Positions 1 to 64,000 are shown, counted from the stretch's first letter. The stretch: DNA of 64,000 bases from Methanobacteriota archaeon (GCA_020696385.1 JAEHCQ010000001.1:224001-288000), one strand, 5' to 3'. Made by a program: numbers and translations. The notes: generated by a model not told the origin, from the sequence alone.

Positions 1-337
1 CCGAGGCAACTATCTTTTCACGAAGAAGCGCTCCACCCAGACCTTTTATCAAATTAAGGTCTGGATCTATCTCATCAGCACCATCGATCGTGATATCTAT
101 GACCGGGTGGAACTCGAGGCCGACCAGGGGGATTCCCACCTCGATCGCCTGTTTTTCAGAGGCTTTGGATGTCGGGATGGCTTTAATATCGAGGCCGTCT
201 GCCACCATTTCGCCAAGCTTGTTTATGGTGTAATACGCGGTGGAGCCAGTACCGAGGCCGACCACCATTCCGTCTTTGACGAATTCAGCTGCTTTCTCTC
301 CAACCAATTTCTTTGCATCCTCTGGATCGAGTTTCAT
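1..337 (-). CDS. rpiA: Ribose-5-phosphate isomerase A (5' part, truncated by window edge)
   Basis: Manual translation from ATG at 337: [36 protein letters not shown]...[31 protein letters not shown]; GxGTGST, DGADE and [11 protein letters not shown] motifs. Absent from the ORF track. Confidence 0.95.
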
Positions 338-427
338 GGAGAAGGGGTATGTGAATGAAGTGAATATGTTTTTTGGAGGTTTATTATGTGGGGTGTGGCA
401 GTGTGGAATGGGGATTTGTTGTGTGAG

Positions 428-652
428 GTGTGGATAAGGACCCCGCCCATCGTTCTTAGTTCGAATCGCTTTGCGTCTCGAACTAATGATTTGCGAAATT
501 TACGCAAATCAGGACTCCTGGCGGGGCTTGGTTTGACCACTCGCTCTGAACGCGAGTGGATAATTCTTTTGCAGAATCATCGCTGGTCACCCACATCGCT
601 AACACATCAGGTACCCCGACCCTGCGTCTCTCGGGTCGGGGCATGCTCGCAT
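428..652 (-). repeat. Structured intergenic element, copy A (family with 41423-41551 and 48562-48737)
   Basis: Blocks shared with copy C (gtgtggataa.gaccccg.ccatcgtt; ggggctt..tttgac; gcaga..catcgctg) and with copies B/C (taccccg...cggggcatg); multiple hairpins. Confidence 0.8.
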
Positions 653-805
653 GATCATCGCCCTGTTGAGAATATGCCTTGTATGTTCTATGCCCTGGTG
701 GTACATCGCGCCCGCCAGCCAAAATAATGCAGGTATTTCCCCCACCTCGAATAATTAAAGAATGCACCCGCCCTCTAGATACGATGAGTATAAGGTGTGC
801 TCAAT

Positions 806-2131
806 TCAATAGTCCAGCAAATTCTCGGACTTCATAAACTCACGGAGAAGGGTAGTGGCATAACACCCTTTGTTCAGATCGAAATCCAATTTCAGACCTG
901 GATTTTCTGATTCCTTATCAACACTGGAAAGCCCAAGATCATTGAGTGGACAGAGTACCTCACGTCTCGTGCCCTTGGAACTCATCCTCTCCATCCTGGG
1001 TATGATGAAATCCTTCTGGCTTATCTTCTCGGCCTCGAATATCTTTAACTCAATTTCACCAGGCTGGCCCTCTGCGAATTCGGATTCGTGACCGATAAGC
1101 GGGGCACTGATGAAGGCCTTCTGCTTGCCTATGAGCTTTATAAGTTTAGGAATATTCGTATCATTGGCCGTCACCCAGTTCCTGTGATCCGGCAGACCGT
1201 ATTTATCCACCTTGAGCACCGCATCCCCTGGAACCGGCTCGTTCAGTGGTAAACCTTGAGCCATCCTCTCGCTCATGGTCTTATTGAATATGTACGATTG
1301 ATAAGCATGGATGAACATCATTAACAAGTTCTTAGGAAGTTGTTCTAATGCTCCGACATAGTCATCCGGTTGGAGTGCCAGATGATTCAGGATCGCTTTC
1401 TCAAAGCCCATGTGATCAGGATAGTAAACGAGGGCGGCTGCATAATCGCCCTCTTTTTTCAGCCTCTGCCGGGCTTCGATGGTCCCCGGGTTCTCATTGC
1501 CCACAATATCGAAAAGATACATGTCGGCCGCTTCCTTAAACTGGCCTTCTATCATGTAGCGACCTACTTTGTGGGTGATCGGCCTGACAGCTCCAAAGCG
1601 CTGTACACCGAAATAATTTGGAAAGCCACCCAGTTCCTTGAGTTGAGCAACAGCTTCTGTGGCTATACTGGTGGCCTCGTCGATCGGTTTCTCCAGATTA
1701 CGCAGAACGATCTCGAATTGATTACCAAAGAGATCGCCGATATTCACTCGCTTGTGGGTGCTGTATGCTTTTTCCACCGTGACATCTGGCATGTGCATCA
1801 TGTTCACATTCTCCAATGTGGTTTGGAAAACAAAGAGTTGGGTCGTGATAGCCCGCTTGTCCTTGGTTCCGCAGAACATGATATTCCTGCGGCTTATTCT
1901 GAGATTCTTCGCCATCTTTCTCACAAGGCGATTGGTCTCCCAGTTGCGGGATGTCACAATAGCGGCAGTGAAATGACCCTTGGCCTCCAGGGGCATGTCT
2001 GACCTTTCAATAACTCGAAAATCCTCAGCGGTCGTTCTTAGACGACCGCCAAGACCTTCGGTATTGGTATAAAAATATTCAAGGCCGATATTCTTTTCCT
2101 GGGCTCCTGCTGGCAGAATATCTGTCATCAC
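806..2131 (-). CDS. truD: tRNA pseudouridine(13) synthase TruD
   Basis: GTKDKRAITTQ, GNQFEIVLR, GFPNYFGVQRFG, HAYQSYIFN and GCYATTLLREFMK motifs. Confidence 0.96.
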   Translation of the reverse strand: MMTDILPAGAQEKNIGLEYFYTNTEGLGGRLRTTAEDFRVIERSDMPLEAKGHFTAAIVTSRNWETNRLVRKMAKNLRISRRNIMFCGTKDKRAITTQLFVFQTTLENVNMMHMPDVTVEKAYSTHKRVNIGDLFGNQFEIVLRNLEKPIDEATSIATEAVAQLKELGGFPNYFGVQRFGAVRPITHKVGRYMIEGQFKEAADMYLFDIVGNENPGTIEARQRLKKEGDYAAALVYYPDHMGFEKAILNHLALQPDDYVGALEQLPKNLLMMFIHAYQSYIFNKTMSERMAQGLPLNEPVPGDAVLKVDKYGLPDHRNWVTANDTNIPKLIKLIGKQKAFISAPLIGHESEFAEGQPGEIELKIFEAEKISQKDFIIPRMERMSSKGTRREVLCPLNDLGLSSVDKESENPGLKLDFDLNKGCYATTLLREFMKSENLLDY

Positions 2132-2400
2132 AATGCTTTCTCAAATATATCGAGAGCCTTGCCAAATTCCGCAGATAGGTTCTTCACAGCCTTCTTTATG
2201 GCGGTTTCCGGCTTGCCAGAGTTCATGGTGATGTAAATAAGTGGCTTGTCGAGAACCGGATGCCTCTGGAATACCTGAGCTGTCTTCACGTTCTTATCCT
2301 TCAGCAATTCCACTATAATGGGCTGGATCAATGTCTGGTCAGCTTCCGCGACCTCGATCTTTATGCTGTCCTTTTCCTTTTCTACGAGAATGAATTTCAT
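2128..2400 (-). CDS. rpoL: DNA-directed RNA polymerase subunit L (Rpo11)
   Basis: About 90 aa, MKFILVEKEKDSIKIEV...HP..DKP.I.I pattern; start taken at ATG 2400. Confidence 0.8.
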   Translation of the reverse strand: MKFILVEKEKDSIKIEVAEADQTLIQPIIVELLKDKNVKTAQVFQRHPVLDKPLIYITMNSGKPETAIKKAVKNLSAEFGKALDIFEKAL

Positions 2401-2492
2401 AGGAGCACCGAGTTGTCCTGATAATTTCATCTATCTTTAAGCTTTCCGTTGAAAAATGGCGGATTAAGGGTAAATCCATCATATTGACAGGA

Positions 2493-3005
2493 TCAGCTGA
2501 ATTCCCTCAACTTATCAATGGAGGCCAGTGAGTGCATCTCCACCCCGACATCAGCCAGATTCTTGGCAGCTCCCTCTTCTCGATCAACAATGACTATCGC
2601 CTTTTCCACGATGCCGCCAGCTTCCCTCACGCAATTTATTGCGTCTATCAGGCTTCCCGCGGTTGTAGCAGTGTCCTCGACAAAGATGACCTTATCACCT
2701 TTCTCGATGGTTCCTTCCACTCTTTTCTGGGTGCCGTGGCCCTTGCTGGCCTTTCTTATCATCAAATATGGTTTGCCAGTTTCCAAGGAAAGCGCGGCCG
2801 CGATGGGGACCGCGCTCAATGCCACCCCTGCTATTCGGTCTATTCCATCTGTGTACGGGGCCATGGCCTCTGCCACAGCCTTCAGGAATTCTGGCTGTGT
2901 TATCGCCACCCTCAGATCCACATAATAATCGCTCTCTCTGCCAGAAGCCAGTGTGAACTTCCCGGTCTTGAACGCGCCCAATTCAACTATCAATTTCTCA
3001 AGCAT
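2493..3005 (-). CDS. pyrE: Orotate phosphoribosyltransferase
   Basis: GKFTLASGRESDYYVDLR, RKASKGHG, PRPP motif VEDTATTAGS; SD AGGTGA before ATG 3005. Confidence 0.95.
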   Translation of the reverse strand: MLEKLIVELGAFKTGKFTLASGRESDYYVDLRVAITQPEFLKAVAEAMAPYTDGIDRIAGVALSAVPIAAALSLETGKPYLMIRKASKGHGTQKRVEGTIEKGDKVIFVEDTATTAGSLIDAINCVREAGGIVEKAIVIVDREEGAAKNLADVGVEMHSLASIDKLREFS

Positions 3006-3062
3006 TTGTATCACCTATTTTGACCATGGCGATCGATCCTGCATCGTATCTCGCAGACCCAT

Positions 3063-3629
3063 TCACCAAGGCACCTCCTTCTTTCCCATCTTGTAGCCGA
3101 TTATATTGGTCAGCCGATGCAGGATGGGTATTAGTATGACTATGAAAATAAGACCAAAGATATGATCTCCGGCAAGGTACTGGCTCTCGAACCACGAGAA
3201 CTCGAATATTAAAATGAAAATAAGGGAACCGATAAGTAGGTCATATTGGTCCATTATCGGAAATTTCGAGCCTTTTTCCTTTCCCAGTCTTCTCTTGAGA
3301 AAACTGCCAAGAAGGTCGCCCACCATTGAACCAAAAGCCAGGAAGAACAAAAGTGGAATGGCATCTCCCCATTCCCCGAAGGACCACTCTGGCTTGTCAA
3401 GAACATATAATGCCAAAATATTGAATATCGCGCCCAGTGCCATACCCGTGAGAGTGCCGCCGATCAAACCGCGCCATGTCTTGCCAGGGCCAAGTATCGG
3501 TCTCCCATCCTTGGCCATCTTGCCAAAGTCAATAGGAGTTCCACCCCCGGTAAGAACGGCTCCGGAACTGGGAGCCAGGGCTGGAAGGATAAACCATAAT
3601 GCCTGTCCGAGGATAGTAACGATTCCCAT
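3063..3629 (-). CDS. carS: CDP-archaeol synthase
   Basis: GGGTPIDFG...DGRPILGPGKTWRGL, GDLLGSFLKRRLG, DQYD, C-terminal GYKMGKKEVPW. Confidence 0.92.
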   Translation of the reverse strand: MGIVTILGQALWFILPALAPSSGAVLTGGGTPIDFGKMAKDGRPILGPGKTWRGLIGGTLTGMALGAIFNILALYVLDKPEWSFGEWGDAIPLLFFLAFGSMVGDLLGSFLKRRLGKEKGSKFPIMDQYDLLIGSLIFILIFEFSWFESQYLAGDHIFGLIFIVILIPILHRLTNIIGYKMGKKEVPW

Positions 3630-3732
3630 CAGTTGGAGAAGGTGGAACTGATAGAAAAGGTTGAGGGTGGGGTTATGCAAAATTACTTCAATAATCCTGC
3701 TATGTTCAATAGATTACCAAGGAGAAGAGCCC

Positions 3733-6700
3733 ATGAAGCAAAAATTAATGCCTTTGATATTATGTATTTTGATGATAACAGTACCACTGAGCACGATGTT
3801 GCCAGCGGTTATTTCCGAACCTACCCTTCCTGTCCCTACATTCGTTGGAGGGAACGGTACACCTGGAGATCCATTTCAAATTGCCAATGTGACACATTTG
3901 CAAGCCATGAATTCAAATCACACTGCCCATTATATTCTCATCAATGACATTGATGCCAGCGACACCTCGGGCTGGAACTGGAACAATGACCACTTCGATG
4001 GTTTCGACCCCATTGGATGGAATACTGGAGGACAGTTCCTGGGCAGTCTGGATGGACAGGGATTCTCTGTTTCAAACCTTTACATCAACAGGTCGAGCGA
4101 GTCCTATAATGGCCTTATTGGCTTGACTGGAAGTGGCGCGGTAATCCAGAATGTCAACGTAGTGGAGGCTGACATCACAGGATATGATGCCTGTGGAATG
4201 CTGGTCGGCAGGTTGAGCAGTAACACTTTCATCTACAACTGCTCCTCAGAGGGGAGTGTCACGGCAACCCGTGATGTGGGCGGTCTGGTCGGCACTACTT
4301 ATGATTCCACGATCGAAAATTCATATTCAGAAGGAACGGTCACATGCTTATTGAACTTCAATTATGCTGTAGGAGGGCTGGTTGGTGAAGCCATGGGGTC
4401 TTCGGCTTTCATATATGATTGTTACTCGACGGCGGATGTTGACGGTGGTCTGAACACTGGTGGACTTGTTGGCTACAACAACAATGCGAATATATTCAGA
4501 AGCTATAGCACAGGCCAGGCCACAGGAACTGGTAATGTCGGTGGCCTTGTGGGATTAAGTGATGCGTCACCTACGGTCAGTGACTGCTACTGGGACACCG
4601 AGACCTCAGGACTCCTGACCAGCGCCGGTGGCACGGGAAAGACAACTGCCGAGATGTACACCCAATCCACCTTCACAGGATGGGACTTCAATGTTGTTGG
4701 TGACGGAACCATCGGGAACTGGATGATGGCTGGCTACCCGCATTTGCAATTTGAGACCACTTCTGAAATTACAGACGTGGTAGAGCTGCAATTGATGGAG
4801 ATCGACCTTGGCGGGGATTATAGAATAATGAATGATATTGATGCCAGCGATACGATCCTTTGGAACAATGGCTCGGGATTTTACTCTATCGGCTCAATGA
4901 TAACATTGGGTAAGCTAAATGGACAGGGCTTTTCTGTAGATAGTTTGTTCATCAATAGGCCAGCATCTGATAATATCGGGCTCATAGCGACCCTCAGCGG
5001 TGCTGGAGCCATGGTATCGAACCTATCGCTTACAAATGCGGACATAACCGGAAACAACAATGTCGGCGGAATAGCTGGCTCCACAATAAGCAGCACTTTG
5101 GATTCATGCTTTGTAAGTGGCAGTATAAGCGGCTCGGGTAATAACCTGGGAGGCCTTATCGGAACTGCTGATGCCAGCACCATGGTGGAAGATTGCCACA
5201 CTGACATCACTGTTGCTGGTGGTTCGGGAGCCAATACAGGAGGTCTGATCGGTCAGAGTCTGGGTACAGTATCCAATTGCACAGCATCAGGCTACACATC
5301 CGGGACAGGACAAGATATTGGCGGCCTTATCGGAGAGAAGGAAGGCAATGTCACCAACTGCACATCATATGGATACACAAATTCAACCACTGCCAATGTT
5401 GGCGGCCTTATCGGTTATTCAATTTCAGGTGCGGTTACTGACTGCAATTCATTCGGTAATGTTCTGGGAGTGGCCAGTGTAGGGGGGCTTGTGGGCCATC
5501 ATAGTGGCTCGCTGACAGATTCGAATGCATATGGTGATGTAACTGGAACCAGCACGGCATTAACTTCCAGCATCGGCGGCCTTATTGGATGGATCAACCA
5601 GGCCAGCATCAGCAATTGCACAGCCCACGGGGATGTCGTGAGCGCTGGAGGCAGGTCAGGAGGGCTGATTGGGTCCAATACCTGGATAACCATCAATGGT
5701 TGCAGTGCCTACGGTGATGTGACAGCAGCTGGTAGCGAGATAGGGGGGCTTGTGGGGCAAATGGCATGGGCCAGCTCCCAGAACTCCAATGCACATGGAG
5801 ATGTCAGTGGGGCTAGCCGTGTGGGCGGACTCCTTGGCTTCAATTCCGGGACAGCTGGTGGATATACCAGACACTCCAATGCTTATGGGAATGTGACTGC
5901 TGGAGGCAAGGTTGGCGGTCTCATCGGTGAAAACCAAGAGGCCTCGATAACCAATTGTACTGCCTGGGGAATAGTGAATGGCTCAAGCAATGTAGGGGGT
6001 CTTGTAGGCTACAATAATGACGCGACGGTCAACTCATTCACCACTACCTCCAATGCCCATGGAGATGTTATCGGGACTGGCAACAATGTTGGTGGTCTGA
6101 TGGGCTATCAGAGCCATGGGGACATGACCCATTCCAATGCCTATGGAGATGTTACGACCCAGGGCAACAATGTTGGTGGGCTTGCGGGCAATTTCAATGC
6201 GAGGAATGTGAACAACTGTACGGCTCATGGAAATGTAACTGGCAGTAACAGTGTAGGGGGTCTTCTCGGCTTCCTGCCAGGATACACGCTTAGTCAATCC
6301 TCAGCCCATGGTTCTGTTACTGGTGTAAACAACACTGGAGGTCTAGTGGGTTCCAGTTCGGGGACCATCACCAGGTGTTTTACAGAGGGCAGTGTGTCCG
6401 GGAATAATTCTGTCGGAGGAATTGTCGGGACCAATGATGGCGATATTAACACGAGCTTTGCAACGGGTTCTGTATCTGGCTATTCAATGGTCGGCGGCTT
6501 TGTGGGCCTGAACTCCCTCAATGGTTTCATAGAGAACTGTTACGCGCATGGCGATGTTTCGGCCATCAATATGACCGTTGGCGGCTTCGGCGGAATGAAC
6601 GAGCTGACTGGTGGCGTCATCAATAACAGCTACAGTGTCGGAGCAGCATCTGGAGATTCATTGGTTGGCGGCTTTTTAGGAGAACCGAACGGAGATTCCA

Positions 6701-9567
6701 ACAACTGCTTCTGGGACAACCAGACATCTGGTCACACGACTGGCAACGGGGCCACAGGAATGAACACCATAGACATGATGACCCAGAGCATATTCACAGG
6801 AGCTGGCTGGGATTTCGCCACCATCTGGGGAATGTTCGAACACAGTACCTATCCGCTTTTAAGATTTTCCGGTATGTTCACACCCGTCCACAACCTGGAT
6901 ACAGGCGAGAACTTCACCACGATCCAGGAAGCGATCGACGATGCAAATACCCTGAACGGGCATACCATATTTGTTGAAGCTGGGACATATGTGGAGAACG
7001 TGGTTGTCAACAAGAAGCTGAAGATTTGGGGTGAAGACCGCGACACGACGATAATCGACGGCAACCTTGTGGACAACGCTGTTCTTATCACCGCTAACGG
7101 TACTCGGTTTTCGGGATTCCAGGTAATAAATGCAGGTGGTTTCGGTTATGGAATTTATGTCCAGGCGGACGGTTGTGAGATATATGACAATATAGCTACG
7201 GATTGCGTTGCGGGAATTTACCTGAGTTCTGAAGGTACAACGGTCACACAAAATCATCTTTACAATAATTCCTGGGTCGGCATACGCCTATGGGGTTCCA
7301 ACAATAATACAGTCTCTAATAATAACGCGTCATTTAATAGACAGGGCATCAACCTCTATTCTTCAAGTACAGAAAATAACACCATTTTAAGGAATGAATT
7401 CTTCAACAATTCAGGGAACGGGATTTATCTGGCCAATGCCAATAACAACACGTTCTATAAGAATAATGTGAGTTGGAGTAATTACTCGATCTACTTCGAC
7501 AGTGTATGCTCCGGAAACAGGTTTTATAATAACAATTTCATGGATGCGAATATAAATCACGTGAATGACCCGGCACCCGCCGGAAACTTCTACGACAATG
7601 GCCTGCCAGACGGTGGAAATTACTGGGATGATTATACCGGAGTGGATACGGATTCCGACGGCATAGGGGACACATTGGTCCCCCACCCGGTAGCCAATTA
7701 TGATCAATATCCCTGGACCAATGCCAGTGGCTGGAATGAACCCTGCGTGGCTAACAATGACACATACAACACCGACGAGGACACAGTGCTGATTGCGGTA
7801 ATACTGGAGAACGACACCGACCCTGACCCGGAAGATATTCTGGTGGTCCTTGAAATAAATGGATTGGCTACCATCGGAGTGCCGACGCTTTTGCTGTCCG
7901 GGGCTCTTTTGACCCAGGAAGCGGACGGCTCGTTCATCTATGACACGAATGGTGCATTCGATTATATGAGCGCAGGCGATCATTTCATTGACAACTACAC
8001 CTACATGATCTCGGACGAAAAGGGCAGTTTCGACAATGCGACCGTGATCGTCAATGTTACAGGCGTGAACGATCCTCCGACAGCCCAGGTCGATGGTTTC
8101 ACCACTGACCAGAACAGCAATGCAAGCGGAAATGTTCTTGCGGACAACGGAAACACTGCGGATTCCGACCTCGAAGGCGATACCCTCACGGTAAGCGAGG
8201 TCAATGGCAATGGTGCAAGTATCGGAAGCCAGACAACATTACCGTCCGGAGCCCTATTGACCCAGGAAGCAAACGGCACGTTCATCTACGATCCAAACGG
8301 GCAGTTCGATTATCTGACCGTCGGAGAGCAGGCTTCTGATACCTTCAATTATACACTCTGGGATGGTACAACGGGTAATGATATCGGGATGGTAACGATA
8401 ACTATCACCGGCCTGAATGATGCGCCGACGGCTGTCGATGATGATCCAATTGTAATAAGCGAGGATTCGGGGGCCAATCCGATCGACGTGCTGGCCAATG
8501 ATGATGACCCTGATACAAGCGATGTTCTGCTTATCACCGTGACCACACAGGGCACGAATGGAATTGTCATAATAACGGATGGCGGAACAGGCCTGACCTA
8601 CACCCCGGACGCGAATTATTTCGGCAATGACACATTCACCTACACGATTGATGACGGCAATGGACTTACGGATACAGCCAATGTTGATCTGTTGATTAGC
8701 TCGGTGAACGATGCTCCGATAATTACGACCACGAATACTGTTACGGCCAATCAGGCAGTCCCGTACAGTGTGGATTACAATGCTACAGATACTGAATTGG
8801 ATACACTGGCGTGGAGCTTGACATCCAATGCAACCTGGTTGACAATCGGAGCTACCGACGGCATACTGGCCGGAACACCGACAGGTGCAGGGATCTTCAG
8901 TGTGAATATCGAGGTCGATGACAATAATGGCGGTCTGGACTGGAGCAATTTCACCCTGACTGTAACTGGTAACACAACTCAAGCTGGTACGGACACCGAC
9001 GGCGATGGAACCCCTGATGATGAGGATGACTTCCCGAACGATGCCAATGAGACCACAGACACAGATGGAGATGGTGTGGGAGACAATGGAGACGAGTTCC
9101 CCAATGATGCCACTGAATCCTCAGATACCGACGGTGATGGCACCGGCGACAATGCGGATGCTTTCCCTGATGATGCGGCTGCCTCGGTGGATGCTGACGA
9201 TGATGGCAAGCCAGATAAGTGGAACGAAGGCTATACAGCAGATGACTCGACAACTGGCCTTGAACTGGATGATGCCGTCGATGACACAGATGATACGGAT
9301 GATACAGATGACCCGGCTGATGACGACTCCAATATCTGGCTCTATCTGATCATCATACTCATCATAGTTGGAATTGTTGGAGCCATACTCTTCATGAAAG
9401 GATCTGGCAAAAAGAGAACTGAGGACCTCATCAATGAAGGTTCTGAGTCACCAGAGGAAATAGAGGAGAGCGATCTGGAGGAAGAGGCCGATTTAGTAGA
9501 AGAAGCATCGGCTGAACCCTCTTCTTCTACTGAATCATTGGACAATGGTGAAGACCTGACAAAGTAA
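3733..9567 (+). CDS. Giant cell-surface protein: GLUG repeats, NosD-like beta-helix, VCBS/cadherin-like Ig repeats, TSP3-like Ca-binding repeats, C-terminal TM anchor
   Basis: Signal peptide MKQKLMPLILCILMITVPLS; many VGGLVG repeats; TIQEAIDDA...AGTYVENVVVNK; VTGVNDPPTA; DTDGDG repeats; TM WLYLIIILIIVGIVGAILFM plus acidic tail. Confidence 0.85.
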   Translation: MKQKLMPLILCILMITVPLSTMLPAVISEPTLPVPTFVGGNGTPGDPFQIANVTHLQAMNSNHTAHYILINDIDASDTSGWNWNNDHFDGFDPIGWNTGGQFLGSLDGQGFSVSNLYINRSSESYNGLIGLTGSGAVIQNVNVVEADITGYDACGMLVGRLSSNTFIYNCSSEGSVTATRDVGGLVGTTYDSTIENSYSEGTVTCLLNFNYAVGGLVGEAMGSSAFIYDCYSTADVDGGLNTGGLVGYNNNANIFRSYSTGQATGTGNVGGLVGLSDASPTVSDCYWDTETSGLLTSAGGTGKTTAEMYTQSTFTGWDFNVVGDGTIGNWMMAGYPHLQFETTSEITDVVELQLMEIDLGGDYRIMNDIDASDTILWNNGSGFYSIGSMITLGKLNGQGFSVDSLFINRPASDNIGLIATLSGAGAMVSNLSLTNADITGNNNVGGIAGSTISSTLDSCFVSGSISGSGNNLGGLIGTADASTMVEDCHTDITVAGGSGANTGGLIGQSLGTVSNCTASGYTSGTGQDIGGLIGEKEGNVTNCTSYGYTNSTTANVGGLIGYSISGAVTDCNSFGNVLGVASVGGLVGHHSGSLTDSNAYGDVTGTSTALTSSIGGLIGWINQASISNCTAHGDVVSAGGRSGGLIGSNTWITINGCSAYGDVTAAGSEIGGLVGQMAWASSQNSNAHGDVSGASRVGGLLGFNSGTAGGYTRHSNAYGNVTAGGKVGGLIGENQEASITNCTAWGIVNGSSNVGGLVGYNNDATVNSFTTTSNAHGDVIGTGNNVGGLMGYQSHGDMTHSNAYGDVTTQGNNVGGLAGNFNARNVNNCTAHGNVTGSNSVGGLLGFLPGYTLSQSSAHGSVTGVNNTGGLVGSSSGTITRCFTEGSVSGNNSVGGIVGTNDGDINTSFATGSVSGYSMVGGFVGLNSLNGFIENCYAHGDVSAINMTVGGFGGMNELTGGVINNSYSVGAASGDSLVGGFLGEPNGDSNNCFWDNQTSGHTTGNGATGMNTIDMMTQSIFTGAGWDFATIWGMFEHSTYPLLRFSGMFTPVHNLDTGENFTTIQEAIDDANTLNGHTIFVEAGTYVENVVVNKKLKIWGEDRDTTIIDGNLVDNAVLITANGTRFSGFQVINAGGFGYGIYVQADGCEIYDNIATDCVAGIYLSSEGTTVTQNHLYNNSWVGIRLWGSNNNTVSNNNASFNRQGINLYSSSTENNTILRNEFFNNSGNGIYLANANNNTFYKNNVSWSNYSIYFDSVCSGNRFYNNNFMDANINHVNDPAPAGNFYDNGLPDGGNYWDDYTGVDTDSDGIGDTLVPHPVANYDQYPWTNASGWNEPCVANNDTYNTDEDTVLIAVILENDTDPDPEDILVVLEINGLATIGVPTLLLSGALLTQEADGSFIYDTNGAFDYMSAGDHFIDNYTYMISDEKGSFDNATVIVNVTGVNDPPTAQVDGFTTDQNSNASGNVLADNGNTADSDLEGDTLTVSEVNGNGASIGSQTTLPSGALLTQEANGTFIYDPNGQFDYLTVGEQASDTFNYTLWDGTTGNDIGMVTITITGLNDAPTAVDDDPIVISEDSGANPIDVLANDDDPDTSDVLLITVTTQGTNGIVIITDGGTGLTYTPDANYFGNDTFTYTIDDGNGLTDTANVDLLISSVNDAPIITTTNTVTANQAVPYSVDYNATDTELDTLAWSLTSNATWLTIGATDGILAGTPTGAGIFSVNIEVDDNNGGLDWSNFTLTVTGNTTQAGTDTDGDGTPDDEDDFPNDANETTDTDGDGVGDNGDEFPNDATESSDTDGDGTGDNADAFPDDAAASVDADDDGKPDKWNEGYTADDSTTGLELDDAVDDTDDTDDTDDPADDDSNIWLYLIIILIIVGIVGAILFMKGSGKKRTEDLINEGSESPEEIEESDLEEEADLVEEASAEPSSSTESLDNGEDLTK

Positions 9568-9578
9568 GCTCAGTAAGC

Positions 9579-12272
9579 TCAGCAACCTCTGCCATGCTCG
9601 TTCTTGAGGTCCAGATACGCACTCACATATCCACCGCTCTCATGCTTGATCTCGAAGCCCATTTTGGTCAATAGGTGGATAGCTGGCTTATTGTCCGTCA
9701 TCATCTCCGCATAGAGTTCGTCTATCTTCCTATCCCTGCATATCTCGATCATATAATCCGCCATCTTCGAGCCAAGGCCAAGCCCATGCCAGGGGTCGGC
9801 TATGATGAAAGCGATCTCGCCATTCTTCTTATCGGGATCCAGTATGACTCTGATAACTCCGAGGATCTTACGCTTGCCCTCATCATTGAGCTCCGCGACT
9901 ATGGCCATCTCTCTGTCGTAGTCGATATTGCAGTATCTGACACGAACCTCATGAGGCGTGTTCTTGATGGATTGGAAGAACCTAAATCGAATAGAACTTT
10001 CAGAGAAATTGTTGAACATCTCCAACCACATTGGCTCATCCTCAGGTTTTATCGGCCTGAGAATGACATCTCGCCCATCCTTCATCTTCCATGGGATCTC
10101 GTATTTCTTCGGATAGGGGTTGATGACCAGGTGCTCGTATTGTTCCTTAGGCTGGAAGACCTTGTCCTTGTCTATGACCACCCTGGCATCCAGGGCGAAA
10201 GCTCCGTTCTCATCGATGAGCAATGGATTGATGTCCACCTCTTTGATCTCCGGGAAATCAATGAGCATATTGGAGAACCTGACCATGATGGATTGAAGTA
10301 GCTTTATATCGGCTGGTGGACGGCCCCTGAAACCCTTGAGCATGGTGTATATCTTGGTCTCTTCCATCATGCGTTTGGCCAATGTCTGATTGAGTGGTGG
10401 TAGCCCTATTGATATATCCTTGTATATCTCCACGCCAGTCCCCCCGGTTCCGAAGGCAATGACCGGCCCAAACAATGGGTCTGATTTTGAGCCTATTATG
10501 ACCTCATAACCACCTTTGACCATTGGTTGGATGGTGACACCACGTATCTCCGCATCGGGATCATATTCCTTGGCATTGTTGATTATAGTATCAAAGGCTT
10601 GTTTGACCTCCTCGTCAGATCCAATATTGAGCATGATGCCTTTGGCATCCGTTTTGTGAACTATCTGAGGCGAGTGTATCTTCATGGCAACTGGATAACC
10701 TATCTGGAAAGCCTTTTGAACGGCTTGAGATTGAGTTTTGGCTATCTCGGTCCTGACAACTGGTATCTCATAATAATCCAGCAAACGCTTTGCCTCTGAT
10801 TCCGTGAGTATCTCCCGCCCCTCTTTGGCCGCATTTCTCATTATGACCATCAAAGGCCTTTTGGGAGGTGCACCATCCATCGTCATCTCATCTGGAGTTT
10901 CATAAAGTAACTCCAGATTTCGCTTGTACTGGTACATGTACATATAGGCATCAATGGCCTGTTCAGGCGTGGCATAGGTCGGTATATTGTTCTTGGAGAA
11001 AACCTGATTCGCCTTCTCCACTCCCTTTCGACCGATAAATGATGTCAATATCGTCTTTGAGTTATGTTTTCCATCCTTGATCACCTTGACGATCCTTCTC
11101 GCGGAATCTGTTGGATCTGCAACACCTTGGACTGTGTTTATCAGAAGTATTCCATCTATCCCTTTATCCTTCAAACAGGCCTTGAAAACGGTCTCGTATC
11201 GATCAGAGCCGGCATCCCCAAGTATGTCAATGGGGTTTCCATGGCTCCAGTAGGGGGGCAGTTTCTCATCCAGCTCCTTTATCGTTTCAGGACTGAGCTG
11301 TGCCAATTTACCACCCTTTTGTATGAGCGCGTCGGTGGCCATTATTCCGGGGCCACCGGCATTGGTGATTATCGCCAACCTCGGGCCTTTTGGCAGTGGC
11401 TGGGTTCCCAGAATGGCCGAGCAATTGAAAAGGTCGCTGATATCATTCACCCTGATCATTCCCGCTCTCTTGAAGGCCGCATCGTATATCGCATCCTCAC
11501 CGGTCATGGATCCCGTGTGGGAAGCTGCTGCTTGAGCACTCTCATAGAACTTTCCAGCCTTGACCACGATGATGGGCTTGGTTCTGGCAAAGTGACGAGC
11601 CGCGCTGATGAACTTCTTCGCATCTTTTATTCCTTCGATATAAAGAAGGATGCTTCGAGTATCTGGGTCAGATCCAAAATGATCGATCAGCTCTCCAAAA
11701 TCCACATCGATCATGGAGCCAATTGACACGAAGGCACTGAGGCCGATATTCTCATGTATGGCCCAATCCAATGTTGCAGTTCCAAGAGCTCCGCTCTGAG
11801 ATATGAAAGCTATCTTTCCAGGTTTGGGCATCTTGCCTGCAAAGGTGGCATTCAATTTGACATCCGGTCTTATGACGCCCAGACAATTAGGTCCGATTAT
11901 TTTGAGGTTGTACTGGTTCTTTATCTCCATTATTTCCTGTTCCAATGCCCTGCCCTTGGCTCCTATTTCCTTGAAGCCAGCAGATATGATGATGATGCCC
12001 TCGATACCGGCCTCGCCACATTCTTTCACAATGCCAGGAACGGTCTTCGCGGGTGTGGAAATTATGGCCAGGTCCACAACTTCAGGTATATCCTTGACGG
12101 ACTTGTAGGCCTTGACCTCGAGGATCTTCTTCTTCCTTATGTTCACAGGGAAGACCTTGCCTTCAAAACCTGAGTTGGTCAAGTTCTGCATCAGTCTGCT
12201 TCCTACTGTCCCTTCCTCATCACTAGCGCCTATCAGGGCTATGTTCTGTGGTTTGAATATCTTGTCCAGCAT
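9579..12272 (-). CDS. ADP-forming acyl-CoA synthetase (alpha+beta) fused to a C-terminal GNAT domain (Pat/PatZ-like)
   Basis: IALIGAS, GPNCLG, ISQSGALG, ASHTGS, KIHSPQIVHKTD, EVDINPL, then LRPIKPEDE...IDYDREMA...GLGLGS GNAT. Confidence 0.92.
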   Translation of the reverse strand: MLDKIFKPQNIALIGASDEEGTVGSRLMQNLTNSGFEGKVFPVNIRKKKILEVKAYKSVKDIPEVVDLAIISTPAKTVPGIVKECGEAGIEGIIIISAGFKEIGAKGRALEQEIMEIKNQYNLKIIGPNCLGVIRPDVKLNATFAGKMPKPGKIAFISQSGALGTATLDWAIHENIGLSAFVSIGSMIDVDFGELIDHFGSDPDTRSILLYIEGIKDAKKFISAARHFARTKPIIVVKAGKFYESAQAAASHTGSMTGEDAIYDAAFKRAGMIRVNDISDLFNCSAILGTQPLPKGPRLAIITNAGGPGIMATDALIQKGGKLAQLSPETIKELDEKLPPYWSHGNPIDILGDAGSDRYETVFKACLKDKGIDGILLINTVQGVADPTDSARRIVKVIKDGKHNSKTILTSFIGRKGVEKANQVFSKNNIPTYATPEQAIDAYMYMYQYKRNLELLYETPDEMTMDGAPPKRPLMVIMRNAAKEGREILTESEAKRLLDYYEIPVVRTEIAKTQSQAVQKAFQIGYPVAMKIHSPQIVHKTDAKGIMLNIGSDEEVKQAFDTIINNAKEYDPDAEIRGVTIQPMVKGGYEVIIGSKSDPLFGPVIAFGTGGTGVEIYKDISIGLPPLNQTLAKRMMEETKIYTMLKGFRGRPPADIKLLQSIMVRFSNMLIDFPEIKEVDINPLLIDENGAFALDARVVIDKDKVFQPKEQYEHLVINPYPKKYEIPWKMKDGRDVILRPIKPEDEPMWLEMFNNFSESSIRFRFFQSIKNTPHEVRVRYCNIDYDREMAIVAELNDEGKRKILGVIRVILDPDKKNGEIAFIIADPWHGLGLGSKMADYMIEICRDRKIDELYAEMMTDNKPAIHLLTKMGFEIKHESGGYVSAYLDLKNEHGRGC

Positions 12273-12341
12273 TTTATCACCTCTCCATCTTCAGAGTCAA
12301 CCATTTATGGGCTACATCTGTAGTTTGGGGACTAAGAATCA

Positions 12342-12364
12342 ATAATGAAAGTCACTTTCATTAT
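12342..12364. promoter_or_regulatory. Perfect 11-1-11 palindrome, candidate operator
   Basis: ATAATGAAAGT-C-ACTTTCATTAT between the divergent Pat-like and Lrp genes. Confidence 0.5.
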
Positions 12365-12766
12365 CGTCTTCTATAGGTGAATATATCCGATCCATTTATA
12401 ATAGCCTATGTTATTATTTCTGTAACAAATAGATAAATAATATTGCCATTATTTACAATATGTAACATAATATAATCACATATATACAAATAGTCCGTCA
12501 AACATATAATTATGTGGAGAAGATAAAATGAATTCAAATATGATAGAAGAGGTGGATGCATTATGGTATTGGATACTCGAACAAAACAAGAAAGATATCC
12601 CTCAGCTATGCCTTCCTCGAAACCTGACAGGATAATGACACAATCGCAGATACCGATCAAAGATATTGATCCTTCGATACCATCAAAAAAATGTAGCACA
12701 GGTCAAAAAGATAGTGTCAATATAGTTATATCTAATCACAATATACTCAATAATACGGATGATAAT

Positions 12767-13315
12767 ATGACAAATAGTAGCGAAATACCCCAAAAAAAGT
12801 CAAATAGTAACAAATCAGAGTATGGTGATAAGATCCTTCAAAGCCTGATGGATGACCCCACAAGAAGTGATAGCGAGATCGCCCAGGATCTGAACACCTA
12901 CAGGCAGAAGGTCTGGCGACGCAGAAAGGAACTGGAAGAAGAAAATGACATCTGGGGATACACCGCGGTGGTGGACGAGAGCAAACTGAATCACGTATCC
13001 TATATCGTTCTCATGAAGACAAGGACAATGAACAAGGAGCTTGTGGACATACTGATCAAGCGCATAACTCTGGAGGAACCAAGGAAGCAAGGAGTCCGTC
13101 TCAAGAACATGTTCTATGTGAATGGCGAGTTCGACTGGGTCATACGTTTCACGGCTCCAGATCATGCAACTGCTAGGAAATATTTCGAGACATTAAGGCT
13201 CCAATATGCGGATCATCTACAGGAAAAACCAGTCATGATAGACATCAATTTTTCCCTAGTATTAGAGGGAAAACATAATCCAGACCTGAATGAACTACAT
13301 GATTTTGTACCTTAG
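12767..13315 (+). CDS. Lrp/AsnC-family transcriptional regulator (ORF open from 12563)
   Basis: DKILQSLMDDPTRSDSEIAQDL..YRQKVWRRRKELEEE..IWGYTAVVD HTH; RAM-like YVNGEFDWVI. Confidence 0.85.
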   Translation: MTNSSEIPQKKSNSNKSEYGDKILQSLMDDPTRSDSEIAQDLNTYRQKVWRRRKELEEENDIWGYTAVVDESKLNHVSYIVLMKTRTMNKELVDILIKRITLEEPRKQGVRLKNMFYVNGEFDWVIRFTAPDHATARKYFETLRLQYADHLQEKPVMIDINFSLVLEGKHNPDLNELHDFVP

Positions 13316-13368
13316 AGGGATTGATGTTTTCTCAATCTCCATAGGTAAATATGACCCTGAAAAATGAC

Positions 13369-14139
13369 TCACCTGGTCATGACATAATAGAACATGGTTG
13401 ACCAGATATAGCTGATTATCACGACTATCACAGTTCCGAACACAGGGCCACAGGAAGGGAAGACCAGATATGCGGCCACAGAATAGACCACAATGTTGAA
13501 TGTGCCAGGTATCATTGTGGTGCCTATTGCTCCGGTAAACTCTTCTCCCTGGCGTGTGTAGAGGATTATCATCGTCGATAGGAATATGGCGGGGAAAACA
13601 GAGAGAATGGCACTGATCACTGGGCCGCCCACTGTCGACATGAAGACTGCAAATGCAATTACACTTCCGGCAAATAATCCCCGGAAGGCGATCTCACGCG
13701 GCCTGTACTTGACCCTACTTCCTCCCACACCCTCATAGTTCCTCCTGGCCCCGAACCAGGCCAGAGCCGTCAGGGCAGCAATTGTGTATATGGTTAGTGT
13801 GACGATAATGGAGTCCGGGTGAAGTAGATAGAGGGATAATGCAAGAAGGAACCAGCCTGCCATAGAGGTTGCCAGTGCCTTTCCAAGACCGAGCTTTATG
13901 GTGGAAACAAACAGTAGGAGGAACACGATATTTATGCCCATGCCAGCGGGAATGGTTCTGGCAGTCTCGACTGCAAGTTCAGTTCCACCGTCCAGTCCAA
14001 TAAAGAGCAAGGCTACTATAATTGTGGAGGGTAGGGTGACCAGAACTCCGCCCCTCCTTGAACCGAATCTCTCAGCCACCAGTGTCATGCCTATCACCCA
14101 AAAGGATGCCAGAATGAAGGATAGGAATGTCTGAAGCAT
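13369..14139 (-). CDS. Multi-pass membrane protein (DUF3147-like, duplicated halves)
   Basis: About 8 hydrophobic segments; AERFGSRRGGVLVTLP mirrored by GGPVISAILSVFP. Confidence 0.6.
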   Translation of the reverse strand: MLQTFLSFILASFWVIGMTLVAERFGSRRGGVLVTLPSTIIVALLFIGLDGGTELAVETARTIPAGMGINIVFLLLFVSTIKLGLGKALATSMAGWFLLALSLYLLHPDSIIVTLTIYTIAALTALAWFGARRNYEGVGGSRVKYRPREIAFRGLFAGSVIAFAVFMSTVGGPVISAILSVFPAIFLSTMIILYTRQGEEFTGAIGTTMIPGTFNIVVYSVAAYLVFPSCGPVFGTVIVVIISYIWSTMFYYVMTR

Positions 14140-14341
14140 TGCCACGCCCTATGTTGAACCGCCTATATTATTCTCACTTCGAGGATGATGCCGTGAAGAC
14201 AGTAGTGAAGCTAGCTGAGTTATCGGATAATGGATGGACAGTGGCTTGACCCTTTGAATACAGTTATTATCAATAATAGAATGAAAGAGATCTTATACCT
14301 CTGGATACATACAATTAGGAGAGACTTATATAAAGAATAAG

Positions 14342-14451
14342 TGGGCCTGTCCGAATTTCCAAACAGCCGGCTATTTTCATGCCGGCCTCTTTTGAATCGG
14401 AGATCTCCGCCGTGTGAAGGCGGCGTCATAACCTGGCTAGACCACAGGCCC
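14342..14451 (-). tRNA. tRNA-Val(CAC) with 35-nt intron at 59/60 (14356-14390)
   Basis: GGGCCTG/CAGGCCCA acceptor; CCGCC-TTCACAC-GGCGG anticodon arm; T arm TCCGA-TTCAAA^T-TCGGA interrupted by a BHB intron. Confidence 0.92.
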
Positions 14452-14562
14452 GAGTTGGTATTACCTGGAAATGCCAATGAGTAATAAAGATTTTCTATGA
14501 GCCCACCCATTCAATAGCCAAAAGGTATTTATCATATCTATCATTCACACCACTATCTGAAT

Positions 14563-14636
14563 GGGCCCGTGGGTTAGCTTGGCTATACTTGTGGCTTTGG
14601 GAGTCACAGACTCCGGTTCAAATCCGGGCGGGCCCA
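14563..14636 (+). tRNA. tRNA-Pro(TGG)
   Basis: GGGCCCG/CGGGCCCA acceptor; GTGGC-TTTGGGA-GTCAC; CCGG-TTCAAAT-CCGG. Confidence 0.95.
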
Positions 14637-14871
14637 CTTTTCTTTACTATATTTTATATACATTCATAGAAAAATGGCAAGACTTGAAGCGTTACATTTC
14701 TCAGTGATGGCTTCAAGTCGTAGCCATCAATCTTTTTCTAAGCCAGTGTTTTATATCCATAAAGAAAAAGATTGTTGGGTAGACTTGGGCTGCGAAGCAG
14801 AACAAGGCTAAACCCATCTTTGTTTTTATTTAAAGGTTAAATAGGCAATCCAGCACAAATTCGTTTTGGTC

Positions 14872-15279
14872 TTAACACAAAACAATTCTAACTCGTTTTT
14901 GTGATTCATGTGCATTCTTACAGACAATGATAAGCTCATTTAAAATTGATTTGAGGTCATCAACATCTTTTTTCTGAAGCAAATATCCTTCCAAAGGCAT
15001 ACTAATCATATCTTCTCCTTCATTGTTCATTGCTGACAATAATGAAGAAAAGGTTTCCATCAAGGATAATGGAGATTGCCATGCTTCAGCACCTTCGCTA
15101 CCATCAGTTGCTAAATGGAATGATTCCAAATCAAACTCGTAAACTTCTGAAAGATAATTAGTTGTTGAATCAGAATCATAGGTAAGATCAAAATATAACT
15201 TTGCAAATAATCTTGAATCTTTTGGTGGCCAGTCATCCGGTTCCATCCCTTCAACTTGTAATGTCGCATCTATTCCCAT
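14872..15279 (-). CDS. Hypothetical acidic protein (AT-rich island)
   Basis: 135-aa ORF overlapping the upstream ORF; no motif recognised. Confidence 0.6.
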   Translation of the reverse strand: MGIDATLQVEGMEPDDWPPKDSRLFAKLYFDLTYDSDSTTNYLSEVYEFDLESFHLATDGSEGAEAWQSPLSLMETFSSLLSAMNNEGEDMISMPLEGYLLQKKDVDDLKSILNELIIVCKNAHESQKRVRIVLC

Positions 15280-16247
15280 ATGTTCTCCTCAATTAATCTA
15301 TCAAATTCAACAGCATACTTTGGTATTCTTTCATTATTCAAATCTAAATTAATTTCATCAAATATATCGCCCAATGATAAATTATTCTTAGTGCCATCAC
15401 TAACAATTTCAAAAATATCTAGTAGAAGATTTTCTCCTAAAACTAATCCTCTTCTAAATTCAATTATCCGTTCCATTTTCTTACCTTTGGCTTCATCAAA
15501 CTCTACTGTTCTTTGAAAATTTGATGGTTTCGTGATTACTCTCCAAGAAATGTTAGGATGTTTGAGCCTCAATAAGAAGCCAAAATACAATGCAAAAATA
15601 TCATTACATATTGTCAAATTTGACTTGGAATATCTAGTTGATTTCGGTATATCATTTAACTGTTTTAAAATATTTTGAAAAATGTCGATTTTTTGGCCAA
15701 AATTTGTGCCAGGATAATGTAATCCAAGATTTTTGGAAATTGTTGATTCCATTTCCTTATATTTCAGTGTGGCTTCATTATATCGAGTACCATATTCATA
15801 TTTTAGATTTTCCCATATCCTACATAATGACATTTCTAATGAGGCTAATGGGGATCTCGATGCATAGTATCTATATTTTTTTGGTAGCCTTTTACGTGTA
15901 TATATGATAACTGGCTTTCCACGTAAATCATCTGAAAAACTTAATTCCCCAAATATGAAATCAAGTCCTGCAAATTCATCATCAGTATGTAGTGGAAGAT
16001 CATACAGAATAATCGGGACTTTCACATATTCTTTATAATCTGTAACATAATGGATAATAACTCTTTCGTCAATTTTTGGCAGATGTTTAGGGCCAACTTT
16101 TGAGATTTTAATACCGTTTTCAGTGAATTGTTTTTTTATGAGTTTTAATTCACTCTTTTTAAATTCAGACCATTCTTCTCCTCTATTTGGAATTTTAATA
16201 TTTGGAAAGTCAGAATTTGTTGGTGTTAATTCAATTAGCTCATCCAT
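15270..16247 (-). CDS. Hypothetical protein (AT-rich island)
   Basis: 325-aa ORF with strong SD (GGAGGGAGG); very AT-rich codons; no motif recognised. Confidence 0.7.
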   Translation of the reverse strand: MDELIELTPTNSDFPNIKIPNRGEEWSEFKKSELKLIKKQFTENGIKISKVGPKHLPKIDERVIIHYVTDYKEYVKVPIILYDLPLHTDDEFAGLDFIFGELSFSDDLRGKPVIIYTRKRLPKKYRYYASRSPLASLEMSLCRIWENLKYEYGTRYNEATLKYKEMESTISKNLGLHYPGTNFGQKIDIFQNILKQLNDIPKSTRYSKSNLTICNDIFALYFGFLLRLKHPNISWRVITKPSNFQRTVEFDEAKGKKMERIIEFRRGLVLGENLLLDIFEIVSDGTKNNLSLGDIFDEINLDLNNERIPKYAVEFDRLIEENIWE

Positions 16248-16380
16248 TCATTAATCCTCCCTCCTTCCTTTTAGTTGAATCTGATTACTTAAATCTTTGC
16301 ACCCCCTAACTGGTCATTATTTTCCAGTTATATTATATACTCAAACTCACATTTTCTACAAAACAGAGGGAGAATACATT

Positions 16381-17766
16381 ATGACGAATTATGAAGATCA
16401 AAATAAGATACTGGACAAATGCCAGTCGCATATTGAGAAAGCGAATGTCGATTTCATTGACATTCGCTACGAAATAAAAAAGGAGATCGATATCGGCTTT
16501 GAAAGCGCTGATATCAAAGAGGTTGGCTCGAATACCACGGATGGATATGTTATACGGGTATTGAACAATGGCGGTTTCGGCCTATCGATAGTGACGAAGC
16601 CAGATGACATTCCCTGGGCGATAGAGAAAGCCCAGGAGGCTGCGAAGGTGATATCGACCATAGACCGATCGGAACTGGCGGATGTTCCCGTGGTTCAGGA
16701 TATCATCACATTGAAGCTTGAGCATGATCCCAGGGATGTGCCCCTTGAGGAAAAGATGGAGCTTACCAGGAAGTACAATGACATCATGCTGGCACAGCCG
16801 GAGATATCATCCACCAGTTTGGCTTACAGCGAGGTGTACCGCCAGAAATTCTACGTAAACTCAGAAGGAACAAGAGTTGCTGAGGAACTTATGACCGTGA
16901 GTATGACCGGCCAGGCAGTCGCTTCAAGAGACGGGATATCCCAGAATATCCGAGTGGGCATTGGTGGATCCACTGGCATGAAGAACCTGTATGGGAGGGA
17001 CGATGTCTTTGTTCGCAGGGCGGAAATAGCTCGGGAACTCCTGGATGCCGAGCCAGTCAAAGGCGGGACTTACACAGTTTTATTGAATTCCAGCATGACC
17101 GGGGTATTCGCCCACGAGGCCTTCGGACATTTCAGCGAGGCCGATGGCCTGGAGAATAATAAATCACTGAGAGAGAAGATGCAGCTGGGTCTCAAATTGG
17201 GATCGGACAAGATCACGATAGTCGCGGACTCCACAATGGAAGGAGATCTTGGTTACTATCAATATGATGATGAAGGTGTCAGGGTGAAGAAGATCACATT
17301 GCTGGATAAGGGCATACTGACTGGAAGACTTCATTCGAGGAAGACCGCGGCAGGCTTCGGGGAGAAGTATACTGGCCACTGTATTGCCGAGGATTATCGA
17401 TACTCGCCAATTATCAGAATGGGGACCATTTTCGTAGAGGCTGGTGACAAGGACTTTGATGACCTTGTCAAGGAAGTTGGGGATGGACTGTACATTTGCG
17501 ATGCGAAGGGCGGCCAGACTGTTGGCGGCAACTTCACATTTGGAGCCCAGTACGGCTACCTGATAAAGGATGGAAAGGTCGGGCCAATGGTCCGAGATAT
17601 CAACATGATGGGAAATCTCTTCACCACTCTTGAGAATATAACAGAGGTGGGAAATGACTTCCACCTTTCAGAAAGGGGTGGATGTGGCAAAGGCCAGTGG
17701 AATATCAAATCCGCGCATGGTGGACCGCATATGATTATCAAAGAAACTGTCGTGGGGGGTGTTTGA
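16381..17766 (+). CDS. tldD: TldD metalloprotease
   Basis: HEAFGHFSEAD, YDDEGV, PIIRMG, GCGKGQ; ATG 16381 after GGGAGA. Confidence 0.93.
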   Translation: MTNYEDQNKILDKCQSHIEKANVDFIDIRYEIKKEIDIGFESADIKEVGSNTTDGYVIRVLNNGGFGLSIVTKPDDIPWAIEKAQEAAKVISTIDRSELADVPVVQDIITLKLEHDPRDVPLEEKMELTRKYNDIMLAQPEISSTSLAYSEVYRQKFYVNSEGTRVAEELMTVSMTGQAVASRDGISQNIRVGIGGSTGMKNLYGRDDVFVRRAEIARELLDAEPVKGGTYTVLLNSSMTGVFAHEAFGHFSEADGLENNKSLREKMQLGLKLGSDKITIVADSTMEGDLGYYQYDDEGVRVKKITLLDKGILTGRLHSRKTAAGFGEKYTGHCIAEDYRYSPIIRMGTIFVEAGDKDFDDLVKEVGDGLYICDAKGGQTVGGNFTFGAQYGYLIKDGKVGPMVRDINMMGNLFTTLENITEVGNDFHLSERGGCGKGQWNIKSAHGGPHMIIKETVVGGV

Positions 17767-19074
17767 TTGAAAAGAGTATTGGAAATAGCGGATAAACTGG
17801 CAGATGAGGCCGAGATATTATTCCTGGAAGAAAAGGCATCCAGCCTCACTATAGAGGATTCCAAATTAAGAGATATAGAAGGAACCATAAATTCAGGTTA
17901 TGCTCTCAGGCTTATCAAGGATGGAAAGATAGGCAGTGCTTTCACTCGCAATCTCATAAATAGGGAGGAACTGGTGAAGAATGCACTGAACTCCCTGATA
18001 GGCAATGTGAAGGCTGATTACAGCTTCCCAGAGCCTGCGAAGATAAAAGAGTTCACGCAGTTCAGCAAGGAAACAGAAAGCCTCACCTATACGGGCCTTC
18101 TGGACAAATGCAATGACGCGATCCATCATTTCGAGGGTAAGGTAGAGGGGCAGATCAATTGTTATTCGGGTTCTGGTATTAGAACCAGAAAAATAATGAA
18201 CACTCATGGCGTGGATCATGTGGAAGAAAGTTCCATGTTCTACAGTGTGCCAGCATTGGTATATCCAGGTACTCATACCTCTATAATGAATATATTTATG
18301 ACCGTGGCACCACAGAGTCTCACCCATACCGAACTGCAGGACCAGCTTGATCTTTACACATCCTCTTTACCAGAAGTGGAAATTGGTTCTAGCAAGATGA
18401 AGGTCATGTTCATGCCGGGAGCCTTTACCGGCCTGATATGGAGATTGAATGCAGGAACCAATGGCAAGAACTTCTATGAAAAGAGCTCGCCATTGGTCAA
18501 TAAAGTCGGTGATAAGATCATATCCGACAAGATCACTGTGACCAATGATCCCTTTGACCTTGAGAGGCCAGGAGCCTGTGCCTTTGATGATGAGGGAGTG
18601 GCAGCAAGAAAGCTGGACATCATCAAGGATGGGGTGCTTGAAACATGCTTCGTGGACCTTGATTATGCGGATAAACTTAACATGGAGCCAACGGGAACAG
18701 GCTTTAGAGAGACCCTGTGGGGCGAGGATGGTGTATCCATCCCCATAATCCCAAACCCAAAGCACATGCGTATACAGCCAGGAAAAGAGACCTACAAGGG
18801 ATTGCTGGGCATGATGGATGAGGGTGTCATAGCTCTAGATATGATCGGGTATCATTCAGGCAATATCCTTAATGGGGATTTCTCAATGGGGATGAATCCC
18901 GGCCTTTATGTCAAGAATGGAGAGATCATCGGAAGGGTGAAGGATGGCATGGTGGCTGGTAATGTCTATGATATGCTGAGCAATGTGCTTGGTGTGGAGG
19001 ATAGGATACACGATAAGAATGGCAGGCCACACCCATGCGTGCTCTTCGATGATGTCGCGGTCTCGGCCAAGTAA
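17767..19074 (+). CDS. pmbA: TldE/PmbA family protein
   Basis: Abuts tldD; FDDEGV, GDFS, GMVAGNVYDML; no HExxH. Confidence 0.88.
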   Translation: MKRVLEIADKLADEAEILFLEEKASSLTIEDSKLRDIEGTINSGYALRLIKDGKIGSAFTRNLINREELVKNALNSLIGNVKADYSFPEPAKIKEFTQFSKETESLTYTGLLDKCNDAIHHFEGKVEGQINCYSGSGIRTRKIMNTHGVDHVEESSMFYSVPALVYPGTHTSIMNIFMTVAPQSLTHTELQDQLDLYTSSLPEVEIGSSKMKVMFMPGAFTGLIWRLNAGTNGKNFYEKSSPLVNKVGDKIISDKITVTNDPFDLERPGACAFDDEGVAARKLDIIKDGVLETCFVDLDYADKLNMEPTGTGFRETLWGEDGVSIPIIPNPKHMRIQPGKETYKGLLGMMDEGVIALDMIGYHSGNILNGDFSMGMNPGLYVKNGEIIGRVKDGMVAGNVYDMLSNVLGVEDRIHDKNGRPHPCVLFDDVAVSAK

Positions 19075-19158
19075 GGAATCGAGAATTAAGGATTGTGTTA
19101 AATGGGCTCCATCCCAATTGGCACAATCCTTAATAATCACCCAAGGTATCTTGCATTG

Positions 19159-20724
19159 ATGATGAAGAAGCTGGTAATTCTGGTTCTCGGGATATTGTTC
19201 ATAATGTCCATCCTCGGAGGTGTATGGTCCATGACCACCGCCCCTCCAAGAACTGGGTTTACAGAAACAGATTACATAAAACCCGCGGCCAGCGGAGCCC
19301 TTGACATGGATTCCATACCACCATATTCCAACACCATTCATGATTCACCTGATCTCAGCATCCAATTCTCACTCGGGCATTTCTACAAAGAATATGGGAG
19401 TGTTATCGATGTCACGGCCACAAATGAAGGTCATCGGGACATATTTCTGATAGCCTTCGCCTTCGAATGGGTGGATACTGGCCAGATATTCTCTAAATAT
19501 CTCAACCTCACAATCAAAAGTGGTGAGATCGAGGAACTGGGTCTGCTCAATATTGAAGGGCCTGGTATTACAGGACAAACCGAATATCGCATCCTGGTAC
19601 AGGCTCTGGAAAAAAGGACCAATGTGTACTACAAATTGGAGGTGCGCGATGATGACTGGGTGCCATTTGAGTCCAGCACCATCAATGTACTTGATGAAGC
19701 AATGGAAATGGAATATGATTATCAGATCAATTATTATCATTATTTCGACAGGACCAATGAATTGATAACACCGGACTCGCCATCCATAACCTTCCTGGCC
19801 AATATCGCCACCACGCAACTGGGTTCAGGATACAAGGTAAGCAAGATAGCGGCGATATTCGATCATGTTGATGAGATACTCACCTATAGATTGGAACCAG
19901 ATGGTGAGGATGATTGGCAGACCCCGGAAGATTGTATCAGCACCAAAACTGGTGATTGCGAGGATTATTCTCTTCTGATTGCGGCCATGGTGAATTCCAT
20001 TGGCGGAACCTCGAGGATGTACCTGATAGAAGGACATGCTTTCGCAGCAGTCTATATTGGCAATACCACCCAGGACCTTCAAACTACCGAGGAGAGCATC
20101 AGTGCTTATTACAATACAGAATTGAAAATATACTATCTGGAGGATGAAACCGGTTACTGGGTCATCGCAGATCCATTGGGCTCCTTTTACTTTGGAGGGT
20201 CCCCTGTTGGTGCGGCCCCAGTGAGTGGAGGGGATGATTGGGAATGGACCTTTGAAGAAACGGAGATCGTTCATGCCATCGATATAACAGGAATTGTGCC
20301 AGAAGATGAAATATGGTACAATATAATCTTCTGGATGTTCATGATGTTCCTCACTGGCATCATCCTTATCGCTATGACGACCTATGGTTCAAAAAAGGAG
20401 AATGCTGTGCCGAATAATACCTGTGCATTGTGCAATTTGCATATCAATGAAAGTCCAGTGATATGTCCTAATTGCAATGCGAGATCACATATCTCATGCC
20501 TCAATGCGGGGAGATACTGTCCCAAGTGCAATACCGCGATAGTTGTGGCAGGTCCGCCAGTTCGACCACCACATACCCCACAGCCACAATATGGACAACA
20601 ACCGCAATCGCACCAACCGCTTCCACAACAGCAGCCAGCAACAACTCAGCCTGTACGAGATACACCTCCACCACCGTCTGTACAGGAACGTCCACTGCCT
20701 CCACCACCACCTCCAGAAGAGTGA
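19159..20724 (+). CDS. Membrane transglutaminase-like protein with C4HC3 RING-like finger and Pro/Gln-rich tail
   Basis: N-terminal signal/TM; DDWQTPED...GDCEDYS, GHAF, ADP triad; TM; CALC..CPNC..H..C..CPKC; PPPPPP tail. Confidence 0.8.
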   Translation: MMKKLVILVLGILFIMSILGGVWSMTTAPPRTGFTETDYIKPAASGALDMDSIPPYSNTIHDSPDLSIQFSLGHFYKEYGSVIDVTATNEGHRDIFLIAFAFEWVDTGQIFSKYLNLTIKSGEIEELGLLNIEGPGITGQTEYRILVQALEKRTNVYYKLEVRDDDWVPFESSTINVLDEAMEMEYDYQINYYHYFDRTNELITPDSPSITFLANIATTQLGSGYKVSKIAAIFDHVDEILTYRLEPDGEDDWQTPEDCISTKTGDCEDYSLLIAAMVNSIGGTSRMYLIEGHAFAAVYIGNTTQDLQTTEESISAYYNTELKIYYLEDETGYWVIADPLGSFYFGGSPVGAAPVSGGDDWEWTFEETEIVHAIDITGIVPEDEIWYNIIFWMFMMFLTGIILIAMTTYGSKKENAVPNNTCALCNLHINESPVICPNCNARSHISCLNAGRYCPKCNTAIVVAGPPVRPPHTPQPQYGQQPQSHQPLPQQQPATTQPVRDTPPPPSVQERPLPPPPPPEE

Positions 20725-20790
20725 TGGTTTCTATTTTAGCCAAAGCTGATCCAATACAAATGAATGCATCTTATAAACTGAATGTTTGTT

Positions 20791-21090
20791 TCAAATTTCT
20801 GTATTTCTATAACGATCTTTCAATTCCCCGGTCTTTCCCTTGTTCCATGAACCGACCTTGCTGAAGAAGCCTGTGACTCTTGTTATTTTCTCGACATTCT
20901 TCCCCTGTCGAGAATAGGCCAGTAGAGCGTTCAACTCATGCTTGTCAATGACCGAGTGTGTGTAATGGGTCTCCGCATCATAGAGCTTGTTCCTGACATA
21001 GATCCCATCATTACCATCGTGAGCTCCCTCCGCCCACTCATATTCCTCTCCACGTCCATTCAAAAAATCCTTGAAATCTTCAACCTTCAT
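20791..21090 (-). CDS. Small protein bearing the class III RNR (NrdD) C-terminal glycyl-radical motif
   Basis: ITRVTGFFSKVGSWNKGKTGELKDR resembles the NrdD C-terminus. Confidence 0.75.
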   Translation of the reverse strand: MKVEDFKDFLNGRGEEYEWAEGAHDGNDGIYVRNKLYDAETHYTHSVIDKHELNALLAYSRQGKNVEKITRVTGFFSKVGSWNKGKTGELKDRYRNTEI

Positions 21091-21188
21091 ATTTGACCCA
21101 TCCTAGATTTATCAGTATCATATGGTATGACAAATTGGTATAAAATCATGACCCCTATGTGTGCGAAAACATGCATTTACAATCCACA

Positions 21189-21920
21189 TTATCCATCATG
21201 AGAATTATCATTCATATTCCTGTTCTTCAAGTATCTTCGAATAAGGAAGACGATGATAGCCAGCAGCACGATCGTGCCGATTAAATAGGATACAGTGGAG
21301 CCAAAGATATCAAGCATCTGCTCCCCGATATAGAAGGAAGGGATAGCGATGGCAAAACATCCCACGGTGGAGCCACCAAAAACAGACATGAGAACATTTC
21401 TTTTTTCCATTCCGCCAAATATGCCGAATATGGTCGCCATTATCCCACCACTCCCCTGGAATGGCAATGCCACGTATGCGGCCAGACCATACCGTGCCAG
21501 TCTTTTCTTTTCTGGCCTTGATTCAAGTTTCTTCCTGCCCAATTCCTCAAATGACATGACGAATTTTCCTATCTTCGGTATCTTAGTTATCAGATCGAAG
21601 TTCCAGATTATGAAGATCGAGCACATGACATCCACAAATATCACGGATGTGGCAATAAGAATTATAGCAAAGGTAGCGGTCGGCGGATCGGCCAGTTCCA
21701 GAAGGCCGAGCATCGCTATTGGTATCAGCACTTCCTTTCCAAATGGAGAGATGAAGTATGATAATATCAGTGCTCCGATGACAGGCCAGAGATTCGGATC
21801 AAGCAGACCGAAGAGCATGATCAGATACAGGGCGCTTATCAGGATGGGCAGCATGAAATTAAGAACTGCCTTCAAAATAGCGTTCATCCCTGAGACATTC
21901 TCATTATCTTCCATGTTCAT
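21189..21920 (-). CDS. Small multi-drug export family membrane protein
   Basis: PFGKEVLIP and GLAAYVALPFQGSGG motifs; multiple TMs. Confidence 0.75.
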   Translation of the reverse strand: MNMEDNENVSGMNAILKAVLNFMLPILISALYLIMLFGLLDPNLWPVIGALILSYFISPFGKEVLIPIAMLGLLELADPPTATFAIILIATSVIFVDVMCSIFIIWNFDLITKIPKIGKFVMSFEELGRKKLESRPEKKRLARYGLAAYVALPFQGSGGIMATIFGIFGGMEKRNVLMSVFGGSTVGCFAIAIPSFYIGEQMLDIFGSTVSYLIGTIVLLAIIVFLIRRYLKNRNMNDNSHDG

Positions 21921-21924
21921 GAAC

Positions 21925-22488
21925 TCAATCCTTTTTCAGCTCCATCATCCCGGCCAGCTTGTCAAAGGCCCGGGATCTGTGTGACATTTTGTTCTTTTCT
22001 TCCAGGGTCATCTCGGCAAACACCCTGGCATGTCCTTCGGGCATGAATATGGGATCGAAGCCAAAGCCAGTTGTGCCTCTTTCCTCCTTCGAAATGGAGC
22101 CATCCACGCGACCCCTGGCGATATGTACATTCCCACTCTCATCGATATAACCCGCACAGCACTTGAAATGCGCCTGCCTTTCAGTATCGGAATGCATGAG
22201 ATCCAGTATTCCCTGGCATCCCAGAGTGTGCAGGACATAGGCGGAATAAACACCTGGAAAGCCCTCTCGATCATCCAGGAATAAGCCAGAATCATCGATC
22301 ATCAAAGGGCGGGAATATTCCTTCCAAAGGAACTTGAGACCATCCTCCACCACCTCATCCAGGGTGTCGGCCTGGATCTCCGGATATGGAGCGATCAATT
22401 GTTCGACCTCGATACCAAGATGTGAAAATCTTTCCTGCACCTCGATCAATTTTCCCTTATTGCTTGTGGCGAACCATATCTTTCTCAT
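21925..22488 (-). CDS. rdgB: dITP/XTP pyrophosphatase (RdgB/HAM1)
   Basis: FATSNKGK, DDSGL, GFPGVYS, GFGFDPIF, KNKMSHR. Confidence 0.95.
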   Translation of the reverse strand: MRKIWFATSNKGKLIEVQERFSHLGIEVEQLIAPYPEIQADTLDEVVEDGLKFLWKEYSRPLMIDDSGLFLDDREGFPGVYSAYVLHTLGCQGILDLMHSDTERQAHFKCCAGYIDESGNVHIARGRVDGSISKEERGTTGFGFDPIFMPEGHARVFAEMTLEEKNKMSHRSRAFDKLAGMMELKKD

Positions 22489-23099
22489 GAATATCTTCCT
22501 CTTTTCTCTATATTTTTGACAATGGCCAGTATTTTTTGGCCATCCTCATAAACTCCCAGATAGCCCTTGGATATACTATCAAAAAGTTCTGGAAATTCAG
22601 AGTGTGCGCTGTCAATCGCTTCCTTTAACAAATGTAGATCCACACCTTTCTTCTCAGGCTCGCAGCTTTTTTCCCCCAGACCGAAATCTATGAAATACGC
22701 GGTCCCGTCCCTGAAGATGATATTGGAAGTGGTGAGGTCACCATGGATGATATCGTTCTTGTGTAGCAAGCCCACTGACCGTCCTATTGTCTCGGCCAGT
22801 TCATAGCGATCATCCAGATCCTGAAGAAGTATCTTGGCCAGATCGCCATCGATGTATTCCATTACCATTATGAAATTAGAAACATCGATGTCATAGACGA
22901 TGGGAGTCGCGATCCCATACTGCTTGGCCTCGGACAAAAGAGAGGCCTCTTTCTTGGTTCGGGATGTTCTCAACATCATGTCCAATGACTCCACCCTGTA
23001 GCTCTTGGGTGACCTTTTTTTGAACACGACATCTCGGCCATGCCATTCGCCTCTCGTGATAGTGGCCTCGGCTCCTCGTTTTATCATGGTATTGCCCAT
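22485..23099 (-). CDS. bud32: KEOPS complex kinase/ATPase Bud32
   Basis: RGAEA, K.R.PKSYR, HGDLTTSN, IDFGL, VDLHLL, EKRGRY. Confidence 0.95.
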   Translation of the reverse strand: MGNTMIKRGAEATITRGEWHGRDVVFKKRSPKSYRVESLDMMLRTSRTKKEASLLSEAKQYGIATPIVYDIDVSNFIMVMEYIDGDLAKILLQDLDDRYELAETIGRSVGLLHKNDIIHGDLTTSNIIFRDGTAYFIDFGLGEKSCEPEKKGVDLHLLKEAIDSAHSEFPELFDSISKGYLGVYEDGQKILAIVKNIEKRGRYS

Positions 23100-23234
23100 A
23101 TGATGGTGAATCCCTCAGGTGTTATAAATATTGTTTCCGCTCAACGCTAATTGAATACAAATATGATACAGGCTATAGAACGGGCAAAGATGGCCAGTAA
23201 GTGCATGATCGGCTATCCGATACTTCAGATCGGC

Positions 23235-23741
23235 TCATTCAATAGGAGGAATTGATAGGAGTTCCTGCAAATTATCCATGACAGCCAGGCCTTTTATGAC
23301 ATCCTTTCTCGTGATGATACCGACCAGTTTTTTATCCCTCAATACAGGGATTCGATTGACGGACTTCTTGTTCATGATATCAATGACATGACTTATGCTA
23401 TCATCTTCCTGGATGGTGTGTGGCTTTGGGTTCATCAGATCAGATACGCGTGATTTGGCGATATCGATGAAGGCTTCTTTGGCCTCCTTATCATCAAATT
23501 TTTCGATAAAGGAAACACTGACCATCGATAGAGATGGATATACCATTTCCAGTCTCTTGTACCTGACCTTCATTGCATTGAGTATGTCCTTCTCGCTCAG
23601 AATTCCCACTAATTTGCCTTCACCATCAACGACAGGCGCGCCAGATATTCCTCTACTGGCGAGCTTCTCCACGGCCATGCTGATAGTATCCTCACCATGG
23701 AGAAAGATCACATCATCCGTCATTATCTTACTAACTTTCAT
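23235..23741 (-). CDS. CBS-domain pair protein
   Basis: ISGAPVVD..GKLVGILSEKD and VNRIPVL...LVGIITRKD. Confidence 0.9.
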   Translation of the reverse strand: MKVSKIMTDDVIFLHGEDTISMAVEKLASRGISGAPVVDGEGKLVGILSEKDILNAMKVRYKRLEMVYPSLSMVSVSFIEKFDDKEAKEAFIDIAKSRVSDLMNPKPHTIQEDDSISHVIDIMNKKSVNRIPVLRDKKLVGIITRKDVIKGLAVMDNLQELLSIPPIE

Positions 23742-25037
23742 TCAAGCCTTCCTCTTATCATGGACCCTTTTGGCCTTTCCTTCGCTTCTTGGCAGGGTGC
23801 CTGGATCCATAAGCTCGATCCTCGCTCTGACTGTCAGAACAGCCTGTAGCTCGCCCTCCAGCTTCTTCGCGAAGCCAGCAGGGTCATAGTCTGGTGAATT
23901 GAATAGTTCGGGTGTTACTTCGACCTGAACATGCATACTATCAAGAATGTCCCTGTCGATGATTATCAGGTACTGGTCACCCACGCCTTTGATGTTCATG
24001 AGAACATGCTCAACCTGGCTTGGGAAGACATTCACGCCTCCGATTATGAGCATGTCATCGCTTCTGCCCTTGATCCTCATTATCCTTGGATGGGATCTGC
24101 CGCATGCGCATGGTTCATAATTGATAACAGCCAGATCCTTTGTCCTGTATCTCAACAATGGCATTGCTTCTCGTGTGAGCATGGTGAATACAAGCTCACC
24201 TTTTTCTCCTTCTGGTAGAACTTCTCCAGTGTCAGTGTCAATGGTCTCTACAAGGAACTCGTCACTCCAGATATGAAGGCCATTCTGTTCCTTGCACTCG
24301 ACAGCCACGCCAGGGCCATAGAGCTCGCTCATTCCAAAGCAATCATAGGCCTTTATTCCAAGGGATTCCTCGATCCTCTTCCTGGCCTCTTCGGACCATG
24401 GTTCGGCTCCGAACATTCCCACTTTGATATTGAAATCCTCTTTCGCATTGTAGCCTTCCTTCTCGGCGGCTTCGGCCAGATAAAGGGCATAAGAGGGTGT
24501 GCAGGCGATGACCGTGGACTGCATGTCCTTGAGCATCATCAACTGCTTCTTGGTATTGCCAGTACTTATCGGGATCACTGTCGCGCCCAGCTTTTCGGCC
24601 CCATAATGGAACCCAAGGCCGCCTGTGAACAGTCCATAGCCGTAGCAATTCTGGACTATATCGCCCTCGCCAACTCCTGCAGAAGCATAGCATCTGGCCA
24701 TGAGAGTGGTCCATGTATCCATGTCCTGCTCAGTGTATGTGACGACAGTCGGCTTGCCCGTTGTCCCGGAGGAAGCGTGCAGCCTGACGATCTGATCCAG
24801 GGGAACTGCTCTGATACCGTACGGGTAATGCTGCCTAAGATCATCTTTGACAGTGAAGGGCACTTTGTGGGCATCCTCCAGACCTTTGATATCGCCTGGA
24901 GTAATTCCAGCATCATCAAATTTCTTCTTGTACATTGGCACATTGTCATAGGCATATTTCACCATCTTGACAAAACGTTCTGATTGCAGTTTCCTTATCT
25001 CTGGAAGTTTCATATTCTCTATATCTGGCTGATACAT
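23742..25037 (-). CDS. paaK: Phenylacetate-CoA ligase family protein
   Basis: HASSGTTGKPT, YGYGLFTGGLG, GAEPWSE, PLLRYRT, GRSDDM, LPRSEGKAKRV. Confidence 0.92.
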   Translation of the reverse strand: MYQPDIENMKLPEIRKLQSERFVKMVKYAYDNVPMYKKKFDDAGITPGDIKGLEDAHKVPFTVKDDLRQHYPYGIRAVPLDQIVRLHASSGTTGKPTVVTYTEQDMDTWTTLMARCYASAGVGEGDIVQNCYGYGLFTGGLGFHYGAEKLGATVIPISTGNTKKQLMMLKDMQSTVIACTPSYALYLAEAAEKEGYNAKEDFNIKVGMFGAEPWSEEARKRIEESLGIKAYDCFGMSELYGPGVAVECKEQNGLHIWSDEFLVETIDTDTGEVLPEGEKGELVFTMLTREAMPLLRYRTKDLAVINYEPCACGRSHPRIMRIKGRSDDMLIIGGVNVFPSQVEHVLMNIKGVGDQYLIIIDRDILDSMHVQVEVTPELFNSPDYDPAGFAKKLEGELQAVLTVRARIELMDPGTLPRSEGKAKRVHDKRKA

Positions 25038-25350
25038 TCGATCCCTCGTGGAATGCGAAGGCGAGAATATCTATATACTTTACGGTGGAAGCTATCAGAA
25101 CAAAATAATATGAATCGCCATCATATTGTTCTGAAAGCTTCCATCCAAGGCCATAAGCCCGATTTCGCAGAGGTCTAAAATCTCTGCGTTTATTCAAATA
25201 TACATTGATGGGCTTACGGCAACCGTCTACTCTTATTGGCAATGCAAGGCACCGGATTTTATATTATGGAGGGTACCGACGATAAATATTAGTGGCGGGG
25301 TCCACCCCCATAAACACCTTAATATTCCATGAAGCCTTATCCAAACTCAC

Positions 25351-26577
25351 ATGAATATCAAAATTCTCGGAGGAGCCAGCGAGGTCGGGAGCTATGCCGT
25401 CCTTATTGAGGATGACGACATCAAATTACTCGTTGACAATGGATTGACACCCTCAAAACCTCCAAAATATCCAAAGAAGCCACCAGCGGTGGATCTCGCA
25501 TTCCTAAGCCATGCCCATATAGATCACTCGGGCATGATACCATGGCTCTCCATGGAATATGGTAATGATGTTATTGCCACGGAGCCAACAATAACAGTTG
25601 GGTCCATGCTCCTGGAAGATACGGTCAAAGTATCCTCCTCGGAGGGATATCCAGTACCCTATGAGAAGAGGGATGTCAAGGCCATGAAAAGGCATTTCCA
25701 GGTTGCCACCTATGGTGATGTCATTGACGTCGGAGGATTGGAGGTCGAACTTCATTCGGCAGGACATATTCCTGGATCGACCATGTTCGCCATACAGGGT
25801 TCAAAGAAAGTGATGGTGACTGCCGATATCAATACAGTGGATACACATCTCGTAAAAAAGGCTGAGCCAGAGAAGTGTGATGTCCTGGTCATGGAAAGCA
25901 CCTATGCGGGGAGAAATCACCCGCCCAGGGACGAGACCGAGAAGCAGTTCATTGAAAAGATCGGTGAGGTCATTGACAGAGGAGGATTGGCAATAGTTCC
26001 TTCATTTGCAGTTGGACGTTCACAGGAAATACTCATGATCCTCATGGATGCTGGGTTCGAGGTATGGCTGGATGGAATGGGAAGGGCAGTTGCTCGAGAA
26101 TTCCTACCATTGAAGAAGTATCTGGGATCTGCAAGTGACCTTAGAAGGGCGATGGATCAGACCAATATGGTCAGGCACAGGGATCAGAGAAAAGAGGCAC
26201 TGAAAGGACAAGTCATCGTGACTACCAGCGGTATGCTGGATGGAGGACCTGTGCATGAATATCTGAAGGCCCTGAAGAATGATGAGAACAGTGCGGTCCT
26301 GCTTACTGGTTTCCAGGTAGAGGAGACAAATGGCCGTTCACTTTTGGAGAATGGTACCATCAAACTCTATGGTGTTGAAACGACCATAGATTGTGAGGTT
26401 GGATTCTTTGACTTTTCAGCCCATGCGGATCATGATGAGCTGGTCAAGTTCGCCAAGGCCTGTGATCCCGAGAAAGTCATACTCACCCATGGGGATGACA
26501 GAGAGAAGCTTCTGGAAGACCTGAAGGACTTCGATGTCATACTCCCAATAGAGGGCGATGATATACCTTTGGATTAA
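25351..26577 (+). CDS. Beta-CASP metallo-beta-lactamase ribonuclease (no KH domain)
   Basis: SHAHIDH, AGHIPG, MESTYA, FAVGRSQE, FSAHADH, LTHGD. Confidence 0.9.
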   Translation: MNIKILGGASEVGSYAVLIEDDDIKLLVDNGLTPSKPPKYPKKPPAVDLAFLSHAHIDHSGMIPWLSMEYGNDVIATEPTITVGSMLLEDTVKVSSSEGYPVPYEKRDVKAMKRHFQVATYGDVIDVGGLEVELHSAGHIPGSTMFAIQGSKKVMVTADINTVDTHLVKKAEPEKCDVLVMESTYAGRNHPPRDETEKQFIEKIGEVIDRGGLAIVPSFAVGRSQEILMILMDAGFEVWLDGMGRAVAREFLPLKKYLGSASDLRRAMDQTNMVRHRDQRKEALKGQVIVTTSGMLDGGPVHEYLKALKNDENSAVLLTGFQVEETNGRSLLENGTIKLYGVETTIDCEVGFFDFSAHADHDELVKFAKACDPEKVILTHGDDREKLLEDLKDFDVILPIEGDDIPLD

Positions 26578-26621
26578 TACAAAGATTTATTAGGCCTCGA
26601 GGAATCACGGATTTGGTTCAT

Positions 26622-26930
26622 ATGTCAAGTAGAAAATTGAAGCCAGAGATCGCCATGTACATGAGAAGGATAGGCGACATGAGGACAGACAAGAAGCATG
26701 GAAGAGCAGTACAATTATGTGACAGGGTCTTGGATTATGGTCCAGATCCAGCATTGCTCAATGTGATACTGAACTTCAAGGCGGATTCTCTTTTCAGGGT
26801 CGGAAGAAGAGTGGGCAGTCAGGAACTTATAAGCGAGGCCAGAACCATTTTCGCAACTGTTCTTGAAGCAGACCCAGATGATTACCTTGCACAATCAGGT
26901 ATTGACGAGATCAACTTTTACCAATATTAA
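26622..26930 (+). CDS. Hypothetical TPR-like helical protein
   Basis: AVQLCDRVLDYGPD and ARTIFATVLEADPDD resemble TPR ends. Confidence 0.6.
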   Translation: MSSRKLKPEIAMYMRRIGDMRTDKKHGRAVQLCDRVLDYGPDPALLNVILNFKADSLFRVGRRVGSQELISEARTIFATVLEADPDDYLAQSGIDEINFYQY

Positions 26931-26984
26931 TTCATCAATATCCTGGCATAAGTCTTTTATTTCAATTGTCAATGTACAGTGACA

Positions 26985-27584
26985 ATGATCATCGGAATTC
27001 TGGATATCCAGGGAGCGGTTTCGGAGCATGAAGTGGCATTCGAGAGAGCGTTCATGTCAAAGAACATGAAAGGAGCGACAAAGCTCGTAAAGACCCTGGA
27101 TGATCTAAAGGATATTGATGGATTGGCTCTTCCGGGTGGTGAGAGCTCGGCCATATCCGCGCAGTTGGCCAGACTGGGAATGGATAAGGAAATTCACAGG
27201 ATGGTGGAACAAGGGTTTCCAATAATGGGAACATGTGCTGGCACGATCTTGCTGGCAAAGAGATTGATCACCGATATGGATGAGGAGATCACTGTACCTC
27301 TTGGGCTCATGGACATAACTGTCAAGCGCAATGCTTTCGGAAGGCAGAAGGAATCTTTCGAGCATTATATCGAGATCAAGAATATGGACGAGCCATACGG
27401 TGCGGTTTTCATAAGAGCTCCCATGATCAACGAGGTGGGGGAAGGGGTTGAATCTCTGGCGATGCTCAATGATGAAATTGTCATAGCCAGGCAGAGTAAT
27501 ATGTTGGCCATGGTGTTTCATCCAGAATTGACAATGGACACGAGGATCCACGAGATGTTTATTGATATTGTTTTAGAAATATGA
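26985..27584 (+). CDS. pdxT: PLP synthase glutaminase subunit
   Basis: QGAVSEH, LPGGES, GTCAG, RNAFGRQ, FIRAP, FHPEL. Confidence 0.96.
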   Translation: MIIGILDIQGAVSEHEVAFERAFMSKNMKGATKLVKTLDDLKDIDGLALPGGESSAISAQLARLGMDKEIHRMVEQGFPIMGTCAGTILLAKRLITDMDEEITVPLGLMDITVKRNAFGRQKESFEHYIEIKNMDEPYGAVFIRAPMINEVGEGVESLAMLNDEIVIARQSNMLAMVFHPELTMDTRIHEMFIDIVLEI

Positions 27585-27793
27585 GTGACATATTAATTCA
27601 TGATTAAGATACACTAACATCATAATTAGATATTACATATACCAAATAACACACGTGTAAACTAAGTAAATATCTTAATTATCACGCGCAATCTATGTTA
27701 AGTCATATATATGAGGTGCATTATTAACCCGTAGGTTTGCCGACAAACTCCTTGTTGGTATTACCCAAAAAGACACATCAAGGGAGGTCAACA

Positions 27794-28630
27794 ATGTACG
27801 AAATTGTCAGCATGAAAGAATTAGTCCCAGATATATTTGAGGCAGTGGTCAAAGCACCAGAGATGGCGAAGAAGGCCAAGGCCGGAGAGTTTTTGATAGT
27901 TATGGCCGATGAGAAAGGCGAGAGAATACCGCTCACAGTGGCCGATTATGACAGAGAAGCAGGCACGATAACGATCGTCTTCATGACGATTGGAAAATCC
28001 ACATACAAGCTTTCAAAGATGAAGGCCGGGGATTCATACTATGCCTTCGTTGGGCCTTTAGGTCATGCTTCCGAGATCAAGGATTATGGCACAGTTATCT
28101 GTGTCGCTGGTGGCGTTGGAACCGCCCCCATTTACCCAATTGCCAGGGCACTGAAAAAAGCGGGCAACAAGATCATCACCATTCAGGGCGCCAGGAATAA
28201 AGACCTGATATTCTGGGAGGACAAGATGGCCTCCGTGAGTGACGAGCATATCATCATGACCGATGATGGGACCCATGGAAGAAAGGGACTTGTCACAGAG
28301 CCATTGAAGGAGATTCTGGAAAGAGATGGTGACAAGGTTGGCATAATCTATGCCATCGGTCCGATCCCGATGATGAAATTTTCAGCTTTAACATCCAAGC
28401 CATTCGGAAACCTGACCATGGTGAGTCTTAATTCCATCATGGTTGACGGTACTGGAATGTGTGGTGGATGCAGATGTGAAGTTAAGGGAGAGACGAAATT
28501 CACATGTGTCGATGGCCCCGAGTTCGATGGCCATCAGGTGGACTGGAACCTTCTTGGATCCAGGCAGCGTATTTACCTGGACCAGGAGAAGGAATCACTT
28601 GACAATTACAAGGCAGAGGAGGGAGCTTGA
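27794..28630 (+). CDS. nfnA: NfnA/SudB small FAD/[2Fe-2S] subunit
   Basis: GERIPLT, GPLG, GGVGTAP, MVDGTGMCGGCR, CVDGPEFD. Confidence 0.9.
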   Translation: MYEIVSMKELVPDIFEAVVKAPEMAKKAKAGEFLIVMADEKGERIPLTVADYDREAGTITIVFMTIGKSTYKLSKMKAGDSYYAFVGPLGHASEIKDYGTVICVAGGVGTAPIYPIARALKKAGNKIITIQGARNKDLIFWEDKMASVSDEHIIMTDDGTHGRKGLVTEPLKEILERDGDKVGIIYAIGPIPMMKFSALTSKPFGNLTMVSLNSIMVDGTGMCGGCRCEVKGETKFTCVDGPEFDGHQVDWNLLGSRQRIYLDQEKESLDNYKAEEGA

Positions 28631-30111
28631 TGGGAGAAGAAGTCGTTAAGAAGCCGAAGAGGAAAGAGAGAATGCCCATGCCGGAACAGGATCCGAAAGT
28701 TAGGGCGACCAATTTCAAGGAAGTGCCTTTGGGTTACACAGAGGAAATGGCCATTGAGGAAGCCATCAGATGTGCCCAGTGTAAGGTGCCGGCCTGTGTA
28801 TGCGGTTGTCCAGTTAACATTAATATTCCAGCATTTATCAAGGAGATCGCGGAGGGCAATTTCGCAGCGGCTGCGAGGAAGATCAAAGAAACAAATGCAC
28901 TTCCAGCGGTCTGTGGGCGTGTATGTCCACAGGAGAGCCAGTGCGAGGCCCAGTGTGTGTACAACAGAATGGGACGCGCCATCTGCATAGGCAGGTTGGA
29001 AAGGTTCGCCGCAGATTATGAGAGAGATAATAATCTGATAGAACTGCCAGAGAAAGCACAGCCAAATGGAAAGAAGGTGGCAGTTGTTGGCTCAGGTCCA
29101 TCTGGTCTGACTGTCGCGGGCGATCTTATTCAGCTTGGATATGAAGTAACTATATTCGAAGCATTCCACAAGCCAGGCGGAGTTCTGATGTACGGAATTC
29201 CGGAATTCAGGCTACCAAAGGCCATCGTGGAATCCGAGGTGAATTATCTCGTCCAACTTGGTGTCAAGATACAGTACAATTCAATAGTTGGCAAGACAGT
29301 GGAGGTCGATGAACTTCTTGGAGAGAAGGGCTACGACGCCGTCTTTATCGGCGTCGGTGCAGGACTTCCCAAGTTCCTGGGCATACCAGGTGAGAACTAT
29401 GGTGGAGTTTATTCAGCCAATGAATACCTCACCAGAAGCAATCTGATGAAAGCCTACAAATTCCCCGAATATGACACTCCGATCGTCATGGGAAAGAGAG
29501 TTTGCGTCATCGGCGGCGGAAATGTCGCTATGGACTCGGCCAGAACTGCGGTTCGGCTGGGAGCGGATACTTACATAGTCTATCGTAGGGCAAGAGAGCA
29601 GATGCCAGCCAGAGGAGAGGAGATACACCATGCTGAGGAAGAAGGCGTGAAGATGATGCTCCTTACCAATCCAGTTGAGATAATCGGTGACGAGGACAAT
29701 ATGGCAAAGGCCCTGAAATGTGTCAAGATGGAACTTGGAGAGCCTGACGAATCGGGCAGATCCAGACCAGTCGAGATAGAGGGCTCGGAGCATGATATCG
29801 AATTCGACCTGATAATAAACTCCATAGGAGCAAATGCCAACCCACTGCTGACAAAGAGCACGGAGGGTCTGGAGCTGAACAAATGGGGCTATATCGTGGC
29901 TGATGATTATGGAAAGACCAGCAAGGACAATGTCTGGGCTGCCGGAGATATCGTCACTGGCATGGCTACAGTTATTGAAGCCATGGGAGCTGGAAGGATG
30001 TCCGCCATGGATATCCATGAGAAACTGATGGGCGTTCCAAAGAATATTGAAATAAGTCCGGAAGCTCTACCAGACGATCTGGAATGCACACTTCCCGAGA
30101 CCAAGAAATGA
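28630..30111 (+). CDS. nfnB: NfnB/SudA large subunit (GltD-like)
   Basis: RCAQC..PACVCGCPV, CGRVCPQESQCE, VVGSGPSG, GGGNVAMD; coupled to nfnA. Confidence 0.88.
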   Translation: MGEEVVKKPKRKERMPMPEQDPKVRATNFKEVPLGYTEEMAIEEAIRCAQCKVPACVCGCPVNINIPAFIKEIAEGNFAAAARKIKETNALPAVCGRVCPQESQCEAQCVYNRMGRAICIGRLERFAADYERDNNLIELPEKAQPNGKKVAVVGSGPSGLTVAGDLIQLGYEVTIFEAFHKPGGVLMYGIPEFRLPKAIVESEVNYLVQLGVKIQYNSIVGKTVEVDELLGEKGYDAVFIGVGAGLPKFLGIPGENYGGVYSANEYLTRSNLMKAYKFPEYDTPIVMGKRVCVIGGGNVAMDSARTAVRLGADTYIVYRRAREQMPARGEEIHHAEEEGVKMMLLTNPVEIIGDEDNMAKALKCVKMELGEPDESGRSRPVEIEGSEHDIEFDLIINSIGANANPLLTKSTEGLELNKWGYIVADDYGKTSKDNVWAAGDIVTGMATVIEAMGAGRMSAMDIHEKLMGVPKNIEISPEALPDDLECTLPETKK

Positions 30112-30133
30112 TGAACTTCAGGTTGGATATCTT

Positions 30134-30925
30134 ATGAACTACCCTGAATTCGGATCTATCAAGGTCGAACTAGACAATGGCATAGCGATAATCACTTTGA
30201 ACAAGCCGGAGAAAATGAATGCCTTCGATGATATCCTATCAGCCGAGCTGGATGATACCTTCGCCATCATGGAGAAGGATGAAGATGTCAAGGTCATCAT
30301 ACTTACCGGAAGTGGCAAGGCCTTTTGTGCCGGCGGGAATGTCAAGGCAATGGCGGAAGCCGAGGAACCAGTGGAGTTCCTTGGCGGCCTGGCCAGTGGC
30401 ATCCACCGACCGATAATTCGTATGTGGAATATGGACAAAGCGATCATTTGCGCCATCAATGGCCACGCTGTTGGAGCTGGCTGTGGATTGGCGATGGCCT
30501 GTGATATTCGAGTGGCCTCTAAAAAAGCGAAGTTCAATATGGGGTTCATGAAAATTGGACTGGCACCTGGCTGCGGGACATTCTTCTTGCCCAAACTGGT
30601 TGGTCGGGCGAAAGCTGCTGAACTCATCTTCCTGAGCGAGACCATCGATGCCAAGGAAGCCCACAAGATCGGGCTTGTCAATATGGTGGTCGATGATGAT
30701 GAGCTTATGAAAAAGGCGATGAAAATGGCCATGAGGATCGAGAGCGGTCCCACACTGGCCATAGGTCGGGCCAAGACACTTTTACGCATAAGCGAGCATT
30801 CCACCCTGATGGAACACTTTGAGGCTGAAAGGCATATGATATCACAATCTGGAGAAACAGAGGATTTCAAAGAAGGAGTGACGGCTTTCCTCGAGAAAAG
30901 AAAGCCGAATTTCAAAGGTAAGTGA
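30134..30925 (+). CDS. Enoyl-CoA hydratase/isomerase family protein
   Basis: LNKPEKMNA, AFCAGG, AINGHAVGAG, EGVTAFLEKRKP. Confidence 0.92.
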   Translation: MNYPEFGSIKVELDNGIAIITLNKPEKMNAFDDILSAELDDTFAIMEKDEDVKVIILTGSGKAFCAGGNVKAMAEAEEPVEFLGGLASGIHRPIIRMWNMDKAIICAINGHAVGAGCGLAMACDIRVASKKAKFNMGFMKIGLAPGCGTFFLPKLVGRAKAAELIFLSETIDAKEAHKIGLVNMVVDDDELMKKAMKMAMRIESGPTLAIGRAKTLLRISEHSTLMEHFEAERHMISQSGETEDFKEGVTAFLEKRKPNFKGK

Positions 30926-30926
30926 T

Positions 30927-31577
30927 ATGCCGAAGACCCACGACGACATCTTGAAGGCGGAGGAAGCGAAGAAGATGGTCGAGGATGGATACGACCAGCT
31001 ATCCGACGAATACACCAGGATCCGAAGATTGAGCACCAGGGATAGAAAGTACATCGATCTTCTGATGGAGCGATCGCCCAAAGGAGGCAGGCTTCTTGAC
31101 CTGGGGTGCGGGGGCGGCATCCCATCAACAAAGGAACTGGCCAGGCATTTCAAAGTTGTGGGTATAGATTTTTCCCACAATCAGATAGAACGGGCCAGGA
31201 AGAACGTACCAGAAGGCGAGTTCCACAGGATGGACATGACTCGAATGAGCTTCAAGAAAAACTCATTCGATGCTGTATTTTCTCTACTGGCAATAATCCA
31301 CGTTCCCCGTGAGGAGAAGGCAGGCCTTTTTGCCAGCATTCAAGAGATCCTCAAACCCAATGGCCATCTGCTTATTGGCATTGGATGTGATGACTGGGTG
31401 AGTGAACCGGGCGATGATTTCATGGACCAACCCATGTATTGGTCCCAATTCGGAGCCAAGAAAACCGAAGCCATGATAATAGAAGCTGGCTTCGAGATCA
31501 TTCAGGCCACCATTGAGGAATGTATGTTTAGAGGGGAATTGGAAAGACATTTCTTCGTGCTGGCTAAAAAGATATGA
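30927..31577 (+). CDS. Class I SAM-dependent methyltransferase
   Basis: LLDLGCGGG, GIDFS, AIIHVP, LKPNG. Confidence 0.9.
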   Translation: MPKTHDDILKAEEAKKMVEDGYDQLSDEYTRIRRLSTRDRKYIDLLMERSPKGGRLLDLGCGGGIPSTKELARHFKVVGIDFSHNQIERARKNVPEGEFHRMDMTRMSFKKNSFDAVFSLLAIIHVPREEKAGLFASIQEILKPNGHLLIGIGCDDWVSEPGDDFMDQPMYWSQFGAKKTEAMIIEAGFEIIQATIEECMFRGELERHFFVLAKKI

Positions 31578-31673
31578 GCCTTTACTCCATATAAACATCA
31601 TATGAATGCTATGTGTTATTTTAGCAAAGCTCAAGCTGACAAATAGAAAATATAATCATAGAAAGCATTAGGC

Positions 31674-31823
31674 CTATCGGCTTCTGCTCTCTTTGGCCTT
31701 AAGCCTAAGCTGGGTGTAGCCACATTTTCTGCATTTTGTAGCCTTTACTGGATTGCCAACATTACATTTCATGCATATCTTCTTGTTAAGCAACCTTGCC
31801 TCAGCTTCTGGAAATCTTGCCAT
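31674..31823 (-). CDS. rpl40e: 50S ribosomal protein L40e
   Basis: Manual translation [49 protein letters not shown]; SD AGGTGA. Confidence 0.95.
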
Positions 31824-31900
31824 TTTGTCTCACCTTTATTATTTATTATCTGGTGCGCACAGATTAAGGAAGGCCTATTAAATGGTTTCTAAATAAATGC

Positions 31901-32863
31901 CTATCTTCTCGCATGCCCACCAACAGAGACCATGAAAGCAAGCAAGGCCTCGATCTGGATCCTACTATTGCTTCCCTCTATGAGTCTGAACTCGGTCTCC
32001 CCGATCTTCTCAATGACCTTGATCTTGATATGTTCATCCACATCGAGGTCAAACACATTCCTGTGAACTTGATTGATTATATCATGGCCAGATAATCCGT
32101 AATTGATCAGAAGTTTGTCAAGTAGATTACGGGCCTCGATGAACTCACCCTTCAATGCGGTGATCATCATATCCTTCAATTCTTCCGGGCGGCCAGTTGA
32201 ACTGGTCTTGTAAACAGCCTCGGCATCGATCGTGGTCCCCATAGATGCGGAAACCTGCATGATATTGGTGGCCCTTCGAAGGTCACCACCCGCGACATAG
32301 AGTAGAGCGTCCATTCCATCCTCAGTCACTTCCAGCTTTTCACTGAGAGCTATCCGTCTTAGATATTTCTTAACATCATCGGCATTGAGTGACTTGAACC
32401 TGAAGACCGCGCATCTTGACTGGATAGGGTCTATAAGCTTCGATGAATAGTTACATGAAAGAATGAAACGACAGGTATTCGTGTATTTCTCCATCGTTCT
32501 TCTTAGAGCTGCCTGGGCATCGGATGTGAGTGAGTCTGCCTCATCAAGGAATATGACCTTGAAGGGAGTGTCCGCAATAGGAGCGGTACGAGCGAAATCC
32601 TTGATCTTGTTCCTCACAACATCGATCCCTCTCTCATCGGATGCATTCATTTCATGAAAATTGAGCTTCCAATTCTCGCCGAACATTTCCTTCGTAAGGG
32701 CGAGAGCGGAGGTTGTCTTTCCAGTTCCCGCAGGACCTGCGAACATGAGATGTGGCATGTTCATTGTCTCCACATAGCTTTTCAGCCTTTCAACAACACC
32801 GGTCTGACCAACGACCTCGTCCAAAGTCTTTGGACGGTATTTCTCAACCCAGACATCATTCAT
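31901..32863 (-). CDS. rfcS: Replication factor C small subunit
   Basis: WVEKYRP, GPAGTGKT, NASDERG, LDEAD, IQSRC; no intein. Confidence 0.96.
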   Translation of the reverse strand: MNDVWVEKYRPKTLDEVVGQTGVVERLKSYVETMNMPHLMFAGPAGTGKTTSALALTKEMFGENWKLNFHEMNASDERGIDVVRNKIKDFARTAPIADTPFKVIFLDEADSLTSDAQAALRRTMEKYTNTCRFILSCNYSSKLIDPIQSRCAVFRFKSLNADDVKKYLRRIALSEKLEVTEDGMDALLYVAGGDLRRATNIMQVSASMGTTIDAEAVYKTSSTGRPEELKDMMITALKGEFIEARNLLDKLLINYGLSGHDIINQVHRNVFDLDVDEHIKIKVIEKIGETEFRLIEGSNSRIQIEALLAFMVSVGGHARR

Positions 32864-32873
32864 AAAGATCACT

Positions 32874-34496
32874 TCAGCCTACGATGTCCTTGAAAGCCTG
32901 CTCCTCTTTCACTGCTTCAAAGGCCTCATCATCCCTGGCACGCTCCTTGAAATCATCATCTATGCCAGCTGCGCGTGTGAGGAAGGGGAAGATAAGGTTA
33001 TTATTGCCCTTCTTTGCCTCTGCACAAGCTTTGTAATACCATGCTGTGCCATTGTTCATATCCCTCTTTACAACATTATTGAGGGTATTGACAGCATCAT
33101 CATATTTGCCGCTTCTGTAAAGTGATGCACCCTTGGTAAGGTAGGCGGTGACGTCCTCGGGATCAAGTTCCAGAAGCTTGTCAAAGACACCTACGGCATC
33201 ATCATACTTCTCCATCTGGAACAAAGCCGCGGCCTTATTATGAAGTGTATCTGCATCATTGGGCTTGAGCTCTGCCAATTTATCAAAGCAAGCAAGTGCA
33301 TTCTCAAAGTCCCCATTCTCAAAGTACTCATCTCCCTTTGAGATGAGATCCTCTTCGGACATTGGAGCATCTTCAACAGGAGCTTCCTCGACCACTGGTT
33401 CGGGCTCGGGCTCTTCGATGACAGGCTCAGGGGTGGGTTCAAAGGCTGGCTCCTCAACGACAGGCTCGGGTTCGGACTCGAAAGCCGGTTCCTCGACCAC
33501 TGGTTCTGGTTCTGGTTCGGGAGTGGGTTCTTCGATAACTGGCTCGGGTTCGGATTCCTCAATAATTGGCTCTGGTTCTTCAGCTTCAATAGTGATCTCA
33601 GGAGTTGGTTCCTCAACGATGGTCTCTTCAATGACCATCTCAGGGGCGGGTTCTTCAATAACAGGTTCTTCAATGGTCATTTCTGGAATTAGCTCTGGCT
33701 CTTCAGCAATTTCCATTTCTGGAGCTGGTTCATCAACAATGCCAAGCTTCTCCTTTGCATGGACATTATCTGGATCCAATTCCAATACTTTTCTGTAAGG
33801 GTCATCGGATTCTGTCAGATGGCCCAATCTCAGATAGCATTCGACTGCTTCCTCGGCATCATTTTTCTCCTCGAGGAGCTCGGCCTTCTTCTTCCAAAGT
33901 TCGATATCCTTTGGATCCTTTCGAAGAGCCTCGTCAATTGCCTCAACGGTATCCAGTGATGGTGGTGGAACCTCTCCACCTGTTTTGGCGGCATACTCAT
34001 CCTTTCTGGATGGATTGACCTCCATTAATTTAATGTAAGCTTCCTTCGCATCATCATCCCTGCCATCCAGGGTGAAGGCTTCGGCCTTGTTCTCTAGAGC
34101 CTCGACACTATTTGGGTAACGCTTGAGAACCTCATTGAAACACATAACAGCATAATTGAGCATGGTCTTATTGCTAAGATGCACCATACCTCTGCTTAGC
34201 CAGGCATCGACATTATCCGGAGATAATTGGGTAGCTTTGTCAAAACACTCTATAGCCCGATCTGGCTCCCCGGTCTCGAATAGACCATGGCCAGTGCGAG
34301 TGTACAATTCAGAGAACTCTTCAGGATCCTCAGCAACCTTTTCCTCACGGTAAAGGTATCTGTGGGCCCGCCTGTACTCGGACGCGGACTTTTCAGTATT
34401 TCCATTCTTGAGGTATGTATCTGCATCAGAGAGAATTGCTTCTATCTCCGCAACAACCTTGCTTTTCTTAGATTTCTTACCTCCAAAAAGGGCCAT
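32874..34496 (-). CDS. TPR protein with long Glu/Pro-rich linker
   Basis: TPR clusters at both ends separated by about 130 aa of EPEPVVEEP-type repeats. Confidence 0.85.
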   Translation of the reverse strand: MALFGGKKSKKSKVVAEIEAILSDADTYLKNGNTEKSASEYRRAHRYLYREEKVAEDPEEFSELYTRTGHGLFETGEPDRAIECFDKATQLSPDNVDAWLSRGMVHLSNKTMLNYAVMCFNEVLKRYPNSVEALENKAEAFTLDGRDDDAKEAYIKLMEVNPSRKDEYAAKTGGEVPPPSLDTVEAIDEALRKDPKDIELWKKKAELLEEKNDAEEAVECYLRLGHLTESDDPYRKVLELDPDNVHAKEKLGIVDEPAPEMEIAEEPELIPEMTIEEPVIEEPAPEMVIEETIVEEPTPEITIEAEEPEPIIEESEPEPVIEEPTPEPEPEPVVEEPAFESEPEPVVEEPAFEPTPEPVIEEPEPEPVVEEAPVEDAPMSEEDLISKGDEYFENGDFENALACFDKLAELKPNDADTLHNKAAALFQMEKYDDAVGVFDKLLELDPEDVTAYLTKGASLYRSGKYDDAVNTLNNVVKRDMNNGTAWYYKACAEAKKGNNNLIFPFLTRAAGIDDDFKERARDDEAFEAVKEEQAFKDIVG

Positions 34497-34723
34497 ATGG
34501 TATCCTCCTTTCCCTTACCTTTGCCTGTATAGACTTACATGATAATTGCATGAATGTTTATAAAGCCTTCTACCAAAGTGCCAATCTTTGAAATCACGCC
34601 ATTATCTTGAGCTAAAATTTACAATTAGAGAGCCATAAAGCTTGAAAAATATGTAATAATAGGCCAAAACAATAGGAAATCATATAAATGGGGAGCGTTT
34701 CCCTGTGCCACCGAGGATGTCCA

Positions 34724-34831
34724 ATGAAAAGAGGTTCAAGAGTCTGGAAGAAAAGGGGCAATCAGCGCTGGAAATGGAGAAAGAAGAAAATGCGGCGCAG
34801 GAAGCGAGCCCAGAAGATGAGAAACAAATAG
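34724..34831 (+). CDS. rpl41e: Ribosomal protein L41e (eS32)
   Basis: MKRGSRVWKKRGNQRWKWRKKKMRRRKRAQKMRNK; RWKWxKK.MRR signature; below the ORF-track cutoff. Confidence 0.8.
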   Translation: MKRGSRVWKKRGNQRWKWRKKKMRRRKRAQKMRNK

Positions 34832-34853
34832 TCTAGGCTATACCTCCTTAAAT

Positions 34854-35105
34854 GGGAGTATGGGGTAACACGGTATCCTCATGGGCTCCAGTTACAGGAA
34901 TGATTTCCATCGGGTATTCTGATGAGATTAATGACGATTAATTTCATGTGATGAATAACTGGAGCGATGACCCGTAGATGGTCTTTGCAGGCAAAATGAC
35001 TTTGACTTATGTCATAGCTCATTCCTGCGGCAGATACCCGTTGATCTGGGTTCAAAATCAAATGTCTGGCTTAAGGACATTTGACTGGAATTCCCAGTGC
35101 TCCCA
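34854..35105 (+). tRNA. tRNA-Trp(CCA) with two introns (37/38: 34892-35035; 59/60: 35057-35091)
   Basis: GGGAGTA/TGCTCCCA acceptor; ATGGG-CTCCAG^A-CCCGT; CTGGG-TTCAAA^T-CCCAG; BHB-like junctions. Confidence 0.92.
34892..35035 (+). ncRNA. Intron-encoded box C/D guide RNA for Cm34/Cm39 of tRNA-Trp
   Basis: Guide CGGGTATT-CTGA pairs ATACCCG; TGATGA-ATAACTGGAGCG-ATGA pairs GCTCCAGTTA; the N+5 rule points to C39 and C34. Confidence 0.8.
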
Positions 35106-35202
35106 TTAATTTTTTTCTTTTTTTATTTCCGAGCTATAGAGCTCGGAGATAATTTTAATTTGGATATTAAAAATATAAGATTTATAGGTATATTCTATTA
35201 TT

Positions 35203-35853
35203 TTATTCTATTTTCCTCATCACCGTCAAGTATACGGTATAACCGTAAAATCTCTCTTCACTTTCTATGATCAGCCCCGGCGGCAGATAATCTTCCAGCC
35301 TCCGGTTTATCTTGGTATAGCCAAATAGGATCGCGGGAAGCCGCATCCATAGATAGACAGGTATGCCTCTTTTCTTGCTCGGAGGTCCGGTATCCAGCAT
35401 CACGAATATGCCACCCGGCTTGAGGACACGATAGCATTCCCGCATCATCTTCCAGGGATCCGGAACTGTTGTCAAAGTGTAGGTCGCTATCATGGAATCA
35501 AAGAAATCATCATCGAAGGTCATGGCTTCGATGTCCTCCACTTTCAACTCCACCCGATCAACAATATCGGGTGTCAGCCTTTCACGTGCCTTGTCCAGCA
35601 TTCCTTTTGAAAGATCCGCGCCATATACCTTACCGCTGACAAGTTTCTCGGCGATCCAGGGAAGAACAAGGCCGCTGCCAGTACCAACATCAAGAACTAT
35701 GTGATCTGGTTGGACATTCAAAAGTCCAACCGCTTTTTTCCTCCTCTCGACGGTCGTTTGGACCAGACCCGTATCTAGAGAATCATAAGATTTACTGAAG
35801 CCATCATAACGTTTTATGACCTTTTTCTTGTAATCATCCGAAGGAGCCACCAT
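35203..35853 (-). CDS. Class I SAM-dependent methyltransferase (UbiE-like)
   Basis: VLDVGTGSG, ADLSKGML, YRVLKPGG. Confidence 0.88.
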   Translation of the reverse strand: MVAPSDDYKKKVIKRYDGFSKSYDSLDTGLVQTTVERRKKAVGLLNVQPDHIVLDVGTGSGLVLPWIAEKLVSGKVYGADLSKGMLDKARERLTPDIVDRVELKVEDIEAMTFDDDFFDSMIATYTLTTVPDPWKMMRECYRVLKPGGIFVMLDTGPPSKKRGIPVYLWMRLPAILFGYTKINRRLEDYLPPGLIIESEERFYGYTVYLTVMRKIE

Positions 35854-35967
35854 GCTGTATTGGCGTATGAAACTTATACTTTTTCTGAAGTAGGATTGTG
35901 TATTCTGAGTTTCAAAACTAAAGTTATTAATAGGATAATATTCAATTTCGGTGTGAGGAATAAAAAT

Positions 35968-36243
35968 ATGTTTTACCTTTTCTTACCCGATATCGACCTT
36001 GAAATGCTCGGCCTTCTGGTCATGCTTACAATCGTACTAGTTGGTCTGACCTTCGCATTGCTGGGACACATGATATTCAAAATGAGTAATGAGATAAAAA
36101 GACTCAGCTCTTCTGTCGAGAGCGAGGTAAAGGATCTGTCAGATATCAAAGACCAGATCCATCAACATGATGAAACTATAGACCCTAGTGAGGTCATTCC
36201 ACCACCATCATCACCATCTCCACCATCACCACCACCTCAGTAA
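35968..36243 (+). CDS. Small single-pass membrane protein with Pro-rich tail
   Basis: One TM, short coiled segment, PPPSSPSPPSPPPQ. Confidence 0.55.
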   Translation: MFYLFLPDIDLEMLGLLVMLTIVLVGLTFALLGHMIFKMSNEIKRLSSSVESEVKDLSDIKDQIHQHDETIDPSEVIPPPSSPSPPSPPPQ

Positions 36244-36336
36244 ATGATGGAAACTTGATATGATTATGTAAAAGGATAATGTGCCCAACAAGTTAATATA
36301 CCGCTATTCGCATAATCTTATGCATAATGGAATGGT

Positions 36337-36597
36337 GTGAACATGATATTTGTTACAATGATCGAAACAATGCCTGGAACTTTTGAAGAATCTCTGAGAG
36401 CCATGAAAAGGCTGAAAATTCCAGAGAATATCAAGGTAAGAGAGTTCCTGGGTCTTTTCGGTGGAATAGACGCCATCATAATTTTTGAAGCAGAGGATCA
36501 GAAAGATGCTGCGGATTTCATATCCCACATCGCTTGCTACGTCGAATGCAAGACATCTTTCGCTCTGCCAATTGATGAGTTCACCTGGACAAGATGA
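36337..36597 (+). CDS. GYD-like small ferredoxin-fold protein
   Basis: LFGGIDAIIIFEAED...TSFALPIDEF pattern. Confidence 0.6.
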   Translation: MNMIFVTMIETMPGTFEESLRAMKRLKIPENIKVREFLGLFGGIDAIIIFEAEDQKDAADFISHIACYVECKTSFALPIDEFTWTR

Positions 36598-36628
36598 GAT
36601 ATAGATGAGATATTCAGGTAAATTGGAT

Positions 36629-37834
36629 TCATTCAATTGAGTCTATAGCATCGCCAATAAGCAGAGCCAGCTTCGTCTCTTTCACGTCATGGACACGGAT
36701 GATATCTGCCCCATTCATGGCAGATATCACAGCCGCCGCCACACTGCCTTCCAGTCTTTCATCCTCATCAGTTCCCTGAAGTTTTCCAATGAAGGATTTT
36801 CTGGAAGCTCCGACCAAAATAGGCAGGCCCAGCATCTTGAATTCAGATAGCCTCTTCAGTATTAGCAAATTATGATCCAGTGTCTTGCCAAAGCCGATCC
36901 CTGGATCGATTATTATATTGTCCTTGGAGATACCTTGATCCATTGCCTTGGCGATCCGTTGCCTGAAGAAATCGATGATGTCAAATACAACATCATCGTA
37001 GATCGGCTCATCCTGCATATTATCAGGAGTGCCAGACATATGCATGATGATCACTGGCACATTCCTTTCAACTGCCAATTTTATCATCCTATCATCTGCA
37101 AGGCCAGTGACGTCATTTATCATTGATGCCCCAGCATCCAAGGCGGCCTTAGCAACCTCTGGCTTGGAAGTATCTATGGATATTGGAACATTTATGATCT
37201 TCACAAGCCCTTCGATGACAGGTATCACTCGGCTCAATTCCTCCTCTATCGTGATGGGGGCAGAGCCCGGGCGGGTGGATTCACCACCAATGTCGATCAT
37301 ATCCGCGCCTTCCTCCGCCATCCTTATCGCACAGCCCACGGCCTCTCCAATACTGGAGAACTGGCCGCCGTCCGAGAAAGAGTCGGGAGTCACATTCAAT
37401 ATGCCCATGATCCAGGTCTGGCCTTCTAATTTGAATATCTTATCATCGCAGGAAATGGCTGACCCTCCAGGGCAGTCGATATTGGCCAATGCTGTTTCGA
37501 TATGCACGGCGATATCCTTGAGCCCAAAGGGTTGCTTTTGAAATTTAGAGATTATAAAGCTATACTGCTTCTCGGTGGCCATGAGAAGCATGTCGCTGCA
37601 TTTGCCAAGGTCTGATAAGCAATGGTAAGCGAGGGCCGCCTCTCCGCCCTTGCTCAAAAATTCCTGCTTGATGATATTGGCCGCCCTCGGGTCGATGTCC
37701 CGGAGCACGAAAGTGAAAAAGCGGCCTTTGGGAACCATGACATCCAGTCCACCGACATCAACGCCAATCCTCTTCATCTCGGCCTCGATCTGACGCGGAT
37801 TATCAAAATTTCGCACATACACACGACTTGTCAT
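36629..37834 (-). CDS. folP: Dihydropteroate synthase with N-terminal extension
   Basis: MGILNVTPDSFSDGG, IGGESTRPG, DPGIGFGK, SRKS, RVHDV. Confidence 0.94.
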   Translation of the reverse strand: MTSRVYVRNFDNPRQIEAEMKRIGVDVGGLDVMVPKGRFFTFVLRDIDPRAANIIKQEFLSKGGEAALAYHCLSDLGKCSDMLLMATEKQYSFIISKFQKQPFGLKDIAVHIETALANIDCPGGSAISCDDKIFKLEGQTWIMGILNVTPDSFSDGGQFSSIGEAVGCAIRMAEEGADMIDIGGESTRPGSAPITIEEELSRVIPVIEGLVKIINVPISIDTSKPEVAKAALDAGASMINDVTGLADDRMIKLAVERNVPVIIMHMSGTPDNMQDEPIYDDVVFDIIDFFRQRIAKAMDQGISKDNIIIDPGIGFGKTLDHNLLILKRLSEFKMLGLPILVGASRKSFIGKLQGTDEDERLEGSVAAAVISAMNGADIIRVHDVKETKLALLIGDAIDSIE

Positions 37835-37941
37835 ATGGAAGTACATGTAGCTTATTGATAATAATGATTATTGATTACAATCACCATAATATCCAAGCAT
37901 CGATGAAATGCATTTATACCATTGCGAGCATTATCTGAAGC

Positions 37942-38598
37942 ATGATGGTCCATTTCATTGAGGGCGGAGGTTTCAGTGGCAATATTTACCTGATCGAGGG
38001 AACACATCCAGTCATGATAGACACTGGATGGGATGCCAATATTGATAAGATCGCACCCCAGATAGAGCGAGCACTGGACGGAAAAAAACTGGACAAGATC
38101 ATACTCACCCACAGGCATGTGGATCACGTCGGTGGGGCTTTGGCGATTAAAGAACACTTCGGCGGGACGATATATGCGCAGAAGAAAGAGGCTGAAGCAC
38201 TGCGCGAGGGCGACCCGGAATCCACTGGAGCCAGGATGTTCGGAACAAGGATCAAACCCATGGAAGTGGAGGACTTGAAGGATGGCGATGTCATCGATCT
38301 GGGGGATGGTGGATCATTGAAGGTGATGGAAACTCCAGGTCACACTAATGGAGGCATTTGCCTCCTGGACAATGAAGATGGATTATTCTCTGGCGATACC
38401 GTATTCACCGAAGGTGGTGTCGGTCGCTGGGATCTTCCAACCGGGGATGTCCAGATGTTGCTCAAGTCTATCGAAACTCTGGCCGAGCTTCCCATAGTTT
38501 CCCTTTACCCTGGCCACGGAATGCCTGCCGAGAAGGATGGAGCCAGGCATATCAAGCTCAGTTTGAGAAGTCTAAAAGGATATGGAATTTATGGTTGA
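37942..38598 (+). CDS. MBL-fold hydrolase (glyoxalase II-like)
   Basis: THRHVDH, TPGHT, FSGDT, PGHG. Confidence 0.9.
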   Translation: MMVHFIEGGGFSGNIYLIEGTHPVMIDTGWDANIDKIAPQIERALDGKKLDKIILTHRHVDHVGGALAIKEHFGGTIYAQKKEAEALREGDPESTGARMFGTRIKPMEVEDLKDGDVIDLGDGGSLKVMETPGHTNGGICLLDNEDGLFSGDTVFTEGGVGRWDLPTGDVQMLLKSIETLAELPIVSLYPGHGMPAEKDGARHIKLSLRSLKGYGIYG

Positions 38599-39211
38599 GA
38601 TCATCGCTCTGGATAAAGATAAGACACCTTCTTCGGAATTGGTACAGAGGATCGAGAACATTCTGGGAACTGGTGGTCTGATAGTCTATCCCACCTCCAC
38701 CCTTTATGGCCTGGGAGCCAGCATATTCTCAAAAGAAGGAGTGGAGAAGCTCATGGAGGTGAAGCAGAGGCCATATGGAATGCCTTTATCTGTCTTCATA
38801 AGGCGTGAGAATGTGACTGATATCTGTGATATTCCAATCACCGCACTGCCACTTTTAAATTCCGGGCTGGCATTGACATTCATACTGCCTGCGAAACCAA
38901 ATGTACCATCTCTATTGATTAAAGATGGCAGTGTGGCTATCAGATTTCCAGATTCGACCCTGATAGATGCCATTTGCAAGTCCGTTGGATCGATGACCGC
39001 GACCAGTGCCAATCGACATGGCCTGCAGGATCCCGCAGATATCCAGACAGCGATAGATGATCTGGGCGAGGATGTGGAACTATATCTGGATAGCGGGGAC
39101 ACAGAACTTGGGAAGGGTACCACCATCGTGGATCTGACCCAATCAGCGGTAAGAATTATTAGGGAAGGGATTATTCCCAAAGAAAAGGTTATGGATATCC
39201 ATGGACGATGA
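38591..39211 (+). CDS. tsaC: L-threonylcarbamoyladenylate synthase (TsaC/YrdC domain only)
   Basis: PTSTLYGL, KQRP, VAIRFP, ATSAN, TTIVD. Confidence 0.88.
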   Translation: MVEIIALDKDKTPSSELVQRIENILGTGGLIVYPTSTLYGLGASIFSKEGVEKLMEVKQRPYGMPLSVFIRRENVTDICDIPITALPLLNSGLALTFILPAKPNVPSLLIKDGSVAIRFPDSTLIDAICKSVGSMTATSANRHGLQDPADIQTAIDDLGEDVELYLDSGDTELGKGTTIVDLTQSAVRIIREGIIPKEKVMDIHGR

Positions 39212-40091
39212 AGTAAGAGAAAAATACCTCAAGGCCGGAAAGATCGGATCAATGGCAAGAGAGCTGGGTAGAGAACTTGTTGTCGAGGGAGCGTCCTTCC
39301 GAGAAGTGGCGGATTCCATAGAGTTCAAGATCGAACAGCAAGGTGGGAAAGTCGCTTTCCCAGTGAACATCGCTGTCGATAATATCGCCGCCCATTTCAC
39401 ACCAACATCCGTCGATACACAAGTTTTCAAGAAGGGCATGCTTGCCAAGATCGATGTGGGAGCCCATGTTGATGGCTACATCGCGGACAGCACCTTTACA
39501 AAGGAAGTGGGTACCAATCGTTGGCACGAACTAATAAAGGCCTCTACAGAGGCTCTAGAGGCCGCTATCGACGTTACCAAACCCGGTGTCAGGGCCAAGG
39601 AGATCGGAGGGGCTGTTGAACGAACTATCGAATCTTATGGCTTCAATCCGATAACCAATCTAACTGGCCACAGTCTTAGAAGATACAATTTACACGCGGG
39701 GTTGAGCATCCCGAATATCATGGACGGGAGCGACGACATCGTGAAAGAAGGTGATGCCATCGCGATCGAGCCTTTTGCCACCAACGGAGCAGGGAGAGTT
39801 GCCGGAAGGAAAAGCGGCAACATCTACCGCATGATGAGAAAGAGGGAAGTGGATGATCCACAGCTCAATGAGCTTATCAGTAAGATTTACGAGGAATTCC
39901 GGGGCTTGCCATTCTCGGAAAGATGGGTTGCTAGACAGGTGAAGAAACCGAAGCCGGTATTAAGAAAACTATTCAGATCTGGCGTGATCACGACATACCC
40001 TGTACTTCTGGAAATAGAGAAGGGTATGGTGTCCCAGGCCGAGCATACTGTTATTGTTACTGAGAAAGGGTGTGTTGTTACGACGCGGTAG
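39201..40091 (+). CDS. map: Type II methionine aminopeptidase
   Basis: AAHFTP, KIDVGAHVDGYIAD, NLTGH, AIEPF, QAEHT. Confidence 0.96.
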   Translation: MDDEVREKYLKAGKIGSMARELGRELVVEGASFREVADSIEFKIEQQGGKVAFPVNIAVDNIAAHFTPTSVDTQVFKKGMLAKIDVGAHVDGYIADSTFTKEVGTNRWHELIKASTEALEAAIDVTKPGVRAKEIGGAVERTIESYGFNPITNLTGHSLRRYNLHAGLSIPNIMDGSDDIVKEGDAIAIEPFATNGAGRVAGRKSGNIYRMMRKREVDDPQLNELISKIYEEFRGLPFSERWVARQVKKPKPVLRKLFRSGVITTYPVLLEIEKGMVSQAEHTVIVTEKGCVVTTR

Positions 40092-40181
40092 GAGCTGGGC
40101 TATAAACTGACCTATACAGTTATAAATTGACATGTCAATAATTGATTTAAATACTTAGAAAACAAATCAGTATTGATAAGA

Positions 40182-40856
40182 ATGAAGAGCAAAAACATAA
40201 TTCCAATCATTTTGATAGTCATATTAATCCTCATAATGATAATTGGAATTTATACTTATTTCTTAATGCCGAGTGATTCATTTCCAAATAGCATCTCTGC
40301 GAGTCAAATTAATTTAGCAGAAGGAACTTCTGAATCAACAGGGATCATCGAGTTCGGAACATTCAGCGGTTCTGTCGAATATGACGAATTACGAATATTC
40401 ATTTGGGAGAATGATACCTATGCAGGATATTTGGAAATCAGAGATTACTCAGGTACTATTCCAATCAATGTAACATGGTCAAAGGGACCTGACGATGCTA
40501 TAGTAACCTATTTTGACTATAATCCAAATGGCAATGAGATTAATAATGGAGATTACTTGAATTTCAGCGGACTTTCACCAAGTACAAGCTACTCGATCTA
40601 TATTATCTATAAACCTTCTGGAACTTATATTTCCATATATGGCCCTAATAATTTTATAACAAAGCCAGCAGATAGCTTCGACAGAATAACTGATTGGGAG
40701 CCTATTCCAGAAGAAGATAAGGATTATGGTATCTGGCCTGCGCAATCGGATGATTATTACGATGGAAAATTATTTTGTCTTGCTGGATGCATAGCGATCA
40801 TTGTTTCGATCGCTTATTTAGTCAGATGGATTAAAAGCGATTTCGATGACAAGTGA
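40182..40856 (+). CDS. Hypothetical membrane-anchored protein (AT-rich)
   Basis: N- and C-terminal TM; beta-rich core (NNGDYLNFSGLSPSTSYSIYIIYKPSG) reminiscent of archaeal pilin/Ig-like domains. Confidence 0.6.
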   Translation: MKSKNIIPIILIVILILIMIIGIYTYFLMPSDSFPNSISASQINLAEGTSESTGIIEFGTFSGSVEYDELRIFIWENDTYAGYLEIRDYSGTIPINVTWSKGPDDAIVTYFDYNPNGNEINNGDYLNFSGLSPSTSYSIYIIYKPSGTYISIYGPNNFITKPADSFDRITDWEPIPEEDKDYGIWPAQSDDYYDGKLFCLAGCIAIIVSIAYLVRWIKSDFDDK

Positions 40857-40898
40857 TAGATTATAGAATAATGTTCAAAGAATGCGATGCATATTAAT

Positions 40899-40915
40899 AC
40901 TATAGCGGCTATAGT
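40899..40915. promoter_or_regulatory. Palindromic operator of the TA operon
   Basis: ACTATAGC-G-GCTATAGT, 15 nt before the antitoxin ATG. Confidence 0.55.
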
Positions 40916-40930
40916 CATTATAGTGATAGC

Positions 40931-41119
40931 ATGGAAACAACCACGATCCAAGTAGATACCCAGATCCGAGATACACTCAGATCCTTTGGCAGAAAAGGCG
41001 ACACCTACAATGATATCTTAACCAAGCTTATAGAGAAGGCCAGATATGTTGATTTCATGGAAGAGAGCTATAAAGTATTGGATACCGAAGAGAGCTGGAC
41101 TAGCCTGGATGCATTATAA
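40931..41119 (+). CDS. RHH-type antitoxin
   Basis: TTIQVD...RDTL...G.TYNDIL..L pattern; overlaps the toxin start. Confidence 0.78.
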   Translation: METTTIQVDTQIRDTLRSFGRKGDTYNDILTKLIEKARYVDFMEESYKVLDTEESWTSLDAL

Positions 41120-41388
41120 TGACCAAGCCAGTGATTTTATCAAGCAGGGCAATTAAAGAGTACTCTCAACTTTCGAAACAGATGCAGAAACGTGTTAAGG
41201 TATCTTTGGAAGAATTAGGAGCTGGCTCCAAGCGGTTGGACATCAAGAAATTGAAGGGCACTGGCGACAGAGAGGATCTGTATCGCTTAAGGGTCGGTGA
41301 TTACAGGATCACCTATTACCCAGAGCCGGATGTCATCAAGATAATTCGCATTGATCATCGTGGCAAAGGATTTAGCTGGCTTGATTGA
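41119..41388 (+). CDS. relE: RelE/ParE family toxin
   Basis: DIKKLKG...YRLRVGDYRI.Y...I.HR. Confidence 0.9.
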   Translation: MTKPVILSSRAIKEYSQLSKQMQKRVKVSLEELGAGSKRLDIKKLKGTGDREDLYRLRVGDYRITYYPEPDVIKIIRIDHRGKGFSWLD

Positions 41389-41422
41389 GATCAGTCCTTC
41401 GTGTTTATGGTTTTAGAAAGAT

Positions 41423-41551
41423 GGACCTCCCCGCCCTTTGGACGGGGTTTCGAATCAGAAGCACTCTAGACTGTCACTCACTGAGTCATCACTGAGAGTA
41501 CCCCGCCCGCACACTGTCAATATACTGTGTTTAGACGGGGCATGCTCGCAT
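41423..41551 (-). repeat. Structured intergenic element, copy B (short, IS200/IS605 end-like)
   Basis: Minus strand GCGAGCATGCCCCGTCTAAACACAG...GCGGGCGGGGTA ... GAAACCCCGTCCAAAGGGCGGGGAGG. Confidence 0.75.
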
Positions 41552-41575
41552 TCAACATGCTGAGAAAATGCAGGA

Positions 41576-44500
41576 TTATAATATGCTGGACAGATGCTCC
41601 TTCATCCTATCCAGATACTCTTTTCTCTCTTCCAGCTGCTTCTCCTTCTTCGCAATGTCAGCTTCCTTTTTCTTCAATTCCGCATGGAGCTCGTCGGTCT
41701 TTTCCTTGGTCGTCGAGTGGGACTTCTCCTTCTTGGCCAGTTCCGCTTCCTTCTTGACCATGTCCTTCTCCAGGTTTTCGAGCCGCTTCTGTTCTTTTTC
41801 TATCGACTTGCGCTCGGTTTCCAGAGTCTTTTCGACCCGGGACCTGATGATATGCTCCGCATCTATTGCTTTTTGAGATTCTATCTCGATCTGCTTCCAG
41901 ACCTCGGCGGATTCCTTCTTCTCCGCCATCAAGGCTTCCAGCTCGGTGGACAACTTCTCCGCCTTCTTCTGAATGTCATCTTCCCTGGTCCTGTGTTGTT
42001 CGTTTATCAGCAGGATCTCTCTCTCGCGCTTGGAGATATCCTCTTCCCTGGCCTTGAGATTGGTATCCAGTTCTTCTTTGACCGAGGCCAGCTCATTCTT
42101 TTCATCTGTCAGTTTCTTCAGAAGATCCTCATTGCGCTTCTGCTCCACGGTCTTGGCGTATTTCATCAGTGAAAGAGCGGATTGCTTCATGTCATCCAAT
42201 TCGCCACGCTCTTCCTTGAGCATCTGCATTTCCGCATCCCGCTTATCCATCTCCTCTTCCAGCAGGCGCTTCATCCTATTGAGGTCGGATTCTCTCTCCC
42301 TCAATTCCTTCTGCTGGCGCTCGATCTCCTTCATCCTCTGTGGCAGGTCGCCTTTCAATGTCTCCAGCTTGTCCTGCTCCTCGCGGATGTTCTGCATCTT
42401 CTGGGCGAGCTCGACCTCCATCTGATTGAGATCGGCCTCATGGGATGCCAATTCATCTTCTCTGCGGATCATGATCTCCGCTCTGATCTTCAATTCCTCG
42501 GTTTCCTTAGCGATCCTTTCGATATTGTCGCCAAGATCCCTCTCTCTCTCGGCCAACTCGTCATATTTGTAATTCAATTCTGTTTCTTCCACCTTGATCT
42601 GGATGCCTCTCTTCTTTATCTCCTCGGATTTCTTTTCCAGGTCTCTATCAAGGTCCTTTTGTTGCCGTTCCTTCGCCTCGTGCCTCTTGGTTTCCTTGCC
42701 AAGGTCTTTCCACACCTTGTCCATATCATCCTTTTGGCTTATGAGGCGAGTGTTCTCGTCAGTAATTTCTTTCTCTTTCTCTTTGAGGCTGGCTTCCTTT
42801 TTCTCCAGAGATAGTTTCGTGCTTTCGATCCTCTTTTCTCTCTGGATTATGTCAGCTTCCTTTATCGTGAATTCGGATTGTCTATCAGAAAGGTCTTTGG
42901 AGTCCTCATTGACCCTTTCCTCTTCCAGCCTGGCTGTTTCCAGTCTCTTATCGATCTCCTCTTCCTTGATAGATAGATCCTCCATCCTTCCAGCAAGCTC
43001 TCCATCCAGCTGAGCCAGTTCCTTGTTTCGGAGATCAATTTCCTCGGATCTCCGGCTCACCTGACGTTCCCTCTCCTTCAGCTCGATATCCGCTCGATGA
43101 AGGGCATCCTGTTGTTCTGTGAATTCGCTTTCCTTGTTCGATCGTGACTTTTTGAAATCATTGAGGTCGTTCTCATACCTCACTTTCTTCTCTTCAAGTC
43201 TGGTAAGATTAGCCTCATATTTTATCTCCCTTTCCCTGAGTCCGGAATCTGCCTCATTGATAGCATTCTCCCTCTGTTTGAGTTCCTTCTCTTCCTTTCC
43301 GATCTCCAGCTTCCTTTGCTTGTAGGCCTCGATATCCTCCACGAGGTGCTGCCTTTCCTGGGCCATCCTGTCCTTTTCCTTCTCAAGCTCATTCTCCTGG
43401 TTCTTGAGCATTATTTCCATCTCGCCCAGGACATTGTCCCTTTCATCCGCCCCTTCGACCTGCATGTCCAGCTCTTTCTTTCGAGATTCCAGTTCCTGTT
43501 CCAGGGCCTTGAGCTCGGCATCTTTCTCGGACAACTCCAAGGATAGGGCATCATACTTCTCGGATAGCTCTGTAGATAGAGCATCGTGCTTCTCAGATAG
43601 CTCTGCAGATAGTAGCGTATGCTTCTCTGATCTATCGGACAGGTCAGCCTCCAGGCGTTCCAATCGCCTGGATTCCTTGTCCAGATCGCTTCTCTCCTTT
43701 CGCAATTCCTTGTCAGTGATCTTCAGGTCAGAATCCTTGGTCGCGAGCTTTTCTTCCTTCTCATTGAGCTTGGCCTCAAGCTTATCAAGCTTAGTGGCCA
43801 GCTTCTTTTGTTCCTTGACTTCTGCGTCATGGACTTCCTTCTTTTCTTCCAGGTCCTTCAGTTGATTTGAAATTTCCTCGCGCTTGGCAAGGATCTCGGC
43901 TTCCTTATCACCGATCTCGCCCTTGGACAGGGTTATGCCTTCTCTCATATTCTCCAATTCTTGCCATTGCTCATCAAGGTCACTTCGGCTCTCCGTGAGC
44001 TCCCCCTCTTTGGTATCAAGGGTTTCCTGGAGTTCCTTAAGATCGGCTTCCAGTCGGCCTTTTTCTTCCTCGAATTCCTCCCTGTCGGCGATGAGAAGCT
44101 GTATATCGGAATCGATGTTCTTTCTCTCAGTAGCGATCTTCTTCTCTCTCTTTGCCATGGATTTTTCATTGGCTGTCAATTCTTCATGGCGTGTGGAATA
44201 ATCCGCCTCGTTCTGCTCGTATTCCGCCATATTGGTAGCCAGGATCTTTTCCCTTTCTTCAAGTTCGATCTCGGACGCGGAGATATGGTCTTTGGATTCC
44301 GCAAGGTCTGAATTTAATTTCTCTATCTCCGAATCCTTATCCGCGATGGTCGTGTCCAGCTCGGCGATCCGGTCATTTGTTTCAGTCAATTCTGCTTCAA
44401 GAGAAGATATCTTCTCATTCACATCGGACTGGCCATCAGCAAGCTCTTTCTCCTTGCCCGATACACGCTCGGACTCCTGGGCCAATTCATCCTTTGCCTT

Positions 44501-45964
44501 TTCAAGTTCGGATTCCCGGGATTCAAGGTCAGCCTTCAGGCCTTCCTGTTCCTCCTTCAGTGCTTGGAGTTCCAATTCTTTTTCTTCCAGAGCCTTGGAA
44601 TTGTCAGCATGTTCAGCTAATTTGGATTCGAGTTCCTTTGTTCTCTCGGCCAGATCACTTTCAAGATCAGCGAGTTCCTTGGATCTGGTATCCAATTCAC
44701 CCTTTGTTTTGCTAACATCCTTTTCAGTGGACTCGAATTCCGCTTTCTGGGCATCCAGTTCGGACTTGAGGGATTCGAGTTCACCCTCAAGATCCTTTGA
44801 TCGTGATTCCTGTTCTTTAAGAGCCTTTTTGAGATCAGCCTTTTCATTACTTGTTTTGGCCTTGACCTTGTCCAGCCCCTCAATATCCCCTTCTAGAATT
44901 GAAATTCGGGCGTCAGATTCTTTATTTATTTCTTCAAGTTCATTGTACTTCTCTTCCAATTCCTCTTTATCTTTCTTCAGCTTGTCGATCTCCTTTTCAA
45001 GAGATTTCTCCGCCTTGCCTCGGGATTTCTTATCATCTTCCAGCTTCTGCTGGCCATCTTCAAGCTTGGATATGCTCTTTTCAAGGTCTGATTTTTCCAT
45101 ATCAAGCTTCTTATATGCTGCCCCAAGGTCCACAAATCTCTTTTCAAGGTCAGCTTTCTCATCTTCGAGGTCTTTGATCTTCTTTTCGGATTCTTTTTCC
45201 TTACCCTCTGATTCCTTGAGCTTATCCTGGCCTTTCTCCAATTTGGATATCTTTGTCTCAAGATCCTTCTTCTCATCATCCATCTGGGATATCTTGGCCT
45301 CAAGTTCTTCAGCCTCTTTCTTGAACTTTGATAGGTCCTCGGCCTCTTTCTTTTTGGCCTCCAGTTCGCCTGTCAAAGCCTTTATCTCATCATCCTTAGC
45401 TGATATCTGATCCTGTATCTCTTTATTCCTGGCGGCTTCCTTTTCTTTAGCCTTTTCCATTGCCTGAGATAACGAATCTGTATCCATTTCAGCGGCTGGT
45501 TTGGGAGCCACTGGCTCAGGCTCGGGCTCTTCCTCGACAACAGGTTCTTCCTTGGATTCCTCTTTGGCCTTAGGCTTCTTCTCAGGGGCTTTGGGCTTGG
45601 GTTCTTCCTTTGGTTTTGGTTTATCTTTAACCTTGTATGTTGGGATCTCAACTTTGTCCATGATCTGAGAGGTTATATCCACCATCTCGCCAGCATCTTC
45701 TTCACTATCATCATCGGTGATATTCGGATCTTTGAGATTGGTTCCACAAGAAAAGCAAAGTGCGGAATCTCCACTGTTAATCGCACTGCAGTTAGGACAA
45801 TGGATCTCGCCCACTGCCTCTTCAATGACTTCATCTTCGGCTGGTGGTTCATCAATTATGGCAGGCTCTTCAATAATAGGCTCTTCGGGAGGAGATTCCT
45901 CTATAACTACAGCCTCTTCCGGCTTCTCTTCGAGAGATTTCTTTGCCTTGTCCCTTAATCCCAT
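41576..45964 (-). CDS. Giant coiled-coil protein with N-terminal zinc ribbon
   Basis: CPNC...CFSC, then about 1300 aa of E/K/L/R-rich heptads; no Walker A, hinge or TM. Confidence 0.85.
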   Translation of the reverse strand: MGLRDKAKKSLEEKPEEAVVIEESPPEEPIIEEPAIIDEPPAEDEVIEEAVGEIHCPNCSAINSGDSALCFSCGTNLKDPNITDDDSEEDAGEMVDITSQIMDKVEIPTYKVKDKPKPKEEPKPKAPEKKPKAKEESKEEPVVEEEPEPEPVAPKPAAEMDTDSLSQAMEKAKEKEAARNKEIQDQISAKDDEIKALTGELEAKKKEAEDLSKFKKEAEELEAKISQMDDEKKDLETKISKLEKGQDKLKESEGKEKESEKKIKDLEDEKADLEKRFVDLGAAYKKLDMEKSDLEKSISKLEDGQQKLEDDKKSRGKAEKSLEKEIDKLKKDKEELEEKYNELEEINKESDARISILEGDIEGLDKVKAKTSNEKADLKKALKEQESRSKDLEGELESLKSELDAQKAEFESTEKDVSKTKGELDTRSKELADLESDLAERTKELESKLAEHADNSKALEEKELELQALKEEQEGLKADLESRESELEKAKDELAQESERVSGKEKELADGQSDVNEKISSLEAELTETNDRIAELDTTIADKDSEIEKLNSDLAESKDHISASEIELEEREKILATNMAEYEQNEADYSTRHEELTANEKSMAKREKKIATERKNIDSDIQLLIADREEFEEEKGRLEADLKELQETLDTKEGELTESRSDLDEQWQELENMREGITLSKGEIGDKEAEILAKREEISNQLKDLEEKKEVHDAEVKEQKKLATKLDKLEAKLNEKEEKLATKDSDLKITDKELRKERSDLDKESRRLERLEADLSDRSEKHTLLSAELSEKHDALSTELSEKYDALSLELSEKDAELKALEQELESRKKELDMQVEGADERDNVLGEMEIMLKNQENELEKEKDRMAQERQHLVEDIEAYKQRKLEIGKEEKELKQRENAINEADSGLREREIKYEANLTRLEEKKVRYENDLNDFKKSRSNKESEFTEQQDALHRADIELKERERQVSRRSEEIDLRNKELAQLDGELAGRMEDLSIKEEEIDKRLETARLEEERVNEDSKDLSDRQSEFTIKEADIIQREKRIESTKLSLEKKEASLKEKEKEITDENTRLISQKDDMDKVWKDLGKETKRHEAKERQQKDLDRDLEKKSEEIKKRGIQIKVEETELNYKYDELAERERDLGDNIERIAKETEELKIRAEIMIRREDELASHEADLNQMEVELAQKMQNIREEQDKLETLKGDLPQRMKEIERQQKELRERESDLNRMKRLLEEEMDKRDAEMQMLKEERGELDDMKQSALSLMKYAKTVEQKRNEDLLKKLTDEKNELASVKEELDTNLKAREEDISKREREILLINEQHRTREDDIQKKAEKLSTELEALMAEKKESAEVWKQIEIESQKAIDAEHIIRSRVEKTLETERKSIEKEQKRLENLEKDMVKKEAELAKKEKSHSTTKEKTDELHAELKKKEADIAKKEKQLEERKEYLDRMKEHLSSIL

Positions 45965-45974
45965 GTAATTCCAC

Positions 45975-47363
45975 CTATAATCCTAATTCGTCCATCACCT
46001 TCTCATATGTCTTGAACTTTTCTGATTTCGCAAATGCATCTATTTTATCCTGAGGCAGATGTCCCAGAAGGTCATCTATCTCATTTAATATATCCTTGAT
46101 GTCATCGTGGATATCTATTAGTTTCTTTTCCTCAGTAGATAGCTCGGATTCCTCGGCTTCTGCTTTCTTGAGCTCGGATTCCAGTAATGTTATCTTTCTG
46201 GTAAGTTCTTTCTCTTTCTTGGCGAAGATATTCAATTCCTCGGCGATCTCCTCGGGGCTCTTATCACTTTTCATGGTCTTTTTGAGCTCATTTTGTGCTG
46301 CAACCTGATTCTCCATCCATTCCGTCCTGGCCTTCTTGCTCTTGTTCATGATACTTTTCAATTCCTTCTCTTCGATCATCCAGATATATTGTAATTGTTC
46401 CCAGATCGCCCTATTATCACCCTTCTCATCTTGAAGTGATTCTATCGTCTTCTTCATTTCCTCCTCGGTCTTCCTGAGGCTCTTCTCCCTACTCTTCAAT
46501 GAGTCTATCCTGTCTTTTAGTTCCTGTTCTTTCTTTTTCAGGAACTCTTCTCTGGACTTCATCCTTGCCTTTTCTTCTTCCCGTCTTGCCATCTCGGATT
46601 TGAATGAATCCAGCCTAACCTTGAATTTCTTCTCCTTATCTATGAGCTCTTCCTGATGCTTCTCAAGAAGATGGCGATATGTCTCATCCATGTTCTTGAT
46701 ATTATCCTCCAATTGATGAATCTCATCCCTCTCGATAGAAATATTGGACATTCGCCTTTCCAGTTCCGCACGTTTCTGTATGGCCTCGGGATCTTCAGAA
46801 TCGGGCATCTGGCTAAGCTCATCTTTTATACTCTGGGTCTCAGCTTCGGCCATATCAAGAGATTCTCGCCTTGCCTTCAGGGCCGTCTGTAATGGAGAGG
46901 CCAGCTTCAATATGCTCTGCTCTCTCTTTTCGAATACAGAGACCTCTTCAGCGGTCTTCTGGATCTCCTTTATGCTCTCTTTCACAACATTAGTGGGTTC
47001 TTGTGATCCCAGCACAGCGGAGAATACCTTTGTGGCATCTTCTTCTTCTTTCTTGTCTTCATGAGAAGGCGCGTCTGGCACTTTCTGGGCCTTGCCCCAT
47101 TGAAGTAGCCTTGACAGGAACTCTTCATCCTCTTCACTTCGAAGAGAAGTGACATCTCTTGTGGCCTGGAATTTAAGTCCACAGTTAAAACAATCCTTCG
47201 CACCACCTTCCAGAACAGTTCCACAATAAGGACATATCATTGCCTGGAACTCACCATCCAGGGACTCTCCGCAATGCTCACAGGTCGTGGAACTGGCCTC
47301 TATGCCAGAACCGCATTCTGAGCAATGAACAGTGCCTTCTTGTGTATGTCCTTTACGAGCCAT
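45975..47363 (-). CDS. Double zinc-ribbon coiled-coil protein
   Basis: CSEC/CEHC/CPYC/CFNC, coiled coil, C-terminal IDDLLGHLP..KIDAFAKSEKF..Y helix motif. Confidence 0.85.
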   Translation of the reverse strand: MARKGHTQEGTVHCSECGSGIEASSTTCEHCGESLDGEFQAMICPYCGTVLEGGAKDCFNCGLKFQATRDVTSLRSEEDEEFLSRLLQWGKAQKVPDAPSHEDKKEEEDATKVFSAVLGSQEPTNVVKESIKEIQKTAEEVSVFEKREQSILKLASPLQTALKARRESLDMAEAETQSIKDELSQMPDSEDPEAIQKRAELERRMSNISIERDEIHQLEDNIKNMDETYRHLLEKHQEELIDKEKKFKVRLDSFKSEMARREEEKARMKSREEFLKKKEQELKDRIDSLKSREKSLRKTEEEMKKTIESLQDEKGDNRAIWEQLQYIWMIEEKELKSIMNKSKKARTEWMENQVAAQNELKKTMKSDKSPEEIAEELNIFAKKEKELTRKITLLESELKKAEAEESELSTEEKKLIDIHDDIKDILNEIDDLLGHLPQDKIDAFAKSEKFKTYEKVMDELGL

Positions 47364-47576
47364 GCATCCTCCGCCAACCTGGAGACCATCAAACCCAACC
47401 TGAGAATAGATGATCCTTTAGATAATACTGGGATAGTATTGGTTAATATACATATATATTTTTAGATTGATTTGTTAAAATTGAAAATGCCGTATGCATG
47501 GCATAGATGACCACGCCTGATATCAGATCGAACATCAGGCGAAACCTTATTGATAACCACCCTCATTCCGGCCTCG

Positions 47577-48470
47577 ATGGTACAGTTCCTGATAAGATAT
47601 GGCGAGATAGGTCTCAAGAGCAAGGCAGTTCGTGAGAGATTCCAGAGAATACTCGTCAATAATATACAGGCTCATTTCATGAAAATGGGGCTGGAATGCA
47701 GGACCGCCTCGGATTATGGACGGATCTATCTGTGGACGGAGAAGCCAGAGGATGCCAGAATAATTTTGAGAAGGGTCTTTGGGATCGTCTCCTTTTCTGA
47801 AGTTGTGGAGACGACCTCGGAAATGGAGGATATAAAAGCGGTGGCTATCGACATATCAAAAGACCTTCTCGGTAAGGGAACGCATTTCGCGGTCAGAGCG
47901 AGAAGAACTGGCCAGCACGATTATACCAGTGTGGATCTGGGACGGGACGTGGGATCTGCAATTTATCTGGCAAATGAGGATTTGGGCCTGAAGGTGGACC
48001 TCACCAAGCCAGAGGTCGAGGTCTTTGTCGAGACCAGGCAAAACAAGACCTACTTATTCGTCGGTAAAACACCCGGGCCTGGCGGCATGCCTCTTGGTAG
48101 CCAGGGTAAGGTCATCGGCATTGCGGAGGACAGGAAGGATATTGTCTCCATCTGGCTCATGATGAAAAGAGGATGTCGTGTTTTCATTCTTCCAAAGGAT
48201 GAGGAGATCATCGACAGCCTTTGGGCATGGGATCCAGGTATGAAACTACTGGACTTCGAGAATCATACGCCGGAAATTCCGATCAGCCAGAACGCGGAAT
48301 TGATCATGACCTGGGCAAGGAGAAAGAGGGCCGAGGGATTGGTCCTGGGCTGGGATCTTAAACAAGTTGAAGAAAATAAGCTGGATGTCCCATTGCCGAT
48401 ATTCCACCCAAGGATAGGGCTGTCGGATGAAGAGGTCTTGGACATGCTGGATATGATTGAGAAAGCGTAG
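47577..48470 (+). CDS. thiI: ThiI-like THUMP protein with degenerate PP-loop
   Basis: IRYGEIGLKS, FGIVSFS, VDLTKP, GPGGMPLGSQGK, WLMMKRG; SGGxDS absent. Confidence 0.75.
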   Translation: MVQFLIRYGEIGLKSKAVRERFQRILVNNIQAHFMKMGLECRTASDYGRIYLWTEKPEDARIILRRVFGIVSFSEVVETTSEMEDIKAVAIDISKDLLGKGTHFAVRARRTGQHDYTSVDLGRDVGSAIYLANEDLGLKVDLTKPEVEVFVETRQNKTYLFVGKTPGPGGMPLGSQGKVIGIAEDRKDIVSIWLMMKRGCRVFILPKDEEIIDSLWAWDPGMKLLDFENHTPEIPISQNAELIMTWARRKRAEGLVLGWDLKQVEENKLDVPLPIFHPRIGLSDEEVLDMLDMIEKA

Positions 48471-48511
48471 GGTATCGCGCTATGTTTTTTGGATTAGAAG
48501 GTTCGAAAAGG

Positions 48512-48545
48512 TAGAAAGGTTCGTTGTTGCTGACGAACCTTTCTA
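48512..48545. terminator. Strong hairpin after the thiI-like gene
   Basis: TAGAAAGGTTCGT-tgttgctg-ACGAACCTTTCTA. Confidence 0.5.
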
Positions 48546-48561
48546 GATTTTTGTCAAGCTG

Positions 48562-48737
48562 GGTGTGGATAAAGACCCCGGCCATCGTTGAACTCCAACC
48601 GGGGCTTAATTTGACTCATCGCTTTGAAAGCGATGAGGCTATCTTTTTTGCAGAGACATCGCTGTCACTTGCTGAGATAAAGAATATATTACCCCGCCCG
48701 CACAATGAGAATACACTGTGTTTAGACGGGGCATGTT
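48562..48737 (-). repeat. Structured intergenic element, copy C
   Basis: Collinear with copy A; one hairpin nearly identical to copy B (accccgcccgcaca...actgtgtttagacggggcatg). Confidence 0.8.
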
Positions 48738-48796
48738 TGTAGATATCCTGTTGGGACATCGATTATTTAATCTTCTTGTCGTGAGCACGAATATGC

Positions 48797-49498
48797 TTAC
48801 TTGATCTTCTTATCATGCGCCCTTCGGGACGGCCTGGCCTTCTCCACGCCCTTGCCCTTCTTGTGTAGAGCCCTACCGCGCTTTCCTGCAGATGTAAGAC
48901 CGCGCATGACCCTTCGAGTATGCTGTGGCTCACATATCCAGTTGATCTTTGGATCTGATTTTATGACCGGGTGATGAGGATCGACCATTATGACCTCGTA
49001 ATATTTGTGCTTACCATCTTCTCCAACCCAGTATGAATTCAGAACTTCAAGATTAGGATAGTGCTTGGATGTCCTTTCCTCGGCCATCCTCTGAATGCTC
49101 TTGGCAGCCGTGATCTTCTTCTCTCCCTTTCTCTTAGCCCTTCTACCTTTGTTTATCCTGGGCTTTCTCAGGGAACCCCTTCTGACCTTGGCTCTTACAA
49201 TGACATATCCTTGTTTCGCCTTGTATCCCAGGTTTCGTGCCCTGTCCAGTCTTGTTGGATGATCGACCCTTGTGAAAGTGTTCTCACGCCTCCATTCCTG
49301 CATCCTGCTCCACTGGAGTTCCTTGACATATGAATTTGCCGGAACTTTCCAGGCCTCTCCAATGTGGGAGTATAAACTGGCATGGTGCTTTGGTTCTTTC
49401 ACTTCCTGGCCTATCTCTACGAAAGCTGGCTCCTCTTCTGTCTCGGCTGGAGCCTCTTCGCTCTGCTCTTCAATTTTCTTTGCTTTGTCGTCTGCTAT
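48797..49498 (-). CDS. rpl15e: 50S ribosomal protein L15e (probable ATA start at 49498; GTG alternative at 49402)
   Basis: [39 protein letters not shown]; SD AAGGAGGGTGA just before the ATA. Confidence 0.93.
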
Positions 49499-49521
49499 AG
49501 TATCACCCTCCTTTTGGAGTA

Positions 49522-49586
49522 TTTGGGTTCACCCTTCTAGAAACTGGCTACATCGGTGGCAACCATTCCAGGCACATTCCCATCGG
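49522..49586 (-). promoter_or_regulatory. Putative eL15 ribosomal-protein leader
   Basis: GGGAA...GATGTAGCC...GGGTGAACCCAAA directly upstream of the SD; resembles, from memory, the eL15-Euryarchaeota leader motif. Confidence 0.6.
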
Positions 49587-49803
49587 AACATTGTTCCGCC
49601 GTGTGATTGGAGAACGACACACGTTCTCCATCATGCATTTATCGTATGCGATGTAAGTCCAGGGAAATGGTCAGCATATATATTAGTTTCGCGAGTTAAA
49701 TGAAATAAAGATATATCTGTCGGGAAAAATAAGCTCAAAAAACTTCAGTGGGGAAAAGGATGGCGCTGCATTACACAGCGCCATTATGATTGGTAGAAAA
49801 CGG

Positions 49804-49944
49804 TTATGCGCCGATTCTGAAGACACCGGTGCTGCAGTCTGGGCATGTGCCCTTCTGTGCTGGCTTACCGTTCTTCATCGTGATCTTCTTTGCGCCTTTC
49901 ATTTCTACCTTCTTTCTACATTTTACACAATATGCTTCTACCAT
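49804..49944 (-). CDS. Small basic zinc-binding protein (DUF5679-like)
   Basis: MVEAYCVKCRKKVEMKGAKKITMKNGKPAQKGTCPDCSTGVFRIGA; SD AGGTGA. Confidence 0.85.
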   Translation of the reverse strand: MVEAYCVKCRKKVEMKGAKKITMKNGKPAQKGTCPDCSTGVFRIGA

Positions 49945-50170
49945 ATAATTCACCTGGAGGCTAATCACGGAAGGGGTTTATTAAACTATTGAATAATCTC
50001 ATAGCTAATTTAGTAGTAAATTCACGTAAAATATATTGGCTTCGATCCAATTCAATAATGGCTGATATTCCAGATACTGGCACCTATAAAAAGATCAACA
50101 AAATGAATATCAAATTTGGAGGTCTTTTATGCATATTATAGCTAATTCAAGGCTAAAATGGATATATGGG

Positions 50171-50821
50171 CTAAATTCCCATCGCGGCCATTAATTCGGC
50201 CACGCCGGCGCCTCTTTTCGCGTCCGTGAGAAAGACTGGTTTTCCAGGAGCTACACGGGCGGCATCTGACACCAATATCTGTGGGTCCACCTCGATCACC
50301 TCTGCGAGATCGACCTTATTTATGACAATTATATCAGCCAGTCCAAAGATTATAGGGTGCTTTCTTATCATATCATCACCCTCTGTGACCGAAACGACCG
50401 CCACTCTCTTGTCAGTGCCAAGCCAGAAATCTCCCGGACAAACGAGGTTCCCAACATTCTCAATGAGCATGACATCCAGTTCCTCAAGGTCGAACTTTTC
50501 CAATGTATGATCGACCAGATGGGCATCAAGATGGCATTCTTTTCCAGTATTGAGGTTCTTGACATCCACATCATGGCCTGCCACCCTCTTGAAATCATCA
50601 TCACCAGCCACATCACCGCATATGACCCCAGCTTTTACCCCACGCTTGTTGAGAATATCCACCATGGCCTCGATAAGCATGGTCTTTCCAGAACCGATCG
50701 AACCAATGAGGTCGAACGACCTAATATTGTTCTTTGCCAGAAGATCGTGATTGTCCCTGGCTATTCGATTATTTGCTTCCAATAGATCTGCGCCCAGCTC
50801 GACATCCACAACTTTATGCAC
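50171..50821 (-). CDS. hypB: Hydrogenase nickel-incorporation GTPase HypB
   Basis: GSGKT, TGKECHLDAH, ENVGNLVCP, VTEGDD, NKVDL. Confidence 0.94.
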   Translation of the reverse strand: MHKVVDVELGADLLEANNRIARDNHDLLAKNNIRSFDLIGSIGSGKTMLIEAMVDILNKRGVKAGVICGDVAGDDDFKRVAGHDVDVKNLNTGKECHLDAHLVDHTLEKFDLEELDVMLIENVGNLVCPGDFWLGTDKRVAVVSVTEGDDMIRKHPIIFGLADIIVINKVDLAEVIEVDPQILVSDAARVAPGKPVFLTDAKRGAGVAELMAAMGI

Positions 50822-50839
50822 AATAATTCCTCAAAAATA

Positions 50840-51004
50840 TTATATATCTCTTTTTGGCCGGCTGCATATGGCATATTCATCGCCATCGAAGAATACCTCT
50901 AGATCAGGATTGTCTGCTTGAAGATCCTGAATCTTCTCCATGACCACTCTCAATGTCATGTCTGGGTCGTTCTTGTCTATCTTGAGGTGTATTTCTTTCT
51001 CCAT
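50840..51004 (-). CDS. Small hypothetical protein
   Basis: MEKEIHLKID...EVFFDGDEYAICSRP; lies directly upstream of hypB. Confidence 0.6.
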   Translation of the reverse strand: MEKEIHLKIDKNDPDMTLRVVMEKIQDLQADNPDLEVFFDGDEYAICSRPKRDI

Positions 51005-51217
51005 CAACAGCACCATTACAATTTCTCGTACTACCAGAATAAGTGAATTTGGGCTATTTATATCTTTCCACATGGAGCTTGCTCTATCGGTGGATGATCC
51101 TCAAGGCCTATTCGATGGGACATTGGTGTACAAGTAGGTTATCTACAGAATACCTATTTATAAGCGAAAATCGATTTGATAGGTAATTACTAGATAATAG
51201 AAGATGGAGGAGAAAAC

Positions 51218-54200
51218 ATGTTAGGAGATAGAGCAGCAAATATGGGCAAGTTGATAGTTATCATTTTGAGTTTGATGATGGTGATACCATTTACCAACTT
51301 TGAAACATCAGAGAACGTAAGTGCGGGAGAGGTACTCACTGACATAACTGGAGCGACCAGAGCACATGGATTGGGTTATGACGGTAGTGGAATTACCATA
51401 GCGGAATCAGGTACTGGCCTTGATACAGGGGACAATGCCACCCTATTCATGGAATTCGCAGGGAGAGTTGACCATTGGGTTGACTGGACCGAAACAGACA
51501 CATCAGATGGAGTGGCTGAGGATTCATATGGTATGAGCACTCCATTTTTCAGCTGGATGGTTGGAGATGGATCCAGTGGTCAGTTCGATCCTGTTGATGG
51601 GAAACTCTACGGCATGGGCATGGCACCCGGAGCCCGCATAGTGAACGAGCGGGTCTTCGGCGATGGTGCAGCATGGTTCAATGGAGATATCGCGGATGTC
51701 TTTACGGATGCCAGCGAGAAAGGTGTCTTTGCTTTGACGAATTCATGGGGAGGCGGGACCATATACGAATATGCTCTCAATTCCAATAAGGTAGATACAG
51801 CAGCTAGAGATGCACAACCTGCAGTGCCAGGGGATCAGCCACTTCTCAACTTCATGGCCTGTGGCAACAATGACCTAATGGAAAGTGCCTGTGCCAAGAA
51901 CGGGATAACCATAGCTGTGGGCGAAGGATACAAACCTCACAAGAGTCTGGATGCAGATAATATTGAAGAGCTATGGGGAACTTCCGCAAGCGGATTTACA
52001 GCTGATGGAAGGATAAAACCAGACATAGCAGCCCCAGCCACATGGGGTGCTGGTGTGACCTCTCATGTTCCAGGTGCAGTCACAGGGCAAGAGGCGATAA
52101 ATGCAGATTATCAGTATAACAGTGGTTCAGGAGGCTCTGCAGCAATTGGCTGTGGTGCATCCGCAGTCTTTGCTCAGTATTATAATGATATAAATGGAGC
52201 CATACCAAGTCCAGCAATGACCAGAAATGCCATGATCAATGGAGCAACTGATATGGGAACTGCCGATATTCCGAACGCTGACGAGGGGTGGGGCAGATTG
52301 AACCTGACCAATATGATCCAGCCAGGATTCGATATTTATTATGATGATCAGAATATTCTTCTTGAGACTGGAACCAGCCAATTGTATGATACTATCTTCA
52401 TCAACAGTGTCGCACAGCCATTGAAGATCTCTTTGACATGGACAGACGTAGCCGCACCCTCGAACACAAATGCTGGAAAGGCCCTGATAAATGATATAGA
52501 TATGACAGTTATCTCTCCAAGTGGCCTGGTATACAGCAGTAACCTGTTTGTCGGGGGATGGTCAATAGCCTCCATACCATTGACAGACACGGCCAATAAT
52601 GTTGAGTGTGTCTATGTCCAGGCACCCGAGATCGGCCAGTGGAGGATATACGTCAATGGAACAGACATCCAGCAGGACTCTGTCTCAGCTACACCAGCTA
52701 CCGACCAGGACTATGCCCTCGTGGTAAGCGGAAGCTTCGATATTGGTGGCGGGCCAGTTGCCTCTGGGTATGCTGATCCCAACCCAACAAATGGCGCAAC
52801 CACCACAACAGTTTACACATCTTTCTCCGACATACAAAACGTGGTAGATGCAGAATATTTCATTGACGCTGTAGGAGCGGATGGAACTGGCACTTTGATT
52901 ACACCAACGGACGGAGCCTATAACAGCCCCAATGAGGACGGATATGCCGCAATAGACATATCTGCTGAAGGCTGGCTACCTGGAGAGATCCATACGATCT
53001 ACGTGCATGCACTGGATTCAGATGCCAATTGGGGAAATATCTATTCCATCACCATATACGTGGGTACTCAATATTACCTACACGTGGAGAACTCGATAGG
53101 ATCGGATTTGAGCCTTCAGAAGATCGAACCCGATCAACCAGTCGTGGTCTGGACCACGACTGGAGCAGTACCGGCACCCGGGCAATACCAAATAGGAACT
53201 GTTGCCTGGATGACAGATGCATATGCACAAGACACAGATATTGGGGGTGACTGGCATTTCTTCATAGATGGCGGTATCACCACAGATGATATCTCAGGAA
53301 CCCTGTATGCGAAGGTTTACGAGTATGGCACAATGACATTGCTTAATCCAACACCAACGCAATGCTCGACCGATGTAGCTGGCAGATATCCAATAATGGA
53401 ATTCACCTGGACAGATACCATACCTGCGGCCACAATATCCGCAGGTGATCGTGTATTTGTTGAGATCTGGCTGGATGCAACTGCGGGAGGGGGCGGAGCA
53501 GGCTCTTCTACCTATGATTACGTAGGAGATACAGAGGCAACACCTCCAGATTATGGATATTTCATGGACACTAACTCTTGCTCACTGGGGACTGGTCCAG
53601 ATTACAACTCGGCTCCTGAGTTCACCGATGCACAGTACATATCTGCATCGACCTCGAATGATAACTGGGCTGTCTCTGTTGATCCTGGCAACCAGGATGA
53701 GATATTCATATGGAACTCGATGGAAGTGCTGGACGATCCAGCTTATATCACCCAGATAGACCTTACCTTTGAAGGACAGGGCGATGATGACAGTGATTTC
53801 CAGATATGGGTGGAGAGACAGGCAGGAGGTGCATACTGGGAGACCGTTGGCACCAGCATGTTCGCCTCTGCCAATACAGACATAACCTTGACGAGAAGTA
53901 TAACTGTTAACCCTGGCGATTATATTGCCAGTAATAGAATAAGATGGGGTGTTTATGAGACCACATCGAGAATGGTGGTGAGTGCTGACCTTCTGGAAGC
54001 TGTTGTGCATTATGATAAGCCAGCTCCAGAGTTCATGCTTGGTTATGACAATGATTCGACACCATCAAGATTGATAATCCCTGAGGCTTCAGGGATTATC
54101 ACACCGGGGCCTGATCCATACAATATAACCATATCCGACCCGGCAGGTCCATGGCCAGCCTGGAGGTTCATTTCCTTCCCAACAAGCATCAGTGTTTCAG

Positions 54201-55384
54201 CGGCCACGATCCTGGATGATTCACTCCATGCATGGGGAGATGCGGGGATCACATGGGATGAATTGAAATGGTATGACCCTACAGACACCACAAGGCACTG
54301 GAAGACCTTCAATAAGGATTTCCCAGGAGCACCGAGCATGCCAGATCTTGACAATACCATGGGTCTATGGATACACATCACTGGCAATACGGGTGACCAA
54401 TACCTGACATTAGGTATTAGCGGTGACGATCCTCTCGATGCGGAGTTCATGCTATATGCTGGCTGGAATCTAATTGGATATCCATCACTCACCCCACAGC
54501 TGGCATCCGACACCTTGCCAGCTCAGGTGACGAAGATGGCATATTATGACATCGCCCAGCCCTATACGATCACGGATACTGTGGCACTCGACACGGTGAT
54601 GATGGCAGAAGGAAATGCATACTGGGTCTATTCAGCCTCCGATGTATTGTGGCAGGTGGATGCTCCAGCAGTTGTTCCAGATCCATACCCCGTAGTCGGA
54701 GTGGTACAACTTTATGATGGATGGTCCGGCGGCTTCTACAATCCAATGACATCCAGTGGAGGAGCCACTGTCGATGTGACATGGTTCGACAGAGGCCTGG
54801 GAGCGTGGAACACGATCTTCACAGTCACCAATGCTATTGGCCAGTACAGCGTGGATATCACGAATTACTGGGATGGCGATGTGGTATTCGTCAATGCCAC
54901 CTTCGATGCCACATACGGCAATAATGGCTACAATTACACCTATGTCAATGTAGGTATGGGTATGTCCATGCAGAATGTGGTTTGCGGTGTTCCTTATCAG
55001 CTTATGATCATCAATCCCATGGACGGTAGCTTCCAAACAGCAGGAGTTCCCTTCCCGGCGGAATATGTATTCCTGGACATAGATGGGATGATAGCACAGG
55101 GTTATTTCGAATGGGGTGATGGATTGATGGACTGGTATTCCAGTGATCCACTATTTGTCTCACCCGTACCTGGATTACCTTTCGATGGAACCAATAGTAT
55201 GTTCCCTGGAATGGGAGGTGCTACCCTGACCCTCTGGAACTTTGGCTTCCAGACCATCGAGATCTACGAGGGCTTCCCCCCAGGAAATAATTACCTAACA
55301 CCATGGGGAGAGTTCTACACAGATCCTGCTGGAACCATACCAGGATGGATGTCTGACTGGAGTATGATAATGGTCATGGTCTAA
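51218..55384 (+). CDS. Secreted S8 subtilase homologue lacking the catalytic triad (pseudoprotease)
   Basis: TNSWG, DGRIKPDIAAP, EGWGRLNL scaffold intact; Asp/His/Ser replaced; no prodomain. Confidence 0.85.
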   Translation: MLGDRAANMGKLIVIILSLMMVIPFTNFETSENVSAGEVLTDITGATRAHGLGYDGSGITIAESGTGLDTGDNATLFMEFAGRVDHWVDWTETDTSDGVAEDSYGMSTPFFSWMVGDGSSGQFDPVDGKLYGMGMAPGARIVNERVFGDGAAWFNGDIADVFTDASEKGVFALTNSWGGGTIYEYALNSNKVDTAARDAQPAVPGDQPLLNFMACGNNDLMESACAKNGITIAVGEGYKPHKSLDADNIEELWGTSASGFTADGRIKPDIAAPATWGAGVTSHVPGAVTGQEAINADYQYNSGSGGSAAIGCGASAVFAQYYNDINGAIPSPAMTRNAMINGATDMGTADIPNADEGWGRLNLTNMIQPGFDIYYDDQNILLETGTSQLYDTIFINSVAQPLKISLTWTDVAAPSNTNAGKALINDIDMTVISPSGLVYSSNLFVGGWSIASIPLTDTANNVECVYVQAPEIGQWRIYVNGTDIQQDSVSATPATDQDYALVVSGSFDIGGGPVASGYADPNPTNGATTTTVYTSFSDIQNVVDAEYFIDAVGADGTGTLITPTDGAYNSPNEDGYAAIDISAEGWLPGEIHTIYVHALDSDANWGNIYSITIYVGTQYYLHVENSIGSDLSLQKIEPDQPVVVWTTTGAVPAPGQYQIGTVAWMTDAYAQDTDIGGDWHFFIDGGITTDDISGTLYAKVYEYGTMTLLNPTPTQCSTDVAGRYPIMEFTWTDTIPAATISAGDRVFVEIWLDATAGGGGAGSSTYDYVGDTEATPPDYGYFMDTNSCSLGTGPDYNSAPEFTDAQYISASTSNDNWAVSVDPGNQDEIFIWNSMEVLDDPAYITQIDLTFEGQGDDDSDFQIWVERQAGGAYWETVGTSMFASANTDITLTRSITVNPGDYIASNRIRWGVYETTSRMVVSADLLEAVVHYDKPAPEFMLGYDNDSTPSRLIIPEASGIITPGPDPYNITISDPAGPWPAWRFISFPTSISVSAATILDDSLHAWGDAGITWDELKWYDPTDTTRHWKTFNKDFPGAPSMPDLDNTMGLWIHITGNTGDQYLTLGISGDDPLDAEFMLYAGWNLIGYPSLTPQLASDTLPAQVTKMAYYDIAQPYTITDTVALDTVMMAEGNAYWVYSASDVLWQVDAPAVVPDPYPVVGVVQLYDGWSGGFYNPMTSSGGATVDVTWFDRGLGAWNTIFTVTNAIGQYSVDITNYWDGDVVFVNATFDATYGNNGYNYTYVNVGMGMSMQNVVCGVPYQLMIINPMDGSFQTAGVPFPAEYVFLDIDGMIAQGYFEWGDGLMDWYSSDPLFVSPVPGLPFDGTNSMFPGMGGATLTLWNFGFQTIEIYEGFPPGNNYLTPWGEFYTDPAGTIPGWMSDWSMIMVMV

Positions 55385-55415
55385 GGCCATAGTTTGAATA
55401 TCGAACATCTCCAAA

Positions 55416-55441
55416 AGGCTGGCTATCTACCGGCCAGCCTT
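55416..55441 (+). terminator. Hairpin followed by T-tract
   Basis: AAGGCTGGC...GCCAGCCTT, then TCTCTTTTTT. Confidence 0.55.
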
Positions 55442-55601
55442 ATCTCTTTTTTACCATATACCTCTGGTAAGAATGAAATGATCTTAGCTTGATAAGCAAT
55501 ATACAATTTGAATACAACAATTGTAACAATATGCATCAATGCAACAATAGTATGTATCAATATGTGGGATTAGTATTATATAATTAGCAATCATTAAACT
55601 T

Positions 55602-58600
55602 ATGGAAATAGTGGAGATGAAATTGATGGAAATAATGGGCAACAGATTTTTGGGCTTGATATTTATAGCTGTGATATCAATTAGTTTACTGATACCAGCA
55701 AGCTCGATCACTTTAGCAGATGTGAGCACGGATGATGGATATTTCTTGGTTAGTTTTTCAGAATTACCAAATGCCGACCAGAGGAATTTCATAGAGAGCT
55801 CGGGTATCGAATTCCTGAACTACATGAACGATGGTACCTATCTGGTCAAGAGCAATGGAAATATACTATCCAATGGGCCTCTTATGGCTTATTCAGATGG
55901 TTTTCAACCATATACCGCTTCAATGAAGATCAACCCAGATCTGAATGGAATGTCTGGCATGACCAATGTCATAGTGGCTCTGCATGAAGAAGCAGGAATA
56001 CCCGGAGCAATAACATCTTTAGAAGAATTGGGAGCCAGTGATATCAAGATCAATACAGGTTCCTTCGCATACCTAAGATGCACGATTGACGCATCCAGGA
56101 TCAATTTGATCGCAGATATCCAAGAGGTCAGCGTTGTTGGCCATGATGCTGAGCCAGTGGCCTTTATGGATCTAATTACATCCAATACATTCATGGGACA
56201 GGATACCACCGAGGCAGCGGGATTCACCGGTGCAGGTATACTGGCAGAAGTTCAGGACAATGGAATAGACATTGGCCACCCGGATCTCGCCAATGTCATA
56301 TACACAGATGGATCTGTATCGGATGATGATCATGGCACCTGTACCTCAGGTATCGTCTTCGGAAATGGAGATGGTGATATCAGAGCACTTGGAATTGCCT
56401 ATGAATCAGTCGGAGTTTTCTCGGACTGGGGAACTGGAAGATACACTTCCATTGAAAATCTCTGGAATGGTGATTTCAATGAAGGAAGTGCCGGGATGAA
56501 CGGTGTCGTCCAATCAAATTCATGGAGCTCCGGAACACAGGATGGACTTTATCAGATAAATGCTGCAGCGGATGATCAGGCAGCAGTGGATTATCCAAAA
56601 GTTCTATCTCTCTGGGCAAACGGTAATGGCAATGATGGGACCGCAGAGGGGGATCTCAGCGAGGATGCCTGCGCCAAGAATGTCATGGCAATAGGAGCGA
56701 TATTCCATAAGGACACCGCGAACATGGTGGATGATGAGTGGCTTTTGCAATCTCAGGGAAATACACCTTCAAGAGGCCCAGCCGCAGATGGTAGACAGAA
56801 GCCAGAGATGTGCGCGCCCTTTGACTGGATCTACACAGTGGACAACAGGGTCGGTGGCTATGCCACTGGTGATTATTATGATAATTTCGGCGGAACAAGC
56901 GGCGCGACGCCCATCGTAGCTGGCTCAACCGTAATCGCCTATGATATGTGGCAGGCGGATTTCTTTGATACAAATCCAACAGGAGAACTTCCTTATGCAA
57001 GCACGATGAAGGCCCTCATGGTGGCCGATGCACATCAATATGCATTGACAGAAGCAACAAGGAATGAACAGGGCTGGGGCACACCAGACATGGAGAACAT
57101 GTATAATCGTGGAGCTGATTACCACCAGATAGATGAATACCCACAGGCATTGGATTCTGGCGATATGTACAGCCGCCAGGTATTCAGTGATGGGACACTT
57201 TCTCTGAAAATATCACTTGCCTGGACAGACCCTGCCGCACTTGGGACCACCAATGCAGCCAGGGCATTGATCAATAACTTAGACCTGAAGGTCATATCAC
57301 CAGGCGGTGTGGAATATTATGGTAACAACGGCCTATGGACAAGCCTTTACTCCGCTTCCGGAACTGGAGCGAACCAGTGGGGCTCGGATCACAGGGATGA
57401 CCTGAACAATCTGGAAAATGTATTCATCGAGAACCCACAAACCGGTATATGGACCATCGAAGTATATGGACGAACTGGGGACATCGCTCAGGGACCACAG
57501 GATTTCTCAATTGTAGCATCAGGTGGAAAGATACCAATTACATCACAAGGAATGATCCAGCTGGATGCGGAGATATATGCTGGTGAGGACTCAGCAACTA
57601 TCACGCTCATGGATTCTGACCTTAATACAAATACAAATTCAGTAGAGACCAAGATCATCAATGTGGACAGTGATTCGGAACCAGTAGGCGAAAATATTCT
57701 GTTGACAGAAACTGGTCAGGATACTGGCATGTTCGAGGGAACATTAACATTATCAGCGACAAACTCAGCCGGAGTTTTGCAAGTATCGGATGCTGATACC
57801 ATTACCGCGACCTACAATGATGCAGATGATGGATCTGGGCCTGCCACGGTCACAGATACAGCCATCATAGATGCAGGAGTAGCAGCGATCAGTGGATTGA
57901 CAGTAGAATGGTGGGGATTGACTAATACAGAAGACATGGCATCTGATGTCTCTATCGTAAGGGGAACTGAGGTCAATGATCTCTCATTCACCTATATCCA
58001 GGATGATTCATATCATCAATTGGTGGAAGTAACAGCAGGTGGCGGTGGCAGGAAGAATCTTGATTTCCAATACACCATCAATATAGATCCAACCGGAGTT
58101 GGGCCCTACACCATCTACATGGATTCATACACGACAGGCGAAGCTTTTACAGCAACCTACAGCACCAATGGAGGAGCAAATTGGGGATCATTAGGTGTCA
58201 TTACAGCGACCTCTGATACAGATACATACGATGTTTGGCCAATAACAGCCAGTGCTGGAGACGAGGTTCTTATTGATATAACCGGAACCACTCAATCTGG
58301 AGAAGTTGTCGATCAGCTTTACACGGATCATCTTTTCATATTGGGTGGAAGTGCAAGCAACCCAACCGACCATAACACACTCAACTGGACATTGTCCGGA
58401 GATGATGGTGCAGGAGCAAATGATGTAATCCAGTACAATATTTACAGAGCCAATAATTCAGTTGGTCCATGGGGTGCAGGATTTTACATAGACAGTGTAC
58501 CTGCTGGAGAATCCACATACACGGATATTGACAAAGGAATCCCAGATGGGATCCAGTGGTGGTACGTGGTCAGAGCTGAAGACCTTCTAACCAATGAAGA

Positions 58601-59507
58601 TACCAACACAATTGCAGTGCCAGAGCCCGGCTCAGTACCCGATTCGGCACCGATCTCTTCAGCATCCTACGCTGGCGCGTCACCAACATCCAATAACCCG
58701 GTTACGATTAATTGGGCAGCCGCTGATGACAATGACCTAATACAGGTCGAATTGTTCTACAGACATGATGGTGGAGCATACGCATCTTGGACAGACGGCA
58801 CCAACCCGGCAACTGCGACAGGAACCGCGGACAGTGGTTCCTGGAGCTTTGACTTCCCGGATGGAGCTGGAACATACGACTTATACACCAGAGCGTCGGA
58901 TGATATGCCACAGACTGAGACCGCACCCGGATCACCAGATGTCACTATCCAGTATAATCCAGTACAGAATTATGACTTTGACCTTGCTGGAGCATCAGAT
59001 GGTTCATGGATATTTGTATCATTCCCATTGGATATAACGGGAGATGTCCTGACCATCATAGATGATGCGACATGGGGAGATGGCGACACGACCTGGGAGG
59101 TCATCCACTGGTACAACCCGAGTGAGGTAGATCATTGGAAGACCTATGACAAGGCACAGGCAGCAGCTGGAATAACCCAGGATATGCCGACCATTGACAA
59201 TTCCATGGGAATGTGGATAAAGATCACAACCTCTGGAACTGTATTGACAGCTGGAGAGGGATTCGAATCTGCAAGCACGAACATCGATCTAAAGGCTGGT
59301 TGGAACCTTGTTGGTTACCCAGCACAGGATGATTCAACCTACGATGTGAATGACCTGATAGCCGCAACTGGAGCGACCAAAGTTGAGGGATATGGAGGTG
59401 CTGGACCTTATGACATCTCGGCTCTGGGAGGGAATTATATCCTACAGCGTGGAGAAGCCTACTGGATCAATGTGCCAGCAGACATAACCTGGACTGTCAA
59501 CTGGTAA
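55602..59507 (+). CDS. Secreted S8 family serine peptidase (start uncertain, 55602-55635)
   Basis: Signal peptide, prodomain, VQDNG, DHGT, GNG, GGTSGATP; FN3/Ig-like and C-terminal GWNLVGYP domains. Confidence 0.92.
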   Translation: MEIVEMKLMEIMGNRFLGLIFIAVISISLLIPASSITLADVSTDDGYFLVSFSELPNADQRNFIESSGIEFLNYMNDGTYLVKSNGNILSNGPLMAYSDGFQPYTASMKINPDLNGMSGMTNVIVALHEEAGIPGAITSLEELGASDIKINTGSFAYLRCTIDASRINLIADIQEVSVVGHDAEPVAFMDLITSNTFMGQDTTEAAGFTGAGILAEVQDNGIDIGHPDLANVIYTDGSVSDDDHGTCTSGIVFGNGDGDIRALGIAYESVGVFSDWGTGRYTSIENLWNGDFNEGSAGMNGVVQSNSWSSGTQDGLYQINAAADDQAAVDYPKVLSLWANGNGNDGTAEGDLSEDACAKNVMAIGAIFHKDTANMVDDEWLLQSQGNTPSRGPAADGRQKPEMCAPFDWIYTVDNRVGGYATGDYYDNFGGTSGATPIVAGSTVIAYDMWQADFFDTNPTGELPYASTMKALMVADAHQYALTEATRNEQGWGTPDMENMYNRGADYHQIDEYPQALDSGDMYSRQVFSDGTLSLKISLAWTDPAALGTTNAARALINNLDLKVISPGGVEYYGNNGLWTSLYSASGTGANQWGSDHRDDLNNLENVFIENPQTGIWTIEVYGRTGDIAQGPQDFSIVASGGKIPITSQGMIQLDAEIYAGEDSATITLMDSDLNTNTNSVETKIINVDSDSEPVGENILLTETGQDTGMFEGTLTLSATNSAGVLQVSDADTITATYNDADDGSGPATVTDTAIIDAGVAAISGLTVEWWGLTNTEDMASDVSIVRGTEVNDLSFTYIQDDSYHQLVEVTAGGGGRKNLDFQYTINIDPTGVGPYTIYMDSYTTGEAFTATYSTNGGANWGSLGVITATSDTDTYDVWPITASAGDEVLIDITGTTQSGEVVDQLYTDHLFILGGSASNPTDHNTLNWTLSGDDGAGANDVIQYNIYRANNSVGPWGAGFYIDSVPAGESTYTDIDKGIPDGIQWWYVVRAEDLLTNEDTNTIAVPEPGSVPDSAPISSASYAGASPTSNNPVTINWAAADDNDLIQVELFYRHDGGAYASWTDGTNPATATGTADSGSWSFDFPDGAGTYDLYTRASDDMPQTETAPGSPDVTIQYNPVQNYDFDLAGASDGSWIFVSFPLDITGDVLTIIDDATWGDGDTTWEVIHWYNPSEVDHWKTYDKAQAAAGITQDMPTIDNSMGMWIKITTSGTVLTAGEGFESASTNIDLKAGWNLVGYPAQDDSTYDVNDLIAATGATKVEGYGGAGPYDISALGGNYILQRGEAYWINVPADITWTVNW

Positions 59508-59523
59508 GCGAGCGAAAGCAAAA

Positions 59524-59547
59524 TGAGAGAGCTTTCGGGCTCTCTCA
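59524..59547 (+). terminator. Hairpin with TTCG loop
   Basis: TGAGAGAGCT-TTCG-GGCTCTCTCA, then T-rich; identical at 63870. Confidence 0.65.
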
Positions 59548-59743
59548 AATTTTACATTTTTTATCAAATATTATATCGTATTTATCACGTAATTTAAAAA
59601 GTTATATATACTACATACCAAAAAGCTTAACTATAAATAAATCGATGTGGAATTACAAACATATATACAAATATATACAAAGATCGTTGGAGTGATGTGG
59701 GCAACATTCACTTTATCGTTGGAGAGAATGGAGGAATTCTAAA

Positions 59744-62700
59744 ATGGATAAAATTAGTAACAACTATGTGGGCGTGTTATTATCAATATGCGTAGCTATT
59801 TTTATGTTGATACCTGCTGGAGCAGCAACATCTAGCATGGAAACAGAGGCATTTCAGGGAAAGGAGCATTTCATAATAAATGTGTATGAGCCAGTTGATT
59901 CAAGCTGGATAGATGTATTGGATCAAATGGGCATACAGACCGTGACATACCTTCCAGAAAAAGGATATGAGGCTTTCCTGACATACGACCAGATGGCTCA
60001 GGCAGAGGAACTTGACTTTGTAAAATGCATCAATGAATATCCTGTAGAAGACAAGATCTCAGAGTATCTGGAGGGAGATGAGGTCATCATATCCCTTGTG
60101 AATGCGGGATCGATGCCCAGCAGTTTGCAGGCGATATATGGTCTTATGGATGTATTTGATGAGGATGATACTGCCGCAGGGCACATCATAAAAGGAAGAA
60201 TACTCAATATGAATGACATTAACATAATAGCTGGCTTGGCCGATGTACACTTTATAGAGACCTATTTCCCAGAGCAACTACATGGTGAAATGGGTACCCA
60301 GATCCTCGGTGGCGGTCTATGGCTTTTTGATGATGATGCAGACACGGACACACCGTACAGGGCATTGGGCAACTACGGCTCGCACGTTAACCAGCTTGGA
60401 TGGACAGGTGAAGGCGTAAGAATTGCCATCGCGGATACTGGCGTTGGTGACGGGACCACTGGAGATTCCGGCCACAATGATTTTACCGGACGTGTAGTCG
60501 GAGGTTATGATTTCGGAACTGGTGGCTGGCAGGACAACCACGGCCACGGAACTCATTGTATCGGCCTGGCAGCTGGTGACACCTACAACGGAAACGGTGT
60601 TACTTATGGTGGTTTCGGTCCGTATTATGTGGGCCAGGGACAAGCTCCGGACTCGACAATATACGTTGAACAGATCTTCGAAGGTGCTTCAGGTTCATGG
60701 GTCGGACCAGCAGATTACAGGCAAATCCTTTACGAGAATGGCGGGTCTCAGATCCATACTAATTCCTGGGGTGCGAATACCGGCGGAGCCTACTCTGCAG
60801 CAGACGAGGCTTTTGATGAAGCAATAAGGGATTCAGACGGCGACCCCGTAAACGGAAATCAGCAGATCGTAGTATTCACATCTGCCGGAAATGCTGGCTC
60901 AGGTTTGAATACTATTGGAAGCCCTGGAAATTCCAAGAATATTATAACTGTCGGCGGCACTCAGAACTACGCGCCCGACAGCAGAACCTACGGCGCCGAT
61001 GAATATTCTATTACTTCCATTAACCCGGACACGATGTATTCCAGCAGTTCCAGGGGTTGGACCGATGACGGCCGAATAAAGCCGGACATCGTGACGCCTG
61101 GCCAGAACACATTGTCTCTCAGCAGTCCTCTGGTCGTTGATGGTCTATTCGGTGATTATTCTCAAGATTCACGATACACCTGGTGCACGGGAACAAGCCA
61201 GTCATGTCCGCAGGGAGCCGGTGGAGGCGCTGTAGTATATGGATGGTATCAGGATCCATCAAATTATGGTGTTGAACCAACACCAGCTACCGTAAAGGCA
61301 TTGTTGATCAACACTGCTGTGGACATCGCAACAGCCGACATACCCAATCAGAATGAGGGCTGGGGCAGAATGAACATAATGCCCATAATCGATCAACCAG
61401 CTCCTTTCATGATATTCCAGGATCCCAGTGAGCTGATAACTGATGCCATAGATACCTACACATTCAGCTATGTCAATCCCGCAGAGCCTGTAAAGATCAC
61501 ACTGGCCTACACCGACAGATTCGCTCTGAGCGGCGCGGCAATCACGCTTCAGAACCAGGTCAATTTGGAGGTCGAGTCACCTACTGGCACGATCTACCAC
61601 GGCAATGCTTTCAGCGGTGGATGGTCCACCACTGGCAACCCAAGCGCAACATTTGATACCAATGCTGACGGGTATGATGACAGGAACAATGTGGAATGTG
61701 TTTACCTCAACACTGGCCAGATGGAGATAGGCCAGTACACGGTCAGAATAATAGGAACCAGTGTTCCGGCAGACTGTGACAATGACGGATCCAATGACCA
61801 GGACTATTCACTGGTCATGTACAACTGTGAGGACGTATCAGCCAGGGGAACCGTTGACTTGGATCAGAACGTATATGCTGGAGAAAATTTAGCCACCATA
61901 ACAGTTAGCGACACTGACCTCAACACCAATGGCCTTGTCCAGCAGACCACCATAACTGTAACATCAACATCTGAGCCTGGTGGAGAGAGCGTTACATTGA
62001 CCGAGACCGGTGGCGACACCAGTGTCTTCGTTGGAACACTTACTCTTTCCCAGACCAATGGAGCGGGAATTCTTCTGGTATCACACGATGATGTGATAAC
62101 AGCGACCTATAATGATGCGGATGATGGTACTGGCTCATCCCAAGTGGTGACCGATACCGCGACCGTGGATTCGGGAGTAGCTCCCACCAGCGGACTTACC
62201 GTTGAATGGTGGGCGCCTGCGGCTGGCTCGACCGAGACAAGGTTCATGAGATCGGACGCGGCAACTGTGAATGGATTGACGGGTGATTCCCTCGGAACAT
62301 CACAGAGTGCGGTCACTCAGACAGTGACATTATCAAGTACCAGTACGATCTTTTCAGGAATAAGTGTGTTCTCACGCTCTAGTGGAGGTGCAGAAACCCC
62401 AATATCATCTGGTATCGTCGCTATAGCCAGCACAGGCGGTACAGAAACAGTGAGCGCGACCTGGGATTGCCCACAGACCACAATATCAGACACGGATTCA
62501 ATTGTTGTCAAATGGTATTGTGGTGGAACCAATCCACCTGCCACACTGGTGGAGACCTTCACGACCGAGGTACTGGGTGGAACGCAACTTAGTGCGGCTA
62601 CCTGGACATTCTATTCATACTTATCAGAGAGGAATAATGCAGATAGAGTTTCCTGGGGATCCGCCACCGCTAACACCAGAATAGAGGGATTCACCTGGGC

Positions 62701-63847
62701 AGCCTTTTCCAATCCACTTGAGCATAATACCCTCAACTGGACATTGTCCGGAGATGATGGTGCAGGAGCCAATGATGTAGTAGGTTACAATATCTACAGA
62801 GCTCCCGCTTCAGGCGGACCATGGACGAACATAGACACTGTGCCAGCTGGTACAGGCACCTACACGGATATTGACCGTGGAATGTCAGATGGAACACAGT
62901 GGTGGTATATTGTAAGGGGCGAGGATGGAGCTGGCAATGAAGATACAAACACAAACGCAGTGCCAGAGCCCGGCTCGGTACCAGATTCTGCACCTGTTTC
63001 ATCAGCAGGATATGCTGGCGCGTCACCAACATCCAATAACCCGGTTACAATTAGCTGGACCGCGACAGATGACAATGATCTCACACAGGTCGAATTGTTC
63101 TACAGACATGATGGTGGAGCATACGCATCTTGGACGGACGGCACCAATCCAGCAACTGCGGCAGGAACCGCGGACAGTGGTTCCTGGAGCTTTGACTTCC
63201 CGGATGGAGCTGGAACATACGACTTCTACACCAGAGCGTCGGATGATATGCCACAGACTGAGGCCGCACCAGGATCACCAGATGTCACTATCCAGTATAT
63301 CCCGATACAGAACTACGACTTTGATCTTGCAGGAGTATCGGATAACTCGTGGATATTCGTGTCATTCCCACTGGATATGACAGGAGATGTTCTGACCATC
63401 ATAGATGATGCGACATGGGGGGATGGCGACACGACCTGGGAGGTCATCCATTGGTACGATCCAACAGATGTCGATCACTGGAAGACATATGACAAGGCAC
63501 AGGCAACTGCTGGATTGGCACAGGACATGCCGACCATTGACAACTCCATGGGTATGTGGATAAAGATCACAACTTCAGGAACAGTATTGACAGTTGGAGA
63601 GGGATTCGAATCTGCAAGCACTGATATCACTCTGAACGCTGGCTGGAACCTCATTGGTTACCCAGCACAGGATGATTCGACCTACGATGTCGGCGATCTG
63701 AAAGCAGACACTGGAGCGACCATGGTAGAAGGCTATGGTGCAGGACCGTACAATATCGTTACACTGGCGAACAATTATGTCTTGCAACGTGGCGAAGCGT
63801 ACTGGGTCTTTGTCGGAGTCGGCGGAACCTGGACTGTCAATTGGTAA
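59744..63847 (+). CDS. Secreted S8 family serine peptidase
   Basis: IADTG, HGHGTH, SAGN, TGTSQSCP; same C-terminal architecture as the upstream paralogue. Confidence 0.93.
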   Translation: MDKISNNYVGVLLSICVAIFMLIPAGAATSSMETEAFQGKEHFIINVYEPVDSSWIDVLDQMGIQTVTYLPEKGYEAFLTYDQMAQAEELDFVKCINEYPVEDKISEYLEGDEVIISLVNAGSMPSSLQAIYGLMDVFDEDDTAAGHIIKGRILNMNDINIIAGLADVHFIETYFPEQLHGEMGTQILGGGLWLFDDDADTDTPYRALGNYGSHVNQLGWTGEGVRIAIADTGVGDGTTGDSGHNDFTGRVVGGYDFGTGGWQDNHGHGTHCIGLAAGDTYNGNGVTYGGFGPYYVGQGQAPDSTIYVEQIFEGASGSWVGPADYRQILYENGGSQIHTNSWGANTGGAYSAADEAFDEAIRDSDGDPVNGNQQIVVFTSAGNAGSGLNTIGSPGNSKNIITVGGTQNYAPDSRTYGADEYSITSINPDTMYSSSSRGWTDDGRIKPDIVTPGQNTLSLSSPLVVDGLFGDYSQDSRYTWCTGTSQSCPQGAGGGAVVYGWYQDPSNYGVEPTPATVKALLINTAVDIATADIPNQNEGWGRMNIMPIIDQPAPFMIFQDPSELITDAIDTYTFSYVNPAEPVKITLAYTDRFALSGAAITLQNQVNLEVESPTGTIYHGNAFSGGWSTTGNPSATFDTNADGYDDRNNVECVYLNTGQMEIGQYTVRIIGTSVPADCDNDGSNDQDYSLVMYNCEDVSARGTVDLDQNVYAGENLATITVSDTDLNTNGLVQQTTITVTSTSEPGGESVTLTETGGDTSVFVGTLTLSQTNGAGILLVSHDDVITATYNDADDGTGSSQVVTDTATVDSGVAPTSGLTVEWWAPAAGSTETRFMRSDAATVNGLTGDSLGTSQSAVTQTVTLSSTSTIFSGISVFSRSSGGAETPISSGIVAIASTGGTETVSATWDCPQTTISDTDSIVVKWYCGGTNPPATLVETFTTEVLGGTQLSAATWTFYSYLSERNNADRVSWGSATANTRIEGFTWAAFSNPLEHNTLNWTLSGDDGAGANDVVGYNIYRAPASGGPWTNIDTVPAGTGTYTDIDRGMSDGTQWWYIVRGEDGAGNEDTNTNAVPEPGSVPDSAPVSSAGYAGASPTSNNPVTISWTATDDNDLTQVELFYRHDGGAYASWTDGTNPATAAGTADSGSWSFDFPDGAGTYDFYTRASDDMPQTEAAPGSPDVTIQYIPIQNYDFDLAGVSDNSWIFVSFPLDMTGDVLTIIDDATWGDGDTTWEVIHWYDPTDVDHWKTYDKAQATAGLAQDMPTIDNSMGMWIKITTSGTVLTVGEGFESASTDITLNAGWNLIGYPAQDDSTYDVGDLKADTGATMVEGYGAGPYNIVTLANNYVLQRGEAYWVFVGVGGTWTVNW

Positions 63848-63869
63848 GCAGCTAACGAAGCAAAATAAA

Positions 63870-63893
63870 TGAGAGAGCTTTCGGGCTCTCTCA
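63870..63893 (+). terminator. Hairpin with TTCG loop (copy of 59524-59547)
   Basis: TGAGAGAGCTTTCGGGCTCTCTCA followed by T-rich run. Confidence 0.65.
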
Positions 63894-64000
63894 ACTTTTA
63901 TATTTTTATTCAATATCTTTAACATACGAAACACTTTAATAATAGTAAACCAAAAATATTTTATACCAAATTATTAACTGGACGAATCATGCAACTAATT

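Follow-up and report, generated by a model that had tools for sequence, protein, structure and literature searches.

Hairpin Repeats in the Window

Three hairpin-rich intergenic elements, A, B and C, lie on the minus strand of the window, that is the whole 64-kb stretch that was analysed (G000:C11:224001-288000), which belongs to an assembly of 2.28 Mb in 50 contigs with a completeness of 94.5% (G000). Each had been placed downstream of a minus-strand gene in the initial annotation, i.e., truD, a giant coiled-coil gene and rpl15e. Profile searches bore out TruD (PF01142, 448 bits) and ribosomal protein L15e (PF00827, 278 bits), and the 1462-aa ORF 5′ of B gave no Pfam match. The elements stand at the places and on the strand that had been assigned to them, opening with CATGCCCCG...CGGGGTA and closing with a second CCCCG...CGGGG hairpin. 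The motif CATGCCCCG-N10-40-CGGGGTA has three matches in the window, all on the minus strand and at the three H1 positions of Table 1, as compared with a mean of 0.00 in 100 dinucleotide-preserving shuffles of the window. The common cores proved slightly wider than first drawn. A and C are collinear along their whole length, save for 57 additional nucleotides nested in A, and the pairs of arms that had been reported to covary between them are correct (CCACTCGC/GCGAGTGG in A vs. CTCATCGC/GCGATGAG in C; CCCCGCC/GGCGGGG in A vs. CCCCGGT/GCCGGGG in C). The description of B as a third copy holds for its 5′ half and hairpin design, which it has in common with the others, but not for its 3′ tail, which differs (GGGGAGGTCCATCTTTCT vs. 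GGGGTCYTTATCCACACC).

None of the hairpins in A, B and C is followed 3′ by an oligo-T terminator. No Rfam family covers the elements, as their presumed novelty had implied: at gathering score the sole match in the window is a tRNA-Pro, and the best sub-threshold scores of A, B and C reach at most 15.4 bits (E ≥ 0.52). Beside these scores, readings of single motifs by eye (C/D-box, H/ACA, hammerhead, promoter, Shine-Dalgarno sequence, terminator) were dropped because the motifs are not common to all copies.

Table 1. Elements A, B and C and their modules in the window (R1 is the covariance model of the type I repeats described in the text).
Feature	Position	Strand	Sequence and remarks
Element A, type I core, 232 nt including the nested 57-nt insert	414..645	-	CATGCCCCG to tail ...AACAAAT; R1 124.6 bits
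A, optional 5′ leader	646..678	-	GGCATATTCTCAACAGGGCGATGATCATGCGAG, partial copy of leader hairpin module GCATAT...ATATGC; outside common core in pairwise boundary comparisons
A, hairpin H1	612..645	-	CATG-CCCCGACCC-GAGAGACGCA-GGGTCGGGG-TA; helix 1 of consensus structure
A, hairpin H3	537..559	-	CCACTCGC...GCGAGTGG; helix 4 of R1 alignment
A, hairpin H4	441..526	-	CCCCGCC...GGGCGGGG, loop interrupted by mini-element; helix 5 of R1 alignment
Nested 57-nt two-hairpin mini-element in the H4 loop of A	455..511	-	TGATTTGCG...CGCAAAT / TTAGTTCGA...TTCGAACTAAG
A, type I 3′ tail	414..440	-	TCCTTATCCACACC TCACACAACAAAT; conservation stops 13 nt past CACACC
Element B, type II core, 142 nt	41403..41544	-	H1, GAGTGACAG box, short terminal hairpin, tail GGAGGTCCATCTTTCTAAAACCATAAAC
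B, hairpin H1, long tip	41499..41544	-	TCTAAACACAGTATATTGACAGTGTGCGGG
B, terminal hairpin	41429..41447	-	CCCCGTCC-AAA-GGGCGGGG
Element C, type I core, 187 nt	48549..48735	-	R1 150.1 bits; orthologous copy in G002
C, hairpin H1	48690..48735	-	
C, hairpin H3	48615..48637	-	CTCATCGC...GCGATGAG; consensus structure, R1 alignment
C, hairpin H4	48576..48604	-	CCCCGGTTGG...CCGGGG; consensus structure, R1 alignment
C, type I 3′ tail	48549..48575	-	TCTTTATCCACACCCAGCTTGACAAAA

A Modular Family with Two Kinds of 3′ Tail

The family is larger than the three copies noted at first, and the expectation of many more copies genome-wide was correct: profile nhmmer located 45 loci in the 2.28 Mb of G000 (43 with single-sequence nhmmer), and the same profiles located 29 in the 1.57 Mb of sequence compared from G002, the closest congener. 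The repeats are 120-290 nt long, with 119-254 nt between CATG and the tail anchor, and their boundaries, taken from conservation profiles and pairwise comparisons, are accurate to a few nucleotides. They form two subfamilies with a common 5′ hairpin and different 3′ tails. Type I, to which A and C belong, has 18 copies with both anchors in G000 and ends with GGGGTCYTTATCCWCACC and CAGCWTAACAAAY; type II, represented by B, has 16 such copies and ends with GGGGAGGTCAATCTTTCT and AAAATCCTAAAC. The conserved tail extends to ...AACAAAY in the former and to ...CTAAAC in the latter.

From 5′ to 3′ the layout is an optional leader hairpin (GCATAT...ATATGC, present in many type I copies), H1, a linker, H3 (type I), H4 and the tail. 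H1 is preceded by an invariant CATG and has a constant base, on which at least four kinds of tip are found, from 10 nt to about 130 nt long. The linker between H1 and the later hairpins carries TACTATATTC and the box GAGTGACAG. H3 varies among type I copies (CCTCGC/GCGAGG, CACTCGC/GCGAGTG and others), and in some of them its loop holds a 40-nt hairpin. H4 repeats the stem of H1 (CCCCGYC/GRCGGGG), with a loop GA...GCAG common to some copies, and is followed by the conserved tail of 27-31 nt; the distance from the left boundary to the 5′ hairpin is about 5 nt or less. H1 and H4 are GC-rich hairpins near the two termini, alike and in direct orientation, and the variable modules lie between them. 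One derivative is terminal-only, with H1 fused straight to the type I tail (G002:C11:758953).

The flanks of 52 copies gave no inverted or direct repeat signal (mean best local score 7.9 for inverted vs. 8.1 for direct repeats). The bases that precede CATG are only weakly conserved, the exact joints are blurred by spacer divergence, and no target motif of 4-5 nt could be defined. Only one repeat locus overlaps a crude ORF of at least 150 aa, and that ORF is on the opposite strand. When 5′ and 3′ anchors were paired within 450 nt in G000, non-coding elements only were obtained and no longer autonomous copy; the unpaired anchors turned out to be either a solo tail or matches that had arisen by chance in coding sequence.

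The 57-nt sequence nested in A is itself repeated. This mini-element, which has two hairpins with compensatory variants of its own, occurs in 11 copies (five in G000 and six in the G002 sequence covered), 10 of which are situated in the loop of H1 or H4.

Gain, Loss and Exchange of Modules between Congeners

Copies have been gained and lost between congeneric genomes, in agreement with the mobility that had been proposed for the family. In this comparison, which is one between species and not between strains, 21 of the 45 G000 loci had an assignable position in the G002 sequence (14 with a partner, 7 empty), as had 23 of the 29 G002 loci in G000 (14 with a partner, 9 empty), so that the other genome lacks the element at 16 of the 44 syntenic sites. 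The exact filled and empty joints were not obtainable, since the spacers have diverged too far between G000 and G002, and at several "empty" sites the sequence is unrelated or a remnant; one of them resembles a deletion remnant (C33:175320-175407 vs. G002:C22:214861).

The three sites of the window have fared differently. Site A, which is flanked by truD and the gene for ribose-5-phosphate isomerase, is filled in G000; in G002 it holds an element whose H1 tip and H4 both differ and which lacks the 57-nt insert; in G001 the element is in the opposite orientation and contigs break inside it; and in G003 there is an element-free spacer of 204 nt. Site C is occupied in G002, and at the B locus synteny with G002 is lost downstream of the neighbouring gene. 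As a side observation, contigs of metagenome-assembled genomes (MAGs) were broken inside repeat copies, as is expected of dispersed repeats.

Orthologous copies often differ by more than point changes. Identity is below 72% in nine of the 14 orthologous pairs, owing to differences in entire modules, and the flanking genes are 74-95% identical. One near-identical pair (C44:179146 and G002:C28:168492) differs only by the presence of the 57-nt mini-element. Within a genome, the best pair has 92% identity over 218 nt and is mosaic, with H1 identical over about 130 nt and the remainder about 85% identical; judged by these identities, no recent burst of copies is apparent.

Persistence in Two Families of One Order

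By BLAST the family was present in all three congeners and in none of 27 other relatives, and an exact 22-mer of the type I tail occurred, among one-per-species genomes, in three MAGs only, titled "Thermoplasmata archaeon" or "Methanobacteriota archaeon". The covariance model R1, built from 17 canonical type I copies (172 positions, 33 pairs), reached further. In a scan of the order it matched all four genomes of family f1, 11 of 13 genomes of family f4 and none of the four genomes of families f2 and f3. There were 17-40 matches per genome in the genus (four genomes), two in the sister genus, and 2-22 weak matches of 28-40 bits per genome in f4. The f4 copies are homologous on inspection (...CATGCCCCGCC-TGTG-AGGGCGGGGTAC...AGTGACA...CCCTGCC..GGGCAGGG...), and the repeats have persisted in both f1 and f4, which belong to a single Thermoplasmata order. 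Among 121 genomes sampled across the class, nine matched R1 at E ≤ 1e-5, and none of the 111 genomes in 27 other families did so.

Metagenomes scanned with the H1 pattern yielded eight loci, three of them with an R1 match and none with protein-coding cargo adjoining H1. Another 41 loci on viral contigs were rejected as members of the family: none has an R1 match, which marks them as chance matches of the pattern.

Folding Strand and Position at Gene 3′ Ends

The covariation suggested by the comparison of A with C is real. In an alignment of 31 type I copies from G000 and G002 (E ≤ 1e-15), which was fitted to R1 and in which inherited changes are counted more than once, 11 pairs are changed on both sides vs. 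2-4 in controls with slid partners, and these changes involve 60 cells vs. 2-17. Standard pairs occupy 94.6% of the 1023 cells, as compared with 41.5-52.1% when partners are slid by 1-3 columns and 87.5% after column shuffles, none of 500 of which attained the observed value. Covariation is present in H1, H3 and H4; H3 (helix 4) is paired in 98.6% of cells and has three pairs with changes on both sides, with CG, UA, AU and GC all seen at two positions. Type II adds no covariation, since its helices are invariant in the 13 copies examined. The preference for the minus strand, which had been attributed to G-U pairs, also stands: G-U and U-G fill 102 cells (71 without one invariant pair) and A-C and C-A fill 8, which identifies the element-sense strand as the one that folds, either as RNA or as single-stranded DNA. 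A long-range GUG/CAC pairing of the GUGACA box with the tail (helix 2) is predicted as possible.

The repeats prefer gene 3′ flanks. With gene context scored by crude ORF calls, 19 of the G000 loci lie in convergent, 17 in tandem and 5 in divergent spacers (2 unscored), whereas the 1067 spacers of the genome comprise 217 convergent, 605 tandem and 245 divergent ones; convergent spacers are thus over-represented (46% vs. 20%). Downstream of a co-oriented gene are 34 of 42 loci, and within tandem spacers sense copies outnumber antisense ones by 14 to 3 (binomial p = 0.013). This sense bias was not replicated in the sister family f4, in which 20 copies were distributed over 11 convergent and 2 divergent spacers, 1 tandem sense and 4 tandem antisense positions (2 unscored); pooled, the ratio becomes 15:7 (p = 0.13). 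There is no replication-strand bias by GC skew in local windows of 60 kb, the element strand being G-rich at 23 loci and C-rich at 20, in a test that is weak because skew in G000 mainly tracks gene strand.

It may be asked if the repeats are primarily a functional structured RNA, either a 3′-UTR module that stabilises or processes the upstream mRNA or a multi-copy ncRNA, whose spread is secondary. H1, the GAGUGACA box, H3/H4 and the tail would then be an RNA domain used by the host. Such a view is favoured by the strand-specific fold with its excess of G-U over A-C cells, by covariation in all three hairpins, by core motifs conserved across two families of the order, by the location 3′ of co-oriented genes with the sense excess in G000, and by the possible GUG/CAC pairing. 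It is opposed by the failure of that excess to recur in f4, by presence that is not fixed between species, by orthologous copies in which whole modules differ, and by the absence of an Rfam match and of an oligo-T terminator after the hairpins of A, B and C. Moreover, change is almost equally rapid at paired and unpaired positions: of the 14 orthologous pairs, 5 are alignable, and in these, substitutions fall on 12.0% of MFE-paired and 15.2% of unpaired positions, and 16 changed pairs are still paired vs. 33 broken. Constraint at single loci is thus weak, and purifying selection on structure at that level, for which the 5 pairs give no clear signal, was set aside. The repeats may have an RNA role at gene 3′ ends; as their primary explanation we regard it as rather doubtful.

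The Search for a Mobilising Enzyme

As non-autonomous mobile DNA, the repeats had been linked in the initial annotation with IS200/IS605 ends. A longer copy that contains tnpA, tnpB or iscB was therefore looked for, and none was found in the genome, at the eight metagenome loci or at the 41 viral loci. The reverse transcriptase domain PF00078, which a SINE-like retroelement would call for, has no match in G000 either. A single Y1 transposase gene is present (C50:2010-2357). Its product is TnpA of the canonical IS200 type (NF033573, 119.5 bits), with a RAYT score (NF047646, 28.2 bits) below the cut-off of 80. The proposed IS200-type link found no support at this gene, since its flanks are unlike the element ends and have no significant R1 match (best 12.8 bits). 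Its downstream hairpin (TCCGCATT..AATGCGGG) differs from those of the repeats, and at eight tnpA loci no repeats lie within about 1.5 kb.

The gene does not follow the repeats among genomes. TnpA of G000 shares 66% identity with its G002 counterpart and 80% with that of G001, a more distant genome, and the tnpA neighbourhood is rearranged. Y1 genes occur in 18 of 31 relatives, mostly as one copy, and are found in all four f2 and f3 genomes, where repeats are absent. A vertically inherited, domesticated partner was rejected on the IS200 class, these identities and the rearranged neighbourhood. The lack of nearby repeats, the different hairpin, the identities and the mismatch in f2 and f3 make TnpA a weak candidate for the mobiliser.

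Comparison with Known Hairpin Repeats

Transposase-free hairpin repeats are well studied in bacteria (REP, BIME and REPIN), and archaeal cases are described in halophiles (PATEs). No earlier account of such repeats in Thermoplasmata was found in a literature search that covered main texts, ISfinder being outside its scope.

Of published elements, the PATEs of Haloquadratum walsbyi come nearest to the present repeats. In the portion of their description drawn on here, they have similar near-terminal palindromes and no inverted terminal repeats, target duplication or transposase; they form heterogeneous families with terminal-only derivatives, SMR-A repeats insert into their palindromes, their ends are in common with resident IS605/IS1341 (tnpB) transposons, and their 5′ distance is stated as the longer one (PMC3119063). 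The architecture of the present repeats is that of the PATE definition in the same portion, i.e., two similar direct near-terminal hairpins without inverted repeats, duplication or ORF (PMC3119063), as had been supposed from three copies. Likewise, they are too short for a transposase, are free of inverted terminal repeats and target duplication, have palindromes alike at both ends and make up mosaic, heterogeneous families; the fusion of H1 with the tail corresponds to repeat-mediated core deletions and the 57-nt insert in H1 and H4 loops to SMR-A insertions; many copies exist despite few or no intact IS200-type transposases; and insertions are species-specific, with 7/21 G000 and 9/23 G002 loci empty in the other genome (PMC3119063, same portion). 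Set against that description (PMC3119063), the link with IS605-type ends is missing here, with no tnpB found and a lone tnpA with unrelated flanks; the 5′ hairpin abuts the left boundary, whereas in Haloquadratum the 5′ distance is the longer; and the nested element, of 57 nt, carries two direct hairpins, whereas SMR-A measures about 110 nt and has terminal repeats that are inverted. The host also differs, being an uncultured Thermoplasmata lineage.

The repeats resemble REP/BIME/REPIN-RAYT systems in their GC-rich extragenic palindromes, which bear a fixed short tag and are combined in mosaic fashion with further modules, in being enriched at the 3′ ends of genes, in numbering tens of copies that persist for long in a lineage, and in the Y1 gene that most genomes of the order carry about once. 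They differ in length and build, with 120-290 nt and two to four different hairpins as against REPs of 20-40 nt or inverted doublets; and TnpA is here of IS200 type and not a RAYT, is not flanked by repeats and has a tree that is not species-like. RAYT subclasses, in the part of the source considered, are reported in Bacteria only (PMC6006769).

The ends of IS200/IS605 elements are similar in their imperfect direct near-end hairpins, strand-specific fold and absence of inverted repeats and target duplications; the repeats differ from them in having no transposase between the ends and no GC-skew orientation bias, and no conserved target tetranucleotide could be defined. The hairpin-to-end distances of IS608 are the reverse of the geometry seen here.

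Explanations of the Family

A, B and C belong to a non-coding, modular, hairpin-rich family of at least 45 copies, on balance probably orphan, non-autonomous mobile DNA of PATE or REP kind, which is the reading that fits it best. The repeats would move as one folded single strand, and H1 and H4 would be recognised by a hairpin-specific enzyme of HUH/Y1 type supplied in trans; it is the anatomy of the repeats from which this ssDNA/HUH mechanism is inferred. Copies would survive mainly where they are harmless, between convergent genes, and many of them may be co-transcribed into 3′ UTRs.

A bolder version, offered tentatively and in our opinion unlikely, is that of an archaeal counterpart of REPIN-RAYT systems. 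The repeats would be a structured, non-autonomous replicator older than the split of the two families and handed down largely by vertical descent, and the enzyme that copies it would be something other than a recognisable resident transposon. Their core (CATG-hairpin, GUGACA box, second hairpin and CACC tail) would have been kept because the folded strand, RNA or ssDNA, is recognised by a factor of the host or the element, and it would now also serve the host at gene 3′ ends.

It is distinctly improbable that the repeats are not mobile at all and represent ancient, conserved signals in intergenic DNA, for instance sites of protein binding or recombination, which diverge and are lost by deletion and whose copies are kept alike by gene conversion. 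The missing transposase partner, the ceiling of about 92% on identity within a genome, the exchange of hairpin modules at orthologous sites and the one deletion-like "empty" site would suit such signals. They are harder to reconcile with the inversion of site A in G001 and the unrelated 204-nt spacer in G003, with 45 dispersed copies beside unrelated genes, with the clean presence or absence of the mini-element inside near-identical orthologous hairpins, and with MAG contigs that break inside copies as they do for dispersed repeats.

Two further origins are very unlikely. Remnants of TnpB/IscB transposons that bear omegaRNA or reRNA, i.e., guide-RNA scaffolds after loss of the nuclease gene, had been entertained in the initial annotation, and the likeness is that of structured, multi-copy, transposon-end-associated sequences with a fixed 3′ tail after which a guide could stand; omegaRNA-bearing PATEs are known in Geobacillus, in the part of the source used (PMC10055086). 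The TnpB domains PF07282 and PF01385, however, have no match in G000 (at its completeness of 94.5%), PF07282 exceeds its cut-off in only 1 of 22 genomes of the order, G009 of f3, which has no repeat matches, Rfam at gathering and E-value thresholds yields no curated omegaRNA-type family, and no cargo gene adjoins H1 at the eight metagenome loci, so that such an origin, being without support, is highly improbable. Classical cut-and-paste MITEs moved by a DDE transposase would likewise be small, intergenic and polymorphic in presence, and are hardly credible here, given two terminal hairpins that are direct and not inverted, 52 copies free of terminal inverted repeats and target duplications, and no match in G000 to DDE_Tnp_1, the one DDE family searched.

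Significance

Repeats of this family fill about 45 spacers of an uncultured Thermoplasmata genome and are themselves parasitised by a 57-nt mini-element, and no matching transposase was found. They break MAG assemblies and are therefore worth masking or annotating, and model R1 is a specific marker of the lineage (0/111 class genomes outside f1 and f4 match). If the repeats are kept for an RNA role, they would constitute a new multi-copy 3′-UTR structure of archaea. If they are, as preferred here, non-autonomous mobile DNA that is mobilised in trans, they would point to an unrecognised pair of hairpin-specific enzyme and substrate in archaea.

Other repeats around the hairpin-rich family

The loop of hairpin H4 in element A, the copy of the main family of hairpin-rich intergenic repeats that lies in the spacer next to truD, carries a nested 57-nt mini-element, of which 11 copies were found, five in the source genome (G000) and six in the fetched part of its closest congener, G002. 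The mini-element consists of two hairpins that are unlike each other and occurs in two variants that differ by compensatory changes. In 10 of the 11 copies the insertion point is the apex of a main-family hairpin loop, and the remaining copy is located inside a hairpin of a different repeat; neither inverted ends nor a target duplication is obvious in the 11 copies.

A second intergenic repeat family of G000, ~100 nt long and distinct from the main family, follows the pattern CCCACCCC..(CAATTG)..CCCCCCACCC..GCTCCT..CTGG..CCCCC..CCTGCTCGGAG. This pattern has 62 matches, ~12 of which were recognised by eye as copies, and for five of the 62 a main-family element lies within 400 nt. There is also a third, short repeat (...CTTTTGGAG..GAGC....AAAAGAAAAGGCTTACGTGGGGA), which recurs in the upstream flanks of main-family elements and adjoins the tnpA locus as well.

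The 3′ tail of type II elements was found once alone, without hairpins (GGGGAGGTCAATCTTTCTGTAAT), immediately 3′ of a gene's stop codon. It is either a remnant or the tail motif in independent use.

Coordinates of repeats, loci and open reading frames
Feature	Position	Strand
57-nt mini-element	window 455-511	(-)
Mini-element, further G000 copies	C11:77828-77882, C11:577156-577210, C47:89654-89708, C48:3093-3144	
Second repeat family, G000	C11:489482, C11:572461, C22:239687, C22:273027, C44:4888, C44:65647, C44:137991, C44:179594, C44:206788	
Third short repeat, example sites flanking elements, G000	C11:636885-637014, C50:1560-1700	
Solo type II tail, G000	C48:3774-3791	(-)
1462-aa ORF upstream of element B (type II)	window 41576-45964	(-)
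Three successive large ORFs (1388, 1301 and 1367 aa)	window 51218-63847	(+)
tnpA with adjoining tRNA genes, G000	C50:1200-2400	

Genes around the elements

The ORF upstream of element B, labelled a giant coiled-coil gene in the initial annotation, matched no Pfam family at E <= 0.001. Comparison of G002:C34:25258-26368 with window 338-805, the site of element A, shows that G002 has an extra ORF of ~220 aa between truD and its element, which is missing from the orthologous spacer of G000.

The single IS200-type tnpA of G000 is adjoined by tRNA genes of 87-90 nt, assigned by ARAGORN to Phe(gaa) or Leu(cag). Downstream of tnpA come a second, incomplete copy of the gene's 3′ end and a tRNA-like fragment. 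Likewise, in the relatives G011, G014 and G015 a full Y1 transposase gene is adjoined by a partial second Y1 match. An integration hot spot is one possible reading of the tnpA/tRNA locus, a decayed tandem insertion another.
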